A stretch of DNA of 51,190 nt from Betaproteobacteria bacterium (GCA_016189945.1 JACPRN010000106.1:1-51190); one strand, 5' to 3'; counted from the stretch's first letter, positions 1 to 51,190 are shown. The notes: generated by a model not told the origin, from the letters alone. Numbers and translations: made by a program.

Positions 1-145
1 ATTGGAGCCCGAGCGAATTCAGCCGCATCCGGCTGCAATTCGCGCGCGACAAGTCCCGCCTGGGCGCGACCGACAATCAGGTTTTCCTCCAGTACGTCAT
101 GAGCATGGGTGCGCATGGCGCGCACAAATTCTGAGGCGACGAAAA

Positions 146-1048
146 ATGAAACGAATCTCGAAACTTCTGCTCGCGGTTTCACTGGCCGCATTCGCCGCGC
201 CGGCGCCGGCGCTCAATATATTCACCTGCCAGGCCGAATGGGCGGCGCTCGCGCGCGAGATCGCCGGTGACAAGGCTTCAATTAACTCTGCGACGACCGC
301 CATGCAGGACTCGCACCGCATCGAGGCGCGGCCGAGCCTGATCGCGCGCGTGCGCAACGCGGATCTGCTCGTGTGCACCGGCATCGAGCTGGAAAGCGGC
401 TGGCTGCCGCTGCTGCTGCGCCAGGCCGGGAATGCCAAGGTCCAGCCCGGCAATCCGGGCTATCTGGAAGCCGCGCAATACGTGGCGCGGATCGAGGTTC
501 CCAAGCTCCTCGATCGCGCGCAGGGCGACATTCACCCGGGAGGCAATCCCCATATTCACACCGATCCGCGAAATATCGCCAAGGTGGGCGAGGTCCTGGT
601 CGAGCGGCTGGCTCAGCTCGATCCGGCGAACGCAAGCGCGTATCGCGCGCGCGCCAAGTCGTTCCTGGAGCGCTGGCAGGCAGCGATTGGGCGCTGGGAG
701 CGGCAGGCGGTCGCGCTCAAGGGTGTGCCGATCGTCGTCGATCACGCCGACTGGGGCTACATGAGAGACTGGCTCGGTTTTCGCGAAGTCGGCTACCTCG
801 AACCCAAACCCGGCATTCCGCCGACCTCGGCCCACCTCGCCGACCTCGTCAGCCGCATGCAGCGCGAGCCGGCAAAGGTCATCGTCTACGCCGCATACAA
901 CAACCCGAAGGCGGCGCAATTTCTTTCCGAGCGCACCAAGATTCCGGCACTCATGTTGCCGTTCACGGTCGGAGGCAGCGACGCGGCCAAGGACCTGTTC
1001 GGGCTGTTCGATGACACCATTGCACGCCTGCTCGGGTCGCTGAAATGA
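146..1048 (+). CDS. periplasmic metal (Zn/Mn-type) ABC transporter substrate-binding protein, TroA/ZnuA-like
   Basis: In-frame ATG at 146 within ORF 2..1048 gives signal peptide MKRISKLLLAVSLAAFAAPAPA. The body has cluster-9 SBP-like segments (DLLVCTGIELESGWLP, HPGGNPHIHTDP). The stop overlaps the next start (ATGA). Confidence 0.8.
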   Translation: MKRISKLLLAVSLAAFAAPAPALNIFTCQAEWAALAREIAGDKASINSATTAMQDSHRIEARPSLIARVRNADLLVCTGIELESGWLPLLLRQAGNAKVQPGNPGYLEAAQYVARIEVPKLLDRAQGDIHPGGNPHIHTDPRNIAKVGEVLVERLAQLDPANASAYRARAKSFLERWQAAIGRWERQAVALKGVPIVVDHADWGYMRDWLGFREVGYLEPKPGIPPTSAHLADLVSRMQREPAKVIVYAAYNNPKAAQFLSERTKIPALMLPFTVGGSDAAKDLFGLFDDTIARLLGSLK

Positions 1049-1830
1049 CTCTCGACAGCGCGCAATTGGCGATTATTGTGCCGGCCTTCATCGCGGGCCT
1101 GCTGGTCACCGCGACGCACGTGCCGCTCGGCATGCAGGTGCTCGCGCGCGGCATCGTTTTTATCGACCTTGCGGTGGCCCAGACCGCCGGGCTGGGCGTC
1201 ATCATCGCCGATTCGATTGGATTCGAGCCTCAGGGAATCGCGGTGCAGGTGGCCGCCCTCGCGGCGGCGTTGGCGGCGGCGCTGGCGATGACCTGGAGCG
1301 AACGGCGATGGCCGGGGTTCCAGGAGGCGATCATCGGCTCGGTGTTCGTGCTTGCGGCGTCCGCGGCGATTCTCTTGCTTGCCCGCAATCCGCACGGGGG
1401 CGAGCACCTGAGCCAGTTGCTGGTCGGGCAGATCCTCTGGGTCAGTACCGCCTGGCTTCCCTGGGTGGGGATCGTCTATGCTGCGATCCTGGCGCTGTGG
1501 TTCGGGGCCGGCAAGAGACTCGGGCGGACGGGCTTTTACGCCCTGTTCGCGGTCGCAGTTACGATTTCGGTGCAACTGGTGGGACTGTACCTGGTGTTCG
1601 CCACCCTGATCATTCCCGCGCTGGCAACGCGCGTGATGGGGCGAACGCGCCTGGGCGCCGCTTACGCGATCGGCGCGCTCGGTTATCTCGGCGGGTTGGT
1701 GCTCTCCGTGTGGTGGGATCTGCCGCCGGGCGCGCTGATTCCCTGGACCATGGCCGCGGTCGGCGTTGCCCTGGGGATGATCGTGCCCCGCTCGGGGAGG
1801 CGTTCCGATGGTGCGTTGAATGCCGATTGA
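1045..1830 (+). CDS. metal ABC transporter permease (ZnuB-like)
   Basis: 261-aa polytopic membrane ORF (LGMQVLARGIVFIDLAVAQTAGLG...) typical of ABC-3 permeases, translationally coupled to the SBP gene. No ATPase gene follows. Confidence 0.8.
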   Translation: MTLDSAQLAIIVPAFIAGLLVTATHVPLGMQVLARGIVFIDLAVAQTAGLGVIIADSIGFEPQGIAVQVAALAAALAAALAMTWSERRWPGFQEAIIGSVFVLAASAAILLLARNPHGGEHLSQLLVGQILWVSTAWLPWVGIVYAAILALWFGAGKRLGRTGFYALFAVAVTISVQLVGLYLVFATLIIPALATRVMGRTRLGAAYAIGALGYLGGLVLSVWWDLPPGALIPWTMAAVGVALGMIVPRSGRRSDGALNAD

Positions 1831-1850
1831 GTCCCGGGCGCCACGGCCGG

Positions 1851-1878
1851 CTTGATTTTGCGCTTTGCGTCCCCAGGT
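1851..1878 (+). promoter_or_regulatory. putative sigma-32 (heat-shock) promoter of hslVU
   Basis: CTTGATT (1851-1857), 13 nt, CCCCAGGT (1871-1878). Compare consensus CTTGAAA-N13-15-CCCCATNT. Lies 31 nt upstream of the hslV ATG. Confidence 0.45.
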
Positions 1879-1908
1879 AGGGAATTTAGCCCGTTGCCCC
1901 ATCGGTCT

Positions 1909-2445
1909 ATGGAACAGTTCCACGGCACAACCATCGTCTGCGCGCGCCGCGACGGGAAAGTTGCCCTTGGCGGGGATGGCCAGGTAACGCTGGGCAATGT
2001 CGTTATCAAGGCGAGCGCGCGCAAAGTGCGGCGGCTCTATCACGACCGCATCCTGGCCGGTTTCGCCGGCGGAACGGCCGACGCTTTCACGCTCTTCGAG
2101 CGCTTCGAGGCAAAACTGGAAAAACACCAGGGAAACCTGGTGCGCTCGGCGGTCGAGCTGGCCAAGGATTGGCGCACCGACCGCATTCTGCGCCGATTGG
2201 AAGCGATGCTCGCGGTCGCCGACCGCGAATCCTCGCTCATCATCACCGGAATCGGCGACGTGCTCGAGCCCGAGCACGGGCTGCTTGCGATCGGCAGCGG
2301 CGGGCCTTACGCGCACGCGGCGGCGCGCGCCCTGCTTGAGAACACGGACCTCGACGCGGCTGCGATGGTGCGCAAGTCCCTCGAAATCGCGGCCGACCTG
2401 TGCATTTACACCAACCAGAACTTCGTGGTCGAAGTGCTCGAATGA
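1909..2445 (+). CDS. hslV: ATP-dependent protease subunit HslV
   Basis: [43 protein letters not shown]... has the catalytic N-terminal TT motif and strong similarity to HslV. ATG at 1909 inside ORF 1852..2445. Confidence 0.95.
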
Positions 2446-2531
2446 ACGGGGAGGAGTAAGGAGTTGGGGATTGCCGGGCAACACCTCATTTCCGCCCCAT
2501 CTGTTTTTTGCTCCCGAGTCTCCTCAGTCCT

Positions 2532-3890
2532 ATGTCGCAAATGACCCCGCAGGAAATCGTCCACGAACTGGACAAGCACATTATCGGGCAGGACCGCGCC
2601 AAGCGCGCGGTGGCGATCGCGCTCAGGAACCGATGGCGCCGGCAGCAGGTCGAGGAGCCGCTGCGCCAGGAAATCACGCCGAAGAATATCCTCATGATCG
2701 GGCCGACCGGGGTGGGCAAGACCGAAATTGCGCGCCGCCTGGCGAAGCTCGCCGAGGCGCCGTTCATCAAGGTCGAGGCGACCAAGTTCACCGAAGTGGG
2801 TTACGTCGGGCGCGACGTCGATACCATCGTGCGCGATCTGGTCGAAACCAGCATCAAGGACACGCGCGAGGCGGCAATGCGCAAGGTGCGCAGCCGCGCC
2901 GAGGACGCAGCCGAGGAGCGGGTGCTCGATGTGCTGCTGCCGGGCGCCCGCCAGGCGGGCGCCTTCGACGCGGGCGAGATCGGATCGCGGGCCGGGCTCC
3001 AAACCCAGGAAGAAACGACGGCACGGCAGAAGTTCAGGAAAAAGCTGCGCGAAGGCGAACTCGACGAGAAGGAGATCGAAGTCGAGGTTGCCGCGCCGCA
3101 CGCGACGATGGAAATCCTCGCGCCGCCCGGAATGGAAGAACTCACGCAGCAGATCCAGGGCATGTTCCAGAACCTGGGGGGCTCGCGCAAGAAGCTGCGC
3201 AGGATGAAGATCCGCGACGCGATGAAGCTGCTTACCGAGGAAGAGGCGGGGCGCCTGGTCAACGATGAAGACCTGCGCGCCAAGGCGCTCGCCAACGTCG
3301 AGCAGAACGGAATCGTGTTTCTCGACGAGATCGACAAGATCGCCTCCCGCAGCGAGGTGGCCGGGGCCGACGTGTCGCGCCAGGGCGTGCAGCGCGACCT
3401 CCTGCCGCTGGTGGAGGGCACCTCGGTGTCGACCAAGTACGGCATGGTGAAGTCCGATCATATTCTCTTTATCGCGAGCGGCGCGTTTCACTTCGCCAAG
3501 CCCTCCGACCTGATTCCCGAGCTGCAGGGGCGTTTCCCGATCCGCGTCGAGCTCGATTCGCTTTCAGTTTCGGACTTCGAGCGCATCCTCACCCAGACCG
3601 ACGCCTGCTTGACGCGCCAGTACCAGGCGCTGCTTGCAACCGAAGGCGTTCAGGTGAGCTTCACCGCGGAGGGGATCCGACGTCTGGCGGAAATCGCTTT
3701 CCTGGTCAACGAAAAGACCGAGAATATCGGCGCGCGCAGGCTCTATACGGTGATGGAAAAGCTGCTCGAGGAGATTTCATTCGAGGCCGGCCGGCGCGCC
3801 CGGGAGTCGATCGAAATCGACGCGAAATACGTCGACGCGAAACTGAACGAGCTTGCCGTGAGCGAGGATCTGGCGCGCTACGTCCTGTAG
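2532..3890 (+). CDS. hslU: ATP-dependent protease ATPase subunit HslU
   Basis: [40 protein letters not shown], Walker [16 protein letters not shown], and C-terminal ...[12 protein letters not shown] at 2532 inside ORF 2508..3890. Confidence 0.95.
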
Positions 3891-3921
3891 GGAGACTGCG
3901 ACGGCTGGGGAGGATACGAAG

Positions 3922-4359
3922 ATGAAGGCGATTTTCGCGGCGTTTGTCGCCGCCGTGCTTGGCCTTGTCGCCGCGCCTTCGGCGGCGCAGGTGGAAGTGA
4001 AGTCTGCCTGGTCGCGGGCGACGGTGTCGGCGCAGAAGACCGCCGGCGCGTACATGCAACTGAAAAGCGCGCAAGCCGCGAGCCTGGTCGACGCCGAGAG
4101 TCCTGCCGCGGCGGCCGTCGAGGTGCACGAGATGCGAATGGACGGCAATGTGATGACTATGCGGCGGGTGCGAAAGCTCGATCTGCCCGCCGGAAAGGTG
4201 GTCGAGCTCAAGCCAGGCGGTATCCACCTGATGCTCATCGACCTCAAGCAACCGCTCAAGAAGGGCGAGAGCGTTTCGCTCAGGCTGAAAATCGAAGGCA
4301 AGGACAAGAAGGTGAGCACCGTGGAGGTCAAGGCCGAGGTACGGGACAAAGCGCCGTAG
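3922..4359 (+). CDS. periplasmic copper chaperone PCu(A)C (DUF461 family)
   Basis: 145 aa with signal peptide. Carries a His/Met copper motif (VEVHEMRMDGNVMTMRRV ... GGIHLMLIDLK) typical of PCuAC. Confidence 0.8.
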   Translation: MKAIFAAFVAAVLGLVAAPSAAQVEVKSAWSRATVSAQKTAGAYMQLKSAQAASLVDAESPAAAAVEVHEMRMDGNVMTMRRVRKLDLPAGKVVELKPGGIHLMLIDLKQPLKKGESVSLRLKIEGKDKKVSTVEVKAEVRDKAP

Positions 4360-4363
4360 GGCA

Positions 4364-4392
4364 CTTGAAAACGCCGGCAGCGCTCCCATTTA
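4364..4392 (+). promoter_or_regulatory. putative sigma-32 promoter of the hsp20 gene
   Basis: CTTGAAA (4364-4370), 14 nt, CCCATTTA (4385-4392). Lies ~46 nt upstream of the ATG at 4438. Confidence 0.55.
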
Positions 4393-4437
4393 CGAGTCAG
4401 TCGGGCGAAAGCCCGGAAACCTTTCAGGAGAACGCTG

Positions 4438-4863
4438 ATGACCAACATGACTGGGTACGATCCCTTCGGGGACACTTTCGACGACATCTTCCGCGGATTT
4501 TTCGTGCGGCCCTTTGCGCTTGAGACCGCTGAGCCGGCGCGCCGCATGAACGTCGATGTCACCGAGGAAGACGGCGCGTACAAGGTGACCGCCGAATTGC
4601 CCGGGGTCAAGAAGGAAGACATTCGCGTATCGATCGAGGGCGACCAGGTCTCGGTTTCCGCCGAAACCCGCGGCGAGCGCGAAGCGAAGAACGGAGAGCG
4701 CGTGCTGCACAGCGAGCGCTATTTCGGCAAGATCGCGCGCGCGTTCCGCCTGGGCCAGGAAATCGACGAGGCGGCGGCGAGCGCGAAATACGCCGATGGC
4801 GTACTGGAGCTGACGCTGCCGAAAAAAGCGGCTGCGAGCGCCCGCCAGCTCACGATCCAGTAA
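4438..4863 (+). CDS. small heat-shock protein, Hsp20/IbpA family
   Basis: 141 aa with an alpha-crystallin domain (DVTEEDGAYKVTAELPGVKKEDIRVSIEGDQVSVSAE...YADGVLELTLPKK). Confidence 0.9.
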   Translation: MTNMTGYDPFGDTFDDIFRGFFVRPFALETAEPARRMNVDVTEEDGAYKVTAELPGVKKEDIRVSIEGDQVSVSAETRGEREAKNGERVLHSERYFGKIARAFRLGQEIDEAAASAKYADGVLELTLPKKAAASARQLTIQ

Positions 4864-4879
4864 TCGTCCGTCGCAATGA

Positions 4880-5863
<984 letters not shown>

Positions 5864-5889
5864 GCCCAGAAGTTCGTGGGCGCTCGGCG

Positions 5890-6444
5890 CTATCGCCGCG
5901 CTCTCGGCCATCGGTGCAGACCCTCGCGGCGGAAGTTCATGCTCGCGCAGATGGTGAGAATCTGGCGCCGTTTCTTCGGCCCGAAGCTCAGGTGAAGCCA
6001 GCGCTCGCCGGCGCTTTCGCCGCATTCGTAGATTAATTGATCGAACTCGATCGCTGATGCGGCGATCTTCTTGCACGCGCGGTACGGCGTGCCGAAATTC
6101 TCGCAAACGAAGTCGGCCGCCAGGCCCCGCAGGTGATGCGAGGTCTTGGCCCCGCCCACTGCCGCATTCAGGGCCCTGCAGCGGTAGGCGCTGGAGATGT
6201 GCAGCGAATGCCCGAGCAGTTCTCTTACCTGCTCCAGGCCCGCGGCGAGAATTCTGAGATTCCCGATGATCCTGGCCGGCGGGGTGTTGTCGATCGATCT
6301 TCTCGCGGCGGTTTCGGAGAAAATCAATTGCCGAAGAGTAAAATGCCGCGAGAGCCGGCGCGGGGGCTGCTCCTTGGCCGATGTGGATTTTCTTCCGATC
6401 AATGCAAGCCGAAGCGACGAGAAATCACTGTCTCCGCGACGCAT
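5890..6444 (-). CDS. peptidase M15A-like (D-Ala-D-Ala carboxypeptidase / phage endolysin-type) protein
   Basis: Contains FTLRQLIFSETAARRSIDNTP, ISSAYRCRALNAAVGGAKTSHHLRGLAADF, FDQLIYE and WLHLSF, matching the Zn-binding H..D / H pattern of Peptidase_M15_3. Start is uncertain (ATG at 6444 gives a ~30-aa N-terminal extension). Confidence 0.7.
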   Translation of the reverse strand: MRRGDSDFSSLRLALIGRKSTSAKEQPPRRLSRHFTLRQLIFSETAARRSIDNTPPARIIGNLRILAAGLEQVRELLGHSLHISSAYRCRALNAAVGGAKTSHHLRGLAADFVCENFGTPYRACKKIAASAIEFDQLIYECGESAGERWLHLSFGPKKRRQILTICASMNFRREGLHRWPRARR

Positions 6445-6475
6445 AGCGCGTGCGAGCCCGGATTATGCCGCAGAA

Positions 6476-7150
6476 ATGCTGACCTGGATCTTCGACCTCG
6501 ACAACACGCTGCACGACGCCCGGCCGCACATATTCCCGCACTTGAGCCGCAGCATGACTGCGTACTTGCGCGAGCATCTGGTCCTTGACGAGGCGGCGGC
6601 GAGCGCGCTGCGGGTGCACTACTGGAGGACCTACGGCGCGACGCTGCTCGGGTTAATGCGCCATCACGGCACCGACCCGCAGCATTTTCTCCTGCACACG
6701 CACCAGTTTAGCGATCTGGCGCGCATGGTGGTGGCCGAAGGGGGCCTGAGGCAGGCGCTCAAACGGCTGCGCGGTCGGAAAATCCTTTTCTCCAACGCCC
6801 CGCAGCATTACGTCCGGGCGGTGCTCGAAATCCTGCGCATCACCGGGCAGTTCGACGCGCTGTATTCGGTCGAGCACATGCGCTACCAGCCCAAGCCTCT
6901 GGTGGGGGGCTTTCGCCTGTTGCTGGCGCGCGAGCGGCTTTCGCCCGAGCGCTCGGTGCTGGTGGAGGACTCGCTCGCCAACCTTCGCGCGGCGCGGCGG
7001 CTCGGCATGAAGACCGTCTGGGTGACCCGGGAAACGCGCTCGCCCGCATGGCTCGACGCCAAGGTCGCCTCGGTCCTGGCGCTTCCGCGCCTTGCGTCGA
7101 CGCTGGGCCAGGGCCAGGCGGCCAAACCGGCCAGTGGCCAGTCCCGCTAG
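6476..7150 (+). CDS. HAD-family pyrimidine 5'-nucleotidase
   Basis: MLTWIFDLDNTLHD (HAD motif I DxD) ... ILFSNAP ... VEDSLANL. ATG at 6476 inside ORF 6197..7150. Confidence 0.8.
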   Translation: MLTWIFDLDNTLHDARPHIFPHLSRSMTAYLREHLVLDEAAASALRVHYWRTYGATLLGLMRHHGTDPQHFLLHTHQFSDLARMVVAEGGLRQALKRLRGRKILFSNAPQHYVRAVLEILRITGQFDALYSVEHMRYQPKPLVGGFRLLLARERLSPERSVLVEDSLANLRAARRLGMKTVWVTRETRSPAWLDAKVASVLALPRLASTLGQGQAAKPASGQSR

Positions 7151-7250
7151 CAAGCGCTCACCCATCCTACTAGAATCGATGCTGCGATGATTCCCGCCGG
7201 CGCTGCCGGCGGTCGATCAGCCACGCAAATGATCGTCGAGGAGGTGAGCC

Positions 7251-7847
7251 ATGCCCGCAAGAAAAACGGGAGAGCGCAAGCACCGCATTCTCCAGGTACT
7301 GGCCGAAATGCTGCAAAGTCCCAAGAGCGACCGGATCACGACCGCGGCGCTCGCGAAGGCGCTGGACGTATCCGAGGCCGCCCTGTACCGCCACTTCGCC
7401 AGCAAGGCGCAAATGTTCGAAGGTCTGATCGAGTTCATCGAGCAGACCCAATTCGGACTGATCAACAAGATCGAGGGCGAAGAGGAAAGCGGGGTGAAGC
7501 AACTGTATGCAATCGTCGCCATGCTGCTCGGATTTGCGGAGAAGAACCCCGGCATGACCCGGGTGCTTATCGGGGATGCGCTGGTGAACGAGGATGCGCG
7601 CTTGCAGGCGCGAATCAACCAGTTGCACGACCGGCTCGAGGCGACGCTGAAGCAGTGCCTGCGCGTGGCGGCCAGCCAGGGGAGCGACGGCGGCCGGCCG
7701 GAAGCCGCGCAGTCGCCCGACCCGGCGGCGCGGGCGAACCTGGTGCTGTGCTACATCATCGGACGCTGGCACCAGTTTGCCAAAAGCGGCTTCAAGCGCG
7801 CGCCGACCGAGCTGCTGGAACAGCAGTGGCCGCTGCTGCTCGTTTAA
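7251..7847 (+). CDS. slmA: nucleoid occlusion factor SlmA (TetR family)
   Basis: RILQVLAEMLQSPKSDRITTAALAKALDVSEAALYRHFASKAQMFEGLIEFIE is close to E. coli SlmA along its whole length. Confidence 0.85.
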   Translation: MPARKTGERKHRILQVLAEMLQSPKSDRITTAALAKALDVSEAALYRHFASKAQMFEGLIEFIEQTQFGLINKIEGEEESGVKQLYAIVAMLLGFAEKNPGMTRVLIGDALVNEDARLQARINQLHDRLEATLKQCLRVAASQGSDGGRPEAAQSPDPAARANLVLCYIIGRWHQFAKSGFKRAPTELLEQQWPLLLV

Positions 7848-7888
7848 AGGGGAAGCTGCGCCGATTCTTGCCGCCTGCGCGCGACGCC

Positions 7889-8653
7889 TCACAGCGCGAG
7901 CGGCACGCTTTTGCCGCACACCTCGCAGTCCCGGTTCTTGGCGATGCGGATTTCGCGCAGGTGCATGCTGAGCGCATCGAGAATCAGCAGCCGTCCGCTG
8001 AGCGTCTCGCCCATGCCCGTGAGGATCTTCAGCGCCTCGGCGGCCTGAATCGTGCCGATGATCCCGGTGACCGGGGCAAACACGCCCATCACCGCGCAGC
8101 GTTCCTCGCTCTGCTCGGCCTTCTCGGAAAACAGGCATTCGTAGCAGGGGCTCGCCGGATCGCGGAAATCGAATACCGACACCTGACCGTCAAAACGTAT
8201 GGCCGCCCCGGAAACTAGGGGCTTGCCGAACCTGTGGCAGGCGCGATTGATCGCGTGGCGCGTGGGAAAGTTGTCGGAGCAGTCCAAAACCACGTCGGCC
8301 TGCCCGACTCGCGAATCGAGCGCGTCGCCCTCGAGGCGGCGTTCGACCGCCACAACTTCGACTTCGGCATTGAAGCGCCCCAGGGTTTCGCGGCCGGATT
8401 CGACCTTGGACATTCCGAGCGTCGCCGGGGTGTGAAGTATCTGGCGCTGCAGATTGGTGAGATCGACCCGGTCGCCGTCGGCGAGCGTGATCTTGCCGAC
8501 ACCGGCCGCCGCGAGGTAGAGCGCGGCAGGCGAGCCGAGGCCGCCCGCGCCGACGATGAGCGCGCGCGAATTCATCAGCCGTTCCTGACCCTCGATTCCG
8601 AGCTGCGGCAGGAGGATATGGCGCGAATAGCGCAGCAACTGGTCGTCGTTCAT
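7889..8653 (-). CDS. moeB: molybdopterin-synthase adenylyltransferase MoeB (ThiF/HesA family)
   Basis: LLRYSRHILLPQLGIEGQERLMNSRALIVGAGGLGSPAALYLAAAGVG, plus C-terminal CxxC pairs (PCYECL, CEVCG). Confidence 0.85.
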   Translation of the reverse strand: MNDDQLLRYSRHILLPQLGIEGQERLMNSRALIVGAGGLGSPAALYLAAAGVGKITLADGDRVDLTNLQRQILHTPATLGMSKVESGRETLGRFNAEVEVVAVERRLEGDALDSRVGQADVVLDCSDNFPTRHAINRACHRFGKPLVSGAAIRFDGQVSVFDFRDPASPCYECLFSEKAEQSEERCAVMGVFAPVTGIIGTIQAAEALKILTGMGETLSGRLLILDALSMHLREIRIAKNRDCEVCGKSVPLAL

Positions 8654-8724
8654 CGCTCAGTTACGATCCGGGGGCGGAGCGCCGACCGGCTCCCCGTCGC
8701 GCTCGGTCTCGTCCGTCGTACGCG

Positions 8725-10146
8725 TCAGTTCTTCTTCGCTTGCGGTTCAGGCCCCTCGGCGCTTTGCTGGGCTTGCGCGACGGGCAGCCCTTTCAGGAAA
8801 TTCATCGCCTGCCTGAACTGGAAATCCTTCTCGGAGGCAAATTCGAGCGGGGCCGCCGGCGCGTCTTCCTGGACCGCGGGCTTGGGCGCTGCCGCTCTTG
8901 GCTTCGCCCCAGCCGGCGGTTTTGCCGCCTTGTCTTCGCCGTTGGAAAGATGCTTCTCCAAGTCGGCCTCGCGCACCCGCGCCAGGGGGCTCGCGCTCGG
9001 ATCGTCGACCACCACGTCCGGAACGATGCCCTTGGCCTGGATCGAGCGGCCGCTCGGCGTGTAATAGCGCGCCGTGGTCAGCTTGATCGCGGTGTTGTTG
9101 CCCAGGGGCAGGATGGTCTGCACCGACCCCTTGCCGAAGGTCTGCGTGCCGATCACCGTGGCCCGCTTGTGATCCTGCAGCGCGCCGGCGACGATTTCCG
9201 AGGCCGAGGCCGAACCGCCGTTGACGAGCACCACCATGGGCACGGTCTTGACCCCGGCGGGCAGGCCTTTCAAGTAATCGGTCTTGCTGCCGCGCAGATA
9301 GTCCTCGGGACTGGAGATGAACTTGCGCTTGGCGTCTTCAGTGCGCCCGTCGGTCGAGACGACCAGCACCTTGGCCGGAAGGAAAGCGGCGGCGATTCCG
9401 ACCGCCCCGTTCAGCAGTCCGCCCGGATCGTTGCGCAGGTCGAGCACCAGGCCTTTGAGCGGGCCTTGCTTGTACAGAGCGTCGAGATGCTTGACCATGT
9501 TCTCGCCGGTATGCTCCTGGAACTGAGACACTCGCACCCAGCCGTAACCGGGCTCAACGATCTTGGACTTGACGCTCTGTACGCGGATGATGTCGCGTGT
9601 GAGCGTCACTTCGAAGGGTTTCTGGTTCCCTTTGCGCACGATCGTCAGGCGAATGCTCGTCTTTGGCTTGCCGCGCATGCGCTTGACCGCCTCGTTCAGG
9701 TTCAAGCCTTTGACCGGCGTGTCGTCCAGCCTGATGATCAGGTCGCCGGGCTTGAGACCGGCCCGGTGCGCAGGCGTGTCTTCGATCGGCGAGACCACCT
9801 TGACGAATCCGTCCTCCATCCCGACTTCGATTCCCAGGCCTCCGAACTCGCCCTGGGTGCCCACCTGCAACTCCCGGAACGAGTCCTGGTCAAGATAGGC
9901 CGAGTGCGGGTCGAGACCCGAGAGCATGCCGTTGATGGCTTCGGTGATGAGCTTCTTGTCCTCCACGGGCTCCACGTAGCCGCTCTTGATCGCACCGAAC
10001 ACCTCGGCGAAAGAGCGCAACTCGTCCACCGGCAACGGGAAACGGGCCGCCTCGCGCTGCGCCACAGCGGAGAAATTGAGGCTGAGCAGCACCCCGGTCA
10101 GCTCCCAGGCCAGCAACAGGCCGATCTGCTTGATCTTGTGTGACAT
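8725..10146 (-). CDS. ctpA: carboxy-terminal processing protease (S41, PDZ domain)
   Basis: 473 aa with a PDZ segment (GLGIEVGMEDGFVKVVSPIEDTPAHRAGLKPGDLI) and an S41 core (VLVNGGSASASEIVAGALQD...GTQTFGKGSVQ). Confidence 0.9.
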   Translation of the reverse strand: MSHKIKQIGLLLAWELTGVLLSLNFSAVAQREAARFPLPVDELRSFAEVFGAIKSGYVEPVEDKKLITEAINGMLSGLDPHSAYLDQDSFRELQVGTQGEFGGLGIEVGMEDGFVKVVSPIEDTPAHRAGLKPGDLIIRLDDTPVKGLNLNEAVKRMRGKPKTSIRLTIVRKGNQKPFEVTLTRDIIRVQSVKSKIVEPGYGWVRVSQFQEHTGENMVKHLDALYKQGPLKGLVLDLRNDPGGLLNGAVGIAAAFLPAKVLVVSTDGRTEDAKRKFISSPEDYLRGSKTDYLKGLPAGVKTVPMVVLVNGGSASASEIVAGALQDHKRATVIGTQTFGKGSVQTILPLGNNTAIKLTTARYYTPSGRSIQAKGIVPDVVVDDPSASPLARVREADLEKHLSNGEDKAAKPPAGAKPRAAAPKPAVQEDAPAAPLEFASEKDFQFRQAMNFLKGLPVAQAQQSAEGPEPQAKKN

Positions 10147-10159
10147 TCACGCTCTCCGA

Positions 10160-11335
10160 CTACTTGATCGACACCCATTTGAGCGGGTCGAATGCCTGCC
10201 CCCGATGCCGAATCTCAAAGTATAAACCCGATTCCGCGTTGCCGCCGCTCGCACCGACCGTGGCTACCGTATCCCCCGCGCGGACCGCGTCTCCCACGCC
10301 CTTCAGCACCGCCTCGTTGTTGCCGTAGATGGTGAGGTAGCCCTCGCCGTGGTCCAGGATCAGCAGATTGCCGAAACCGCGCATCCACTCGGCGTACACC
10401 ACGCGGCCGGCCGCTACGGCGCGCACCTCCTGCCCGGCGACGGCCCGAATGAACAGGCCCTTCCATTTCGGCCCCCCGTCGGAGCGTGGAGTGCCAAATC
10501 GGTTGCTTAGTTCCCCTCGGACCGGTAAGTGCAGACTTCCCCTGAGCCGCGAGAAAGCGCGCCCGGCGCCGCTCCCCGGCTCGGGGACCCGCTCGTTCCG
10601 GCGGGCGGGGGTCACGGGAGTGGCTGCGATCACGCGCGTCAGCTCCTCCACCAGGCGCGTCATGCGCGCCTGGTCGCGTTCGAGGCTTTTCACCTGCCGG
10701 CGCTGGGCGCGGATTTGCCCCGACACGCGCGCAAGCACGCTGCGGCGCTCGGCCTGCTGTGCGAGAAGCTGCTTGCGTTCGGCGCGCTGCTCCGATTCGA
10801 TGGCCGCGAGTTCGGCCACGGCTGAGCGCGTGCGCGCTTCCACCTCGCGCAGCCGTTCAAGCCCGGAGCGCAGCGACTCGATCAGGCCGGCCTGCGCGCG
10901 GGACACGTAGCCGACGTAATGCAGTTCGCGCGCCACCCGATTCGGATCGTCGCCGGAGGCGAGCACCCGCAGCGCGCCGGGCTCGCCGTGCAGATAACGG
11001 GTCAACAGGAGCCGCCCCAGGGGCTCCCGGCGCGAGGCGATTTCGCCTTCGATCGCGCGCTTTTGCTCGGCCAGCCGCCGCAGCTCGCCATGCGCGCCGT
11101 CGCGCTTTGTCGAGAGCTCGCGCAGCGAGCGGTTGGCCACGGAAATCGCGAGTTCGGATTCGCGCAACTCCTCGCGCGCCTCGGCGCGGCTTTCTTCCGC
11201 GCCCACAATCTCGCCGCGCAAGCGCTCGATGCGCGTGCGCAGCTTATCGAGCTGGTCCTTCTCCGCCGCGCCGAGCGGAGCCGCCGCCAGCCAGGCGAGC
11301 AGGCCGATCGCGGCGCGGCGCAGGACCGGCCTCAA
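10160..11335 (-). CDS. envC: murein hydrolase activator EnvC-like protein (coiled coil + M23/LytM domain)
   Basis: C-terminal M23 domain ([48 protein letters not shown]). N-terminal signal-like [23 protein letters not shown], then coiled coil. Proposed TTG start at 11335 overlaps the gpmA stop; the exact start is uncertain. The 680-aa track ORF is an artefactual upstream extension. Confidence 0.75.
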
Positions 11336-12081
11336 GCGCGCGCTTTCCCCTGGTTGGCGACTGCGCTTGCCGCGCGCGCGACCGCGTCGGGGTCGCCCAG
11401 GTAGTAATGCCTGATCGGATTCAGGTCGCGATCGAGCTCGTACACGAGCGGTATTCCGGTGGGGATGTTCAGGCCGACGATGTCCTCGTCGCCGACATGA
11501 TCGAGGTACTTCACCAGCGCCCGCAGCGAGTTGCCGTGGGCGGCGATGATCACGCGCTTGCCCGAGGTGATCGCGGGCGCGACGGAGGCCAGCCAGTAGG
11601 GGACAAAGCGCGACACCGTGTCGCGCAGGCACTCGGTGAGCGGAAGCTCCTCGGGCTTGAGGGACGCGTAGCGCGGATCGCTCCCGGGATGGCGCGGGTC
11701 GTCGCGCTCCAGGGCGGGCGGCGGCACGTCGTAGCTGCGCCGCCACGCGAGCACCTGTTGCTCGCCGAACTTGGCCGCTGTCTCGGCCTTGTTCAGGCCC
11801 TGAAGGGCCCCGTAATGGCGCTCGTTCAGCCGCCAGGAGTGCTGGACCGGGATCCACATCAGGTCCATTTCCTCCAGGGCGATCCAGAGCGTCTTGATCG
11901 CGCGCCTGAGCACCGACGTGAATGCGATGTCGAAGACGAAACCCGATGCCTTCAGCAGCCGTCCCGCATTGAGCGCCTCTTCGCGGCCCGTGTCGCTCAA
12001 GTCGACATCGGTCCAGCCGGTGAAGCGGTTTTCGCGGTTCCAGATCGATTCTCCGTGGCGGAGCAGTACAATGGTGTGCAT
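11332..12081 (-). CDS. gpmA: 2,3-bisphosphoglycerate-dependent phosphoglycerate mutase
   Basis: [36 protein letters not shown] carries the RHGE catalytic motif. ATG at 12081 inside ORF 11332..12123. Confidence 0.95.
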
Positions 12082-12101
12082 GGACGTCTCGTGCCGGTTT
12101 T

Positions 12102-12491
12102 TTGCGGGACAGTGAAGCGCCAACTATAATAGCGAATTCATTCGCGGGCCAAAACGCCTTGAACCCCGAAATCCAGGACATTTTCGAGCTGATAGAACGC
12201 AAGGAGCATATCGAACAGGCCGCGCGCGCGATGAAGGCGATCGCACACCCGCTGCGGCTGAAGATCCTCTGCGTGCTGGGCGAAGATCAGGTGAGCGTGC
12301 AGGAAATCGTCGAGGCGGTTGGCACTTCGCAGAGCAACATCTCGCAGCACCTCGCGATTTTGCGCGACAAGGGCATTCTCAGCGCGCGCAAGGACGCCAA
12401 TCGCGTCTTCTACCGCGTCAGCGACCGGCGCACCCTGCGGCTGATCCTGCTGATGCGCGAGGTGTTCTGCGGCATACCGGCGCCTACATGA
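12102..12491 (+). CDS. ArsR/SmtB-family transcriptional regulator
   Basis: [67 protein letters not shown]. Start is uncertain: TTG 12102, TTG 12159 or ATG 12231. Stop overlaps the next start (ATGA). Confidence 0.8.
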
Positions 12492-12910
12492 AAGTCGATT
12501 TGGCGAAATTCATCGCCGATAACGTTTTTCTCATCGGAGTGGCGGTCGTGAGCGGGGCCATGCTGTTGTGGCCGCTCGTGCGCCGCGGCACGGCAGGGCC
12601 CTCGGTGTCGCCACTGGAGGCGACGCAGCTCATCAACCGCCAGGATGCCCTGGTCCTCGACATTCGCAGCGCCGAGGAATTTCAGAAAGGGCATATCCTG
12701 AATGCGCGCAATGTTCCTGCCGCGCAGCTCGAGCCGCGCCTGGCGGATCTGGAAAAATTCAGGCAAAAGCCGGTCATCGTCGCCTGCGAATCGGGCAGTC
12801 GGTCGGGATCGGCCGCGGCGCTGCTGCGCAAGCACGGCTTCGCCCAGGCGGCGAGCCTCGCCGGCGGCGTCGGCGCCTGGCAGCAGGCGGGCCTGCCGAT
12901 GGAGAAATAG
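12488..12910 (+). CDS. membrane-anchored rhodanese-domain protein
   Basis: N-terminal TM helix, then a rhodanese fold with active-site loop VIVACESGSRS and GHILNARNVP. Confidence 0.8.
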   Translation: MKVDLAKFIADNVFLIGVAVVSGAMLLWPLVRRGTAGPSVSPLEATQLINRQDALVLDIRSAEEFQKGHILNARNVPAAQLEPRLADLEKFRQKPVIVACESGSRSGSAAALLRKHGFAQAASLAGGVGAWQQAGLPMEK

Positions 12911-13168
12911 ATGGCGCGAATCACCATGTTCTGCACCGGTGCCTGCCCGTACTGCGCGCGCGCCGAGCGCCTGCTGCAATCGAAAGGAGTGAGCGCCATC
13001 GACAAGATCCGGGTCGATCTGGACCCGGAGAAGCGCGAGCAGATGATGCAGAAGACGGGCCGGCGTACCGTCCCGCAGATCTACATCGGTGAGCTGCACG
13101 TCGGAGGGTTCGACGAGCTGGCGGCGCTCGACCGCGCAGGAAAGCTCGACGCGCTGTTGGCCGCCTAG
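12911..13168 (+). CDS. grxC: glutaredoxin 3
   Basis: 85 aa with CPYC active site ([17 protein letters not shown]) and [17 protein letters not shown]. Confidence 0.9.
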
Positions 13169-13200
13169 CACACCCCATCAACCCCTCAGCCGGAGCCGCC

Positions 13201-13653
13201 ATGAGCGACGAGCAGCCCGTATTCAGCATCGAAAAGATCTATGTCAAAGACCTCTCGCTCGAGGTTCCCAACGCGCCGCAGGTGTTTCTGGCGGCCGAGC
13301 AGCCGCAACTGGAAGTGCAGCTCACGCACGCGGCGCAGGCGCTTGAAGGCGGACTCTACGAGGTGACGATCACCGTGACCGTCACGGCCAAGGCGGCCGA
13401 GCGCACGCTGTTCCTGGTCGAGGCCGCACAGGCCGGGATCTTTCAGATCCGCAATATCCCGCAGTCGGACATGGATCCGCTGCTGGGCATAGCGTGCCCC
13501 AACGTGCTCTACCCGTATGCGCGCGAGACCGTCTCGGACATCGTCAATCGCGCCGGATTTCCGCCCGTGCTGCTCGGCCCGATGAGTTTCGAAGCGCTTT
13601 ATCAGCAGCGCCAGGCCGAAGCGAAAGCGTCGCGCATTGAGATCGCGCATTGA
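13201..13653 (+). CDS. secB: protein-export chaperone SecB
   Basis: [22 protein letters not shown] ... [39 protein letters not shown]. Confidence 0.9.
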
Positions 13654-13657
13654 GGCC

Positions 13658-14110
13658 ATGGTGACGGCGCATCCGGCCGCTCGCTTGCTCGTGATCGCGC
13701 TGCTTGCGGCGGGCGCGCCGGCGGCAGGCGCCGATTTCCGTTCCATCGCCGCGAACGGCACCATCCTCTACGACGCCCCCTCGGCGCGCGCGCGGCGACT
13801 GTTTGTCGTCAGCCAGTATACGCCGGTGGAGGTCGTGGTCTCGATCGAGGGGTGGGCGAAAGTGCGCGACCAGGCGGGCGAGCTCAACTGGGTGGAAAGA
13901 AAGGCCCTCTCGGAACTGCGCACGGTGGTGGTGACCGCGGCAACAGCCGGCGCCAGGCAGGCGCCGAGCGAACAAGCGGAGATCGCGTTCCAAGCCAGCC
14001 GCGGCGTGGCGCTCGAGCTGGTGGAACTCGCCTCCGAGGGATGGGTCAGGGTCCGCCATCGCGACGGTCAAACCGGGTTCATGCGCGCCAGCCAGTTGTG
14101 GGGACTGTAG
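13658..14110 (+). CDS. secreted SH3-like domain protein (function unknown)
   Basis: Signal peptide MVTAHPAARLLVIALLAAGAPAAGA and two SH3b-like segments (EGWAKVRD, EGWVRVRHRDGQTGFM). ATG at 13658. Confidence 0.55.
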   Translation: MVTAHPAARLLVIALLAAGAPAAGADFRSIAANGTILYDAPSARARRLFVVSQYTPVEVVVSIEGWAKVRDQAGELNWVERKALSELRTVVVTAATAGARQAPSEQAEIAFQASRGVALELVELASEGWVRVRHRDGQTGFMRASQLWGL

Positions 14111-14125
14111 CGGCCCGAGCGCCCC

Positions 14126-15115
14126 ATGAACATTGCGATACTCGGTGCGGGCGCTTGGGGTACGGCGCTAGCCATTGCGCTCGCCGAAAAGCACCGCGTG
14201 GCCCTTTGGGCGCGCTCGCCGGCGCACGCGGCGGAGCTGTCGGCAACGCGCATCAATGCGCGCTACCTTCCCGAGGTTCCCCTGCCGACTGCGGTCGCCG
14301 TCACCAGCGAGCCTGCCGGAGCACTGCGTGGCGTCGAGCTGGTGGTCGTAGCCACACCCGCCGGGGCTCTGCGCGAGACGCTCGCGATCATGCACGGTGC
14401 TGCGAGCGTGCCGTTGATTGTCCTGGCCTGCAAGGGTTTCGAGCGCCACAGCGCGCTGCTACCGCACCAGATCGTCGGCCAGCAGTTGGGCACATCGGCG
14501 CGCTGCGCCGCGCTATCGGGGCCGAGCTTCGCGCTCGAGGTGGCGCGAGGGCTGCCCACCGCGGTCACCCTTTCCGCGGCCGATGAGGGCTTGGCGCGCG
14601 AGGCCGCGCGCGAGCTGCACCAGAGCACGTTGCGGGTCTATTTCACCACCGATGTGATCGGTGTCGCGATCGGCGGTGCGGTGAAGAACGTGATGGCGAT
14701 CGCCGCCGGCATTTGCGACGGACTGGGCCTGGGTCTGAATGCGCGGGCGGCGCTGATTACGCGCGGTCTGGCGGAAATCGCGCGCCTCGGCGTGAAGCTC
14801 GGCGGGCGCTCCGAGACTTTCATGGGACTCGCTGGGGCGGGCGATCTGATCCTCACTTGCACCGGCGATCTGTCGCGCAACCGGCGTGTCGGACTGGCGC
14901 TCGCCGAGGGGCGCGCGCTGGAGGACATTCTGCGCGACCTCGGCCATGTCGCCGAAGGCGTCCACTCGGCCCGGGAGGTGCGCCGCATCGCCGGCGAGCA
15001 GAGCGTCGAGATGCCGATCACCCAGGCGATATGCGAGGTGCTGTTTCAAGGCATGCCGGCGCGCGCGGCAGTCCAGCGGCTCCTCGCGCGCGATCCGCGG
15101 GAGGAGGGGTATTGA
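14126..15115 (+). CDS. gpsA: NAD(P)H-dependent glycerol-3-phosphate dehydrogenase
   Basis: MNIAILGAGAWGTALAIALA (Rossmann fold), GAVKNVMAIAAGI, GDLILTCTGDLSRNRRVG. Confidence 0.95.
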   Translation: MNIAILGAGAWGTALAIALAEKHRVALWARSPAHAAELSATRINARYLPEVPLPTAVAVTSEPAGALRGVELVVVATPAGALRETLAIMHGAASVPLIVLACKGFERHSALLPHQIVGQQLGTSARCAALSGPSFALEVARGLPTAVTLSAADEGLAREAARELHQSTLRVYFTTDVIGVAIGGAVKNVMAIAAGICDGLGLGLNARAALITRGLAEIARLGVKLGGRSETFMGLAGAGDLILTCTGDLSRNRRVGLALAEGRALEDILRDLGHVAEGVHSAREVRRIAGEQSVEMPITQAICEVLFQGMPARAAVQRLLARDPREEGY

Positions 15116-15215
15116 ACGAGGCGGGTCTGGAGCGGCGGTGCCGACTTTGCGGTTTAAATCCATCCGATAAAAACCCAATTCTCGCCAAAGCCGTCAACCC
15201 TCGCCTGATCAGCGC

Positions 15216-15680
15216 CTAACTTCCCCCCGCAAACCCCTGCTGCCGCCAGGCCTCGTAGACCACCACCGCAACTGTGTTGGCCAGATTTGCGCTGCGGCTT
15301 GCGGGCAGCATCGGCAGGCGCAGCCGCCGGTCCTCGGCGAGCGGCTGCAAGACTTCGGGAGGCAAACCGCGCGTCTCCGGCCCGAAGACCAACACATCGC
15401 CGGGGCGATAGGCGGGCTCGCAGTACAGGCGCGAGGCGCGCGTCGTGTAGGCGTAGAGCCGTCTGGCGGCGAAATGGTCGAGGCAGGCATTCCAGTCCGC
15501 GTGCTCGCGGACGCCTGAAACCATGGCGTAGTCGAGTCCGGCGCGCCTGAGGGCGCGGTCCGAAAGCCGAAATCCCAAGGGCTTGACCAGGTGCAGCCGG
15601 CAACCGGTATTGGCGCACAGCCGGATCACATTGCCGGTGTTGGGCGGAATTTCCGGCTGGTAGAGCACCACGTCAAACAT
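15216..15680 (-). CDS. trmL: tRNA (cytidine/uridine(34)-2'-O)-methyltransferase TrmL (SpoU family)
   Basis: MFDVVLYQPEIPPNTGNVIRLCANTGCRLHLVKPLGF ... VFGPETRGLP ... SRSANLANTVAVVVYEA. Confidence 0.9.
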   Translation of the reverse strand: MFDVVLYQPEIPPNTGNVIRLCANTGCRLHLVKPLGFRLSDRALRRAGLDYAMVSGVREHADWNACLDHFAARRLYAYTTRASRLYCEPAYRPGDVLVFGPETRGLPPEVLQPLAEDRRLRLPMLPASRSANLANTVAVVVYEAWRQQGFAGGS

Positions 15681-16440
15681 GCTTCAGGGTCCTGGTGACG
15701 ACCCAGTTCTCCACGCGCGCGGCGCCGGCGCGCTTGAGTGCCCGGGCAAGCTCGGCCAGCGTCGCGCCGCTGGTCATCACGTCATCGACCACGGCGACGC
15801 GCCTGCCGCGCAGATCGGCGTGGCAGCGGAAGGCGCCGCGCACATTGCCCGCGCGTTCCGCATGCGGAAGGTCGGACTGGGGCAATGTCGGGCGCAGTCG
15901 AACGGCGAGGGCAGGCGCAAAAGGCGTTCGCGTCGCACGCGCCATGTGGCGGGCGATTTCTGCCGCCTGGTTGAATCCCCGTTCGGCCAGGCGCAGCCGG
16001 TGCAGCGGCATGGGCACGACGAGGTCCGCGGCCCCGGGGGGAAAGCGCGCTGCGAGCACGCTGCCGAAAAACGCCGCCAGGGCAAGACGCGCCCGGAACT
16101 TGAGCGCATGCACCAGCCTGTCGGCGGGGAATTCGTAGCGCCAGGCGGCGTGGGTCGCATCAAAGGGCGGCGCGGCCCTGAGACAGGCGCCGCACACCGA
16201 ACCGTCCAGGCTCGCGTCCGCGCAGCGCGGGCATTGCGCCGGCAGCGCGGGCAGGTCCGCCCGGCACGGCGGGCACAGCGGCCACGCGCCGCTCGCTGCA
16301 CCGCAGAGCACGCAATCCTGCGGCAGCAACGCGCGCCCGAGTCCGGACCAGACGCTAGAGCGCACCGAAGCCCTCCCCGACTGCCATGCACCACCCCAGC
16401 ATAATAGAATGTCAAGCCTCGCAACGCGCACAGCGCGCAT
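15673..16440 (-). CDS. comF: ComF-family phosphoribosyltransferase-domain protein
   Basis: N-terminal Cys pairs (CVLCG...CPPC...CPRC...CGAC), ERGFNQAAEIAR, and the PRPP motif VAVVDDVMTSGATLAE. ATG at 16440 inside ORF 15673..16806. 8-nt overlap with trmL. Confidence 0.8.
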   Translation of the reverse strand: MRAVRVARLDILLCWGGAWQSGRASVRSSVWSGLGRALLPQDCVLCGAASGAWPLCPPCRADLPALPAQCPRCADASLDGSVCGACLRAAPPFDATHAAWRYEFPADRLVHALKFRARLALAAFFGSVLAARFPPGAADLVVPMPLHRLRLAERGFNQAAEIARHMARATRTPFAPALAVRLRPTLPQSDLPHAERAGNVRGAFRCHADLRGRRVAVVDDVMTSGATLAELARALKRAGAARVENWVVTRTLKHV

Positions 16441-16496
16441 AGGGGTATCAACGCGCGAGGCGCCGCTCCAGGATACCGAAGGCGGGCGCAATACCG

Positions 16497-17384
16497 ATGA
16501 CCGAGCTTGACAAACGCGCGGCGCGAAGCCGTTTTGCTCGCGCCGCTTCGACCTCGCCGGAAGCCTCGGTGCTCGCGCGCGAGGTCGAGCGGCGCATGGC
16601 CGAACGCCTGGACTACGTGAAGCATGAGCCCGCGCGCATACTCGACGCCGGCTGCGGACTCGGCGATGGCCTGCGTCTGCTGCGGGGCCGCTATCCCAAG
16701 GCGACGCTGATCGGCGTTGATTCCGCATTTGCCGTGGTGGCACCGGCGATCTCGCGCCAGACGATCGCCGGCCGGGCGCTCTCGCAGTTGCTCGCCCGCG
16801 AGTCACATCACCTGTGCGCGGACATGGCCCGTCTGCCCCTTGCCGACGCGAGCGTCGGCATGGTCTGGTCCAACCTCGCGTTGGCGTGGGCGGGCGAGCC
16901 GCTGGCGACGCTGCGCGAGTTTCAGCGCGTGCTTGAGGCCGGCGGTCTGCTCATGTTTTCGAGCTATGGGCCCGACACGCTGAAGGAGCTCAAGCAGGCG
17001 TTTGCCGCGACCGATTCGAGACCGCACGTCCACCGCTTCATCGACATGCACGACCTGGGCGACATGCTGCTTGCGGCGGGATTTGCCGAGCCGGTCATGG
17101 ACATGGAGGTCATCACGCTCACCTATCCGGGGGTGGATGCGCTGCTGCGCGACCTGCGCCTCTCCGGGCAGACCAATGTCGCGCGCGAGCGCAGCCGCGG
17201 CCTGATGGGTCGGCGCACGTGGCATGCGATGATCGCCGGCTACGAGCGCACGCGTCGCGAAGGCAGGCTGCCGGCCTCCTTCGAGATCGTCTACGGCCAC
17301 GCGTGGAAGCCCCGCCAGCGCCAAAGCGACGCTGCCGGCCAACGTCTGGTGAAGGTGGATTTCGTGCCGCCGAAAAGGCGCTAG
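16497..17384 (+). CDS. bioC: class I SAM-dependent methyltransferase, BioC-like (malonyl-ACP O-methyltransferase)
   Basis: RSRFARAASTSPEASVLAREVERRMAERL, SAM motif ILDAGCGLGDG, and VWSNLALAW. Divergent from comF, as in many Betaproteobacteria. Confidence 0.6.
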   Translation: MTELDKRAARSRFARAASTSPEASVLAREVERRMAERLDYVKHEPARILDAGCGLGDGLRLLRGRYPKATLIGVDSAFAVVAPAISRQTIAGRALSQLLARESHHLCADMARLPLADASVGMVWSNLALAWAGEPLATLREFQRVLEAGGLLMFSSYGPDTLKELKQAFAATDSRPHVHRFIDMHDLGDMLLAAGFAEPVMDMEVITLTYPGVDALLRDLRLSGQTNVARERSRGLMGRRTWHAMIAGYERTRREGRLPASFEIVYGHAWKPRQRQSDAAGQRLVKVDFVPPKRR

Positions 17385-17615
17385 CCCAAGCCGCCTACCC
17401 TCGCGTTTTCGTAGCAAGTGCGCTTGCGCAAGAGCACGCGTTGTGGTAGGGTGCGCGCCTCCCGCGCTACCCCTCCTATGGCTGAGCGTTTTGTTGCGAA
17501 GACGGCCGCTTCCCTTCGCAACGCGCTACGGCCAGGGGGAGCCCGCGCTGCGGCGAGCCGCATACCAAGGGCCCTGCCGCGAGGCTTGGTTGAGCTTGCG
17601 AAAGACGAGGACGCC

Positions 17616-18752
17616 ATGACCAGACGTGTCGCCAGCAGGACGATCGGCATTGGAATCGGGGCGGCGCTCGCCGCCTTTGCCGGTGCGGCCGCTGCGGCCT
17701 ACCAGTGGAATCTCGCCCCGGGGGTGACACGCTCATCGCAGGGCGTCTACGACCTGCATAACATCATGATGGGGATCATCCTGGTGATCTTCCTTGCGGT
17801 GTTCGGGGTGCTCTCGTATGCTATCTATGCCCACCGCAAATCGCGGGGTCATCAGGCGGCGCAGTTCCACGAGAACACCACCGTCGAGATGATCTGGACC
17901 GTCATTCCCTTCTTCATCCTCATCACCATGGCTTGGCCGGCAACCAAGACGCTGCTGGCGATGCGCGACAGCTCCAATCCGGATCTCACCGTGAAGGTGA
18001 CGGGCTACCAGTGGAAATGGGGCTACGATTATCTGAAGGGCGAGGGTGAAGGCATAAGCTTCATGTCGGTGCTCGCCACGACACCAGATCAGATCTACGG
18101 CAACGCACCCAAGAGCGAGCACTACCTGCTCGAGGTCGACAACCGCCTGGTGGTTCCGGTGGGCAAGAAAGTGAGGCTGCTGACGACCGCGAACGACGTC
18201 ATCCATTCCTGGTTCGTGCCCGAACTGGGCGTCAAACAGGATGCCAATCCGGGATTTGTCCGCGACACCTTCTTCCGCGCGGAAAGAGAGGGCATCTACC
18301 GCGGCCAATGCGCCGAGCTGTGCGGCAAGGACCACGGGTTCATGCCGGTGGTGGTGGAAGTGGTGTCGGCGGAAAAATACGCCGCCTGGGTCGCCGCGCA
18401 GCGGGCCCGGATGGCAGCGGCCGCCGACGATCCGAACAAGAAATGGGAACTCGCGGAACTCAAGGCGCGTGGCGAAAAAGTCTATGGGCAGAACTGCGTT
18501 GCCTGCCATCAGGCGAACGGCCAGGGGGTCAAGGGCGCGTTTCCGGCGCTTGACGGCTCGAAGATCGTGAATGGACCCGCGCAGGGCCAGATCGCTCTGG
18601 TGCTTGCGGGCAAGCCGGGCACGGCCATGGCATCGTTCAAGCAGCTCTCGGACACGGAGATTGCGGCGGTGATCACCTATACGCGCAACAGTTGGGGCAA
18701 CAAGGCGGGCGATGCGGTGCAGCCGGCCGACGTCAAGGCGCAGCGGAAATGA
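17616..18752 (+). CDS. coxB: cytochrome c oxidase subunit II with C-terminal cytochrome c domain
   Basis: Two TM helices, CuA site (VIHSWFVPELG ... CAELCGKDHGFM) and C-terminal haem c motif CVACH. ATG at 17616 inside ORF 17418..18752. Confidence 0.9.
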   Translation: MTRRVASRTIGIGIGAALAAFAGAAAAAYQWNLAPGVTRSSQGVYDLHNIMMGIILVIFLAVFGVLSYAIYAHRKSRGHQAAQFHENTTVEMIWTVIPFFILITMAWPATKTLLAMRDSSNPDLTVKVTGYQWKWGYDYLKGEGEGISFMSVLATTPDQIYGNAPKSEHYLLEVDNRLVVPVGKKVRLLTTANDVIHSWFVPELGVKQDANPGFVRDTFFRAEREGIYRGQCAELCGKDHGFMPVVVEVVSAEKYAAWVAAQRARMAAAADDPNKKWELAELKARGEKVYGQNCVACHQANGQGVKGAFPALDGSKIVNGPAQGQIALVLAGKPGTAMASFKQLSDTEIAAVITYTRNSWGNKAGDAVQPADVKAQRK

Positions 18753-20326
18753 CCTCCGTACAGACTCATCACGGCGACCACGCGCATCACCCTGCCGGGG
18801 TCATGCGCTGGGTGACGACCACCAACCACAAGGACATCGGCACGCTGTATCTGTGGTTCAGCTTCGCGATGTTCATCGTCGGCGGAATCATGGCCCTGGT
18901 CATCCGCGCGGAGCTGTTTCAGCCGGGAATGCAGATCGTGCAGCCGGAATTCTTCAACCAGATGACGACGCTGCACGGCCTGATCATGGTTTTCGGTGCG
19001 ATCATGCCGGCGTTCGTGGGCTTTGCCAACTGGCAGATCCCGATGATGATCGGCGCGGCCGACATGGCCTTCCCGCGGATGAACAACTGGAGTTTCTGGC
19101 TGCTGCCGGCCGCCGCCGTGCTGCTGGTCTCATCGATGTTCGTCCCCGGCGGGGCCGCCGGCACGGGCTGGACGCTGTACGCGCCGCTCACGGTGCAGAT
19201 GGGTCCGGGAATGGACCTCACCATATTCGCCGTTCACATTCTCGGCATGTCCTCTATCCTGGGTTCGATCAACATCATCACCACGGTGCTCAATCTGCGC
19301 GCTCCCGGCATGAGCCTGATGAGGATGCCGATGTTCTGCTGGACCTGGCTGATTACGGCCTACCTGCTGATCGCCGTCATGCCGGTGCTCGCCGGCGCGG
19401 TGACCATGACGCTCACCGACCGGCACTTCGGCACCTCGTTCTTCAGTGCTGCCGGCGGCGGCGATCCGGTGCTCTACCAGCACATCTTCTGGTTCTTCGG
19501 CCACCCCGAGGTCTACATCATCGCCATTCCGGCCTTTGGCGTCATCTCTCAGGTCATCCCGGCCTTCGCCAGGAAACCGTTGTTCGGCTACGGCTCCATG
19601 GTCTACGCCACCGCATCGATCGCGATCCTGTCGTTCATCGTCTGGGCGCACCACATGTACACCGTCGGCATGCCCATCACCGGGCAACTGTATTTCATGT
19701 ATGCGACCATGCTGATCGCGGTGCCCACCGGCGTGAAGGTATTCAACTGGGTGGCCACCATGTGGCGGGGATCGCTCAGCTTCGAGACGCCGATGCTGTT
19801 CGCCCTCGGGTTCCTGTTCCTGTTTACGCTGGGCGGATTCTCCGGCCTGATCCTGTCGCTCACCGCGGTCGATGTGCAGGTGCACGACACCTACTACGTC
19901 GTGGCGCATTTTCACTACGTCATGGTCGCGGGTGCGCTGTTCGCGGCCTTCGCCGGCGTGTATTTCTGGCTGCCCAAATGGACCGGCCGCATGTACGACG
20001 AGCGGCTCGGCAAGGCGCATTTCTGGCTGACGCTCGTCTTCTTCAACATGACTTTTTTCGTCCAGCATTTTCTCGGCCTGGCGGGCATGCCGCGGCGCAT
20101 TCCGGACTACGCGCTGCAGTTCACAGAGTTCAATCAGATCTCCTCGATCGGTGCTTTCGGCTTCGGCCTGTCGCAACTTCTGTTCCTGTACGTCGTGCTC
20201 AAGACCATACGCAGCGGCGATAGGGCCGCGCAGCGGCCCTGGGAAGGCGCCGATTCGCTGGAATGGACGCATTTGCCGACACCGGCGCCCTACCACAGTT
20301 TTGAGACGCCGCCCTTGGTCAAATGA
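18749..20326 (+). CDS. ctaD: cytochrome c oxidase subunit I
   Basis: WVTTTNHKDIGTLYLWF, HPEVYIIAIPAFG and other haem-copper oxidase signatures. ATG at 18749 overlaps the coxB stop (ATGA). Confidence 0.95.
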   Translation: MTSVQTHHGDHAHHPAGVMRWVTTTNHKDIGTLYLWFSFAMFIVGGIMALVIRAELFQPGMQIVQPEFFNQMTTLHGLIMVFGAIMPAFVGFANWQIPMMIGAADMAFPRMNNWSFWLLPAAAVLLVSSMFVPGGAAGTGWTLYAPLTVQMGPGMDLTIFAVHILGMSSILGSINIITTVLNLRAPGMSLMRMPMFCWTWLITAYLLIAVMPVLAGAVTMTLTDRHFGTSFFSAAGGGDPVLYQHIFWFFGHPEVYIIAIPAFGVISQVIPAFARKPLFGYGSMVYATASIAILSFIVWAHHMYTVGMPITGQLYFMYATMLIAVPTGVKVFNWVATMWRGSLSFETPMLFALGFLFLFTLGGFSGLILSLTAVDVQVHDTYYVVAHFHYVMVAGALFAAFAGVYFWLPKWTGRMYDERLGKAHFWLTLVFFNMTFFVQHFLGLAGMPRRIPDYALQFTEFNQISSIGAFGFGLSQLLFLYVVLKTIRSGDRAAQRPWEGADSLEWTHLPTPAPYHSFETPPLVK

Positions 20327-20347
20327 GGATCCGCCCCGGTGAACGAG

Positions 20348-20446
20348 ATGCAGAAGACCAATGCCCGCCGTTCGGGACTGCTCCTGGCGGGGCTCGCGCT
20401 CGCGTTTTTCGTTCTCGTCATCCTCAAGTACTTGCTGCTGCGATGA
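20348..20446 (+). CDS. 32-aa single-TM micro-protein (cytochrome oxidase small assembly protein type)
   Basis: Not in the ORF track. ATG 20348, MQKTNARRSGLLLAGLALAFFVLVILKYLLLR, TGA overlapping the ctaG ATG (ATGA). Position between coxA and ctaG matches a small conserved cox-cluster ORF. Confidence 0.6.
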   Translation: MQKTNARRSGLLLAGLALAFFVLVILKYLLLR

Positions 20447-20991
20447 ACCGTTCCGCCATCGCCGATGCCAATCGACAAACGCTCAGGAGGCTGCTCGCTG
20501 TCTCGGCGCTCATGTTCGGCTTCGGTTTCGCCCTGGTGCCGTTCTACGACAAGATCTGCGAGGTGAGCGGGGCGCGGAACGTGTTCAAGCCCGATCAGGC
20601 GCCGCCGGCCAACACCCAGGTGGACCAGTCGCGGCGGGTCACCGTTGAGTTTGACGCCAATACGCAGCGCCTGGCGTGGTCCTTCAGGCCGCTCGAGGCG
20701 CACGTCGCCATACACCCCGGCGCCCTTACCGAGGTGGTCTACGAGATCCGCAACACGCTTGACCGGCCCGTGACCGGCCAGGCAGTCCCCAGCTACGGGC
20801 CGCCGGACGCGCTGCAGTACTTCCGCAAGCTCGAGTGCTTCTGCTTCCGGCAGCAGACCCTTGCCGCGGGCGAGGTCCGGCGCATGCCCGTGGTGTTCGT
20901 GATCGACCCCAAGCTGCCGAAAGAGATCAACACCATCACCTTGTCGTACACGTTTTTCGAAGTGGCCGGTTCGAAGGACACATCCGGATGA
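20443..20991 (+). CDS. ctaG: cytochrome c oxidase assembly protein CtaG/Cox11
   Basis: LVPFYDKICEVSG ... FRKLECFCFRQQTLAAGE (Cox11 CFCF copper motif). ATG at 20443 inside ORF 20323..20991. Confidence 0.9.
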   Translation: MNRSAIADANRQTLRRLLAVSALMFGFGFALVPFYDKICEVSGARNVFKPDQAPPANTQVDQSRRVTVEFDANTQRLAWSFRPLEAHVAIHPGALTEVVYEIRNTLDRPVTGQAVPSYGPPDALQYFRKLECFCFRQQTLAAGEVRRMPVVFVIDPKLPKEINTITLSYTFFEVAGSKDTSG

Positions 20992-21200
20992 TGCGCGGGG
21001 AAAAGCGGTCCAGGGCAGCGTCTGCCCGAGAATTGGTGGCGGCGGTTCTGGCGGCGTTTTTTGGCGTGCGCCGGCACGCGGCCCACGAGGCGCTTCAGTT
21101 CAACCCGGTGCACTTGATCGCAGTGGGGCTCATGGTCGCGGCGCTATTCGTCGTGGGGCTTGTCCTGCTGGTGAAATTCATCGTTATCCGGGCTGCCTAG
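20988..21200 (+). CDS. small membrane protein, DUF2970-type (cox-cluster associated)
   Basis: 70 aa starting at the ATG that overlaps the ctaG stop (ATGA). One TM helix (LIAVGLMVAALFVVGLVLLV). Family name recalled from memory of betaproteobacterial cox clusters. Confidence 0.5.
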   Translation: MMRGEKRSRAASARELVAAVLAAFFGVRRHAAHEALQFNPVHLIAVGLMVAALFVVGLVLLVKFIVIRAA

Positions 21201-21222
21201 CGCGATGGAAGGGAGAAGCGAA

Positions 21223-22071
21223 ATGAATCAGAGCGCACCGAACTATTATCTTCCGCAGCCCACGCGCTGGCCGGTTGTGGGTTCCGTTGCGCTCTTGCTG
21301 ATGGCCGCCGGTGCGGTCATGTGGATGAACGGCGCGGCGGCGGGACCGTGGGTGGTAGCGATCGGCGCGATAGCCCTCGCCACCATGATCTTCCGCTGGT
21401 TCGGGCAGGTCGCCGGCGAGTCCGAGGCCGGCCGCTTCAATCGGCAGGTCGACGCATCCTTCCGCTGGGGAATGAGCTGGTTCATCTTCTCCGAAGTGAT
21501 GTTCTTTGCGGCGTTCTTCGGCGCCCTGTTCTATGTGCGCGTGCTCTCAGTTCCCGATCTGGGCAGCATCGAAAGCAGGCTGCTCTGGCCCGAGTTCAAT
21601 TCAGCCTGGCCGAGCGCCGGTCCGAGCTTCACCGGGCGCTTCACGCCCATGGCCGCGTGGGGAATTCCGGCGATCAATACGCTGCTGCTGCTCAGCTCCG
21701 GGGCGACGGTGACCGTCGCCCACTGGCGCTTGAAGGAGAACCGGCGCGGGCCCCTTTCGCTGTGGCTGTTGCTCACCATCGTCCTCGGCGCCACTTTCCT
21801 TGCGCTGCAGGCCTGGGAATACGGGCATGCCTATTCCGAGCTCAACCTGAAGCTCTCGACCGGCGTCTACGGCGCGACCTTCTTCATGCTGACCGGGTTC
21901 CACGGTTTTCACGTCACCATCGGGGTCATCATGCTCACGGTGATCCTGTTTCGCTGTCTGGCCGGGCACTTCAGGCCCGATCACCATTTTGCATTTGAAG
22001 CGGTGTCGTGGTACTGGCACTTCGTCGACGTCGTCTGGCTGCTGCTGTTCATCTTCGTCTACTGGATTTGA
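21223..22071 (+). CDS. coxC: cytochrome c oxidase subunit III
   Basis: 7-TM protein ending ...FEAVSWYWHFVDVVWLLLFIFVYWI. ATG 21223 is preferred (GGGAGA RBS 7 nt upstream); the alternative ATG is at 21205. Confidence 0.9.
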   Translation: MNQSAPNYYLPQPTRWPVVGSVALLLMAAGAVMWMNGAAAGPWVVAIGAIALATMIFRWFGQVAGESEAGRFNRQVDASFRWGMSWFIFSEVMFFAAFFGALFYVRVLSVPDLGSIESRLLWPEFNSAWPSAGPSFTGRFTPMAAWGIPAINTLLLLSSGATVTVAHWRLKENRRGPLSLWLLLTIVLGATFLALQAWEYGHAYSELNLKLSTGVYGATFFMLTGFHGFHVTIGVIMLTVILFRCLAGHFRPDHHFAFEAVSWYWHFVDVVWLLLFIFVYWI

Positions 22072-22117
22072 AACACGGCCGCACGCACGTGCTTCCGGAG
22101 CGCCGTGAACGGCGCGA

Positions 22118-22315
22118 CTACGTGATTCTGTCCGTGATGAAGCCGAAGTAGTAGCCGGCCATGAGCAGCAGAAAAAGGGTGATCGACAGGCCGACCCTGA
22201 TCGCCAGGGCTTTGGCCATGCGGTTTGACTGGCCGCGGTCGGCAACCAGGTAGTACAGCGCCGAGCCGAGGCTGGCGACGATGAGGGCAATGAATACGAT
22301 GGCGACAATTTTCAC
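22118..22315 (-). CDS. twin transmembrane helix small protein (DUF2909-type)
   Basis: 65 aa with two TM helices and a GTG start. A gene of this type sits at this position in betaproteobacterial cox clusters (from memory). Confidence 0.5.
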   Translation of the reverse strand: MKIVAIVFIALIVASLGSALYYLVADRGQSNRMAKALAIRVGLSITLFLLLMAGYYFGFITDRIT

Positions 22316-22373
22316 GGGAGCGTCAACCTGCGGCGGCCATGATGCAGTTTAGCCGAGCGGTGCCGGGACTGCC

Positions 22374-23084
22374 ATGAATGCGCCGGGCAAGCGCGCGTTT
22401 CGACCGGGAATTTGGCCCAGCATCGCGGCCCTTGCCCTGTTCGCGCTCACGCTGGCGCTCGGGGCGTGGCAGACGCGCCGCGCCGATGAGAAACTCGCCG
22501 TGCAGCAGCGCCAGGACGAGCTCGCGCGCGCCGCGCCGCGCGAGCTGCCGGCCTTGCCCGCGAGCGCGGAGGACTACGCGCACCGGCGCGTCAGCCTGCG
22601 CGGCGAATTCGTGGCCCGGGGCACGCTGCTGCTCGACAACAGGGTGATGCGCGGTACGGTGGGCTATCAGGTCCTCGCGCCGTTTCGGATCAAAGGCGCG
22701 GACCTGCACGTCATCGTCAATCGCGGCTGGGTTGCGGCGGGCGCGCGCCGCGCCGATCTCCCCGCGATTCGCACGCCGCAGGGTGAATCGCGGCTCGAGG
22801 GCATCGCCCTCGTACCCGCCAAGCCCTACGCGCTCGGAGCGGATTCGGAGGCGCGTCCGGTGGTGCAGAACGTGGTTCTCAAACGCATCGGCGAACGCAC
22901 CGGGCTGAAACTTCAGCCCTTCGTGGTGTACCAGACCAGCGACAACGGCGACGGGCTGGTGCGCGCCTGGGAGCGGCCCGACGCCGGGGTCGACACGCAC
23001 CGCGGCTACGCCATGCAGTGGTACCTGCTTGCGGCCCTGACACTGGTGCTTTATGCCGCTTACGGCATCCGGCGCATCCGCTAG
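22374..23084 (+). CDS. SURF1-family cytochrome oxidase biogenesis protein
   Basis: 236 aa with N- and C-terminal TM helices, GTVGYQVLAPF, VIVNRGWV and HRGYAMQWYLLAA motifs. Confidence 0.85.
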   Translation: MNAPGKRAFRPGIWPSIAALALFALTLALGAWQTRRADEKLAVQQRQDELARAAPRELPALPASAEDYAHRRVSLRGEFVARGTLLLDNRVMRGTVGYQVLAPFRIKGADLHVIVNRGWVAAGARRADLPAIRTPQGESRLEGIALVPAKPYALGADSEARPVVQNVVLKRIGERTGLKLQPFVVYQTSDNGDGLVRAWERPDAGVDTHRGYAMQWYLLAALTLVLYAAYGIRRIR

Positions 23085-23655
23085 CGGCCAGCCCGGCGCG
23101 AGCGCCCGATGGGTGCTCGCCGCGCTCGCGCTCGCCTGTGCGGCTCCCCTGATCGGCGCGCATCTGGTGCACGAATCCTGGCCGCCCGAGCGGCGCATGA
23201 ACACCGGCGAGCTGATCGACCCGCTGCCCTTGCCCGAGACGGTACTCTGGCGCCTGGACGGAACACCCTTCCATTTCTCGGAACTTAAGGGCCGCTGGAT
23301 CATGGTGCAGCTCGACGAGGCGCGATGCGCCGAGGCGTGCCGGAAGAAACTCTATCAGATGCGCCAGGTACGGCTCGCTCAAGGCCGGGACATGCATCGC
23401 ATCGAGCGCCTTTGGCTGGTGGCGGACGACGCCCCGGTCGCGGCGCCGCTCATCGGCGAGTTCGCGGGAACGCATGTTCTGCGCGCTCGGGACAGCCGGC
23501 TGCTGGCGCGATTTCCGGCGCAGCGCGACCTGCGCGAGCACATCTACCTGATCGATCCGCTGGGCAACCTGATGCTGCGCTACCCGCGCGATGCCGATCC
23601 GAGCGGGATGAAAAGGGATCTCGCGCGGCTGCTCAAGCTGTCGCGGCTGGGATAG
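23053..23655 (+). CDS. cox-cluster membrane protein with SCO1/SenC-like thioredoxin fold
   Basis: TM helix, then GRWIMVQLDEARCAEACRKK (CxxxC) and EHIYLIDPLGNLMLRY (His plus the SCO-like YLID.G motif). Start is uncertain; ATG 23053 overlaps SURF1 by 32 nt. Confidence 0.45.
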   Translation: MPLTASGASASGQPGASARWVLAALALACAAPLIGAHLVHESWPPERRMNTGELIDPLPLPETVLWRLDGTPFHFSELKGRWIMVQLDEARCAEACRKKLYQMRQVRLAQGRDMHRIERLWLVADDAPVAAPLIGEFAGTHVLRARDSRLLARFPAQRDLREHIYLIDPLGNLMLRYPRDADPSGMKRDLARLLKLSRLG

Positions 23656-23688
23656 CCGGGCCGGAGCGTTGCAGCCGGCGCTGCGCGC

Positions 23689-24540
23689 TCAGGTCGCGCT
23701 CATCGCGTCCTTCATTTTCGCCAGCGCCTTGGCCTCGATCTGGCGGATTCTTTCGGCCGATACCTTGAACTCCTCGGCCAGTTCGTGCAGCGTCGCGCCG
23801 TCTTTCTCGCGCAGCCAGCGCGCCTCGATGATGCGGCGGCTGCGCGAATCCAGCGCCGACAGCGCCGCCTTGAGCCCCTGTGTGCGCAAACCTTCGGACT
23901 CCACCGCCTCCAGCCGCTGGGAGGGTTCGCCGCCCGGGTCAGTCAGGTAGGCGATCGGCGCGTAGTGATCGTCATCGTCCTCGCCATGGGCCTCGAGCGC
24001 GACATCCTGGCCGCCCAGGCGCGTTTCCATCTCGATCACTTCCTTGGGTTTCACCCGCAGCTTCCCGGCGATGGACTTGATCTGCTCGCCCGTCAGCGTG
24101 CCCAGTCCCGGTTTCATGCTGCGCAGATTGAAAAACAGTTTTCTCTGCGCCTTGGTGGTGGCGATCTTCACCAGCCGCCAGTTACGCAGGATGAATTCGT
24201 GGATCTCCGCCTTGATCCAGTGGATGGCGAAGGACACCAGCCGCACGCCGCGGTCCGGGTCGTAGCGCTTGACCGCCTTCATCAGGCCGATGTTGCCTTC
24301 CTGGATCAGGTCCGCGTGCGGCAGGCCGTAGCCCAGATAGCCGCGCGCAATGGCCACGACCACGCGCAGATGCGAGAGCACGAGCTGCCGGGCGGCCTCC
24401 AGATCGTCCTCGTCGCGCAGCCTGCGCGCAAGCCGCACCTCTTCCTCGGCAGAGAGGATCGGGAAGCGGTTGACTTCCTGGATATAGGCGGCAAGGCTTC
24501 CGCCTGCTGACGGTACCGGTAATGCCATCGCCTTCGACAT
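23689..24540 (-). CDS. rpoH: RNA polymerase sigma-32 factor RpoH
   Basis: AYIQEVNRFPILSAEEEVRLARRL, region 2 (DLIQEGNIGLMKAVKRYDP) and the RpoH box (ATTKAQRKLFFNLR). Second ATG (24540) is preferred because AGGAGG lies 9 nt upstream; the ORF opens at 24546. Confidence 0.95.
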   Translation of the reverse strand: MSKAMALPVPSAGGSLAAYIQEVNRFPILSAEEEVRLARRLRDEDDLEAARQLVLSHLRVVVAIARGYLGYGLPHADLIQEGNIGLMKAVKRYDPDRGVRLVSFAIHWIKAEIHEFILRNWRLVKIATTKAQRKLFFNLRSMKPGLGTLTGEQIKSIAGKLRVKPKEVIEMETRLGGQDVALEAHGEDDDDHYAPIAYLTDPGGEPSQRLEAVESEGLRTQGLKAALSALDSRSRRIIEARWLREKDGATLHELAEEFKVSAERIRQIEAKALAKMKDAMSAT

Positions 24541-24699
24541 GCGCATTAACCTCCTGAATTTCTTGGCCGCGAACCCTGAGGGTTTCGCACGACGCTGTAT
24601 ATTAGCACTCGCGACCGTAGAGTGCCAATCGGATTGAAAGTTCCCCGGGACGATCCTGATTCTGCGCTGTAATAACGCAAATACCCGCTGCTTCTTGGT

Positions 24700-25608
24700 C
24701 TATTGAAGGCTGTTTTTCTGCAAGTGTCTGCTCACCGACAAAAACGAGCCAATCCAGCCCAGAGCGGCGGCAAAAGCTGCCACGGCAACCCCGTCGGCCG
24801 CGCCCAGCGGCTCCAGGGCGAGGTTGCCCCCGAACAGTCCCGCGAGGCCGGAAAGATCCCGGTTGAGGACCAGGATCCCGGCATTGACCATCGCCAGGGC
24901 GGCGCCGCCGCCCAGCGCGCCCTGGAGTGCCCCGAGGTAATAGAAAGGCCGCCGAATATAGGCGTCGGTGGCGCCGATCAGCCTGGAAACCTCGATTTCT
25001 TCGCGCTGCGTCAGGATCTGCAGGCGGATGGTATTGAAAGTGACCGCAACCAGGCCGAAGCCCAGCAGCGCGGCGACGAGCGCGACCCCGGTGCGGCCGA
25101 ATCGGAGAGCGCTCTCGACGCGGCGCATCCACATCCAGTCGGCCTGCACGTGCGCGACCTTGGGCATCATCCTGATATCGCGTTCCAGCGCCTGCGCCAG
25201 CGCGGTCTCGGCTTGCCCCAGCGTCACCACAAAGGCGTCCGGGAGAGGATTGTCCTGAAGGGTCGCCACCAGTTCAGCGACGCCGGGTCTCTGTTTCAGG
25301 CTTGCGAGGGCCTGTTCCTTGCCTACGAATTGCACGGCGCGAACCGCGGGGAAGGCGCGCAGCCGTTTTTCCACTTCAGCGGCATCGTTCTTGCCGGCGT
25401 CAGCGGCGAGGAAGACGCTCACCTGCGGATCGGTCGCGATATCGCGCGAGAAGGCCTGAAGGTTGACCAGGAGCACGTAGCCGCCGAGCGGCAGCGCCAG
25501 GGCCACCCCGATCACCGCCACGTTGAGCAAGGAGGCAAGAGGGGTTGCCGCGAGCCGCCGGGCGGTCTGGCTAAAGCCCAGCCAATGGTGGCGAAGCCAG
25601 GCGTTCAC
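24700..25608 (-). CDS. ftsX: cell division ABC transporter permease FtsX
   Basis: 302 aa with 4 TM segments and an FtsX-like periplasmic domain. GTG start overlaps the ftsE stop (GTGA). Confidence 0.85.
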   Translation of the reverse strand: MNAWLRHHWLGFSQTARRLAATPLASLLNVAVIGVALALPLGGYVLLVNLQAFSRDIATDPQVSVFLAADAGKNDAAEVEKRLRAFPAVRAVQFVGKEQALASLKQRPGVAELVATLQDNPLPDAFVVTLGQAETALAQALERDIRMMPKVAHVQADWMWMRRVESALRFGRTGVALVAALLGFGLVAVTFNTIRLQILTQREEIEVSRLIGATDAYIRRPFYYLGALQGALGGGAALAMVNAGILVLNRDLSGLAGLFGGNLALEPLGAADGVAVAAFAAALGWIGSFLSVSRHLQKNSLQ

Positions 25609-26300
25609 GCAGGCGGCCCAACGGTTCCCGGCGAAGCGGCGAGGCGGCCGCGAGCGAGGGCGATCGTGCGCGCTCTGAGCCGCGCGATCGGCCGCTCGTC
25701 ATGCGTGGCGATCAGCGCCGTCACGCCCACCTGGTTGAATGAGTGGACCATATCGACGATCAATTCGGCGTAGGCCGCATCGAGGTTTGCGGTCGGTTCA
25801 TCGGCAAGCAGGATACTGGGACGGTTGACGATCGCCCGCGCAATGCACAGGCGCTGCTGTTCGCCGCCGGAGAGCGTGATCGGGTTGGCGCGCTCGCGTT
25901 CGAGCAGTCCCACCTTGTCGAGGGCCGCGCGCGCGCGCCGCGCGGCATCGCGGTATGCGTGGCCGCTTACCTGCAGCGGCAGGATCACGTTGTCGAATAC
26001 CGATCGGTCGAAAAGCAGCTTTTGATCCTGGAACACCAGGCCGAGATTGCGCCGCAGGAAAGGAATCCCGCCGCTGCGCATCGCCGACACGTTCTGCCCT
26101 CCGACCAGCACCGTGCCCGAATTCGCCCGCTCGATCGCGGCGATCAGCTTGAGCAGGGTGCTCTTGCCCGCGCCCGAAGCGCCGGTCACGAACACCATCT
26201 CCCCGGGCGCGATGGTAAAGCTGATATCGCTCAACGCCTCGTAGCCGCCGGGGTAGCGCTTGCAAACCTGGCTGAAGCTGATGATCGGTGCGGCGCTCAT
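25605..26300 (-). CDS. ftsE: cell division ATP-binding protein FtsE
   Basis: Walker [15 protein letters not shown], signature [14 protein letters not shown], Walker [12 protein letters not shown] overlaps the ftsY stop (ATGA). Confidence 0.95.
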
Positions 26301-27301
26301 CGGTCGAGGAGCGCGGTGACGAAATCCTCGGCTCTGAACGGCCTCAGGTCGTCCACGGCCTCGCCGACGCCGACGAACAGGAGCGGGATCGGCGCTCCGG
26401 GCGAATCGTGCGGGCGCTTTGCGCCGGCGCGCGTCTGGTCGCCAGATCGCGTCCGCTCCGAATGGGATCGCGCGATGGCCGCCACCACGCCCCCCTTGGC
26501 CGTGCCGTCGAGCTTGGTGAGGATGAGGCCCGTGAGTCCGAGCGCGCCGTCGAAAGCGCGCACCTGGTTGAACGAATTCTGGCCGGTATTGGCGTCGAGC
26601 ACCAGCCAGATTTCGTGAGGAGCGCTGGCATCGGTCTTGGCGATGACGCGCTTGATCTTTTGCACCTCCTGCATCAGGTGCAGTTGCGTGGGCAGCCGTC
26701 CCGCGGTGTCGGCAATGACGATGTCGATCACGCGCGCGCGCGCGGCCTGAATGGCATCGAAGATGATCGCCGCCGGATCACCGCCCTGTTGCGAGATTAC
26801 CGGGACATTGTTCCTCTCGCCCCAAGCGACGAGCTGCTCGCGCGCCGCGGCGCGGAAAGTGTCGCCGGCAGCGAGCAGCACCGAGCGTCCCTGCCCCTGG
26901 AAGAAGTGCGCGAGCTTGCCGATCGAGGTCGTTTTGCCGGCGCCGTTGACCCCGGCAACCATGATGATAAAGGGCTTGTGAGCGTTCGTCCGGACGGTCT
27001 TCTCCAGCGGCGTGAGCAGCTCGACCAGGATCGCGTGCAATTGCGACTTGAGGTCGGCCGCGGTTTGCGCACCGGCATCGCGGGCGCGCCGGCGAAGTTC
27101 CGCGAGCAGATACCCGCTTGCATCGACTCCGGCGTCGGCAGCGAGCAGCGCCGCCTCCAGTTCGGAGAAAAGCGCCTCGTCTATCCGGCGGCCGGAAAAA
27201 AGCCCGCCGAGCTGCGAGCGGGTCTTCTGCAGGCCGGACTTGAGCCTCTCGATCCATGAGGGTTTCGCGGCGGAATCGCTTTTCTTGAACAGGCCGAGCA
27301 T
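26297..27301 (-). CDS. ftsY: signal recognition particle receptor FtsY (short A domain; atypical insertion in the G domain)
   Basis: NG domain: [43 protein letters not shown]. Contains an extra ~21 residues ([26 protein letters not shown]) before the PI..F.GVGE segment. Confidence 0.9.
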   Translation of the reverse strand: [334 protein letters not shown]

Positions 27302-27638
27302 GGACAGGCGGTTGGGGGCAGCAAAAACAGGAGCGCAATATTACCAGCTTCGCGCTTTGCGCCGACCGGGCGCGAGGACCATCGCGCGAACGCGAGCGCT
27401 GCGCTTGCCCAGCGTCAGCCCTGCCCGCGCGAATCGTGCGGTACCCCGGGCTGGCATGCGCGCAGCGCACATTCAGTTCGTTGTTTGACCTACATCAACG
27501 TCAACCGGCGCTCCAGCATTGAAAATGACTGTGTAATATAGTGCATTTAGTCAGTCAGAAAATGCACAATAATGCACCTGCCTTCATCCGGTAGCTCGGC
27601 TGAGCGATGCGGAGGGCAGGGCTACCGGAGGAGGGACA

Positions 27639-29087
27639 ATGCGCAGCGCAGTGATCCGGCTTGGATGCGGGAACGAAGCACGACGCGCAACGGCCGGCCC
27701 GCGCGCGCGCTCGGTCGGCGCTTCGCTGTGCGCCTATGCCCTGCTCGGGGTTGCGCTGGCCATCCTGTGCGCGCAAGCGGCAGCCAATCCCGCCGAGCGC
27801 CGGCTGCGCAACGGGCTGCGCATCATCGTGAAGGAGGACCGCCGCGCGCCGACCCTGGTGCAGCAGGTCTGGTATCGCGCCGGGAGCATGGACGAGTCGG
27901 TCGGCACCACGGGCGTCGCCCACGTGCTCGAACACCTGATGTTCAAGGGCACGAGCAGCCTTGCGTCGGGCGAATTCTCGCGCCGGGTGGCTGAAGCCGG
28001 CGGGCGCGAAAACGCCTTCACAGCAACCGACCACACGGTATATTTTCAGCAGATGCACCGCGACAAGCTCGGGCTCGCGATGGCGCTTGAGGCCGACCGC
28101 ATGGCGAACCTCATCGTCGAGGAGAATGAGTTCCCCCCTGAACTCAAGGTGGTGATGGAGGAGCGGCGTTTGCGCACCGACGACCGGCCGCGCTCGCTCC
28201 TGTACGAGCGCTTGATGGCGACCGCATTCACCTCGCACCCCTATCAATGGCCGGTGGTCGGTTGGATGGGTGATCTGCAGAACATGACTTACCGCGACGC
28301 TGCCAACTGGTACCGGCGCTGGTACGCTCCCAACAACGCCGTGGTGGTCATCGTCGGCGATGTCGACGCGCGCGAAGTGTTCCGCCTGGCCGAACGCACC
28401 TACGGGCGGCTGCCGGCGAGGAAGCTGCCGCAGCGCAAGTCGGTGCTGGAGCCGCCGCAGCGCGGCATGCGGCAAGTGACAGTGGAAGCGCCTGCCGCGC
28501 AGGCCTATGTGATGCTGGGATACAAGGTGCCGGTGCTGCGCCGGATCGAGCGCGACTGGGAGCCGCATGCGCTCGCCGTGCTCGCCGCGCTCCTTGACGG
28601 CGGCAATCCTTCGGCACGCCTGAACCAGTCGCTGGTGCGCGAACGGCGAGTGGCCGACCACGCCGCAGCGGGCTACAACGCCTTGGCGCGGGGCCCGGGG
28701 ATGTTTTGCCTGGAGGGCGCTGTTGCGCAGGGCAAGAGCGCGGCGGCGCTCGAGGCGGCGCTGCGCGAGCAGGTGGAGCGGATTGCCGCCGAGGAGCCGA
28801 GCGGCGAGGAGCTTGGAAGGGTGAAAACGAAGCTGGTGGCGCAACGAATCTACCGCCGCGACTCGATTTTTTCCCAGGCCATGGAGATCGGCCTGCTCGA
28901 GTCGGCCGGTCTCACGTGGCGCGACTCCCAGCGCATCATCGACGGCCTCCGCTCGGTCAGCCCCGCTCAGGTGCGCGAGGTCGCCGCCAAACATTTCATC
29001 GAGGACAACCTCACGGTTGCCGTGCTCGATCCGCAGCCGCTCGACGCTCGCCAGTTGCGTGCTGCCGTGCCCGCGCTTCGCCATTGA
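27639..29087 (+). CDS. M16-family zinc peptidase (active subunit, HxxEH)
   Basis: Signal-like N-terminus, inverted zinc motif GVAHVLEHLMFKG, then ENAFT... typical of pitrilysin-family enzymes. Confidence 0.85.
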   Translation: MRSAVIRLGCGNEARRATAGPRARSVGASLCAYALLGVALAILCAQAAANPAERRLRNGLRIIVKEDRRAPTLVQQVWYRAGSMDESVGTTGVAHVLEHLMFKGTSSLASGEFSRRVAEAGGRENAFTATDHTVYFQQMHRDKLGLAMALEADRMANLIVEENEFPPELKVVMEERRLRTDDRPRSLLYERLMATAFTSHPYQWPVVGWMGDLQNMTYRDAANWYRRWYAPNNAVVVIVGDVDAREVFRLAERTYGRLPARKLPQRKSVLEPPQRGMRQVTVEAPAAQAYVMLGYKVPVLRRIERDWEPHALAVLAALLDGGNPSARLNQSLVRERRVADHAAAGYNALARGPGMFCLEGAVAQGKSAAALEAALREQVERIAAEEPSGEELGRVKTKLVAQRIYRRDSIFSQAMEIGLLESAGLTWRDSQRIIDGLRSVSPAQVREVAAKHFIEDNLTVAVLDPQPLDARQLRAAVPALRH

Positions 29088-29109
29088 CGCGGTGCGCGCC
29101 GAAGCAGCG

Positions 29110-30441
29110 ATGATCGATTGGCATTGGGCGCGCTTGCTGGCGGCGGCGCTGGCGTGTTTCGCGGGCGCCGCGCAGGCGAAGCTCGAGGTGGACCAGTGGC
29201 GCGCCGAATCCGGCGCTCGCGTTCTGTTCGTCGAGGGCCGCTCGATTCCCATGGTCGACATTTCCGTGGAGTTTCCCGCCGGCAGCGCCTACGACCCCCC
29301 CGGAAAATCCGGCCTCGCGCGACTTGCCAACGACCTGCTCAAGGCGGGATCGGCGCGCACCGGCGAAGCCGAGCTCGGCCGGCGCTTTGCCGACATCGGC
29401 GCAGAGATCGGGCACAGTTTCGACCGTGACCGCGCCGGCGCGAGCCTGCGCACGCTCTCCGCGGCGCGCGAGCTGAACGCCGCCGTGGCGGCGCTCGCCG
29501 AGATGCTCTCGGCACCTGCTTTTCCGCAGAGCGCGTTTGCGCGCGAGAAGGCGAGACTGACGGCACACGTCAGGGAAGCCGAAACGCGGCCCGACCAGCT
29601 CGCCGAGCGGCGCCTGTGGGCGCTGATGTACCGCGGCCACCCCTATGGCGCCTCGCCCACCAGCGAGTCGGTGGCGGCCATCGAGCGCGCCGACGTTGCG
29701 CGTTTCCACCGCGCGCATTACTGGGCCGAGGGCGCCGTGGTCACGATCGTGGGCGACCTGTCGCGCGCGCAAGCCGCGGCGCTTGCCGCCCGGATCACCG
29801 GGCCGCTCGTTTTCTCCGCCGAAGGATCGCGCGCGGGCGGGGAGGCGTCCGGGCGTCCGGGTCCGGTGGCCCCCGCGGGCGGTGGGGTGGTGGCGCTCCC
29901 CCACCCGGCCGGCCAGAGTCACCTGCTTCTCGGCTTGCCTGCGGTGGCGCGCGACGATCCCGATTACTTCCCGCTGTTCGTCGGCAACTATGTTCTCGGC
30001 GGGGGCGGGTTCGTCTCCAGGCTCTACAGCGAGGTGCGCGAAAAGCGCGGCTACGCCTACAACGTCTACAGCTATTTTCAGCCGCTGGAGCGGCCGGGCC
30101 CCTTCCTGCTCGGGCTGCAGACCAGGAAGGACCAGACCGAGGAGGCCCTCGCCGCCGCGCGCAGCGTGCTCGAGGAGTTCATCGCGCGCGGCCCCTCGGA
30201 GGCCGAACTCAAGGCGGCGAAGAACGGCCTGGGCAGCGGTTTCCCGTTGCGCATCGATTCCAACCGCAAGATCCTCGCCCAGTTGGCGATGGTCGGATTC
30301 TACGGACTGCCCGTCACCTGGATCGAGGATTTCGTCGCCAACGTGCGCCGGGTGACGCTCCCCGAGGTGAAGTCCGCCTTTGCCCGTCGCATCGACCTCT
30401 CGCGGCTCGCGACGGTAATCATCGGTGCGCCGGAAAAGTAG
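29110..30441 (+). CDS. M16-family peptidase-like protein (no HxxEH; probable non-catalytic partner)
   Basis: Signal peptide MIDWHWARLLAAALACFAGAAQA with an M16 fold (YVLGGGGFVSRLYSEVREKRGYAY) but no zinc motif. ATG at 29110 inside ORF 29017..30441. Confidence 0.8.
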   Translation: MIDWHWARLLAAALACFAGAAQAKLEVDQWRAESGARVLFVEGRSIPMVDISVEFPAGSAYDPPGKSGLARLANDLLKAGSARTGEAELGRRFADIGAEIGHSFDRDRAGASLRTLSAARELNAAVAALAEMLSAPAFPQSAFAREKARLTAHVREAETRPDQLAERRLWALMYRGHPYGASPTSESVAAIERADVARFHRAHYWAEGAVVTIVGDLSRAQAAALAARITGPLVFSAEGSRAGGEASGRPGPVAPAGGGVVALPHPAGQSHLLLGLPAVARDDPDYFPLFVGNYVLGGGGFVSRLYSEVREKRGYAYNVYSYFQPLERPGPFLLGLQTRKDQTEEALAAARSVLEEFIARGPSEAELKAAKNGLGSGFPLRIDSNRKILAQLAMVGFYGLPVTWIEDFVANVRRVTLPEVKSAFARRIDLSRLATVIIGAPEK

Positions 30442-30972
30442 CACGCTGAGAATCATCGGCGGGACCTGGCGCAGCCGCGTAATCCGATTCGCTGCCTCCG
30501 CGGATCTGCGGGCCACGCCCGATCGCGTGCGCGAGACGCTTTTCGACTGGCTCGGCCAGGACCTCTCGGGGCGGGCCTGCCTGGACCTTTTCGCCGGATC
30601 GGGCGCACTCGGATTCGAAGCGCTGTCGCGCGGTGCCTCGCGCGTCGTGATGGTCGAGAAAGATCGCGAAACCTGCCGCGTGCTCGAGGAAAACGCCGCG
30701 CGCCTGGGCGCGCGGGGTCTGACGATCCAGTGTGCCGATGCGATAGAATTCCTCGCCCGCGCATCGGAGCGCTTTGATGTCATTTTTCTCGACCCGCCGT
30801 ATCGCAGCGGCGTGGCGATCGAGCTCTGGGCCCGGCTGCCGGGATGCCTGGCCGAGGGCGGTCTGGTCTATGTGGAGAGCGGGACGCGGTTCGCCGCCGT
30901 CCACCCCTTTGCGCTGATCCGGGCGAGCCGCGCGGGCAATGTGCACTTTCATTTGATCGGACGGAGCGAGCA

Positions 30973-30976
<4 letters not shown>
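30425..30976 (+). CDS. rsmD: 16S rRNA (guanine(966)-N2)-methyltransferase RsmD
   Basis: [31 protein letters not shown]...[20 protein letters not shown]...FLDPPY. GTG start. Confidence 0.85.
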
Positions 30977-31739
<763 letters not shown>

Positions 31740-31745
31740 TCGCGC

Positions 31746-33002
31746 TCATGCCGGCTGGACAGGTTCTCGGCCGCCGAACGCGAGCGCGTTATCGATCTCG
31801 GAGCGCAGGCGCGCCAACGCGTCCAGTTGCTCGCGCAGGGTCCTTTCGATCGGCGCCAGCTCCCCGATGCGTTCCGCGAGCGTGTCAGTTGCCTGGCGGA
31901 TGCGCTTGATCGACTCCAGGCGCCGCCGGAGCTGCAACTGCCGCTCGTGCACCTGGGTTTCCATCGGGGCCATGATCGCGCGCAGCCAGTCGTCGACCTC
32001 CCGGTTGGCGTATTCGTAGCAGCGTTTCACCTGGCTGGCGTGCGCATCGAAGAATTTCTGCGCGAGCGCCTGCTTGTCGTTGGTGAGCATGGTCATGGGC
32101 GTGTCGAATTGGCTCGCGTAGCCTGCCTCGATGCGCTCGACCTCCTTCACGTAGCGCAGCGTCGAAAACGCAACCGGGGTACTGAGCTGCAAACCATGCT
32201 CGTCGCTGAACTTTCGGTACATCACGGCCATGAGCTCCGCGATCTCTGCAACCTCCAGCGCCGCGCGCTCGAGCTTGCCGCGCACTTCGCGGAAGTAGCG
32301 CGACATGGCCGAGCGCACCCCCGGGGTGAATGCCGCGCCCAGGATATCCGCGCGCGTGCGGCGCCATTCCTCGGCCAGGGCATCGAGGCCCAGATGCGTA
32401 TACAGGCGATCGGAATGCGCGGCGAAAACGCCGCGCAGCGCCTGAAAGCGCGCCAGTCCGCGCTCGAATTCTTCCCTGTCGGCGCGGACCTTTTGCGTCA
32501 TCGTGGCGACCAGGCCGCTGTTCTTGCCGCGCAAATACTCGAGTTCACGGAGCTGCTCGAGGATGGCGCGGCGCTCGCCCTCCAGGCGCGCGCGCAGGCC
32601 CGCGACCAGATCATCGAGCTCGGCGCGGGCGATTCCGGCCAGGGCGCTCCGCCGGCCCGTGGCGAGCTCGGCTGCCGCCGAACGCTCCGGGGGCGCCCGC
32701 CCGCTGCGCTCAAGCAGCCGCGTATCGCCAAGCGCGGAAGCGCCATTCGATTTCTCGGCTGCAAGAGCGGCCGCAGGCTGTTCCTCGCTCACCTGCGCGG
32801 CGAGCCGCGCGAGCCTGAGGCTCGCCTGCGCGTCGGCCAACCCGTTCCGGTGCAGCCACTCGCGGTAGCGCTCGATGCCTGCACCGAGCACGGTCCGCCA
32901 CAGGTCGTGGGCGCGCGCGGCCTCCGCAGCGCTCGCCGCCGTCATGCCGTTTCCCGGCGCGGGGGGATCATCGGCCGCGGAACAGGGAAGAGCGCGCATC
33001 AT
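31746..33002 (-). CDS. dynamin-family-like helical (stalk) protein lacking a G domain
   Basis: 418 aa from the ATG at 33002, which overlaps the mutM stop (caATGAtg). Long helical C-terminal region resembles, from memory, the C-terminal half of ~650-aa proteobacterial dynamin-family proteins. The P-loop position reads AAEKSNGAS (no GKS) and most of the GTPase domain is absent. Confidence 0.5.
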
Positions 33003-33811
33003 TGCTGGCAGCTCGGGCAATAGAACGATGAGCGCTGTCCCAGGCGCAGGGCGCGAATCGGCGTGCCGCAGACCCGGCACGCCGCGCCGGCGCGCCCGTA
33101 GACGCAGTAGGCCTGCTGGAACCAGCCCGCGCTGCCGTCGCTGTGCACGAAATCGCGCAGCGTCGAGCCGCCTGCGGCGAGCGCCGCTTCCAGAGTCTCG
33201 CGCAGGGCGTGCGCCAGCCGCCCGCACTGCGCGCGCGACAGGCGCCCCGCGCGCGTGCGCGGAGAGATGCGGGCCCGAAACAGCGATTCATTGGCGTAGA
33301 TATTGCCCACGCCCACGACAATGGCGCCGTTCATCAAGAGCGGTTTGATCTGCGCCCGACGCTTGCGCGTGCTGCGGAACAGGTACTCGGTCGTGAATTC
33401 GGGTGACAGCGGCTCGACGCCAAGACCGGTGATCAGCGGGTGTTCGCCGGGGTCCTTCGCGGTCCACAGCACGGCCCCGAATCGGCGCGGATCGCGCAGC
33501 CTGAGGACGGCCCCGCCGATCCCGATATCGATGTGCTCGTGCGGTCCCGGGTCGAGCGCAGGCGGAACAATGCGCAGGCTGCCGGACATGCCTAGATGCA
33601 CGATCAGCCAGCCCTTGCCGCAGTCAAACAGCAGATATTTGCCGCGGCGCAGGAGACGGCGCACGCGCAGCCCCTCCAGCTTGCGCGGAAGTTCGCGCGG
33701 CACCGGCCAGCGCAGCCGCGGCTCGCGCACCACGACGCCGGTGATGGTCTTGTCTTCGACAAACGGTGCGATGCCGCGACGGGTGATCTCGACTTCGGGG
33801 AGTTCGGGCAT
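32999..33811 (-). CDS. mutM: formamidopyrimidine-DNA glycosylase (Fpg/MutM)
   Basis: [14 protein letters not shown] (catalytic N-terminal PELPEVE), KYLLF, and a C-terminal zinc finger CRVCGTPI...YCPSCQQ. ATG at 33811 inside ORF 32999..33907. Confidence 0.95.
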
Positions 33812-34033
33812 GTCAGGGTGAAGGACGAAACGGGCCGCCTCACGCGGAATGAGGTTTCCCCCAATAATTGAGCGAGTTATTGCGCTTGTCGGGCTTGGCA
33901 AATGCACCTAAACTGCGACACTCGTCGAAGCAATACGGTTGCCAAAGTGCCACGCCCAGCCAACGCCAACGCGATGCGGAAATATACAGGAGTGCGGCGC
34001 GCCCCTGTTCGTAATTTCATTTGACCTAGTCCC

Positions 34034-35845
34034 ATGGATCGCTTTTTCTCGCCGCCGCTGCAGTTCGCCTGGATGCCGATCGCGTGCGGGGTCGCGCTGA
34101 CGTGGCTTGCCGGTTGCGCGCAGCAGCCGCCAAAGCCTGAGGCGCCGGTGCAGCCCAGGGAGGCGGGGCCGGCGGCTCCGGCCCGTCCGTCTCCTCGGGC
34201 ACTGCCGCTTGGGCATCCGCCCGCGGCGCCTGCCGCCGCGTCCGAGGCGCACCTGCCCAAGCAGGATCTTACCGAGACGGTTCTGTACGAGTTTCTGCTC
34301 GCCGAGATCGCGGGGCAACGCGGCAACATCGGGCTTTCGGCGCAGGCCTACGCCGATCTCGCCAAGCGCACGCGCGATCCGCGCATCGCCCGGCGCGCAA
34401 CCGAAATCGCGGTCTATGCGCGGATGGGCAACGCCGCGATCGAATCGGCGCGCATCTGGCACGAAACCGACCCGAAATCGCAGCGTGCTCTGCAGTCGCT
34501 CGTCGGTCTGCTTATCAATGCGGGCCGTTTCGACGAGGCGCAGCCTTACCTGCAGGAGTTGCTCGCGAGCGCCGGCGACCCGGCCGAGGCTTTCATGCAG
34601 CTCAATCGCACCCTCGGGGCCGCAGCCGACAAATCGGCCGCGCTCGCGCTCGTGCAGCGGCTTGCCGAGGCCCATCCGCAACTGCCGCAGGCGCGCTACG
34701 CCGTGGCGCAAGCGGCCGCAAACGCCGCCGACGACGAGCTTGCGCTCGCCGAGATCCGGCGCGCGCAGGCGCTCAAGCCCGACTGGGAAGCGGCGGTTTT
34801 GCTCGAAGCCCAGCTCCTGCAGCGCAGGTCCAATGCGGAGGCGCTCGGGCGCCTGGCCGAGCACCTGGAGCGCCATCCGAAATCGCGCGACGTGCGCCTC
34901 AACTACGCGCGCGTGCTGGTCGCCGAGAAGCGATTTTCCGAGGCGCGCGTCGAGTTCCAGAAGCTCATCTCGGATCACCCGGCCAATACCGACGTGATCT
35001 TCGCCGTGGCGCTGCTCTCGATGCAGCTCAATGATCACGCTCTGGCCGAGGCGAACCTCAGGCGTTTGCTCGAACTCGATTACCGCGACAAGGCGAGCAT
35101 ACGCATGTATCTCGGCCAGATCGCCGAAGAGCAGAAGAGCCTGACCGAGGCGCTGCGCTGGTACGGCGAGGTGCGCGGGGGTGAGCAGTTCTTCGCCGCG
35201 CAAGTCCGTTACGCGCACGTGCTGGCGAAGCTGGGCAGGCTCGGCGATGCGCGAGGGCATCTGCAGCAGGTCCGCGCCTCGAACGAGCAGCAGCGCGCGC
35301 AGCTCGTGCTTGCTGAGGCGCAGATGCTGCGCGAGGCGAGCCAGGCCAAGGAAGCTTTTGATCTGGTGGCAAAGGCGCTCGGCGAATTGCCGGACAACCC
35401 GGAGCTCCTGTATGACTACGCCATGCTGGCCGACAAGGTCGACCGCGTGGACCTTCTTGAAACCAGCCTGAAGAAGCTGATCAAGCTCCAGCCCGACAAC
35501 GCCCACGCGTACAACGCGCTGGGCTACTCGCTCGCGGACCGGAACCTGCGCCTGGAGGAAGCGCGCGAACTGATCGAAACGGCGCTAAAGCTCGCCCCTG
35601 AAGACGCCTTCATCATCGACAGCATGGGCTGGGTGCACTACCGCTTGGGCAAGCGGGAGGAGGCGCTCAAGTTCCTGCGCCGCGCCTTTGCGGGAAGGCC
35701 CGATCCGGAGATCGCGGCGCACTTGAGTGAAGTGCTGTGGATGACCGGCGAGCGCCTGGAGGCGGAAAGGTTGCTCCAGGAATCGATACAGAAACACCCT
35801 GGAAACGAGGTCCTCAACAGCACGCTCAAGCGGCTGAAGCCATAG
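34034..35845 (+). CDS. TPR-repeat lipoprotein
   Basis: 603 aa with a lipobox (LTWLAGC) and many TPR-like repeats. Conserved position upstream of lolB. Confidence 0.7.
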   Translation: MDRFFSPPLQFAWMPIACGVALTWLAGCAQQPPKPEAPVQPREAGPAAPARPSPRALPLGHPPAAPAAASEAHLPKQDLTETVLYEFLLAEIAGQRGNIGLSAQAYADLAKRTRDPRIARRATEIAVYARMGNAAIESARIWHETDPKSQRALQSLVGLLINAGRFDEAQPYLQELLASAGDPAEAFMQLNRTLGAAADKSAALALVQRLAEAHPQLPQARYAVAQAAANAADDELALAEIRRAQALKPDWEAAVLLEAQLLQRRSNAEALGRLAEHLERHPKSRDVRLNYARVLVAEKRFSEARVEFQKLISDHPANTDVIFAVALLSMQLNDHALAEANLRRLLELDYRDKASIRMYLGQIAEEQKSLTEALRWYGEVRGGEQFFAAQVRYAHVLAKLGRLGDARGHLQQVRASNEQQRAQLVLAEAQMLREASQAKEAFDLVAKALGELPDNPELLYDYAMLADKVDRVDLLETSLKKLIKLQPDNAHAYNALGYSLADRNLRLEEARELIETALKLAPEDAFIIDSMGWVHYRLGKREEALKFLRRAFAGRPDPEIAAHLSEVLWMTGERLEAERLLQESIQKHPGNEVLNSTLKRLKP

Positions 35846-35851
35846 GGGATC

Positions 35852-36409
35852 ATGACGCCCGCGTATCGGTTAGCGCGATCCCTGGTTCTGCTCGCGGCCG
35901 TTGCGGGCTGTACCGCGCTTCCCACAGTCCGGGAGGCGGACTTCGACCGGCCGCTGTTCGAGCTTGCCGGCCGCGTCGCGGTTCAGTACGGCGCCGAAGG
36001 CGCGAGCGCTCGCCTGACGTGGCGCCATGGCGCCGCGAGCGACGACTTGCTCATCAGCTCGCCGCTCGGCCAGGGCATCGCGCGGCTCACGCGCCGCGGG
36101 GGCGAAGTGCAGCTTGTCACCAGCGACGCAACGACTCACCGCGCCGCCGACGCGGAGTCGCTGACCGAGCAGGTGCTCGGATGGCGCCTGCCGCTCGCGG
36201 GCCTGCCCGATTGGGTCCAGGGACGGCCCGATCCGGCGCGGCCGGCCGAGCTGGCGCGCGATGCGAGCGGTCGTGCGACCGAGCTCAGGCAAGACCGCTG
36301 GCGCATCGAATACCAGGAATACGAGGGCGAAAGGCCATCGAGGTTGCGCTTGACGCGCGATGACTTGGAGATCCGCTTGGTCGTAGACCAGTGGATGGTG
36401 ACGCCATGA
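35852..36409 (+). CDS. lolB: outer-membrane lipoprotein LolB
   Basis: 185 aa with a lipobox (LLAAVAGC). Size and position (TPR-lolB-ispE) fit LolB. Confidence 0.75.
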   Translation: MTPAYRLARSLVLLAAVAGCTALPTVREADFDRPLFELAGRVAVQYGAEGASARLTWRHGAASDDLLISSPLGQGIARLTRRGGEVQLVTSDATTHRAADAESLTEQVLGWRLPLAGLPDWVQGRPDPARPAELARDASGRATELRQDRWRIEYQEYEGERPSRLRLTRDDLEIRLVVDQWMVTP

Positions 36410-37266
36410 GCAGCCCCGTGAGCGGATGGGATCGCCTGTGGCCGGCGCCTGCCAAGCTCAACCTGTTCCTGCACGTCGTGGGGCGGCGCGACGACGGCTA
36501 TCACCTGCTGCAAAGCGTCTTTCGCCTCATCGACTGCTGCGACCAGCTTCGTTTCGCGCCGCTCGCGGCGCCGAGGGTGAGGCTCGCCAAGCCGCTCCCG
36601 GGCGTCGAGGAAGACAACGAGCTTTGCCTGCGGGCGGCGCACCTGCTGCAGGAGCAGACCGGATGCCGAAAGGGAGTCGCAATCCGGATCGACAAGAACA
36701 TTCCGATCGGCGGGGGGCTTGGCGGCGGCAGCTCCGATGCGGCGACCACGCTCCTGGCGCTCAACGCCCTGTGGCGCCTCGGCCTGGATCGGTTGCGGCT
36801 GACCGCGCTCGGACTGAAGCTTGGCGCCGACGTCCCCTTTTTCATTTTCGGACAGAACGCTTTTGCCGAAGGGATCGGCGAGCGGCTCTCTCCGATCGCG
36901 CTCCCCGCCGCGTGGTATCTGGTTCTGGTGCCGCCGGCAGCGGTGTCCACGCGCGAGATTTTTGCCGCACCAGAATTGACACAAAATACGAAAACTATCA
37001 CAATATCAAGCTTTTCTGCAGGGTTTGGGCACAACGATCTTGAGTCCGCGGTATGCCGGCGCCACCCCGTGGTCGCGCAGTACCTGGACTGGCTCAGGAC
37101 TCACGGCGAGGCGCGGATGAGCGGATCGGGTGCCTGTGTATTTGCCGAATTTTCCACCGAGGCGCAGGCGCGCGCGGTGGCTTCCAGGCTGCCCCCGGGC
37201 ATGCGCGGATTCGTCGCGCGTGGGCTGGACAGCCATCCCTTGAAGGGAGGCCTGGACGCAGGTTAG
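36406..37266 (+). CDS. ispE: 4-diphosphocytidyl-2-C-methyl-D-erythritol kinase
   Basis: WPAPAKLNLFLHVVGRRDDGYHLLQSVF and GHMP kinase motif IPIGGGLGGGSSDAATTL. ATG 36406 overlaps the lolB stop (ATGA). Confidence 0.95.
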   Translation: MSSPVSGWDRLWPAPAKLNLFLHVVGRRDDGYHLLQSVFRLIDCCDQLRFAPLAAPRVRLAKPLPGVEEDNELCLRAAHLLQEQTGCRKGVAIRIDKNIPIGGGLGGGSSDAATTLLALNALWRLGLDRLRLTALGLKLGADVPFFIFGQNAFAEGIGERLSPIALPAAWYLVLVPPAAVSTREIFAAPELTQNTKTITISSFSAGFGHNDLESAVCRRHPVVAQYLDWLRTHGEARMSGSGACVFAEFSTEAQARAVASRLPPGMRGFVARGLDSHPLKGGLDAG

Positions 37267-37269
37267 CGC

Positions 37270-37346
37270 TTGGGGAATCGCCAAGCTGGTTAAGGCATCG
37301 GATTTTGATTCCGACATGCGTAGGTTCGAATCCTACTTCCCCAGCC
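37270..37346 (+). tRNA. tRNA-Gln (anticodon UUG), CCA encoded
   Basis: Hand-folded cloverleaf: acceptor TGGGGAA/TTCCCCA, anticodon stem TCGGA/TCCGA with loop TTTTGAT (anticodon TTG), T arm GTAGG-TTCGAAT-CCTAC, 3' GCCA. Confidence 0.9.
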
Positions 37347-37543
37347 AGGAACCGGCCGCGACAGCGGTCATTTGACATGCTGGGGGGCGATGCCCCATGA
37401 GAATCCCCCGGGGAGCGCACCCGCGCGGGGTGACGCCGGGTTCGGCGGGGCGACCCCCCGCGAGCATCCGCGGGTGATGCGCGCCAGGGCGCGAGGGGTC
37501 GACGGTGGGCGGAGCAGCGGGGTTCTTGAGCGGGGTTGAAACG

Positions 37544-38494
37544 ATGGCCTATGAAAGCCTGATGGTGTTCACCGGCAACGCCAATCCGCTGCTTGCACAT
37601 GCGGTGGCGCGGCGGCTGAACATCCCCATCGGGCATTCGACGGTATCGAAGTTCTCCGACGGCGAAATCATGGTCGAACTATTGGAGAACGTGCGCGGGA
37701 AGGACTGCTTCGTGCTGCAGTCCACGAGTGCCCCCGCGAACGACAATTTGATGGAAGTGCTGCTCATGGTCGATGCGCTGAAGCGGGCTTCCGCTGCGCG
37801 CGTTACGGCGGCGATACCGTATTTTGGCTATGCGCGCCAGGACCGCCGGCCGCGCTCGGCGCGGGTGGCGATCTCGGCCAAGGTGGTGGCGAACATGCTG
37901 CAGGCGGTGGGCGTCGACCGGGTGCTGACGATGGACCTGCACGCCGACCAGATTCAGGGGTTTTTCGACGTTCCGGTGGACAACATTTACGCCACGCCGA
38001 TCTTGCTCGGCGATGTGTGGAAGCGCCAGTACGAGAACCTGATGGTGGTCTCGCCCGACGTGGGCGGCGTGGTGCGCGCGCGCGCCCTGGCGAAGCGCCT
38101 GGAATCGGATCTGGCCATCATCGACAAGCGCAGGCCGAAAGCGAACGTGTCCGAGGTGATGAATGTCATCGGCGAGGTGGACGGGCGCACCTGCGTGATC
38201 ATGGACGACATCGTCGACACCGCCGGGACGCTCGTAAAAGCGGCGCAGGTGCTCAAGGAGCAGGGCGCGGCGCGCGTGGCCGCCTACTGCACCCATCCGG
38301 TGCTCTCGGGAAGCGCGGTGGCCCGAATCGAGGAATCGGAGCTCGACGAGGTCGTCGTGACCGACAGCATCGCATTGGCGAAGGACGCGCAAGCGTGCAA
38401 AAAGATCCGGGTGCTGTCGGTGGCGGGATTGCTGGCCGAGACGATTCTGCGGATCAGCAACGAGGACTCGGTCAGCTCGCTTTTCATCGAATGA
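37544..38494 (+). CDS. prs: ribose-phosphate pyrophosphokinase
   Basis: [30 protein letters not shown], and PRPP loop [14 protein letters not shown] at 37544 inside ORF 37505..38494. Confidence 0.95.
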
Positions 38495-38543
38495 TTTTTT
38501 TGGCGGCGCCTGGTCGCGGGCGGCGCAGACTTGAGGAGTCATT

Positions 38544-39287
38544 ATGGCAATCGAAATCGTCGCACAGACCCGCAAGGCTCAAGGGACGGGTGCGAGCCGC
38601 CGGCTGCGTCTTGCAGGCAAGGTTCCCGGGATCGTCTACGGCGGGAGCGAATCCGCGGCCACCATCGAGCTCGAACACAATGCGCTGTATCACGCGCTGC
38701 GCGACGAGAAATTCCACGCGTCGATCCTGACGCTGAAGCTCGACGGCAGGGTCGAGCAGGTGCTGCTGCGCTCGGTCAACATGCATCCCTGGAAGTCGCA
38801 GGTGCAGCACGTCGATTTTCAGCGGGTGTCGGCGAGCGAGAAGATCCACATGAAGGTCCCGCTGCACTTCATCAACGCCGAAATCTCCCCGGCAGTGAAA
38901 GTCGCGGGCGGAATCGTCAGCCATATCATGAACGAGATCGACATCCGCTGCCTGCCCGCGGACCTGCCCGAATTCATCGAGGTCGACCTCGCGGAGATCA
39001 CCATCGGGCACTCGATCCACGTGCGCGATCTCAAGCTGCCCAAGGGCGTCGAGGTGCCGCTGAGGGCTGGTGAGAACCCCTCGGTTGCAACCGCGCAGAT
39101 CCCGCGCGCTGCGATTGCCGAGGAGGAAGAGGCGGCCGCCGCCGCCGCTGCGGCAGCGGGCGAAGCTGCTGCGGCTCCCGGTGCCGAGGCGGCACCGGCC
39201 GCAGGGGAAGTGCCCGCGGTCAAGCAGCCGGCCAAGCCCGAGGCTCCTGCAGAAGAGAAGAAGGGCGGAAGAGGCGAGAAGAAGTAA
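38544..39287 (+). CDS. rplY: 50S ribosomal protein L25 / general stress protein Ctc, with long Ala/Glu-rich tail
   Basis: [25 protein letters not shown] ... VQHVDFQRV. The C-terminal ~60 residues are low complexity ([30 protein letters not shown]). Confidence 0.9.
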
Positions 39288-39311
39288 GGCGCTTGCCACA
39301 TTCCCCTACCG

Positions 39312-39340
39312 GGGCGCGGCTGGGGTCCGCGCCCTTTTTT
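39312..39340 (+). terminator. rho-independent terminator after rplY
   Basis: GGGCGCGG-CTGGGGT-CCGCGCCC followed by TTTTTT. Confidence 0.75.
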
Positions 39341-39354
39341 CATCGATTTTCGCT

Positions 39355-39930
39355 ATGGCAATCCGGCTCATCGCGGGGCTAGGCAATCCAGGCAAGAGGT
39401 ACGAACGGGACCGGCACAATGTCGGCTTTCAGTTCGTCTCGCGCCTGGCCGAGCGCCATCGCGTCTCGCTCAGAGTAGAGGCGCGGTACCGCGGTTTGAT
39501 GGGCAGGCTCGCGATGGCCGCCGGGGACATCTGGCTGGTCATGCCACAGACCTACATGAATGCGTCGGGCGAGTGTGTGGGCGCCCTGGCGCGTTTTTAC
39601 AAGATTGCGCCCGAGCAATGCCTGGTCGTGCACGATGAACTCGATTTCGCGCCGGGCGTCGCCAAGCTCAAGGAGGGCGGCGGCGTGGCCGGACACAACG
39701 GCCTGAAGGATATCGCCGAGCACTTTGGCACGCAGCATTTTTGGCGGCTCAGGATCGGGATCGGACATCCCGGCGACAAAGATGTCGTTGCGGATTATGT
39801 TCTGTCGAAGCCTGCGCCCGAGGAGCGCGAGCTGATCGAACAGGCGCTCGCAAGGTCGCTGGACGCGTCGCCGCTCGTTCTCGCGGGCGACATGCACGCA
39901 GCAATGCTCAAGCTGCATACCAAGGCGTGA
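39355..39930 (+). CDS. pth: peptidyl-tRNA hydrolase
   Basis: [25 protein letters not shown] ... [29 protein letters not shown] at 39355 inside ORF 39070..39930. Confidence 0.95.
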
Positions 39931-39937
39931 GGGGCGC

Positions 39938-40375
39938 ATGTCGTTGAAATGCGGCATCGTCGGACTGCCCAACGTGGGCAAGTCGACGCTCTTCAACGCT
40001 CTCACCAAGGCGGGCATCGCGGCGGAGAACTATCCGTTCTGCACCATCGAGCCCAATGTGGGAATCGTCGAGGTGCCCGATTCGCGCCTGGCGGCGATCG
40101 CCGGTATCGCCAGGCCGCAGAAGGTGATCGCCGCCGCGGTCGAATTCGTCGATATCGCGGGCCTGGTGGCCGGGGCGTCCAAGGGCGAGGGACTGGGCAA
40201 CCAGTTTCTCGCCAACACCTTGGGCTACCATGGGATTTGCAGACCGCATAAACGGCCACTGGCTCAACCGTCGGATGCGGCAAACCGCATGTCCGGTGGT
40301 GTGGGAGGGCTGACGGGCGTAATCCCGTTAGCTCGACCCGATCAGGCGCGATCGCATGAACTCGCCAGTCATTGA
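39938..40375 (+). pseudogene. ychF: ychF 5' fragment (first 93 codons only), frame continues into unrelated sequence
   Basis: [26 protein letters not shown]...[24 protein letters not shown] is near-canonical YchF up to about nt 40216. After that it loses all similarity ([17 protein letters not shown]...) and stops at 40375. The ~270 C-terminal codons are missing. Confidence 0.8.
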
Positions 40376-40396
40376 ATCGTAGAAGAAAGGAACCCA

Positions 40397-41455
40397 ATGA
40401 AAGTCGCACTCGTCGGTCTTCCACAGAGCGGCAAGACATCCCTGTTCACGGCCCTGACCGGCACCGAGCCGAGCCGCGAGAAAGCGGGGATCACGATCGG
40501 CACTGTGAAGGTCCGGGACGCACGCGTCGACAAGCTGTCCGGGATGTACCACCCCAAGAAGACGACTTACGCCGTCATCGAGGTCGTCGAGGCGCACGCC
40601 CCTCACAAGGACGAGAGAAAGGCGAACAAATCGGCCCTGGACGCCGGGTTCCTGAACGTGGTCAAGCCGATGGACGCCTTCCTGCTCGTTGTGCGTGCCT
40701 TCGATGAGGAGGGCCTGAACGACCCGCGCGCGGACGTCGACACACTGCTGTCCGAAATGATCCTGGCCGACCTGATGCTGGTCGAGACGCGCCTCGAACG
40801 CGACGACCTCGAGCACAAGAAGGGCAAGCCGGGCATGTCGGGCGACGAGCGCGACGCACTCAATCGTTGCCGCAAGATCCTCGATAACAACCAACGCATC
40901 TACGAAGATGCGAACCTCGCGGCCCGTCCCGAACTGCGGACTTACGCCTTCCTGACGGCGCGTCCCATCCTGGCCATGGTCAACGTGAGCGAGGACGACA
41001 TCCCCAAGCCGACGGCCGAGGTCCTGGCGCGCTTCCGCCTGCCCGTAGCCGGCATCCCGACGTTCGCCTGTTGCGCCAAGTCCGAGGGCGAGATCCAGGC
41101 CATGCCCGAGACGGATCGGAAGGACTTCCGCGAAATGCTCGGCGTGCGCGAGCCGGTCCTCGACATCATGGTCCGGGAGGTCTACCTGGCCCTCGGGCTC
41201 GTCAGCTTCCTCACGACCGGCGAGGACGAGTGCCGCGCCTGGACCATTCGCCGCGGCACCTTGGCCCCACGCGCCGCCGGCGCGGTCCACGCCGACATCG
41301 AGAAGGGTTTCATCCGCGCCGAGGTCATCAGTTACGACGACTTCATAGCACTCGGTAGCGAGGCCGCGGCCAAGAAGGCCGGGAAGTACCGGTTGGAGGG
41401 GCGCGAGTACGTGGTGCAGGACGGGGATATCGTACACTTCCGGTTCAACGTCTGA
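40397..41455 (+). CDS. divergent YchF-family (DUF933/TGS-like C-terminus) P-loop NTPase
   Basis: 352 aa with RBS AAAGGAA, Walker A GLPQSGKTS, NxxE motif MVNVSEDD, and a C-terminus close to YchF (RAWTIRRGTLAPRAAGAVHADIEKGFIRAEVI...DGDIVHFRFNV). No DxxG at the switch II position. Confidence 0.8.
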   Translation: MKVALVGLPQSGKTSLFTALTGTEPSREKAGITIGTVKVRDARVDKLSGMYHPKKTTYAVIEVVEAHAPHKDERKANKSALDAGFLNVVKPMDAFLLVVRAFDEEGLNDPRADVDTLLSEMILADLMLVETRLERDDLEHKKGKPGMSGDERDALNRCRKILDNNQRIYEDANLAARPELRTYAFLTARPILAMVNVSEDDIPKPTAEVLARFRLPVAGIPTFACCAKSEGEIQAMPETDRKDFREMLGVREPVLDIMVREVYLALGLVSFLTTGEDECRAWTIRRGTLAPRAAGAVHADIEKGFIRAEVISYDDFIALGSEAAAKKAGKYRLEGREYVVQDGDIVHFRFNV

Positions 41456-41619
41456 GCAAAATTCAGGATTTCGCAGCGGATATGGCGCATCTCCCCGGGC
41501 TGCATGCGGCGGAAGCGCCACTGCGGCGGAATCGTCATGCCACGACTCCTTCAACGAGCAACGTCTTGTGATTCACTGGTGATTCAATCGCGGAGTATTT
41601 CACCGCTGTTGCTTCCGTG

Positions 41620-42108
41620 TCAGGCTTTCACGCTGCTCAAGCGCAGCATGAGCGTCATCGGATGCGTCGGCGAGGACTGAAACCCGTAGTGCTCGTAGAA
41701 CTGCTTGGCCTTCGCGTGAAGGGCGTGCACAAGAAGGGCTCTGACGCCAGCGTTCTGCGATACGGCCACCGCGCGATTGACGGCGTCCTGGAGCAAGGCA
41801 GCACCCAAATGCAGTCCCTGCGCCTTGCGATCGACCGCGAGCCGGGCGAGAACCATGACAGGAACCGGATCAGGCATGTTGCGTCGCACGCCGCTCGTTG
41901 CGAGTTGGTGCGAAACGGCGCCGGCTGCCATGGCGTAGTAGCCGCAGACGCGACTGTCCTGATCGGTGACGACAAACGTGCGGCTCGCCCCGCTTGACTG
42001 GTTGGCCAATGCCCTGCGCTTGAGCCAGTCGTCGAGCACAGCCTCGCCGCACTCGAAGTCATCCAGTCGATGTGAAGCCGCCAAGGGCTCCGGCGGACCG
42101 AGTTGCAA
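41620..42108 (-). CDS. GNAT-family acetyltransferase toxin (TacT/KacT-like)
   Basis: 162 aa, apparent TTG start 2 nt after the antitoxin stop. Contains LDDFECGEAVLDDWLKRRA, VMVLARLAVDRKAQGLHLGAALL and QFYEHYGF. Confidence 0.8.
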   Translation of the reverse strand: MQLGPPEPLAASHRLDDFECGEAVLDDWLKRRALANQSSGASRTFVVTDQDSRVCGYYAMAAGAVSHQLATSGVRRNMPDPVPVMVLARLAVDRKAQGLHLGAALLQDAVNRAVAVSQNAGVRALLVHALHAKAKQFYEHYGFQSSPTHPMTLMLRLSSVKA

Positions 42109-42110
42109 GC

Positions 42111-42389
42111 TCAGGCCTTCGCGGACTTCCTGCCCCAGGGTGCCTTGACCGCCATGAGGCGCTCAAGCCCCGGATTGCGCGTGGGCGGCGCGTCGAGCAG
42201 CTTGGTGAACTGCCGGAACTTCTCGGCATCCAATTTGAAAAATACCTGATCGAGCAGCACCGACTGGGCCTTGTCGCAGGCGGCTTCGAGCATGAAATCG
42301 GAGCGGTTCTTGCCGAGCAGCTGCGCAGCCTGGTCGATCAGTTCCCGCTGCTCGGGACGTGCCCGCAGGTTGATGGCGGCGTCGCGCAT
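42111..42389 (-). CDS. DUF1778 (RHH) antitoxin, TacA-like
   Basis: 92 aa from ATG 42389 (RBS GGGAGA): MRDAAINLRARPEQRELIDQAAQLLGKNRSDFMLEAACDKA...LDAPPTRNPGLERLM. Confidence 0.8.
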   Translation of the reverse strand: MRDAAINLRARPEQRELIDQAAQLLGKNRSDFMLEAACDKAQSVLLDQVFFKLDAEKFRQFTKLLDAPPTRNPGLERLMAVKAPWGRKSAKA

Positions 42390-42411
42390 GAGTTTCTCCC
42401 GGTTCGTACAT

Positions 42412-42455
42412 ACAACAGATATACGAATCTTACGATTCTGTATAGCAGTTGTCAA
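42412..42455 (-). promoter_or_regulatory. promoter and palindromic operator of the toxin-antitoxin operon
   Basis: Minus strand reads TTGACA (42455-42450), 17 nt, TAAGAT (42432-42427). It is overlapped by the imperfect inverted repeat ACAACAGATATACGAATC (42412-42429) / GATTCTGTATAGCAGTTGT (42434-42452). Confidence 0.6.
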
Positions 42456-42528
42456 CACACGGCCGGTCGCGCTGTCGCGAGACAATAGCCTTGCCTTGCT
42501 GCAGCGCGATTGCCCGGCAATGCACAGA

Positions 42529-42666
42529 GAGGGTTGCAAAATACGCTTTCGGCAGGAGCCTGCGGACCGCGCGCGCGGTTTCCCCGGTGTCCACCAGGTC
42601 GTCGATGAGCAGGAACCCTTCGCCGTCGCCGCTCACGCCTTCGAGCACTTGCAGCGCGAATTGTCG
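42529..42666 (-). pseudogene. gpt: internal fragment of xanthine-guanine phosphoribosyltransferase (gpt)
   Basis: Frame reads ...[46 protein letters not shown], matching the PRPP-binding core of Gpt (E. coli ...[42 protein letters not shown]). The N-terminal ~80 and C-terminal ~30 codons are absent. Confidence 0.7.
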
Positions 42667-42758
42667 TGGCCGCGCCGGGGGGCGGAGCGCGCTCCACTGC
42701 CCCAGCCCCGGCTAGAATAGGGGAAGGCAGGCGCCTGTTTTTCGGGGAGGCGAATCGC

Positions 42759-43799
42759 ATGCGAATCGAAGAAGACCTCAAGCTCGATTTCAAGGACGTT
42801 CTCATTCGGCCCAAGCGCTCGACCCTCACGTCGCGCTCCGAGGTGGACATCTCGCGGCAATACGCGTTTCGGAATTCCGCGGGCAAATACCGGGGCATTC
42901 CCATCATCGCCGCCAACATGGACACGGTGGGCACGTTCGAAATGGCCCGGGCCCTGTGCGCGCACGGGCTATCGGCAGCCCTGCACAAGCACTACGATGA
43001 ACCCGCGCTGGCGGGATTCTTCCGCGGGCTGGCCGCCGAGGCGACGGTGTTCTACTCGATGGGAATCACCGGCGCGGACTACGACAAGTTCCGCCGCGTC
43101 AGGGACGAGGTCGGCGAGGCGATTGCCTACGTCTGTATCGACGTTGCCAACGGGTACACGAAGTCTTTCGTCGATTTCATCGAGAAATTCCGCACGACCT
43201 ACCCCAAGGTCACGATCATGGCCGGCAACGTGGTCACCGGTGAAATGACCGAGGAACTCATCCTTCTGGGCGTGGACATCGTCAAGGTCGGCATCGGCCC
43301 GGGTTCGGTATGCACGACGCGCAAGATGGCAGGGGTCGGCTACCCGCAATTATCGGCCATCATCGAATGCGGCGACGCGGCGCACGGCCTGGGAGGTCTT
43401 ATCTGTTCCGACGGCGGCTGCACCGCCCCGGGGGACCTCGCCAAGGCTTTCGGCGGCGGCGCCGACTTCGTCATGCTGGGGGGAATGTTTGCCGGACATG
43501 AGGAATGCGCCGGCGACGTCGAGGAACATGGCGGGATGCGCAAGGTGAGATTTTACGGCATGAGTTCGCGCACCGCCATGGACAAGTACGCCGGCGGGGT
43601 GGGGCGCTACCGCGCCTCCGAGGGCAGGGAGGTGCTGCTCGACTATCGCGGGCCGGTTGAGGGAACGGTGCAGGAAATTCTCGGCGGGGTGCGTTCCGCC
43701 TGCACCTACGTCGGGGCCAGGCGCCTCAAGGAATTGTCCAAGAGGACGACCTTCATTCGCGTGGCCCGCCAGATGAACGAGGTGTTCGGCGCGGCCTAG
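42759..43799 (+). CDS. guaC: GMP reductase
   Basis: [23 protein letters not shown]...[12 protein letters not shown]...[14 protein letters not shown]...[12 protein letters not shown] is near-collinear with E. coli GuaC. ATG at 42759 inside ORF 42666..43799. Confidence 0.95.
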
Positions 43800-43836
43800 G
43801 CCGGTTCGCGGGCCGAGCGTTCGGCCGGCGCGCGTT

Positions 43837-44280
43837 TCAGCGCACCACCAGCACCGGTATGTCGGTGTGCATCATCACCTTGTGCGTTTCGCTCTGGATC
43901 ACGAAACGCGGTATGCCGTGGCGAATGCGCGACGCCATCACGATCAGGTCGCAGCGCTGCTCCTTCGCGACCCGAACGATGGATTCGTAGGGCGAGTAGC
44001 CGGTGATGAATGCGACCTCGGCGTCCACCCCGGCGGAGGCAGCGATCGCCACCGCCGCGTCGAGCAACTGGCGCTCTTCGACGGCGATTTCTTCCATCAC
44101 CTTGCCTTCGCCCAGGCGCGACAGGGCGCCGCCCTCGACGTGGTGCGGAATGTCAATCGGTGACCTGACATGCAGCAGCAGCATTCTGGCCCCCGCGAAC
44201 TTGGCCAACCGGGCCGCTTGCATGACGGCCTTCCCGGACAGTTCGGAGCCGTCGGTGGGTGCGAGGATATGCCGATACAT
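43837..44280 (-). CDS. universal stress protein (UspA family)
   Basis: MYRHILAPTDGSELSGKAV...LLLHV...DLIVMASR...VMMHTDIPVLVVR. ATG at 44280 inside ORF 43837..44322. Confidence 0.85.
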   Translation of the reverse strand: MYRHILAPTDGSELSGKAVMQAARLAKFAGARMLLLHVRSPIDIPHHVEGGALSRLGEGKVMEEIAVEERQLLDAAVAIAASAGVDAEVAFITGYSPYESIVRVAKEQRCDLIVMASRIRHGIPRFVIQSETHKVMMHTDIPVLVVR

Positions 44281-44439
44281 GATGGCCCGCGTCGAAACGT
44301 TACCGAAGCGCCGCGCACGCACAGACTGAGCTCAATCGCCCTGTCCATCCGTGGCCCTGAAAAGCTTGCTACACTTTTCATTCTACGGCGTTGAGCCGTT
44401 CCCTCCAACCGCGACTTGCCGGATTCACCTGGTCCCCAT

Positions 44440-45183
44440 ATGAGTCCTCTCCACTACAAATCGTTCGGGCTTCAAGATGCTGCGGCGCCGACACTGGTTT
44501 TCGTCCACGGGATGGGGGGTGGCCACTGGGTGTGGCGCCACCAGACCAGCGTATTGGCCAAATGGCGGCTGATTGCGGTGGACTTGGCCGGCCACGGGGC
44601 GAGCGCCCCGCCGGTGCCGCGGCGCGTGCATGAGCACGTGCCTTCGCTGCTCGCGCTTGCGGATTCCCTCTCGGTAAAGCGGGCGATCTGGTGCGGTCAT
44701 TCGCTGGGGGGGGCAGTCGCGATGGAATTGGCGCTGCAATGCCCCGATCGCGCAGGGGCATTGGTCCTCGTCGGGGCGCCGCCCGAATTCGATGTGCCGC
44801 CGGAGCGCATGCACCTTGTGCGCCACCAGCCCCTTGAGGCCCGCAGCGACCGCCGCTGGCTGCCCTGGAGCGATGCCACTGCCGCGGAAGTGCGCGCCGC
44901 CTATGCGTCGGCGGGGCCGGCGGCCCCGCCCGAGGTGGTGCTTTCCGACCTCGAGGCGCTCGCGCGCTTCAAGATCACGGGCCTGCTGCCCGACATCGCC
45001 TGCCCGGTGCTGGTGATCACGGGCGCCGAGGACCGCTACATCGACAAGATCCGGCTGGAGCAAAAGTACCTGCGCTCCGCGCGCTACCACGAAATCGATA
45101 AGGCCGGCCACCTCGTGATGTGGGAGCAGCCGGAGGCGACCAACCGGCTCATCGAAGAATTTCTCGCCGGTATTTCGCTTTAG
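44440..45183 (+). CDS. alpha/beta-fold hydrolase
   Basis: TLVFVHGMGGGHWVW, nucleophile elbow GHSLGG, C-terminal AGHLVMWEQPE. Substrate unknown. Confidence 0.75.
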   Translation: MSPLHYKSFGLQDAAAPTLVFVHGMGGGHWVWRHQTSVLAKWRLIAVDLAGHGASAPPVPRRVHEHVPSLLALADSLSVKRAIWCGHSLGGAVAMELALQCPDRAGALVLVGAPPEFDVPPERMHLVRHQPLEARSDRRWLPWSDATAAEVRAAYASAGPAAPPEVVLSDLEALARFKITGLLPDIACPVLVITGAEDRYIDKIRLEQKYLRSARYHEIDKAGHLVMWEQPEATNRLIEEFLAGISL

Positions 45184-45187
45184 GGAG

Positions 45188-45316
45188 GCTCTGAAAGAAC
45201 TCGATCTTTGTCACCCCCGCGAAGGCGGGGGTCCAGTCGAATCAAGGATTTTCTGGATTCCCGCCCCCGCTTCCGCGGGGGCATGCTTACCACGCGGGAA
45301 TGACGTTTTTCAGAGC
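45188..45316. repeat. MITE/REP-like composite palindromic element
   Basis: Outer inverted repeat GCTCTGAAA (45188-45196) / TTTCAGAGC (45308-45316). Inner GC hairpins ACCCCCGC-GAAG-GCGGGGGT and CCCCCGC-TTCC-GCGGGGG. GTCACCCCCGCG ... CGCGGGAATGAC termini. No ORF. Confidence 0.55.
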
Positions 45317-45377
45317 TTCCTTAGGCGCTTGGCGAAGGGACCTTGACGGCGTTGGCGGGAATTTGCCGCTAAATATC

Positions 45378-45426
45378 TCTCCACGCTCTTGCGCAGTTGC
45401 CGCGCAACTGCGCAAGAGCGTGGAGA
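45378..45426. repeat. perfect 23-bp-stem / 3-nt-loop hairpin
   Basis: TCTCCACGCTCTTGCGCAGTTGC-CGC-GCAACTGCGCAAGAGCGTGGAGA between the convergent hydrolase and apt genes. No clear U-tract on the plus strand, only ATATTT on the minus strand. Confidence 0.8.
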
Positions 45427-45485
45427 TCGATAAACGACAAAACCAATACCGCGGCGTCCGGCTCGCTTGGCATGGGTCTAGCGAG

Positions 45486-46013
45486 TCAATCGCCCTCGAA
45501 CTCGCACAAGGCGAACACCTTGTGCTTGAGTTTTTCCAGGCGCTTGCGCCCGCCGATGTCGGGCAGGTCGATGACAAAGCAGCATTCGACCACCTTGCCC
45601 CCTATTTTCTCGATCAGCTTGACCGCCGCTTCGGCCGTGCCGCCGGTGGCGAGGAGGTCATCGACCAGCAGCACCCGCTCGCCCTTCCTGATCGCGTCGG
45701 TGTGCATCTCGATGCGGTCGGCGCCGTATTCCAGTTCGTAGTCGTGGCCGACGGTTTCGGCGGGGAGCTTGCCCTTCTTGCGAATCGGCACGAAGCCGAC
45801 GCCCAACTGGTAGGCGAGCGCCGCGCCGATGATGAAGCCGCGCGATTCGATGCCGGCGATCTTGTCGATGTCCTTTGCCGTGTAGCGATGGACGAATTCG
45901 TTGATGGTGACGCGAAATCCGACCGGATCCTTGAGCAGCGTGGTGATGTCGCGGAACATGATCCCCTGCTTGGGGTAATGCGGAACGGTGCGGATGAGCG
46001 ATTTGATGGTCAC
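45486..46013 (-). CDS. apt: adenine phosphoribosyltransferase
   Basis: [25 protein letters not shown] ... GIESRGF ... [17 protein letters not shown] start. Confidence 0.95.
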
Positions 46014-46016
46014 GAT

Positions 46017-46925
46017 TCATTCTCCCTTCTTGCGCGTCGATTGCAGCACGCGTCCGGCGACGGCGTCGAGACGCTCGAGCATGCCGCGATCGCGCGCCGC
46101 AGGCGCGGTGATCAGGGCGTGCTCGAGCGCGAAGCGGCACGCGCACCGGCTCGCCTGCGAATCATCCCTCACCCTGGGGGCCAGACTCTTTACCATGGTG
46201 CGCGCTTTTTCGGCGTTGGCGAGCAGGACCTTGACGATCGCATCCACGCTCACGTCGTCGTGGTGGGGGTGCCAGCAGTCATAGTCGGTCACCATGGCCA
46301 CCGTCGCGTAGCACATCTCGGCTTCGCGCGCGAGCTTTGCTTCGGGCATGTTGGTCATGCCGATGACGTCGCAGTTCCAGGTGCGGTAGAGCTCGGATTC
46401 CGCCAGGCTGGAGAATTGCGGTCCCTCCATGACGAGATACGTTCCTCCGCGCGCCATCTCGATGCCCGATTCCCGGATCGCCTCCTCGAGGTGGCCGGCC
46501 AGGCGCTCGCATACCGGGTGGGCCATGGAAACATGCGCCACCAGCCCCGTGCCGAAAAAACTCTTGTCGCGCGCAAAAGTCTTGTCGATGAACTGATCGA
46601 CGATGACGAACATGCCCGGATGCAGGTGCTCGCGCAGCGAGCCGACGGCGCTCACCGAAATGACCTCGGTCACCCCCAGGCGCTTGAGCGCGTCGATATT
46701 GGCGCGGAAATTGATATCCGATGGCGGCAGCCTGTGCCCGCGCCCGTGCCGCGGCAGAAACGCCATCGGCTGGCTTGCGAACTCCCCGCACAGGATCTCG
46801 TCGGAGGGTTCCCCGAACGGGGATGCGACCTTCACCCAACGCTTGGCCCGGAGGCCGTCGATATCGTAGAGGCCGCTGCCGCCGATCACGCCCAGCACCG
46901 GCCTGACTTGCTTCGCGTTCACCAT
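46017..46925 (-). CDS. mtnP: S-methyl-5'-thioadenosine phosphorylase
   Basis: LGVIGGSGLYD ... FLPRHGRGHRLPPSDINFRANI ... EGPQFSSLAESELYR..CDVIGMTNMPEAKLAREAE. Confidence 0.9.
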   Translation of the reverse strand: MVNAKQVRPVLGVIGGSGLYDIDGLRAKRWVKVASPFGEPSDEILCGEFASQPMAFLPRHGRGHRLPPSDINFRANIDALKRLGVTEVISVSAVGSLREHLHPGMFVIVDQFIDKTFARDKSFFGTGLVAHVSMAHPVCERLAGHLEEAIRESGIEMARGGTYLVMEGPQFSSLAESELYRTWNCDVIGMTNMPEAKLAREAEMCYATVAMVTDYDCWHPHHDDVSVDAIVKVLLANAEKARTMVKSLAPRVRDDSQASRCACRFALEHALITAPAARDRGMLERLDAVAGRVLQSTRKKGE

Positions 46926-46993
46926 GCCCTCGAATCCCTCTGCCAGAACTCAGCCGCCAAGTGTACGCGATCGGGCGCGAAAACGATCTTCGT

Positions 46994-48718
46994 CTACAAC
47001 AGGTAATCGGTCATCAACTGCCACTCCGCGCCCGAGCGCACCTCGACCGAGTAAAGCTGCGGCTGCCGCGGCATCCCTGCCCCTTCGGGCAGCGCGCGGC
47101 GGTGTTTCGCGAGCGCGCGTTCGCAGTAGCGGCGCCAGTGCGGCGAATCGAAGCTGCCGGCAGAATCGTGCACGAGGAGCAGGTCGCCCGCCACGGCGCA
47201 GCGGCAGCCGGCGAGATGGGCGCGGAACGAAAAATCGAAATCGTAGCCGTGCCAGCCATCGAACGTCTCCGCGTCGAAGCCGATCTTGAGCGCCGCCTCG
47301 CGGCGGCAGGCGAGGAAAACGCCGTCGAGGGCCTGCGCAGCGCCCGCGGCGAGGCGGCTGCCGAAGGCCGTGACCGTCAGGCGGCCGTCTTCCCCCGGCA
47401 CGGCGATCTGGCCGGCCAGGCCGAGCCAGCCGGCGCCGAGCCATGAGGCGGTCACCGCCTGGCTGGTGCCGGCGACGCCGACCACGTCCGCACTCTCCAT
47501 GTGCTTGAGCAGGCGCGCCGCGAAATCGCTCGCCGCGATGTCGACATCGTCGTGGGAAAACACCACCAGCTCGCCGCGCGAGGCGGCGAGACCGCGGTTG
47601 TACCCTTCCGCGAGCGAACGCGCATCGCGGACCGCGACCACCTCGTGCGCCACGCCGGCGAAAGCGCGATCATACGCAGCCGATGCGCGCGCCAGGTGCT
47701 CGGGACGAGCGCTGCAAATGACGATGGAAACGAGCTGCGGCCGCTGCGCCGGCGCCTCGGCGAGGCGCGGAAGGACCCCTGCTGCCAGCTCGTGCCGCGC
47801 GCGGGCGAGCGCAGCGCAAAGCCGGGCCTGGAGCGCGAGCGGATACTCCGGGGCAAGCGCGAGGGCCTGATCGAAGGCGCCTTGCGCCGCCTGACAGTGA
47901 TCCGCGTCGAGCAGGGCGCAGCCCAGCAGGTAGTGCAGGGCGGGAAGCGTCGCGTCGATGGCAATCGCCGCTCGGGCGGCGCGCGCCGCCGCGGCGTACT
48001 GGGACAATTGCCACGCGCCGCTCCCGTAGTCGTACAACGCGTCGAGCGCGCGCGCGGCGTCTTTGGCCCGGCGCGGCTGGGTGCTCGCGCGCTTCAGCGC
48101 GAGCGCGCGCAGCTCAAATCTGGGTTGGCGCAGCACGAACACTTCCGCGAATCCCGCCTGGCGCAAAGCGCGCTCCAGCGTCAGCGCGGTGAACCCGGTC
48201 TTGTGTGCGTAATACGGCTCGCCGCTGCGCCTGATCTGCTCGCCGAATCCGTAGATCACATCGAGGGTTGAAACCGGTCCGGCCTCGGCTTCGTACAGGG
48301 TCGCCTCGAGGTCCTCGCCGGCGGCCGAGGCGTGCTCGAATACGGCCTGCATGTCGGGCACGCGGATTTCGCAGAATCCGCTTTCCTTGAGCACGTGCCC
48401 GAATCCGGCGAGCACACGCGGCACTTCGTGGTGATAGTAGTGCTCGAGGTTATGCGAGCAATACACCGCGTCAAAGCGCTCTCCCGGGAGTTCCCCGAGC
48501 CGGCGCGCATCGCACACCAGGTCGACGCCCGGTGCCGCCTTGATGTCGAGCAGCACCTGGTTCCAGCCGGCATAGCGCGGCGGAATCGCGATCGACTTCA
48601 ACCCGCCTCCGACGTTGAGCACCGAAGGGGCCGCCTGCCCCGCGACCGCAGGCGCGTCGGAGGCTGCGCTTTCTTCGCTGGCACGCGAGGAAACCAGCCG
48701 GCGAATCTGTTCAAACAT
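46994..48718 (-). CDS. fusion protein: SAM-dependent methyltransferase + TPR linker + family-2-like glycosyltransferase
   Basis: 574 aa from ATG 48718. N-terminus: VLNVGGGLKS...FDAVYCSHNLEHYYHHEV. Middle: TPR-like helices. C-terminus: LVSIVICSARPEHL...GYNRGLAASRGELVVFSHDDVDI (GT-A DxD). Confidence 0.6.
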   Translation of the reverse strand: MFEQIRRLVSSRASEESAASDAPAVAGQAAPSVLNVGGGLKSIAIPPRYAGWNQVLLDIKAAPGVDLVCDARRLGELPGERFDAVYCSHNLEHYYHHEVPRVLAGFGHVLKESGFCEIRVPDMQAVFEHASAAGEDLEATLYEAEAGPVSTLDVIYGFGEQIRRSGEPYYAHKTGFTALTLERALRQAGFAEVFVLRQPRFELRALALKRASTQPRRAKDAARALDALYDYGSGAWQLSQYAAAARAARAAIAIDATLPALHYLLGCALLDADHCQAAQGAFDQALALAPEYPLALQARLCAALARARHELAAGVLPRLAEAPAQRPQLVSIVICSARPEHLARASAAYDRAFAGVAHEVVAVRDARSLAEGYNRGLAASRGELVVFSHDDVDIAASDFAARLLKHMESADVVGVAGTSQAVTASWLGAGWLGLAGQIAVPGEDGRLTVTAFGSRLAAGAAQALDGVFLACRREAALKIGFDAETFDGWHGYDFDFSFRAHLAGCRCAVAGDLLLVHDSAGSFDSPHWRRYCERALAKHRRALPEGAGMPRQPQLYSVEVRSGAEWQLMTDYLL

Positions 48719-48942
48719 GCGCCATTCTAGCGCCTGCTTCCGGGCGCGGTCCGCTTCGCTCGCGCAGCCGAGCGACGTTTTGACGAGGCAGGCGCCAGTC
48801 GGTAGCATCTGCGTGTTGCGGGGCAGAAGCGTACACGGGATGGCTGCGCCGCCGTGCTTGCCGGCACCGGGTGGCGGCAACCGCTTCAACCCCAGGGAAT
48901 TCCCCGGGTTCAGCCTTCCGGTTCATCGTCAGGAGACGAGCT

Positions 48943-51105
48943 ATGGCAGACGAGCAACGCCGGCTCGCGGATTACGCCGCGTGGGAGAAGTCCGCGCGCG
49001 AGTCGCTGCGCGAGGGATCGCTAGATGACCTCCTCTGGCGCACCCCGGAAGGAATCGCGGTCAAGCCCCTGTACACTGCCGCGGACCTCCAAGGGCTGCC
49101 CTATTGCGATACGCTGCCCGGTTTCGAGCCGTTTGTTCGCGGCCCGCAACCGACCATGTATGCCGGCAGGCCCTGGACCATCCGCCAGTACGCGGGGTTT
49201 TCGACGGCTGAGGATTCCAACGCATTCTTCCGCCAGACCCTGCGGGGCGGCGGCCAGGGCGTCTCGGTGGCATTCGATCTGGCCACGCATCGCGGCTACG
49301 ATTCCGACCATCCGCGGGTGGTCGGCGACGTGGGCAAGGCGGGCGTCGCGGTCGACTCGGTCGAGGACATGAAAATCCTGTTTACCGGGATTCCGCTCGA
49401 TCGCGTTTCGGTGTCGATGACCATGAACGGCGCGGTGCTGCCGGTGCTCGCGGGCTACATCGTCGCCGGCGAGGAGCAGGGCGTGCCGCAGGACAAGCTC
49501 TCGGGAACGATCCAGAACGACATCCTGAAGGAGTTCATGGTCCGAAACACCTACATCTATCCGCCCGAACCGTCGATGCGGATCGTCGCCGACATCATCG
49601 AATACACGACGCGCAACATGCCGCGCTTCAACTCGATCTCGATCTCCGGCTATCACATCCAGGAGGCCGGGGCGACGCAGGCCCTCGAGCTCGCCTTCAC
49701 CCTCGCCGACGGCAAGGAGTATGTGAAGGCGGCGCTCTCGCGCGGCATGGACGTGGATGATTTTGCCGGCAGGCTGTCGTTCTTTTTCGGCATCGGCATG
49801 AATTTCTACCTCGAGGTCGCGAAACTGCGCGCGGCGCGCTTCTTGTGGTGGCGGATCATGAAAGGCTTCAGTCCGAAGAGCCCGCGCTCGCTCATGCTGC
49901 GCACCCACTGCCAGACTTCGGGCTGGTCGCTCACCGAGCAGGACCCGCACAACAACGTCGTTCGCACCGCGATCGAGGCGCTGGCCGCGGTGTTCGGCGG
50001 CACGCAGTCCCTGCACACCAATGCGCTCGATGAGGCGATCGCGCTGCCTTCGGATTTTGCCGCGCGCATCGCGCGCAACACCCAGCTCATCATCCAGGAA
50101 GAGACCCATATTCCGGCCGTGATCGATCCGTGGGCCGGCTCCTATATGATGGAGCGGCTCACCCAGGAAATGGCCGACAAGGCCTGGGAGGTGATCGAGG
50201 AGGTCGACCGCATGGGCGGCATGGTGCGCGCGATCGAGTCGGGTATGGCCAAGCGCCGGATCGAGCGCTGCGCCGCCGAGAAGCAGGCGCGCATCGACCG
50301 CGGCGAGGACGTGATCGTCGGGGTGAACAAGTACCGGCTCGAAAACGAGGCGCCGATCGCGGTGCGCGACGTGGACAACACCGCGGTGCGCGAGGCGCAG
50401 GTGCGCCGCCTGGAGGAAGTGCGGAGCAAGCGCGACGCGCGCGCAGTCGAAGCGGCGCTTGCAGCGCTTACCGAGGCGGCGCGCAGCGGCTCCGGCAACC
50501 TTCTCGATCTCGCAGTGCGCGCGACGCGCTCGCGTGCCACGGTAGGCGAGATCAGCTCGGCGCTCGAAGCGGTCTACGGTCGCTACCGGGCATCGGGCGA
50601 GATCATCTCCGGGGTCTATGGCGGCGCATTCGGGCGCGATGAGAACTGGCAGCAACTGAAGGGCGAAGTCGAGTTGTTCGCGAACGAAGAAGGCCGCCGG
50701 CCGCGGATTCTGGTTGCCAAGCTCGGGCAGGACGGCCACGATCGCGGCGCCAAGGTGATCGCCAGCGCCCTGGCCGACCTGGGGTTCGACGTCGATGTCG
50801 GACCGCTGTTCCAGACCCCCGAGGAGGCGGCGGCGCAGGCAATCGAGAACGACGTTCACGCCGTCGGCGTGTCGACGCTTGCCGCCGGCCATAAGACGCT
50901 GGTACCCGCGCTAATCAATGCGCTGCGCGCAACCGGCGGGGGCGATATCGCGGTGGTCGTGGGCGGCGTCATCCCAGCGCAGGACTATGAAATGCTCAGG
51001 GCCGCGGGCGTCGCCGCGATATTCGGACCCGGGACCGTGGTTGCGCAGGCTGCGCGCGAAATCCTGAAGGCGATTCGCGACGCCCGTCGCATCGCCGCTG
51101 CGTGA
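48943..51105 (+). CDS. scpA: methylmalonyl-CoA mutase (single-chain, with C-terminal B12-binding domain)
   Basis: [37 protein letters not shown]...[17 protein letters not shown], with C-terminal [14 protein letters not shown] (DxHxxG). ATG at 48943 inside ORF 48871..51105. Confidence 0.95.
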
Positions 51106-51112
51106 GGGGCTG

Positions 51113-51190
51113 ATGGCGCCAAGGCCGGTGCCCTCTGCCGCCGGCCTCGATTCGGCCGATCGGGAGCTTGCCGAGGGGGTGCTTGCAGGC
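51113..51190 (+). CDS. meaB: probable start of methylmalonyl-CoA mutase-associated GTPase MeaB (partial, runs off the window)
   Basis: ATG 51113, MAPRPVPSAAGLDSADRELAEGVLAG..., open to the window end. Position directly after the mutase fits MeaB/ArgK, but only 26 codons are visible. Confidence 0.4.
   Translation, partial: MAPRPVPSAAGLDSADRELAEGVLAG

Follow-up and report, generated by a model that had tools for sequence, protein, structure and literature searches.

The region between pth and guaC in the DNA analysed here, a 51,190-nt stretch from a Betaproteobacteria bacterium (GCA_016189945.1, JACPRN010000106.1:1-51190; the window), is probably the scar of an in-place (xenologous) gene displacement, overlaid by unrelated insertions and deletions. 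A complete but very divergent ychF-family gene, ychF2, appears to have ousted the resident ychF, of which a 93-codon stump survives. The features of the region are listed in Table 1; loci compared with the window are given as L numbers.

Table 1 Features of the pth-guaC region, with positions counted from the first letter of the window.
Feature	Coordinates	Strand	Remarks
pth	39355..39930	+	closes the conserved block lolB-ispE-tRNA-Gln-prs-rplY-pth; collinear with relatives
canonical ychF stump	39938..40217	+	codons 1-93 and the first base of codon 94
putative group II intron 3' relic	40218..40342	+	domains V-VI at 40266-40342
predicted ychF2 5' UTR and ribosome-binding site	40343..40396	+	54 nt; conserved 5' of the gene at many loci
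ychF2	40397..41455	+	complete divergent YchF-family ATPase gene
putative donor flank	41456..41476		21 nt carried along with ychF2; common to L053 and L056, looser in L070
filler	41477..41618	-	RBS and ATG (41538) open 20 codons of a gene cut off at 41477
tacA-tacT module	41619..42471	-	tacT 41620-42108 (GNAT), tacA 42111-42389 (TacA/DUF1778)
filler	42472..42528		57 nt
internal gpt fragment	42529..42663	-	residues 80-124 of the 172-aa L007 Gpt
filler	42664..42725		stands in place of 3.4 kb of L007 (gpt 5' part and ABC transporter genes)
guaC	42759..43799	+	PF00478, 1.1e-71; collinearity restored

Results

The nearest relative, L007, is collinear with the window by blastn from 29907 to 40217 (78-85% nucleotide identity; 86% amino acid identity for Pth), where homology stops, and the synteny lolB-ispE-tRNA-Gln-prs-rplY-pth is conserved up to the break, as an earlier note on this DNA had described. 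Every feature named in that note was found again at its position. Past the equivalent of 40217, L007 continues with a full ychF, xdhA-xdhB (xanthine-dehydrogenase-type), a 172-aa Gpt, a three-gene ABC transporter and guaC. Homology returns in the window at 42528-42653 (gpt) and then from 42726 onward (guaC). The comparison with close relatives that the note had advised finds both a complete ychF and a complete gpt in the nearest of them, and gene order shows a probable L007-like ancestor with pth, ychF, xdhA, xdhB, gpt(-), ABC transporter(-) and guaC.

L007 lacks the DNA that separates the two breakpoints, which is not ancestral, as the note had proposed. Its suggestion that the convergent 3' ends of ychF and gpt had been replaced was not borne out, because the two genes are not neighbours in L007, where xdhA-xdhB (~4.2 kb) lie between them. 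Nor does a single cassette fit, since the intron-relic/ychF2 unit and the tacAT unit described below each occur elsewhere without the other. The interval is best read as having been pieced together in at least two or three events. Its GC content (40217-42528) is 62.8%, barely under the mean of 65.7% (sd 1.9) for windows of 2.3 kb, and the composition of ychF2 is host-like (GC 65.0%, GC3 0.875), so the compositional signal is weak; the lower GC once seen by eye is marginal. No integrase, transposase or terminal repeat was found within the 51-kb window, in agreement with the note.

The ORF that follows pth (39938-40375, 145 aa) is canonical ychF for 93 codons, and its final 52 codons cross non-coding sequence. 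Residues 5-93 match Pfam MMR_HSR1 (1.2e-18), residues 1-93 align to positions 1-94 of the TIGR00092 profile and are 94% identical to the full-length L007 YchF, and the stump is unchanged at every position that is invariant across seven canonical sequences. Against L007 it shows dN 0.03 and dS 0.49 (flanks, dS 0.67-0.84). The gene is incomplete, with 93 of ~364 codons present, and tblastn across the 51-kb window found no further piece of canonical ychF or of gpt, which upholds the earlier claim that the remaining ychF codons are absent downstream. The break after codon 93 was likewise confirmed: similarity to L007 at the nucleotide level breaks off at 40217, and the same junction, from ychF codon 93 into ACCTTGGGC, recurs in assemblies L008/L058, L056 and L074. 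With a divergence from L007 like that of the flanks, and at its native spacing after pth, the stump appears to be the resident gene, and it may be regarded as a young pseudogene.

The 180 bp that follow the stump, previously described as unexplained, can now be read as domains V-VI from the 3' end of a group II intron, followed by the 5' UTR of ychF2. The putative relic scores 32.1 bits (E = 1.5e-3 in 5 kb) against Rfam RF00029 over the full model (1-77), short of the 40 bits set for gathering. Homologous leaders of L051 and L067 reach 35 bits on this model, and over 52 nt the relic matches, at 87% identity, the D5-D6 that lies directly after ltrA in a bona fide Paraburkholderia intron. No other Rfam match was found in 39000-44000, no D1-D4 match in the window or in four leader-bearing loci (L008, L051, L067 and L070), and tblastn with LtrA for a maturase remnant gave nothing significant. 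The Paraburkholderia intron, on the P. largidicola plasmid NZ_AP023177, has ltrA together with D1-D4 and D5-D6 Rfam matches above threshold. The window element resembles it in the sequence of the putative domains V-VI and in the terminal ACCCGAT, but amounts to ~125 nt of the 3' end (up to ~180 nt in L051 and L070), lacks D1-D4 and the maturase, stays below the gathering score and has a D5 apex one pair shorter with a CAAA loop. It is best described as a relic, not an intron. The non-coding relic, too, is ~90% conserved between lineages, which speaks for a recent transfer of the unit, and it always lies 5' of ychF2 wherever upstream sequence survives. The 5' UTR appears to travel with the gene; in L091 it begins 10 nt past the pth stop codon.

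The ychF2 product is 37% identical to L007 YchF, carries the C-terminal YchF-specific domain (PF06071, 4.7e-38, residues 268-351) and aligns with the H. influenzae YchF structure 1JAL over residues 2-352 (4.5e-57), in line with its earlier description as a complete, very divergent ychF-family gene. Its TIGR00092 score of 237.3 bits is below the equivalog cut-off of 279.2, whereas the canonical L007 YchF scores 505.6. By the motifs that mark YchF (G1 Walker A GxxxxGKS/T, G3 DxxG and G4 NxxE), it has G1 (GLPQSGKT) and G4 (NVSE), while the canonical G3 DIAG aligns to EAHA; with DxxG apparently replaced, the 'YchF' of these MAGs would be non-canonical. More than 40 relatives share 85-94% amino acid identity with it, and the median dN/dS of ~0.2 shows a gene that appears intact and under purifying selection. 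The same position in many relatives indicates that ychF2 is not a random passenger, and it may well be the functional replacement of the truncated ychF, supplying YchF function. As no terminator-like site was found between pth and ychF2, we propose that transcription reading on from pth across the stump could express ychF2. On the 3' side, sequence sharing gives out 0-2 nt beyond the stop codon in most fetched contexts, and ~55 nt beyond it in L070. An integron gene cassette was considered and rejected: the shared sequence ends 0-21 nt past the stop in most contexts, and no conserved 3' element of the attC kind was found downstream of ychF2.

Among relatives, ychF2 lies directly after pth at a distance of 12-288 nt (11 distinct spacers), compared with 466 nt in the window, and at least six other contexts in which it is found are non-pth; canonical ychF follows pth in L007, L010-L012, L014 and L016. 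Compared with the copy in the window, ychF2 of most lineages shows a dS of 0.04-0.22 (0.55 for L003), whereas the flanks (ispE, prs, rplY and pth) give 0.65-1.6 in the same comparisons; over 55 pairs, ychF2 has a median dS of 0.24 and pth one of 0.96. The flank and ychF2 trees conflict: between the window and L063 the flank amino acid distance is 0.29 and the ychF2 distance 0.068, whereas close pairs have a ratio of the two near 1, so ychF2 does not simply have a slow clock. L091 is 92.7% identical to L007 across rplY-pth, yet has ychF2 where L007 has canonical ychF, and its ychF2 is 98% identical to that of the window over the first 253 nt. The operon position is kept, the homologue is distant and the gene tree conflicts with the flank tree, as in xenologous displacement in situ; the low dS relative to the flanks together with the tree conflict argue that ychF2 is a recently transferred xenolog displacing ychF in place. 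These comparisons show a ychF2 unit that apparently entered several deeply diverged uncultured Betaproteobacteria lineages recently, very often right after pth.

Remnants of the resident gene also persist in other lineages. L008, L056, L058 and L074 retain the last 36 nt of the stump with an identical junction; in L088, L059 and L060, ychF start-codon remnants are fused to the relic tail via microhomology, and the L064 joint was made through GCTGACGG. This series shows what appears to be progressive trimming of stump and relic by microhomology deletions, with the window as the most complete intermediate. Next to the junction, the window stump is closer to L007 than to the 36-nt remnant of L008, so no donor-derived tract is visible in the window, a point against the displacement proposed here.

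The GNAT/DUF1778 pair with its own promoter, as the earlier note had it, was corroborated by Pfam matches (PF08681 for the tacA antitoxin, 4e-26; GNAT families for tacT, 1e-9 to 3e-7) and by a promoter-like site, TTGACA-17-TAAGAT, at 42455-42427 upstream of tacA-tacT. Antitoxin-then-toxin order with a 2-nt gap (tacA ends at 42111, tacT starts at 42108), PF08681, a predicted GNAT toxin and a promoter-like site of its own liken the module to TacA-TacT type II systems, in which the toxin acetylates aminoacyl-tRNA and is neutralised by the antitoxin. Exactly the span 41619-42471 is ~93% identical at the nucleotide level to L096-L105, in unrelated contexts without ychF2; the module belongs to a very widespread group (88-94% identical) whose members elsewhere adjoin IS91-type transposases or HigBA-like pairs. 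The intron-relic/ychF2 unit (40218-41476) recurs at dozens of loci, none of ~45 ychF2 loci compared has tacAT beside it, and homology to other ychF2 loci ends at 41453-41476. These boundaries show tacAT to be an apparently separate, independently mobile unit, which probably reached the locus independently of ychF2.

The gpt piece is 80% identical to L007 Gpt at the amino acid level (tblastn), and blastn aligns 42528-42653 with L007 16031-16156 at 81%. It is not a complete PRTase, scoring 23.2 bits on PF00156, below the cut-off of 26.3. Its earlier description as a gpt stump holds insofar as the remnant lacks residues 1-79 but not as a single cut, because residues 125-172 are gone too; it appears to be a pseudogene remnant cut at both ends. 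Between it and guaC, 3.4 kb of L007 are missing in the window. Homology resumes at 42726, equivalent to L007 19596, and guaC is 88% identical to its L007 counterpart at the nucleotide level. None of the three filler segments matched any fetched locus. At least two deletions may have taken xdhAB, both gpt ends and the ABC transporter.

Discussion

The horizontally circulating unit appears to consist of a 5'-truncated group II intron tail, the 54-nt UTR, ychF2 and 21 nt of donor flank, and it probably replaced the resident ychF from codon 94 on. Homology may have aimed it at the ychF locus, the donor presumably having a canonical ychF 5' piece on the left. On the right, the ychF2 3' end CACTTCCGGTTCAACGTCTGA matches the canonical ychF 3' ends of L011 and L012 at 20 of 21 positions, an arm of only ~21 nt of near identity, the last 225 nt being only ~68% identical. 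Given this 21-nt similarity and the ychF 5' piece on the left, a gene swap by homologous or homology-facilitated illegitimate recombination is possible. The right-hand joint in the window may itself have been illegitimate, lying 21 nt past the stop codon and cutting into another gene. Homology arms derived from ychF cannot explain the insertions at the six or more sites whose contexts are non-pth. We hold it rather doubtful, though worth entertaining, that ychF2 is a self-targeting replacement cassette, bearing a 5' piece of the gene it ousts and imitating that gene's 3' end with its own last 21 nt, or that its ends are set by an integrase or intron-derived mechanism.

A dedicated means of transport for ychF2, either site-specific (an integrase island with the ychF 3' end as att) or retro-mobile through a group II intron, is unlikely despite several features that would suit it. 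The shared unit mostly ends within 2 nt of the stop, divergence does not rise inside the gene, the left junction is identical in lineages with a flank dS of ~1, and an intron relic lies 5' of the gene wherever upstream sequence survives; in addition, a P4-like integrase lies no more than 180 nt after ychF2 in L056, with a degraded copy in L053, and the window has the first 21 nt of the integrase-side flank of both. However, no integrase adjoins any other ychF or ychF2 locus, and no second att-like copy was found in the window. Canonical ychF loci, too, have a unique right flank in each lineage, so the diversity of right flanks is largely host divergence, and microhomology deletions with stump remnants still in place account for how the 5' boundary varies in pth contexts. 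Neither domains I-IV nor a maturase was found with the intron in any of the loci scanned. By the chemistry of splicing, an excised intron RNA carries no 3' exon sequence. We give very little weight to the reading of the note, in which a composite foreign cassette made up of the 180 bp, ychF2 and tacAT replaced the ends of ychF and gpt at once. The whole of 40218-42528 is indeed absent from L007 and flanked by two truncated genes, and no internal repeats were found separating its modules; but tacAT is missing beside ychF2 at the ~45 loci compared, homology there stops before the first filler, the 93%-identical tacAT copies end at 41619 and 42471 in unrelated surroundings, and a truncated gene start (41538-41477) intervenes between ychF2 and tacAT. 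In L007, moreover, ychF and gpt are ~4.2 kb apart, and the second, 3.4-kb gap lies beyond gpt.

An assembly chimera joining contigs of a canonical-ychF organism and a ychF2 organism is highly improbable. The source is probably metagenome-derived, the exact ychF2 and guaC products are not on record, and ychF2 is much nearer to other lineages than the flanks are. Yet the codon-93/relic junction recurs in L008/L058, L056 and L074, of which L074 differs in sequence, and offers no shared sequence for an assembler to collapse; L088, L059, L060 and L064 keep remnants of this structure as well, and the right side reverts to L007-like gpt and guaC. Hardly any credence attaches to the converse history, with ychF2 ancestral and the 93-codon canonical fragment plus relic a foreign insertion between pth and ychF2. 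That ychF2 directly follows pth in many relatives would favour it, but the stump is collinear with pth at native spacing and has diverged from L007 like the flanks, divergence is 4-10 times lower for ychF2 than for the flanks, the ychF2 and flank trees conflict, and six loci, L007 among them, keep canonical ychF after pth. In-place displacement of the resident ychF by ychF2 is thus the reading we prefer.

The kind of event is already known, and this is a freshly caught example of it. The concept of xenologous gene displacement in situ reportedly comes from Omelchenko et al. 2003 in Genome Biol. The term is in use (e.g. PMC1274311). As in such displacements, a conserved-operon gene was apparently swapped for a distant horizontally acquired homologue while the neighbours were kept. 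Unlike the usual case, which is inferred from phylogeny alone, the 5' third of the displaced gene survives intact here, relatives supply a graded series of deletions, and the event appears recent and recurrent across lineages. Displacements of T6SS effector genes in Vibrio cholerae are said to leave remnants of earlier occupants. These genes are reported to be sequentially displaced by homology-facilitated illegitimate recombination (PMC5361080). The two cases are alike in that an incoming allele replaces the resident at a fixed locus, but ychF2 encodes a housekeeping ATPase, and for ychF2 we only infer the homology anchor and microhomology joint. The integrases within ~180 nt of ychF2 in L056 and L053 recall P4-like islands at the 3' ends of conserved genes; in the window, no integrase gene and no flanking direct repeats (attL/attR) were found, and the break falls within the 5' third of canonical ychF and not at the 3' end.

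Annotators should treat both the 145-aa ORF and the gpt-like ORF of 72 aa as pseudogene remnants. In this organism xdhAB, gpt and the ABC transporter are probably gone from the locus; the separate toxin-antitoxin module and deletions would have erased the neighbouring purine-salvage genes. YchF is among the few near-universal P-loop proteins and is usually taken to be inherited vertically. In this case a 37%-identical YchF variant appears to have recently passed between lineages with flanking proteins up to 29% different, ousting the resident at its own locus, and the preserved intermediates (stump, intron relic and deletion series) would form a stepwise record of displacement and clean-up that is usually invisible. 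If ychF2 were self-targeting, its uptake by a related genome would lead to canonical ychF being swapped out at the native locus. Were either this or the integrase- or intron-derived reading true, ychF2 would be a selfish or strongly selected YchF allele, without a canonical G3, sweeping deeply diverged lineages.

The resident ychF ends at codon 93

ORF listing and domain scans recovered every element named in the earlier note: a stump of ychF directly downstream of pth, a complete divergent ychF (here ychF2), a toxin-antitoxin pair (tacAT) and a piece of gpt. In the stump, the Pfam domain MMR_HSR1 spans residues 5-93, and positions 1-94 of the TIGR00092 profile align with residues 1-93. Scanning species-representative genomes with the Pth protein of the window identified the nearest relative, L007, a locus from a groundwater Betaproteobacteria MAG (Pth identity 86%). 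Positions 29907-40217 are collinear with this locus at 78-85% nucleotide identity, and the alignment stops at 40217, where ychF codon 94 begins. Beyond this point L007 carries the remainder of ychF (364 codons in all), a pair of xanthine-dehydrogenase-type genes (Fer2/FAD_binding_5 in the first, MoCoBD in the second), Gpt (172 aa, minus strand), an ABC transporter of three genes and guaC. The comparison with relatives proposed in the earlier note thus provides an ancestral state with full ychF and gpt, and places the break at 40217.

Relative to L007, the stump has a dN of 0.03 and a dS of 0.49, while dS for ispE, prs, rplY and pth is 0.67-0.84. It shows no changes at positions invariant across seven canonical sequences, and its spacing from pth is native. 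Judged by its sequence, the stump is best read as the resident ychF, recently cut. It may be translated to a 145-aa product, for which no function is expected.

Features between pth and guaC in the window
Feature	Position	Strand	Description	Basis
ychF stump ORF	39938-40375	+	145 aa, YchF in first 93 aa only	ORF listing and domain scans
Predicted group II intron 3' tail	40218-40342			Rfam and plasmid ltrA element matches
ychF2 UTR	40343-40396		with ribosome-binding site	
ychF2	40397-41455	+	complete YchF-family protein, 352 aa	ORF listing and domain scans
Apparent gene 5' end	41477-41538	minus	Shine-Dalgarno GAAGGAG and ATG (41538), 20 codons, MTIPPQWRFRRMQPGEMRHIR, cut at 41477	
tacT	41620-42108	minus	GNAT	
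tacA	42111-42389	minus	DUF1778	
Promoter-like site	42455-42427	minus	TTGACA-17-TAAGAT, for tacAT strand	
gpt fragment	42529-42663	minus	residues 80-124, cut on both sides	

A predicted group II intron relic precedes ychF2

The roughly 180 bp that the earlier note left unexplained can be assigned to the 3' tail of a putative group II intron followed by the ychF2 UTR. The Rfam group II intron domain V-VI model matches at 40266-40342 over its entire length. At 32.1 bits (E 1.5e-3, 5 kb searched) this match falls short of the gathering score, which is 40. Searching the non-coding leader against plasmids matched 361 records, and in the one with the best annotation the match immediately follows an ltrA reverse transcriptase/maturase gene. 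This plasmid element has D1-D4 and D5-D6 Rfam matches above threshold and shares 87% identity with the window across 52 nt, with ACCCGAT terminating both. The relic copies are approximately 90% alike, too similar for informative covariation.

Splitting of ychF by a complete intron was considered and rejected: only the intron 3' end (approximately 125 nt) is present, and the predicted 3' splice site is followed by the ychF2 UTR, not by ychF codon 94. Intron domains I-IV and the maturase were not found in the window or any locus checked. Four loci (L051, L001, L070 and L006) carry approximately 55 nt more sequence to the left of the window breakpoint, so the junction at ychF codon 93 probably falls inside a formerly longer relic. 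Whether this extra sequence in L051, L001 and L070 is a decayed second stump or a maturase C-terminus was addressed by tblastn with LtrA, which gave nothing significant.

ychF2 encodes a divergent YchF-family protein

YchF2 matches PF06071 (4.7e-38) and aligns over its whole length with H. influenzae YchF 1JAL (4.5e-57). It is 37% identical to the canonical YchF of L007. Its TIGR00092 score of 237 bits is below the equivalog cut-off of 279; canonical YchF scores 506. The canonical G3 motif DIAG (DxxG) is replaced by EAHA at residues ~66-69, as it is in the two close relatives checked (L056 and L057), and G1 and G4 are retained. With a median dN/dS of ~0.2, ychF2 is under purifying selection, and a protein with this altered G3 may differ in nucleotide hydrolysis. 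As to where the subfamily comes from, a 66%-identical relative (P0056) does not adjoin pth. The lower GC suspected in the earlier note is marginal (62.8% for 40217-42528 versus 65.7 +/- 1.9 in 2.3-kb windows), and ychF2 itself is host-like (GC 65.0%, GC3 0.875).

At L001 (7990-9134), an 88-nt deletion within the intron relic brings upstream sequence into the ychF2 frame, so the public annotation lists a 'YchF' of 377 aa whose N-terminal 25 residues are a spurious addition. Two long contigs (L005, L006) contain many broken gene calls (split TctC and gamma-glutamyltranspeptidase), and ychF2 is called there as pieces of 206 aa and 261 aa despite a full-length DNA alignment. These look like frameshifts of the kind that uncorrected long-read assemblies typically contain.

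ychF2 is shared between distant hosts

A protein search with YchF2 turned up over 40 relatives, 85-94% identical and for the most part from uncultured Betaproteobacteria, and the genomic contexts of many were fetched. Among the relatives, ychF2 lies directly after pth in 11 distinct spacers, positioned within the conserved lolB-ispE-tRNA-Gln-prs-rplY-pth block. Between the window and most lineages, dS is 0.04-0.22 for ychF2 (0.55 versus L003) and 0.65-1.6 for the flanking genes. In 55 pairs drawn from 11 lineages, ychF2 has a median dS of 0.24 and pth one of 0.96. The pth dS exceeds 0.6 in 45 of these pairs, and in 32 of the 45 the ychF2 dS is below 0.3. A slow clock in ychF2 could also lower its dS. 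This was rejected because protein distances of ychF2 and its flanks are about equal in close hosts (0.088 versus 0.083 for L058-L070; ratio near 1), and in distant hosts those of ychF2 reach a plateau at no more than 0.11 while those of the flanks rise to 0.29. The ychF2 and flank trees conflict, with the window ychF2 grouping with that of L063, the lineage with the most distant flanks, and the non-coding leader is also ~90% conserved between lineages. L091 is the clearest individual example: its rplY-pth is 92.7% identical to L007, yet ychF2 stands in place of canonical ychF, starting 64 nt past the pth stop, with its first 253 nt 98% identical to the window.

Outside the pth context, ychF2 is present at six or more other chromosomal locations. 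Mobile-element genes were looked for around these copies. L053 (a subtilase gene upstream; a degraded integrase and an HTH gene downstream) and L051 (TctC and PPK2 genes nearby) are ordinary chromosomal contexts.

Shorter spacers in relatives suggest successive deletions

The spacer from pth to ychF2 is 466 nt in the window and shorter in the other lineages. Four loci (L008, L056, L058 and L074) share a 241-nt spacer in which the final 36 nt of the stump survive and meet the relic at exactly the same nucleotide, and L070 (288 nt) has a longer relic without the stump. The remaining spacers measure 166 nt (L088, L059), 111 nt (L064), 84 nt (L060, L065) and, in other lineages, 64, 61, 36 and 12 nt. 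At L088, L059 and L060 the ychF start (ATGTC...) is fused with the relic tail via the short repeats ATCGTCG and CCCGAT, and the joint at L064 is an 8-nt repeat, GCTGACGG, common to the native spacer and domain VI. The series records successive microhomology deletions of a window-like structure, with the window as the fullest intermediate. A misassembly specific to the window is ruled out because the same junction recurs in other assemblies.

Ends of the ychF2 unit and a likely mechanism

At the right end, sharing between contexts stops 0-2 nt past the ychF2 stop in most fetched right-hand contexts; it extends to 21 nt in the window, L053 and L056, and to ~55 nt in L070. Right flanks of canonical ychF loci also differ in every lineage, so much of this flank diversity reflects host divergence at a synteny boundary. 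A right crossover more than a few tens of nucleotides inside the coding region was rejected, since mismatches are spread evenly to the last bin without increasing toward the 3' end. The terminal 21 nt of ychF2 (CACTTCCGGTTCAACGTCTGA) agree with the canonical ychF 3' ends of L011 and L012 at 20 of 21 positions.

Our best inference is that the swap was homology-guided, by homologous or homology-facilitated illegitimate recombination. The left arm would be canonical ychF 5' sequence travelling with the ychF2 unit, and the right arm the terminal 21-nt near-identity, or else an illegitimate joint. Such a swap leaves the non-pth insertions of ychF2 unexplained. A P4-like tyrosine integrase gene (NF007246, 8.6e-62) lies ~180 nt 3' of ychF2 in L056 (7239-8528), and an internally deleted, degraded copy is present in L053 (5075-5503), where the upstream context is not pth. 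Both loci share a ~145-nt flank between ychF2 and the integrase, and the window has its first 21 nt. The stretch from ychF2 to the integrase contains no tRNA gene, so the ychF 3' end might act as an attachment site. No integrase was found at the other ychF2 loci, nor was an att-like second copy in the window, where, as the earlier note had observed, there is also no integrase, transposase or terminal repeat.

The interval is a patchwork

The earlier note was right that something real had happened here, and its reading holds in part. The single cassette it proposed is contradicted by the separate occurrence of tacAT and ychF2: no other fetched ychF2 locus has tacAT. The tacAT module (41619-42471) recurs at ~93% nucleotide identity over exactly this span in unrelated metagenome contigs (L096-L105), where it adjoins either a Y2 transposase gene of the IS91 family or a Gp49/HigB-HTH pair. 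Thousands of TacT proteins are 88-94% identical, most of them encoded on short contigs. This distribution suggests that the module is highly mobile, and we infer that tacAT is autonomous. tacT lies 1.7 kb from pth (39355-39930). The Pth product has been reported to detoxify TacT-acetylated aminoacyl-tRNA; the proximity is probably a coincidence.

The ychF2 unit and tacAT are separated by 41477-41618, where a minus-strand frame starting at 41538 enters ychF2 antisense after 20 codons. This suggests that the right end of the ychF2 unit truncated a gene already downstream of tacT. Three segments (41477-41618, 42472-42528 and 42664-42725) had no match in any fetched locus. Window 42528-42653 matches the middle of L007 gpt (81% nt, 80% aa), and from 42726 onward the window follows the L007 guaC region at 88%, with guaC starting at 42759. 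The gpt fragment lacks residues 1-79, as the earlier note had recognised, but it is cut on the other side as well. Likewise, ychF and gpt are both truncated as claimed, but they were not adjacent convergent genes, since xdhAB lie between them in L007. Taken together, the arrangement requires two or three events at a minimum: ychF2 and tacAT each had to arrive, and at least one deletion had to occur.

Implications of the probable ychF2 displacement

We interpret ychF2 as a xenolog in circulation between lineages, which takes over from ychF at its own locus. The closest known kind of event is xenologous gene displacement in situ, of which the window is a new and unusually well-documented case; a literature search found no report linking YchF with such displacement. 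Vibrio cholerae offers a mechanistic parallel, in that its T6SS effector genes undergo sequential displacement (PMC5361080).

In L007, a purine-salvage cluster (xdhA, xdhB, gpt and an NMT1-type ABC transporter; 11730-19113) lies between ychF and guaC. The window retains just 45 codons of gpt from it; ychF codons 94-364, xdhAB, both gpt ends and the ABC transporter are absent, and xanthine/guanine salvage via this locus would have been lost. No terminator-like site was found between pth and ychF2, so ychF2 is probably co-transcribed with the prs-rplY-pth block and probably supplies YchF function.
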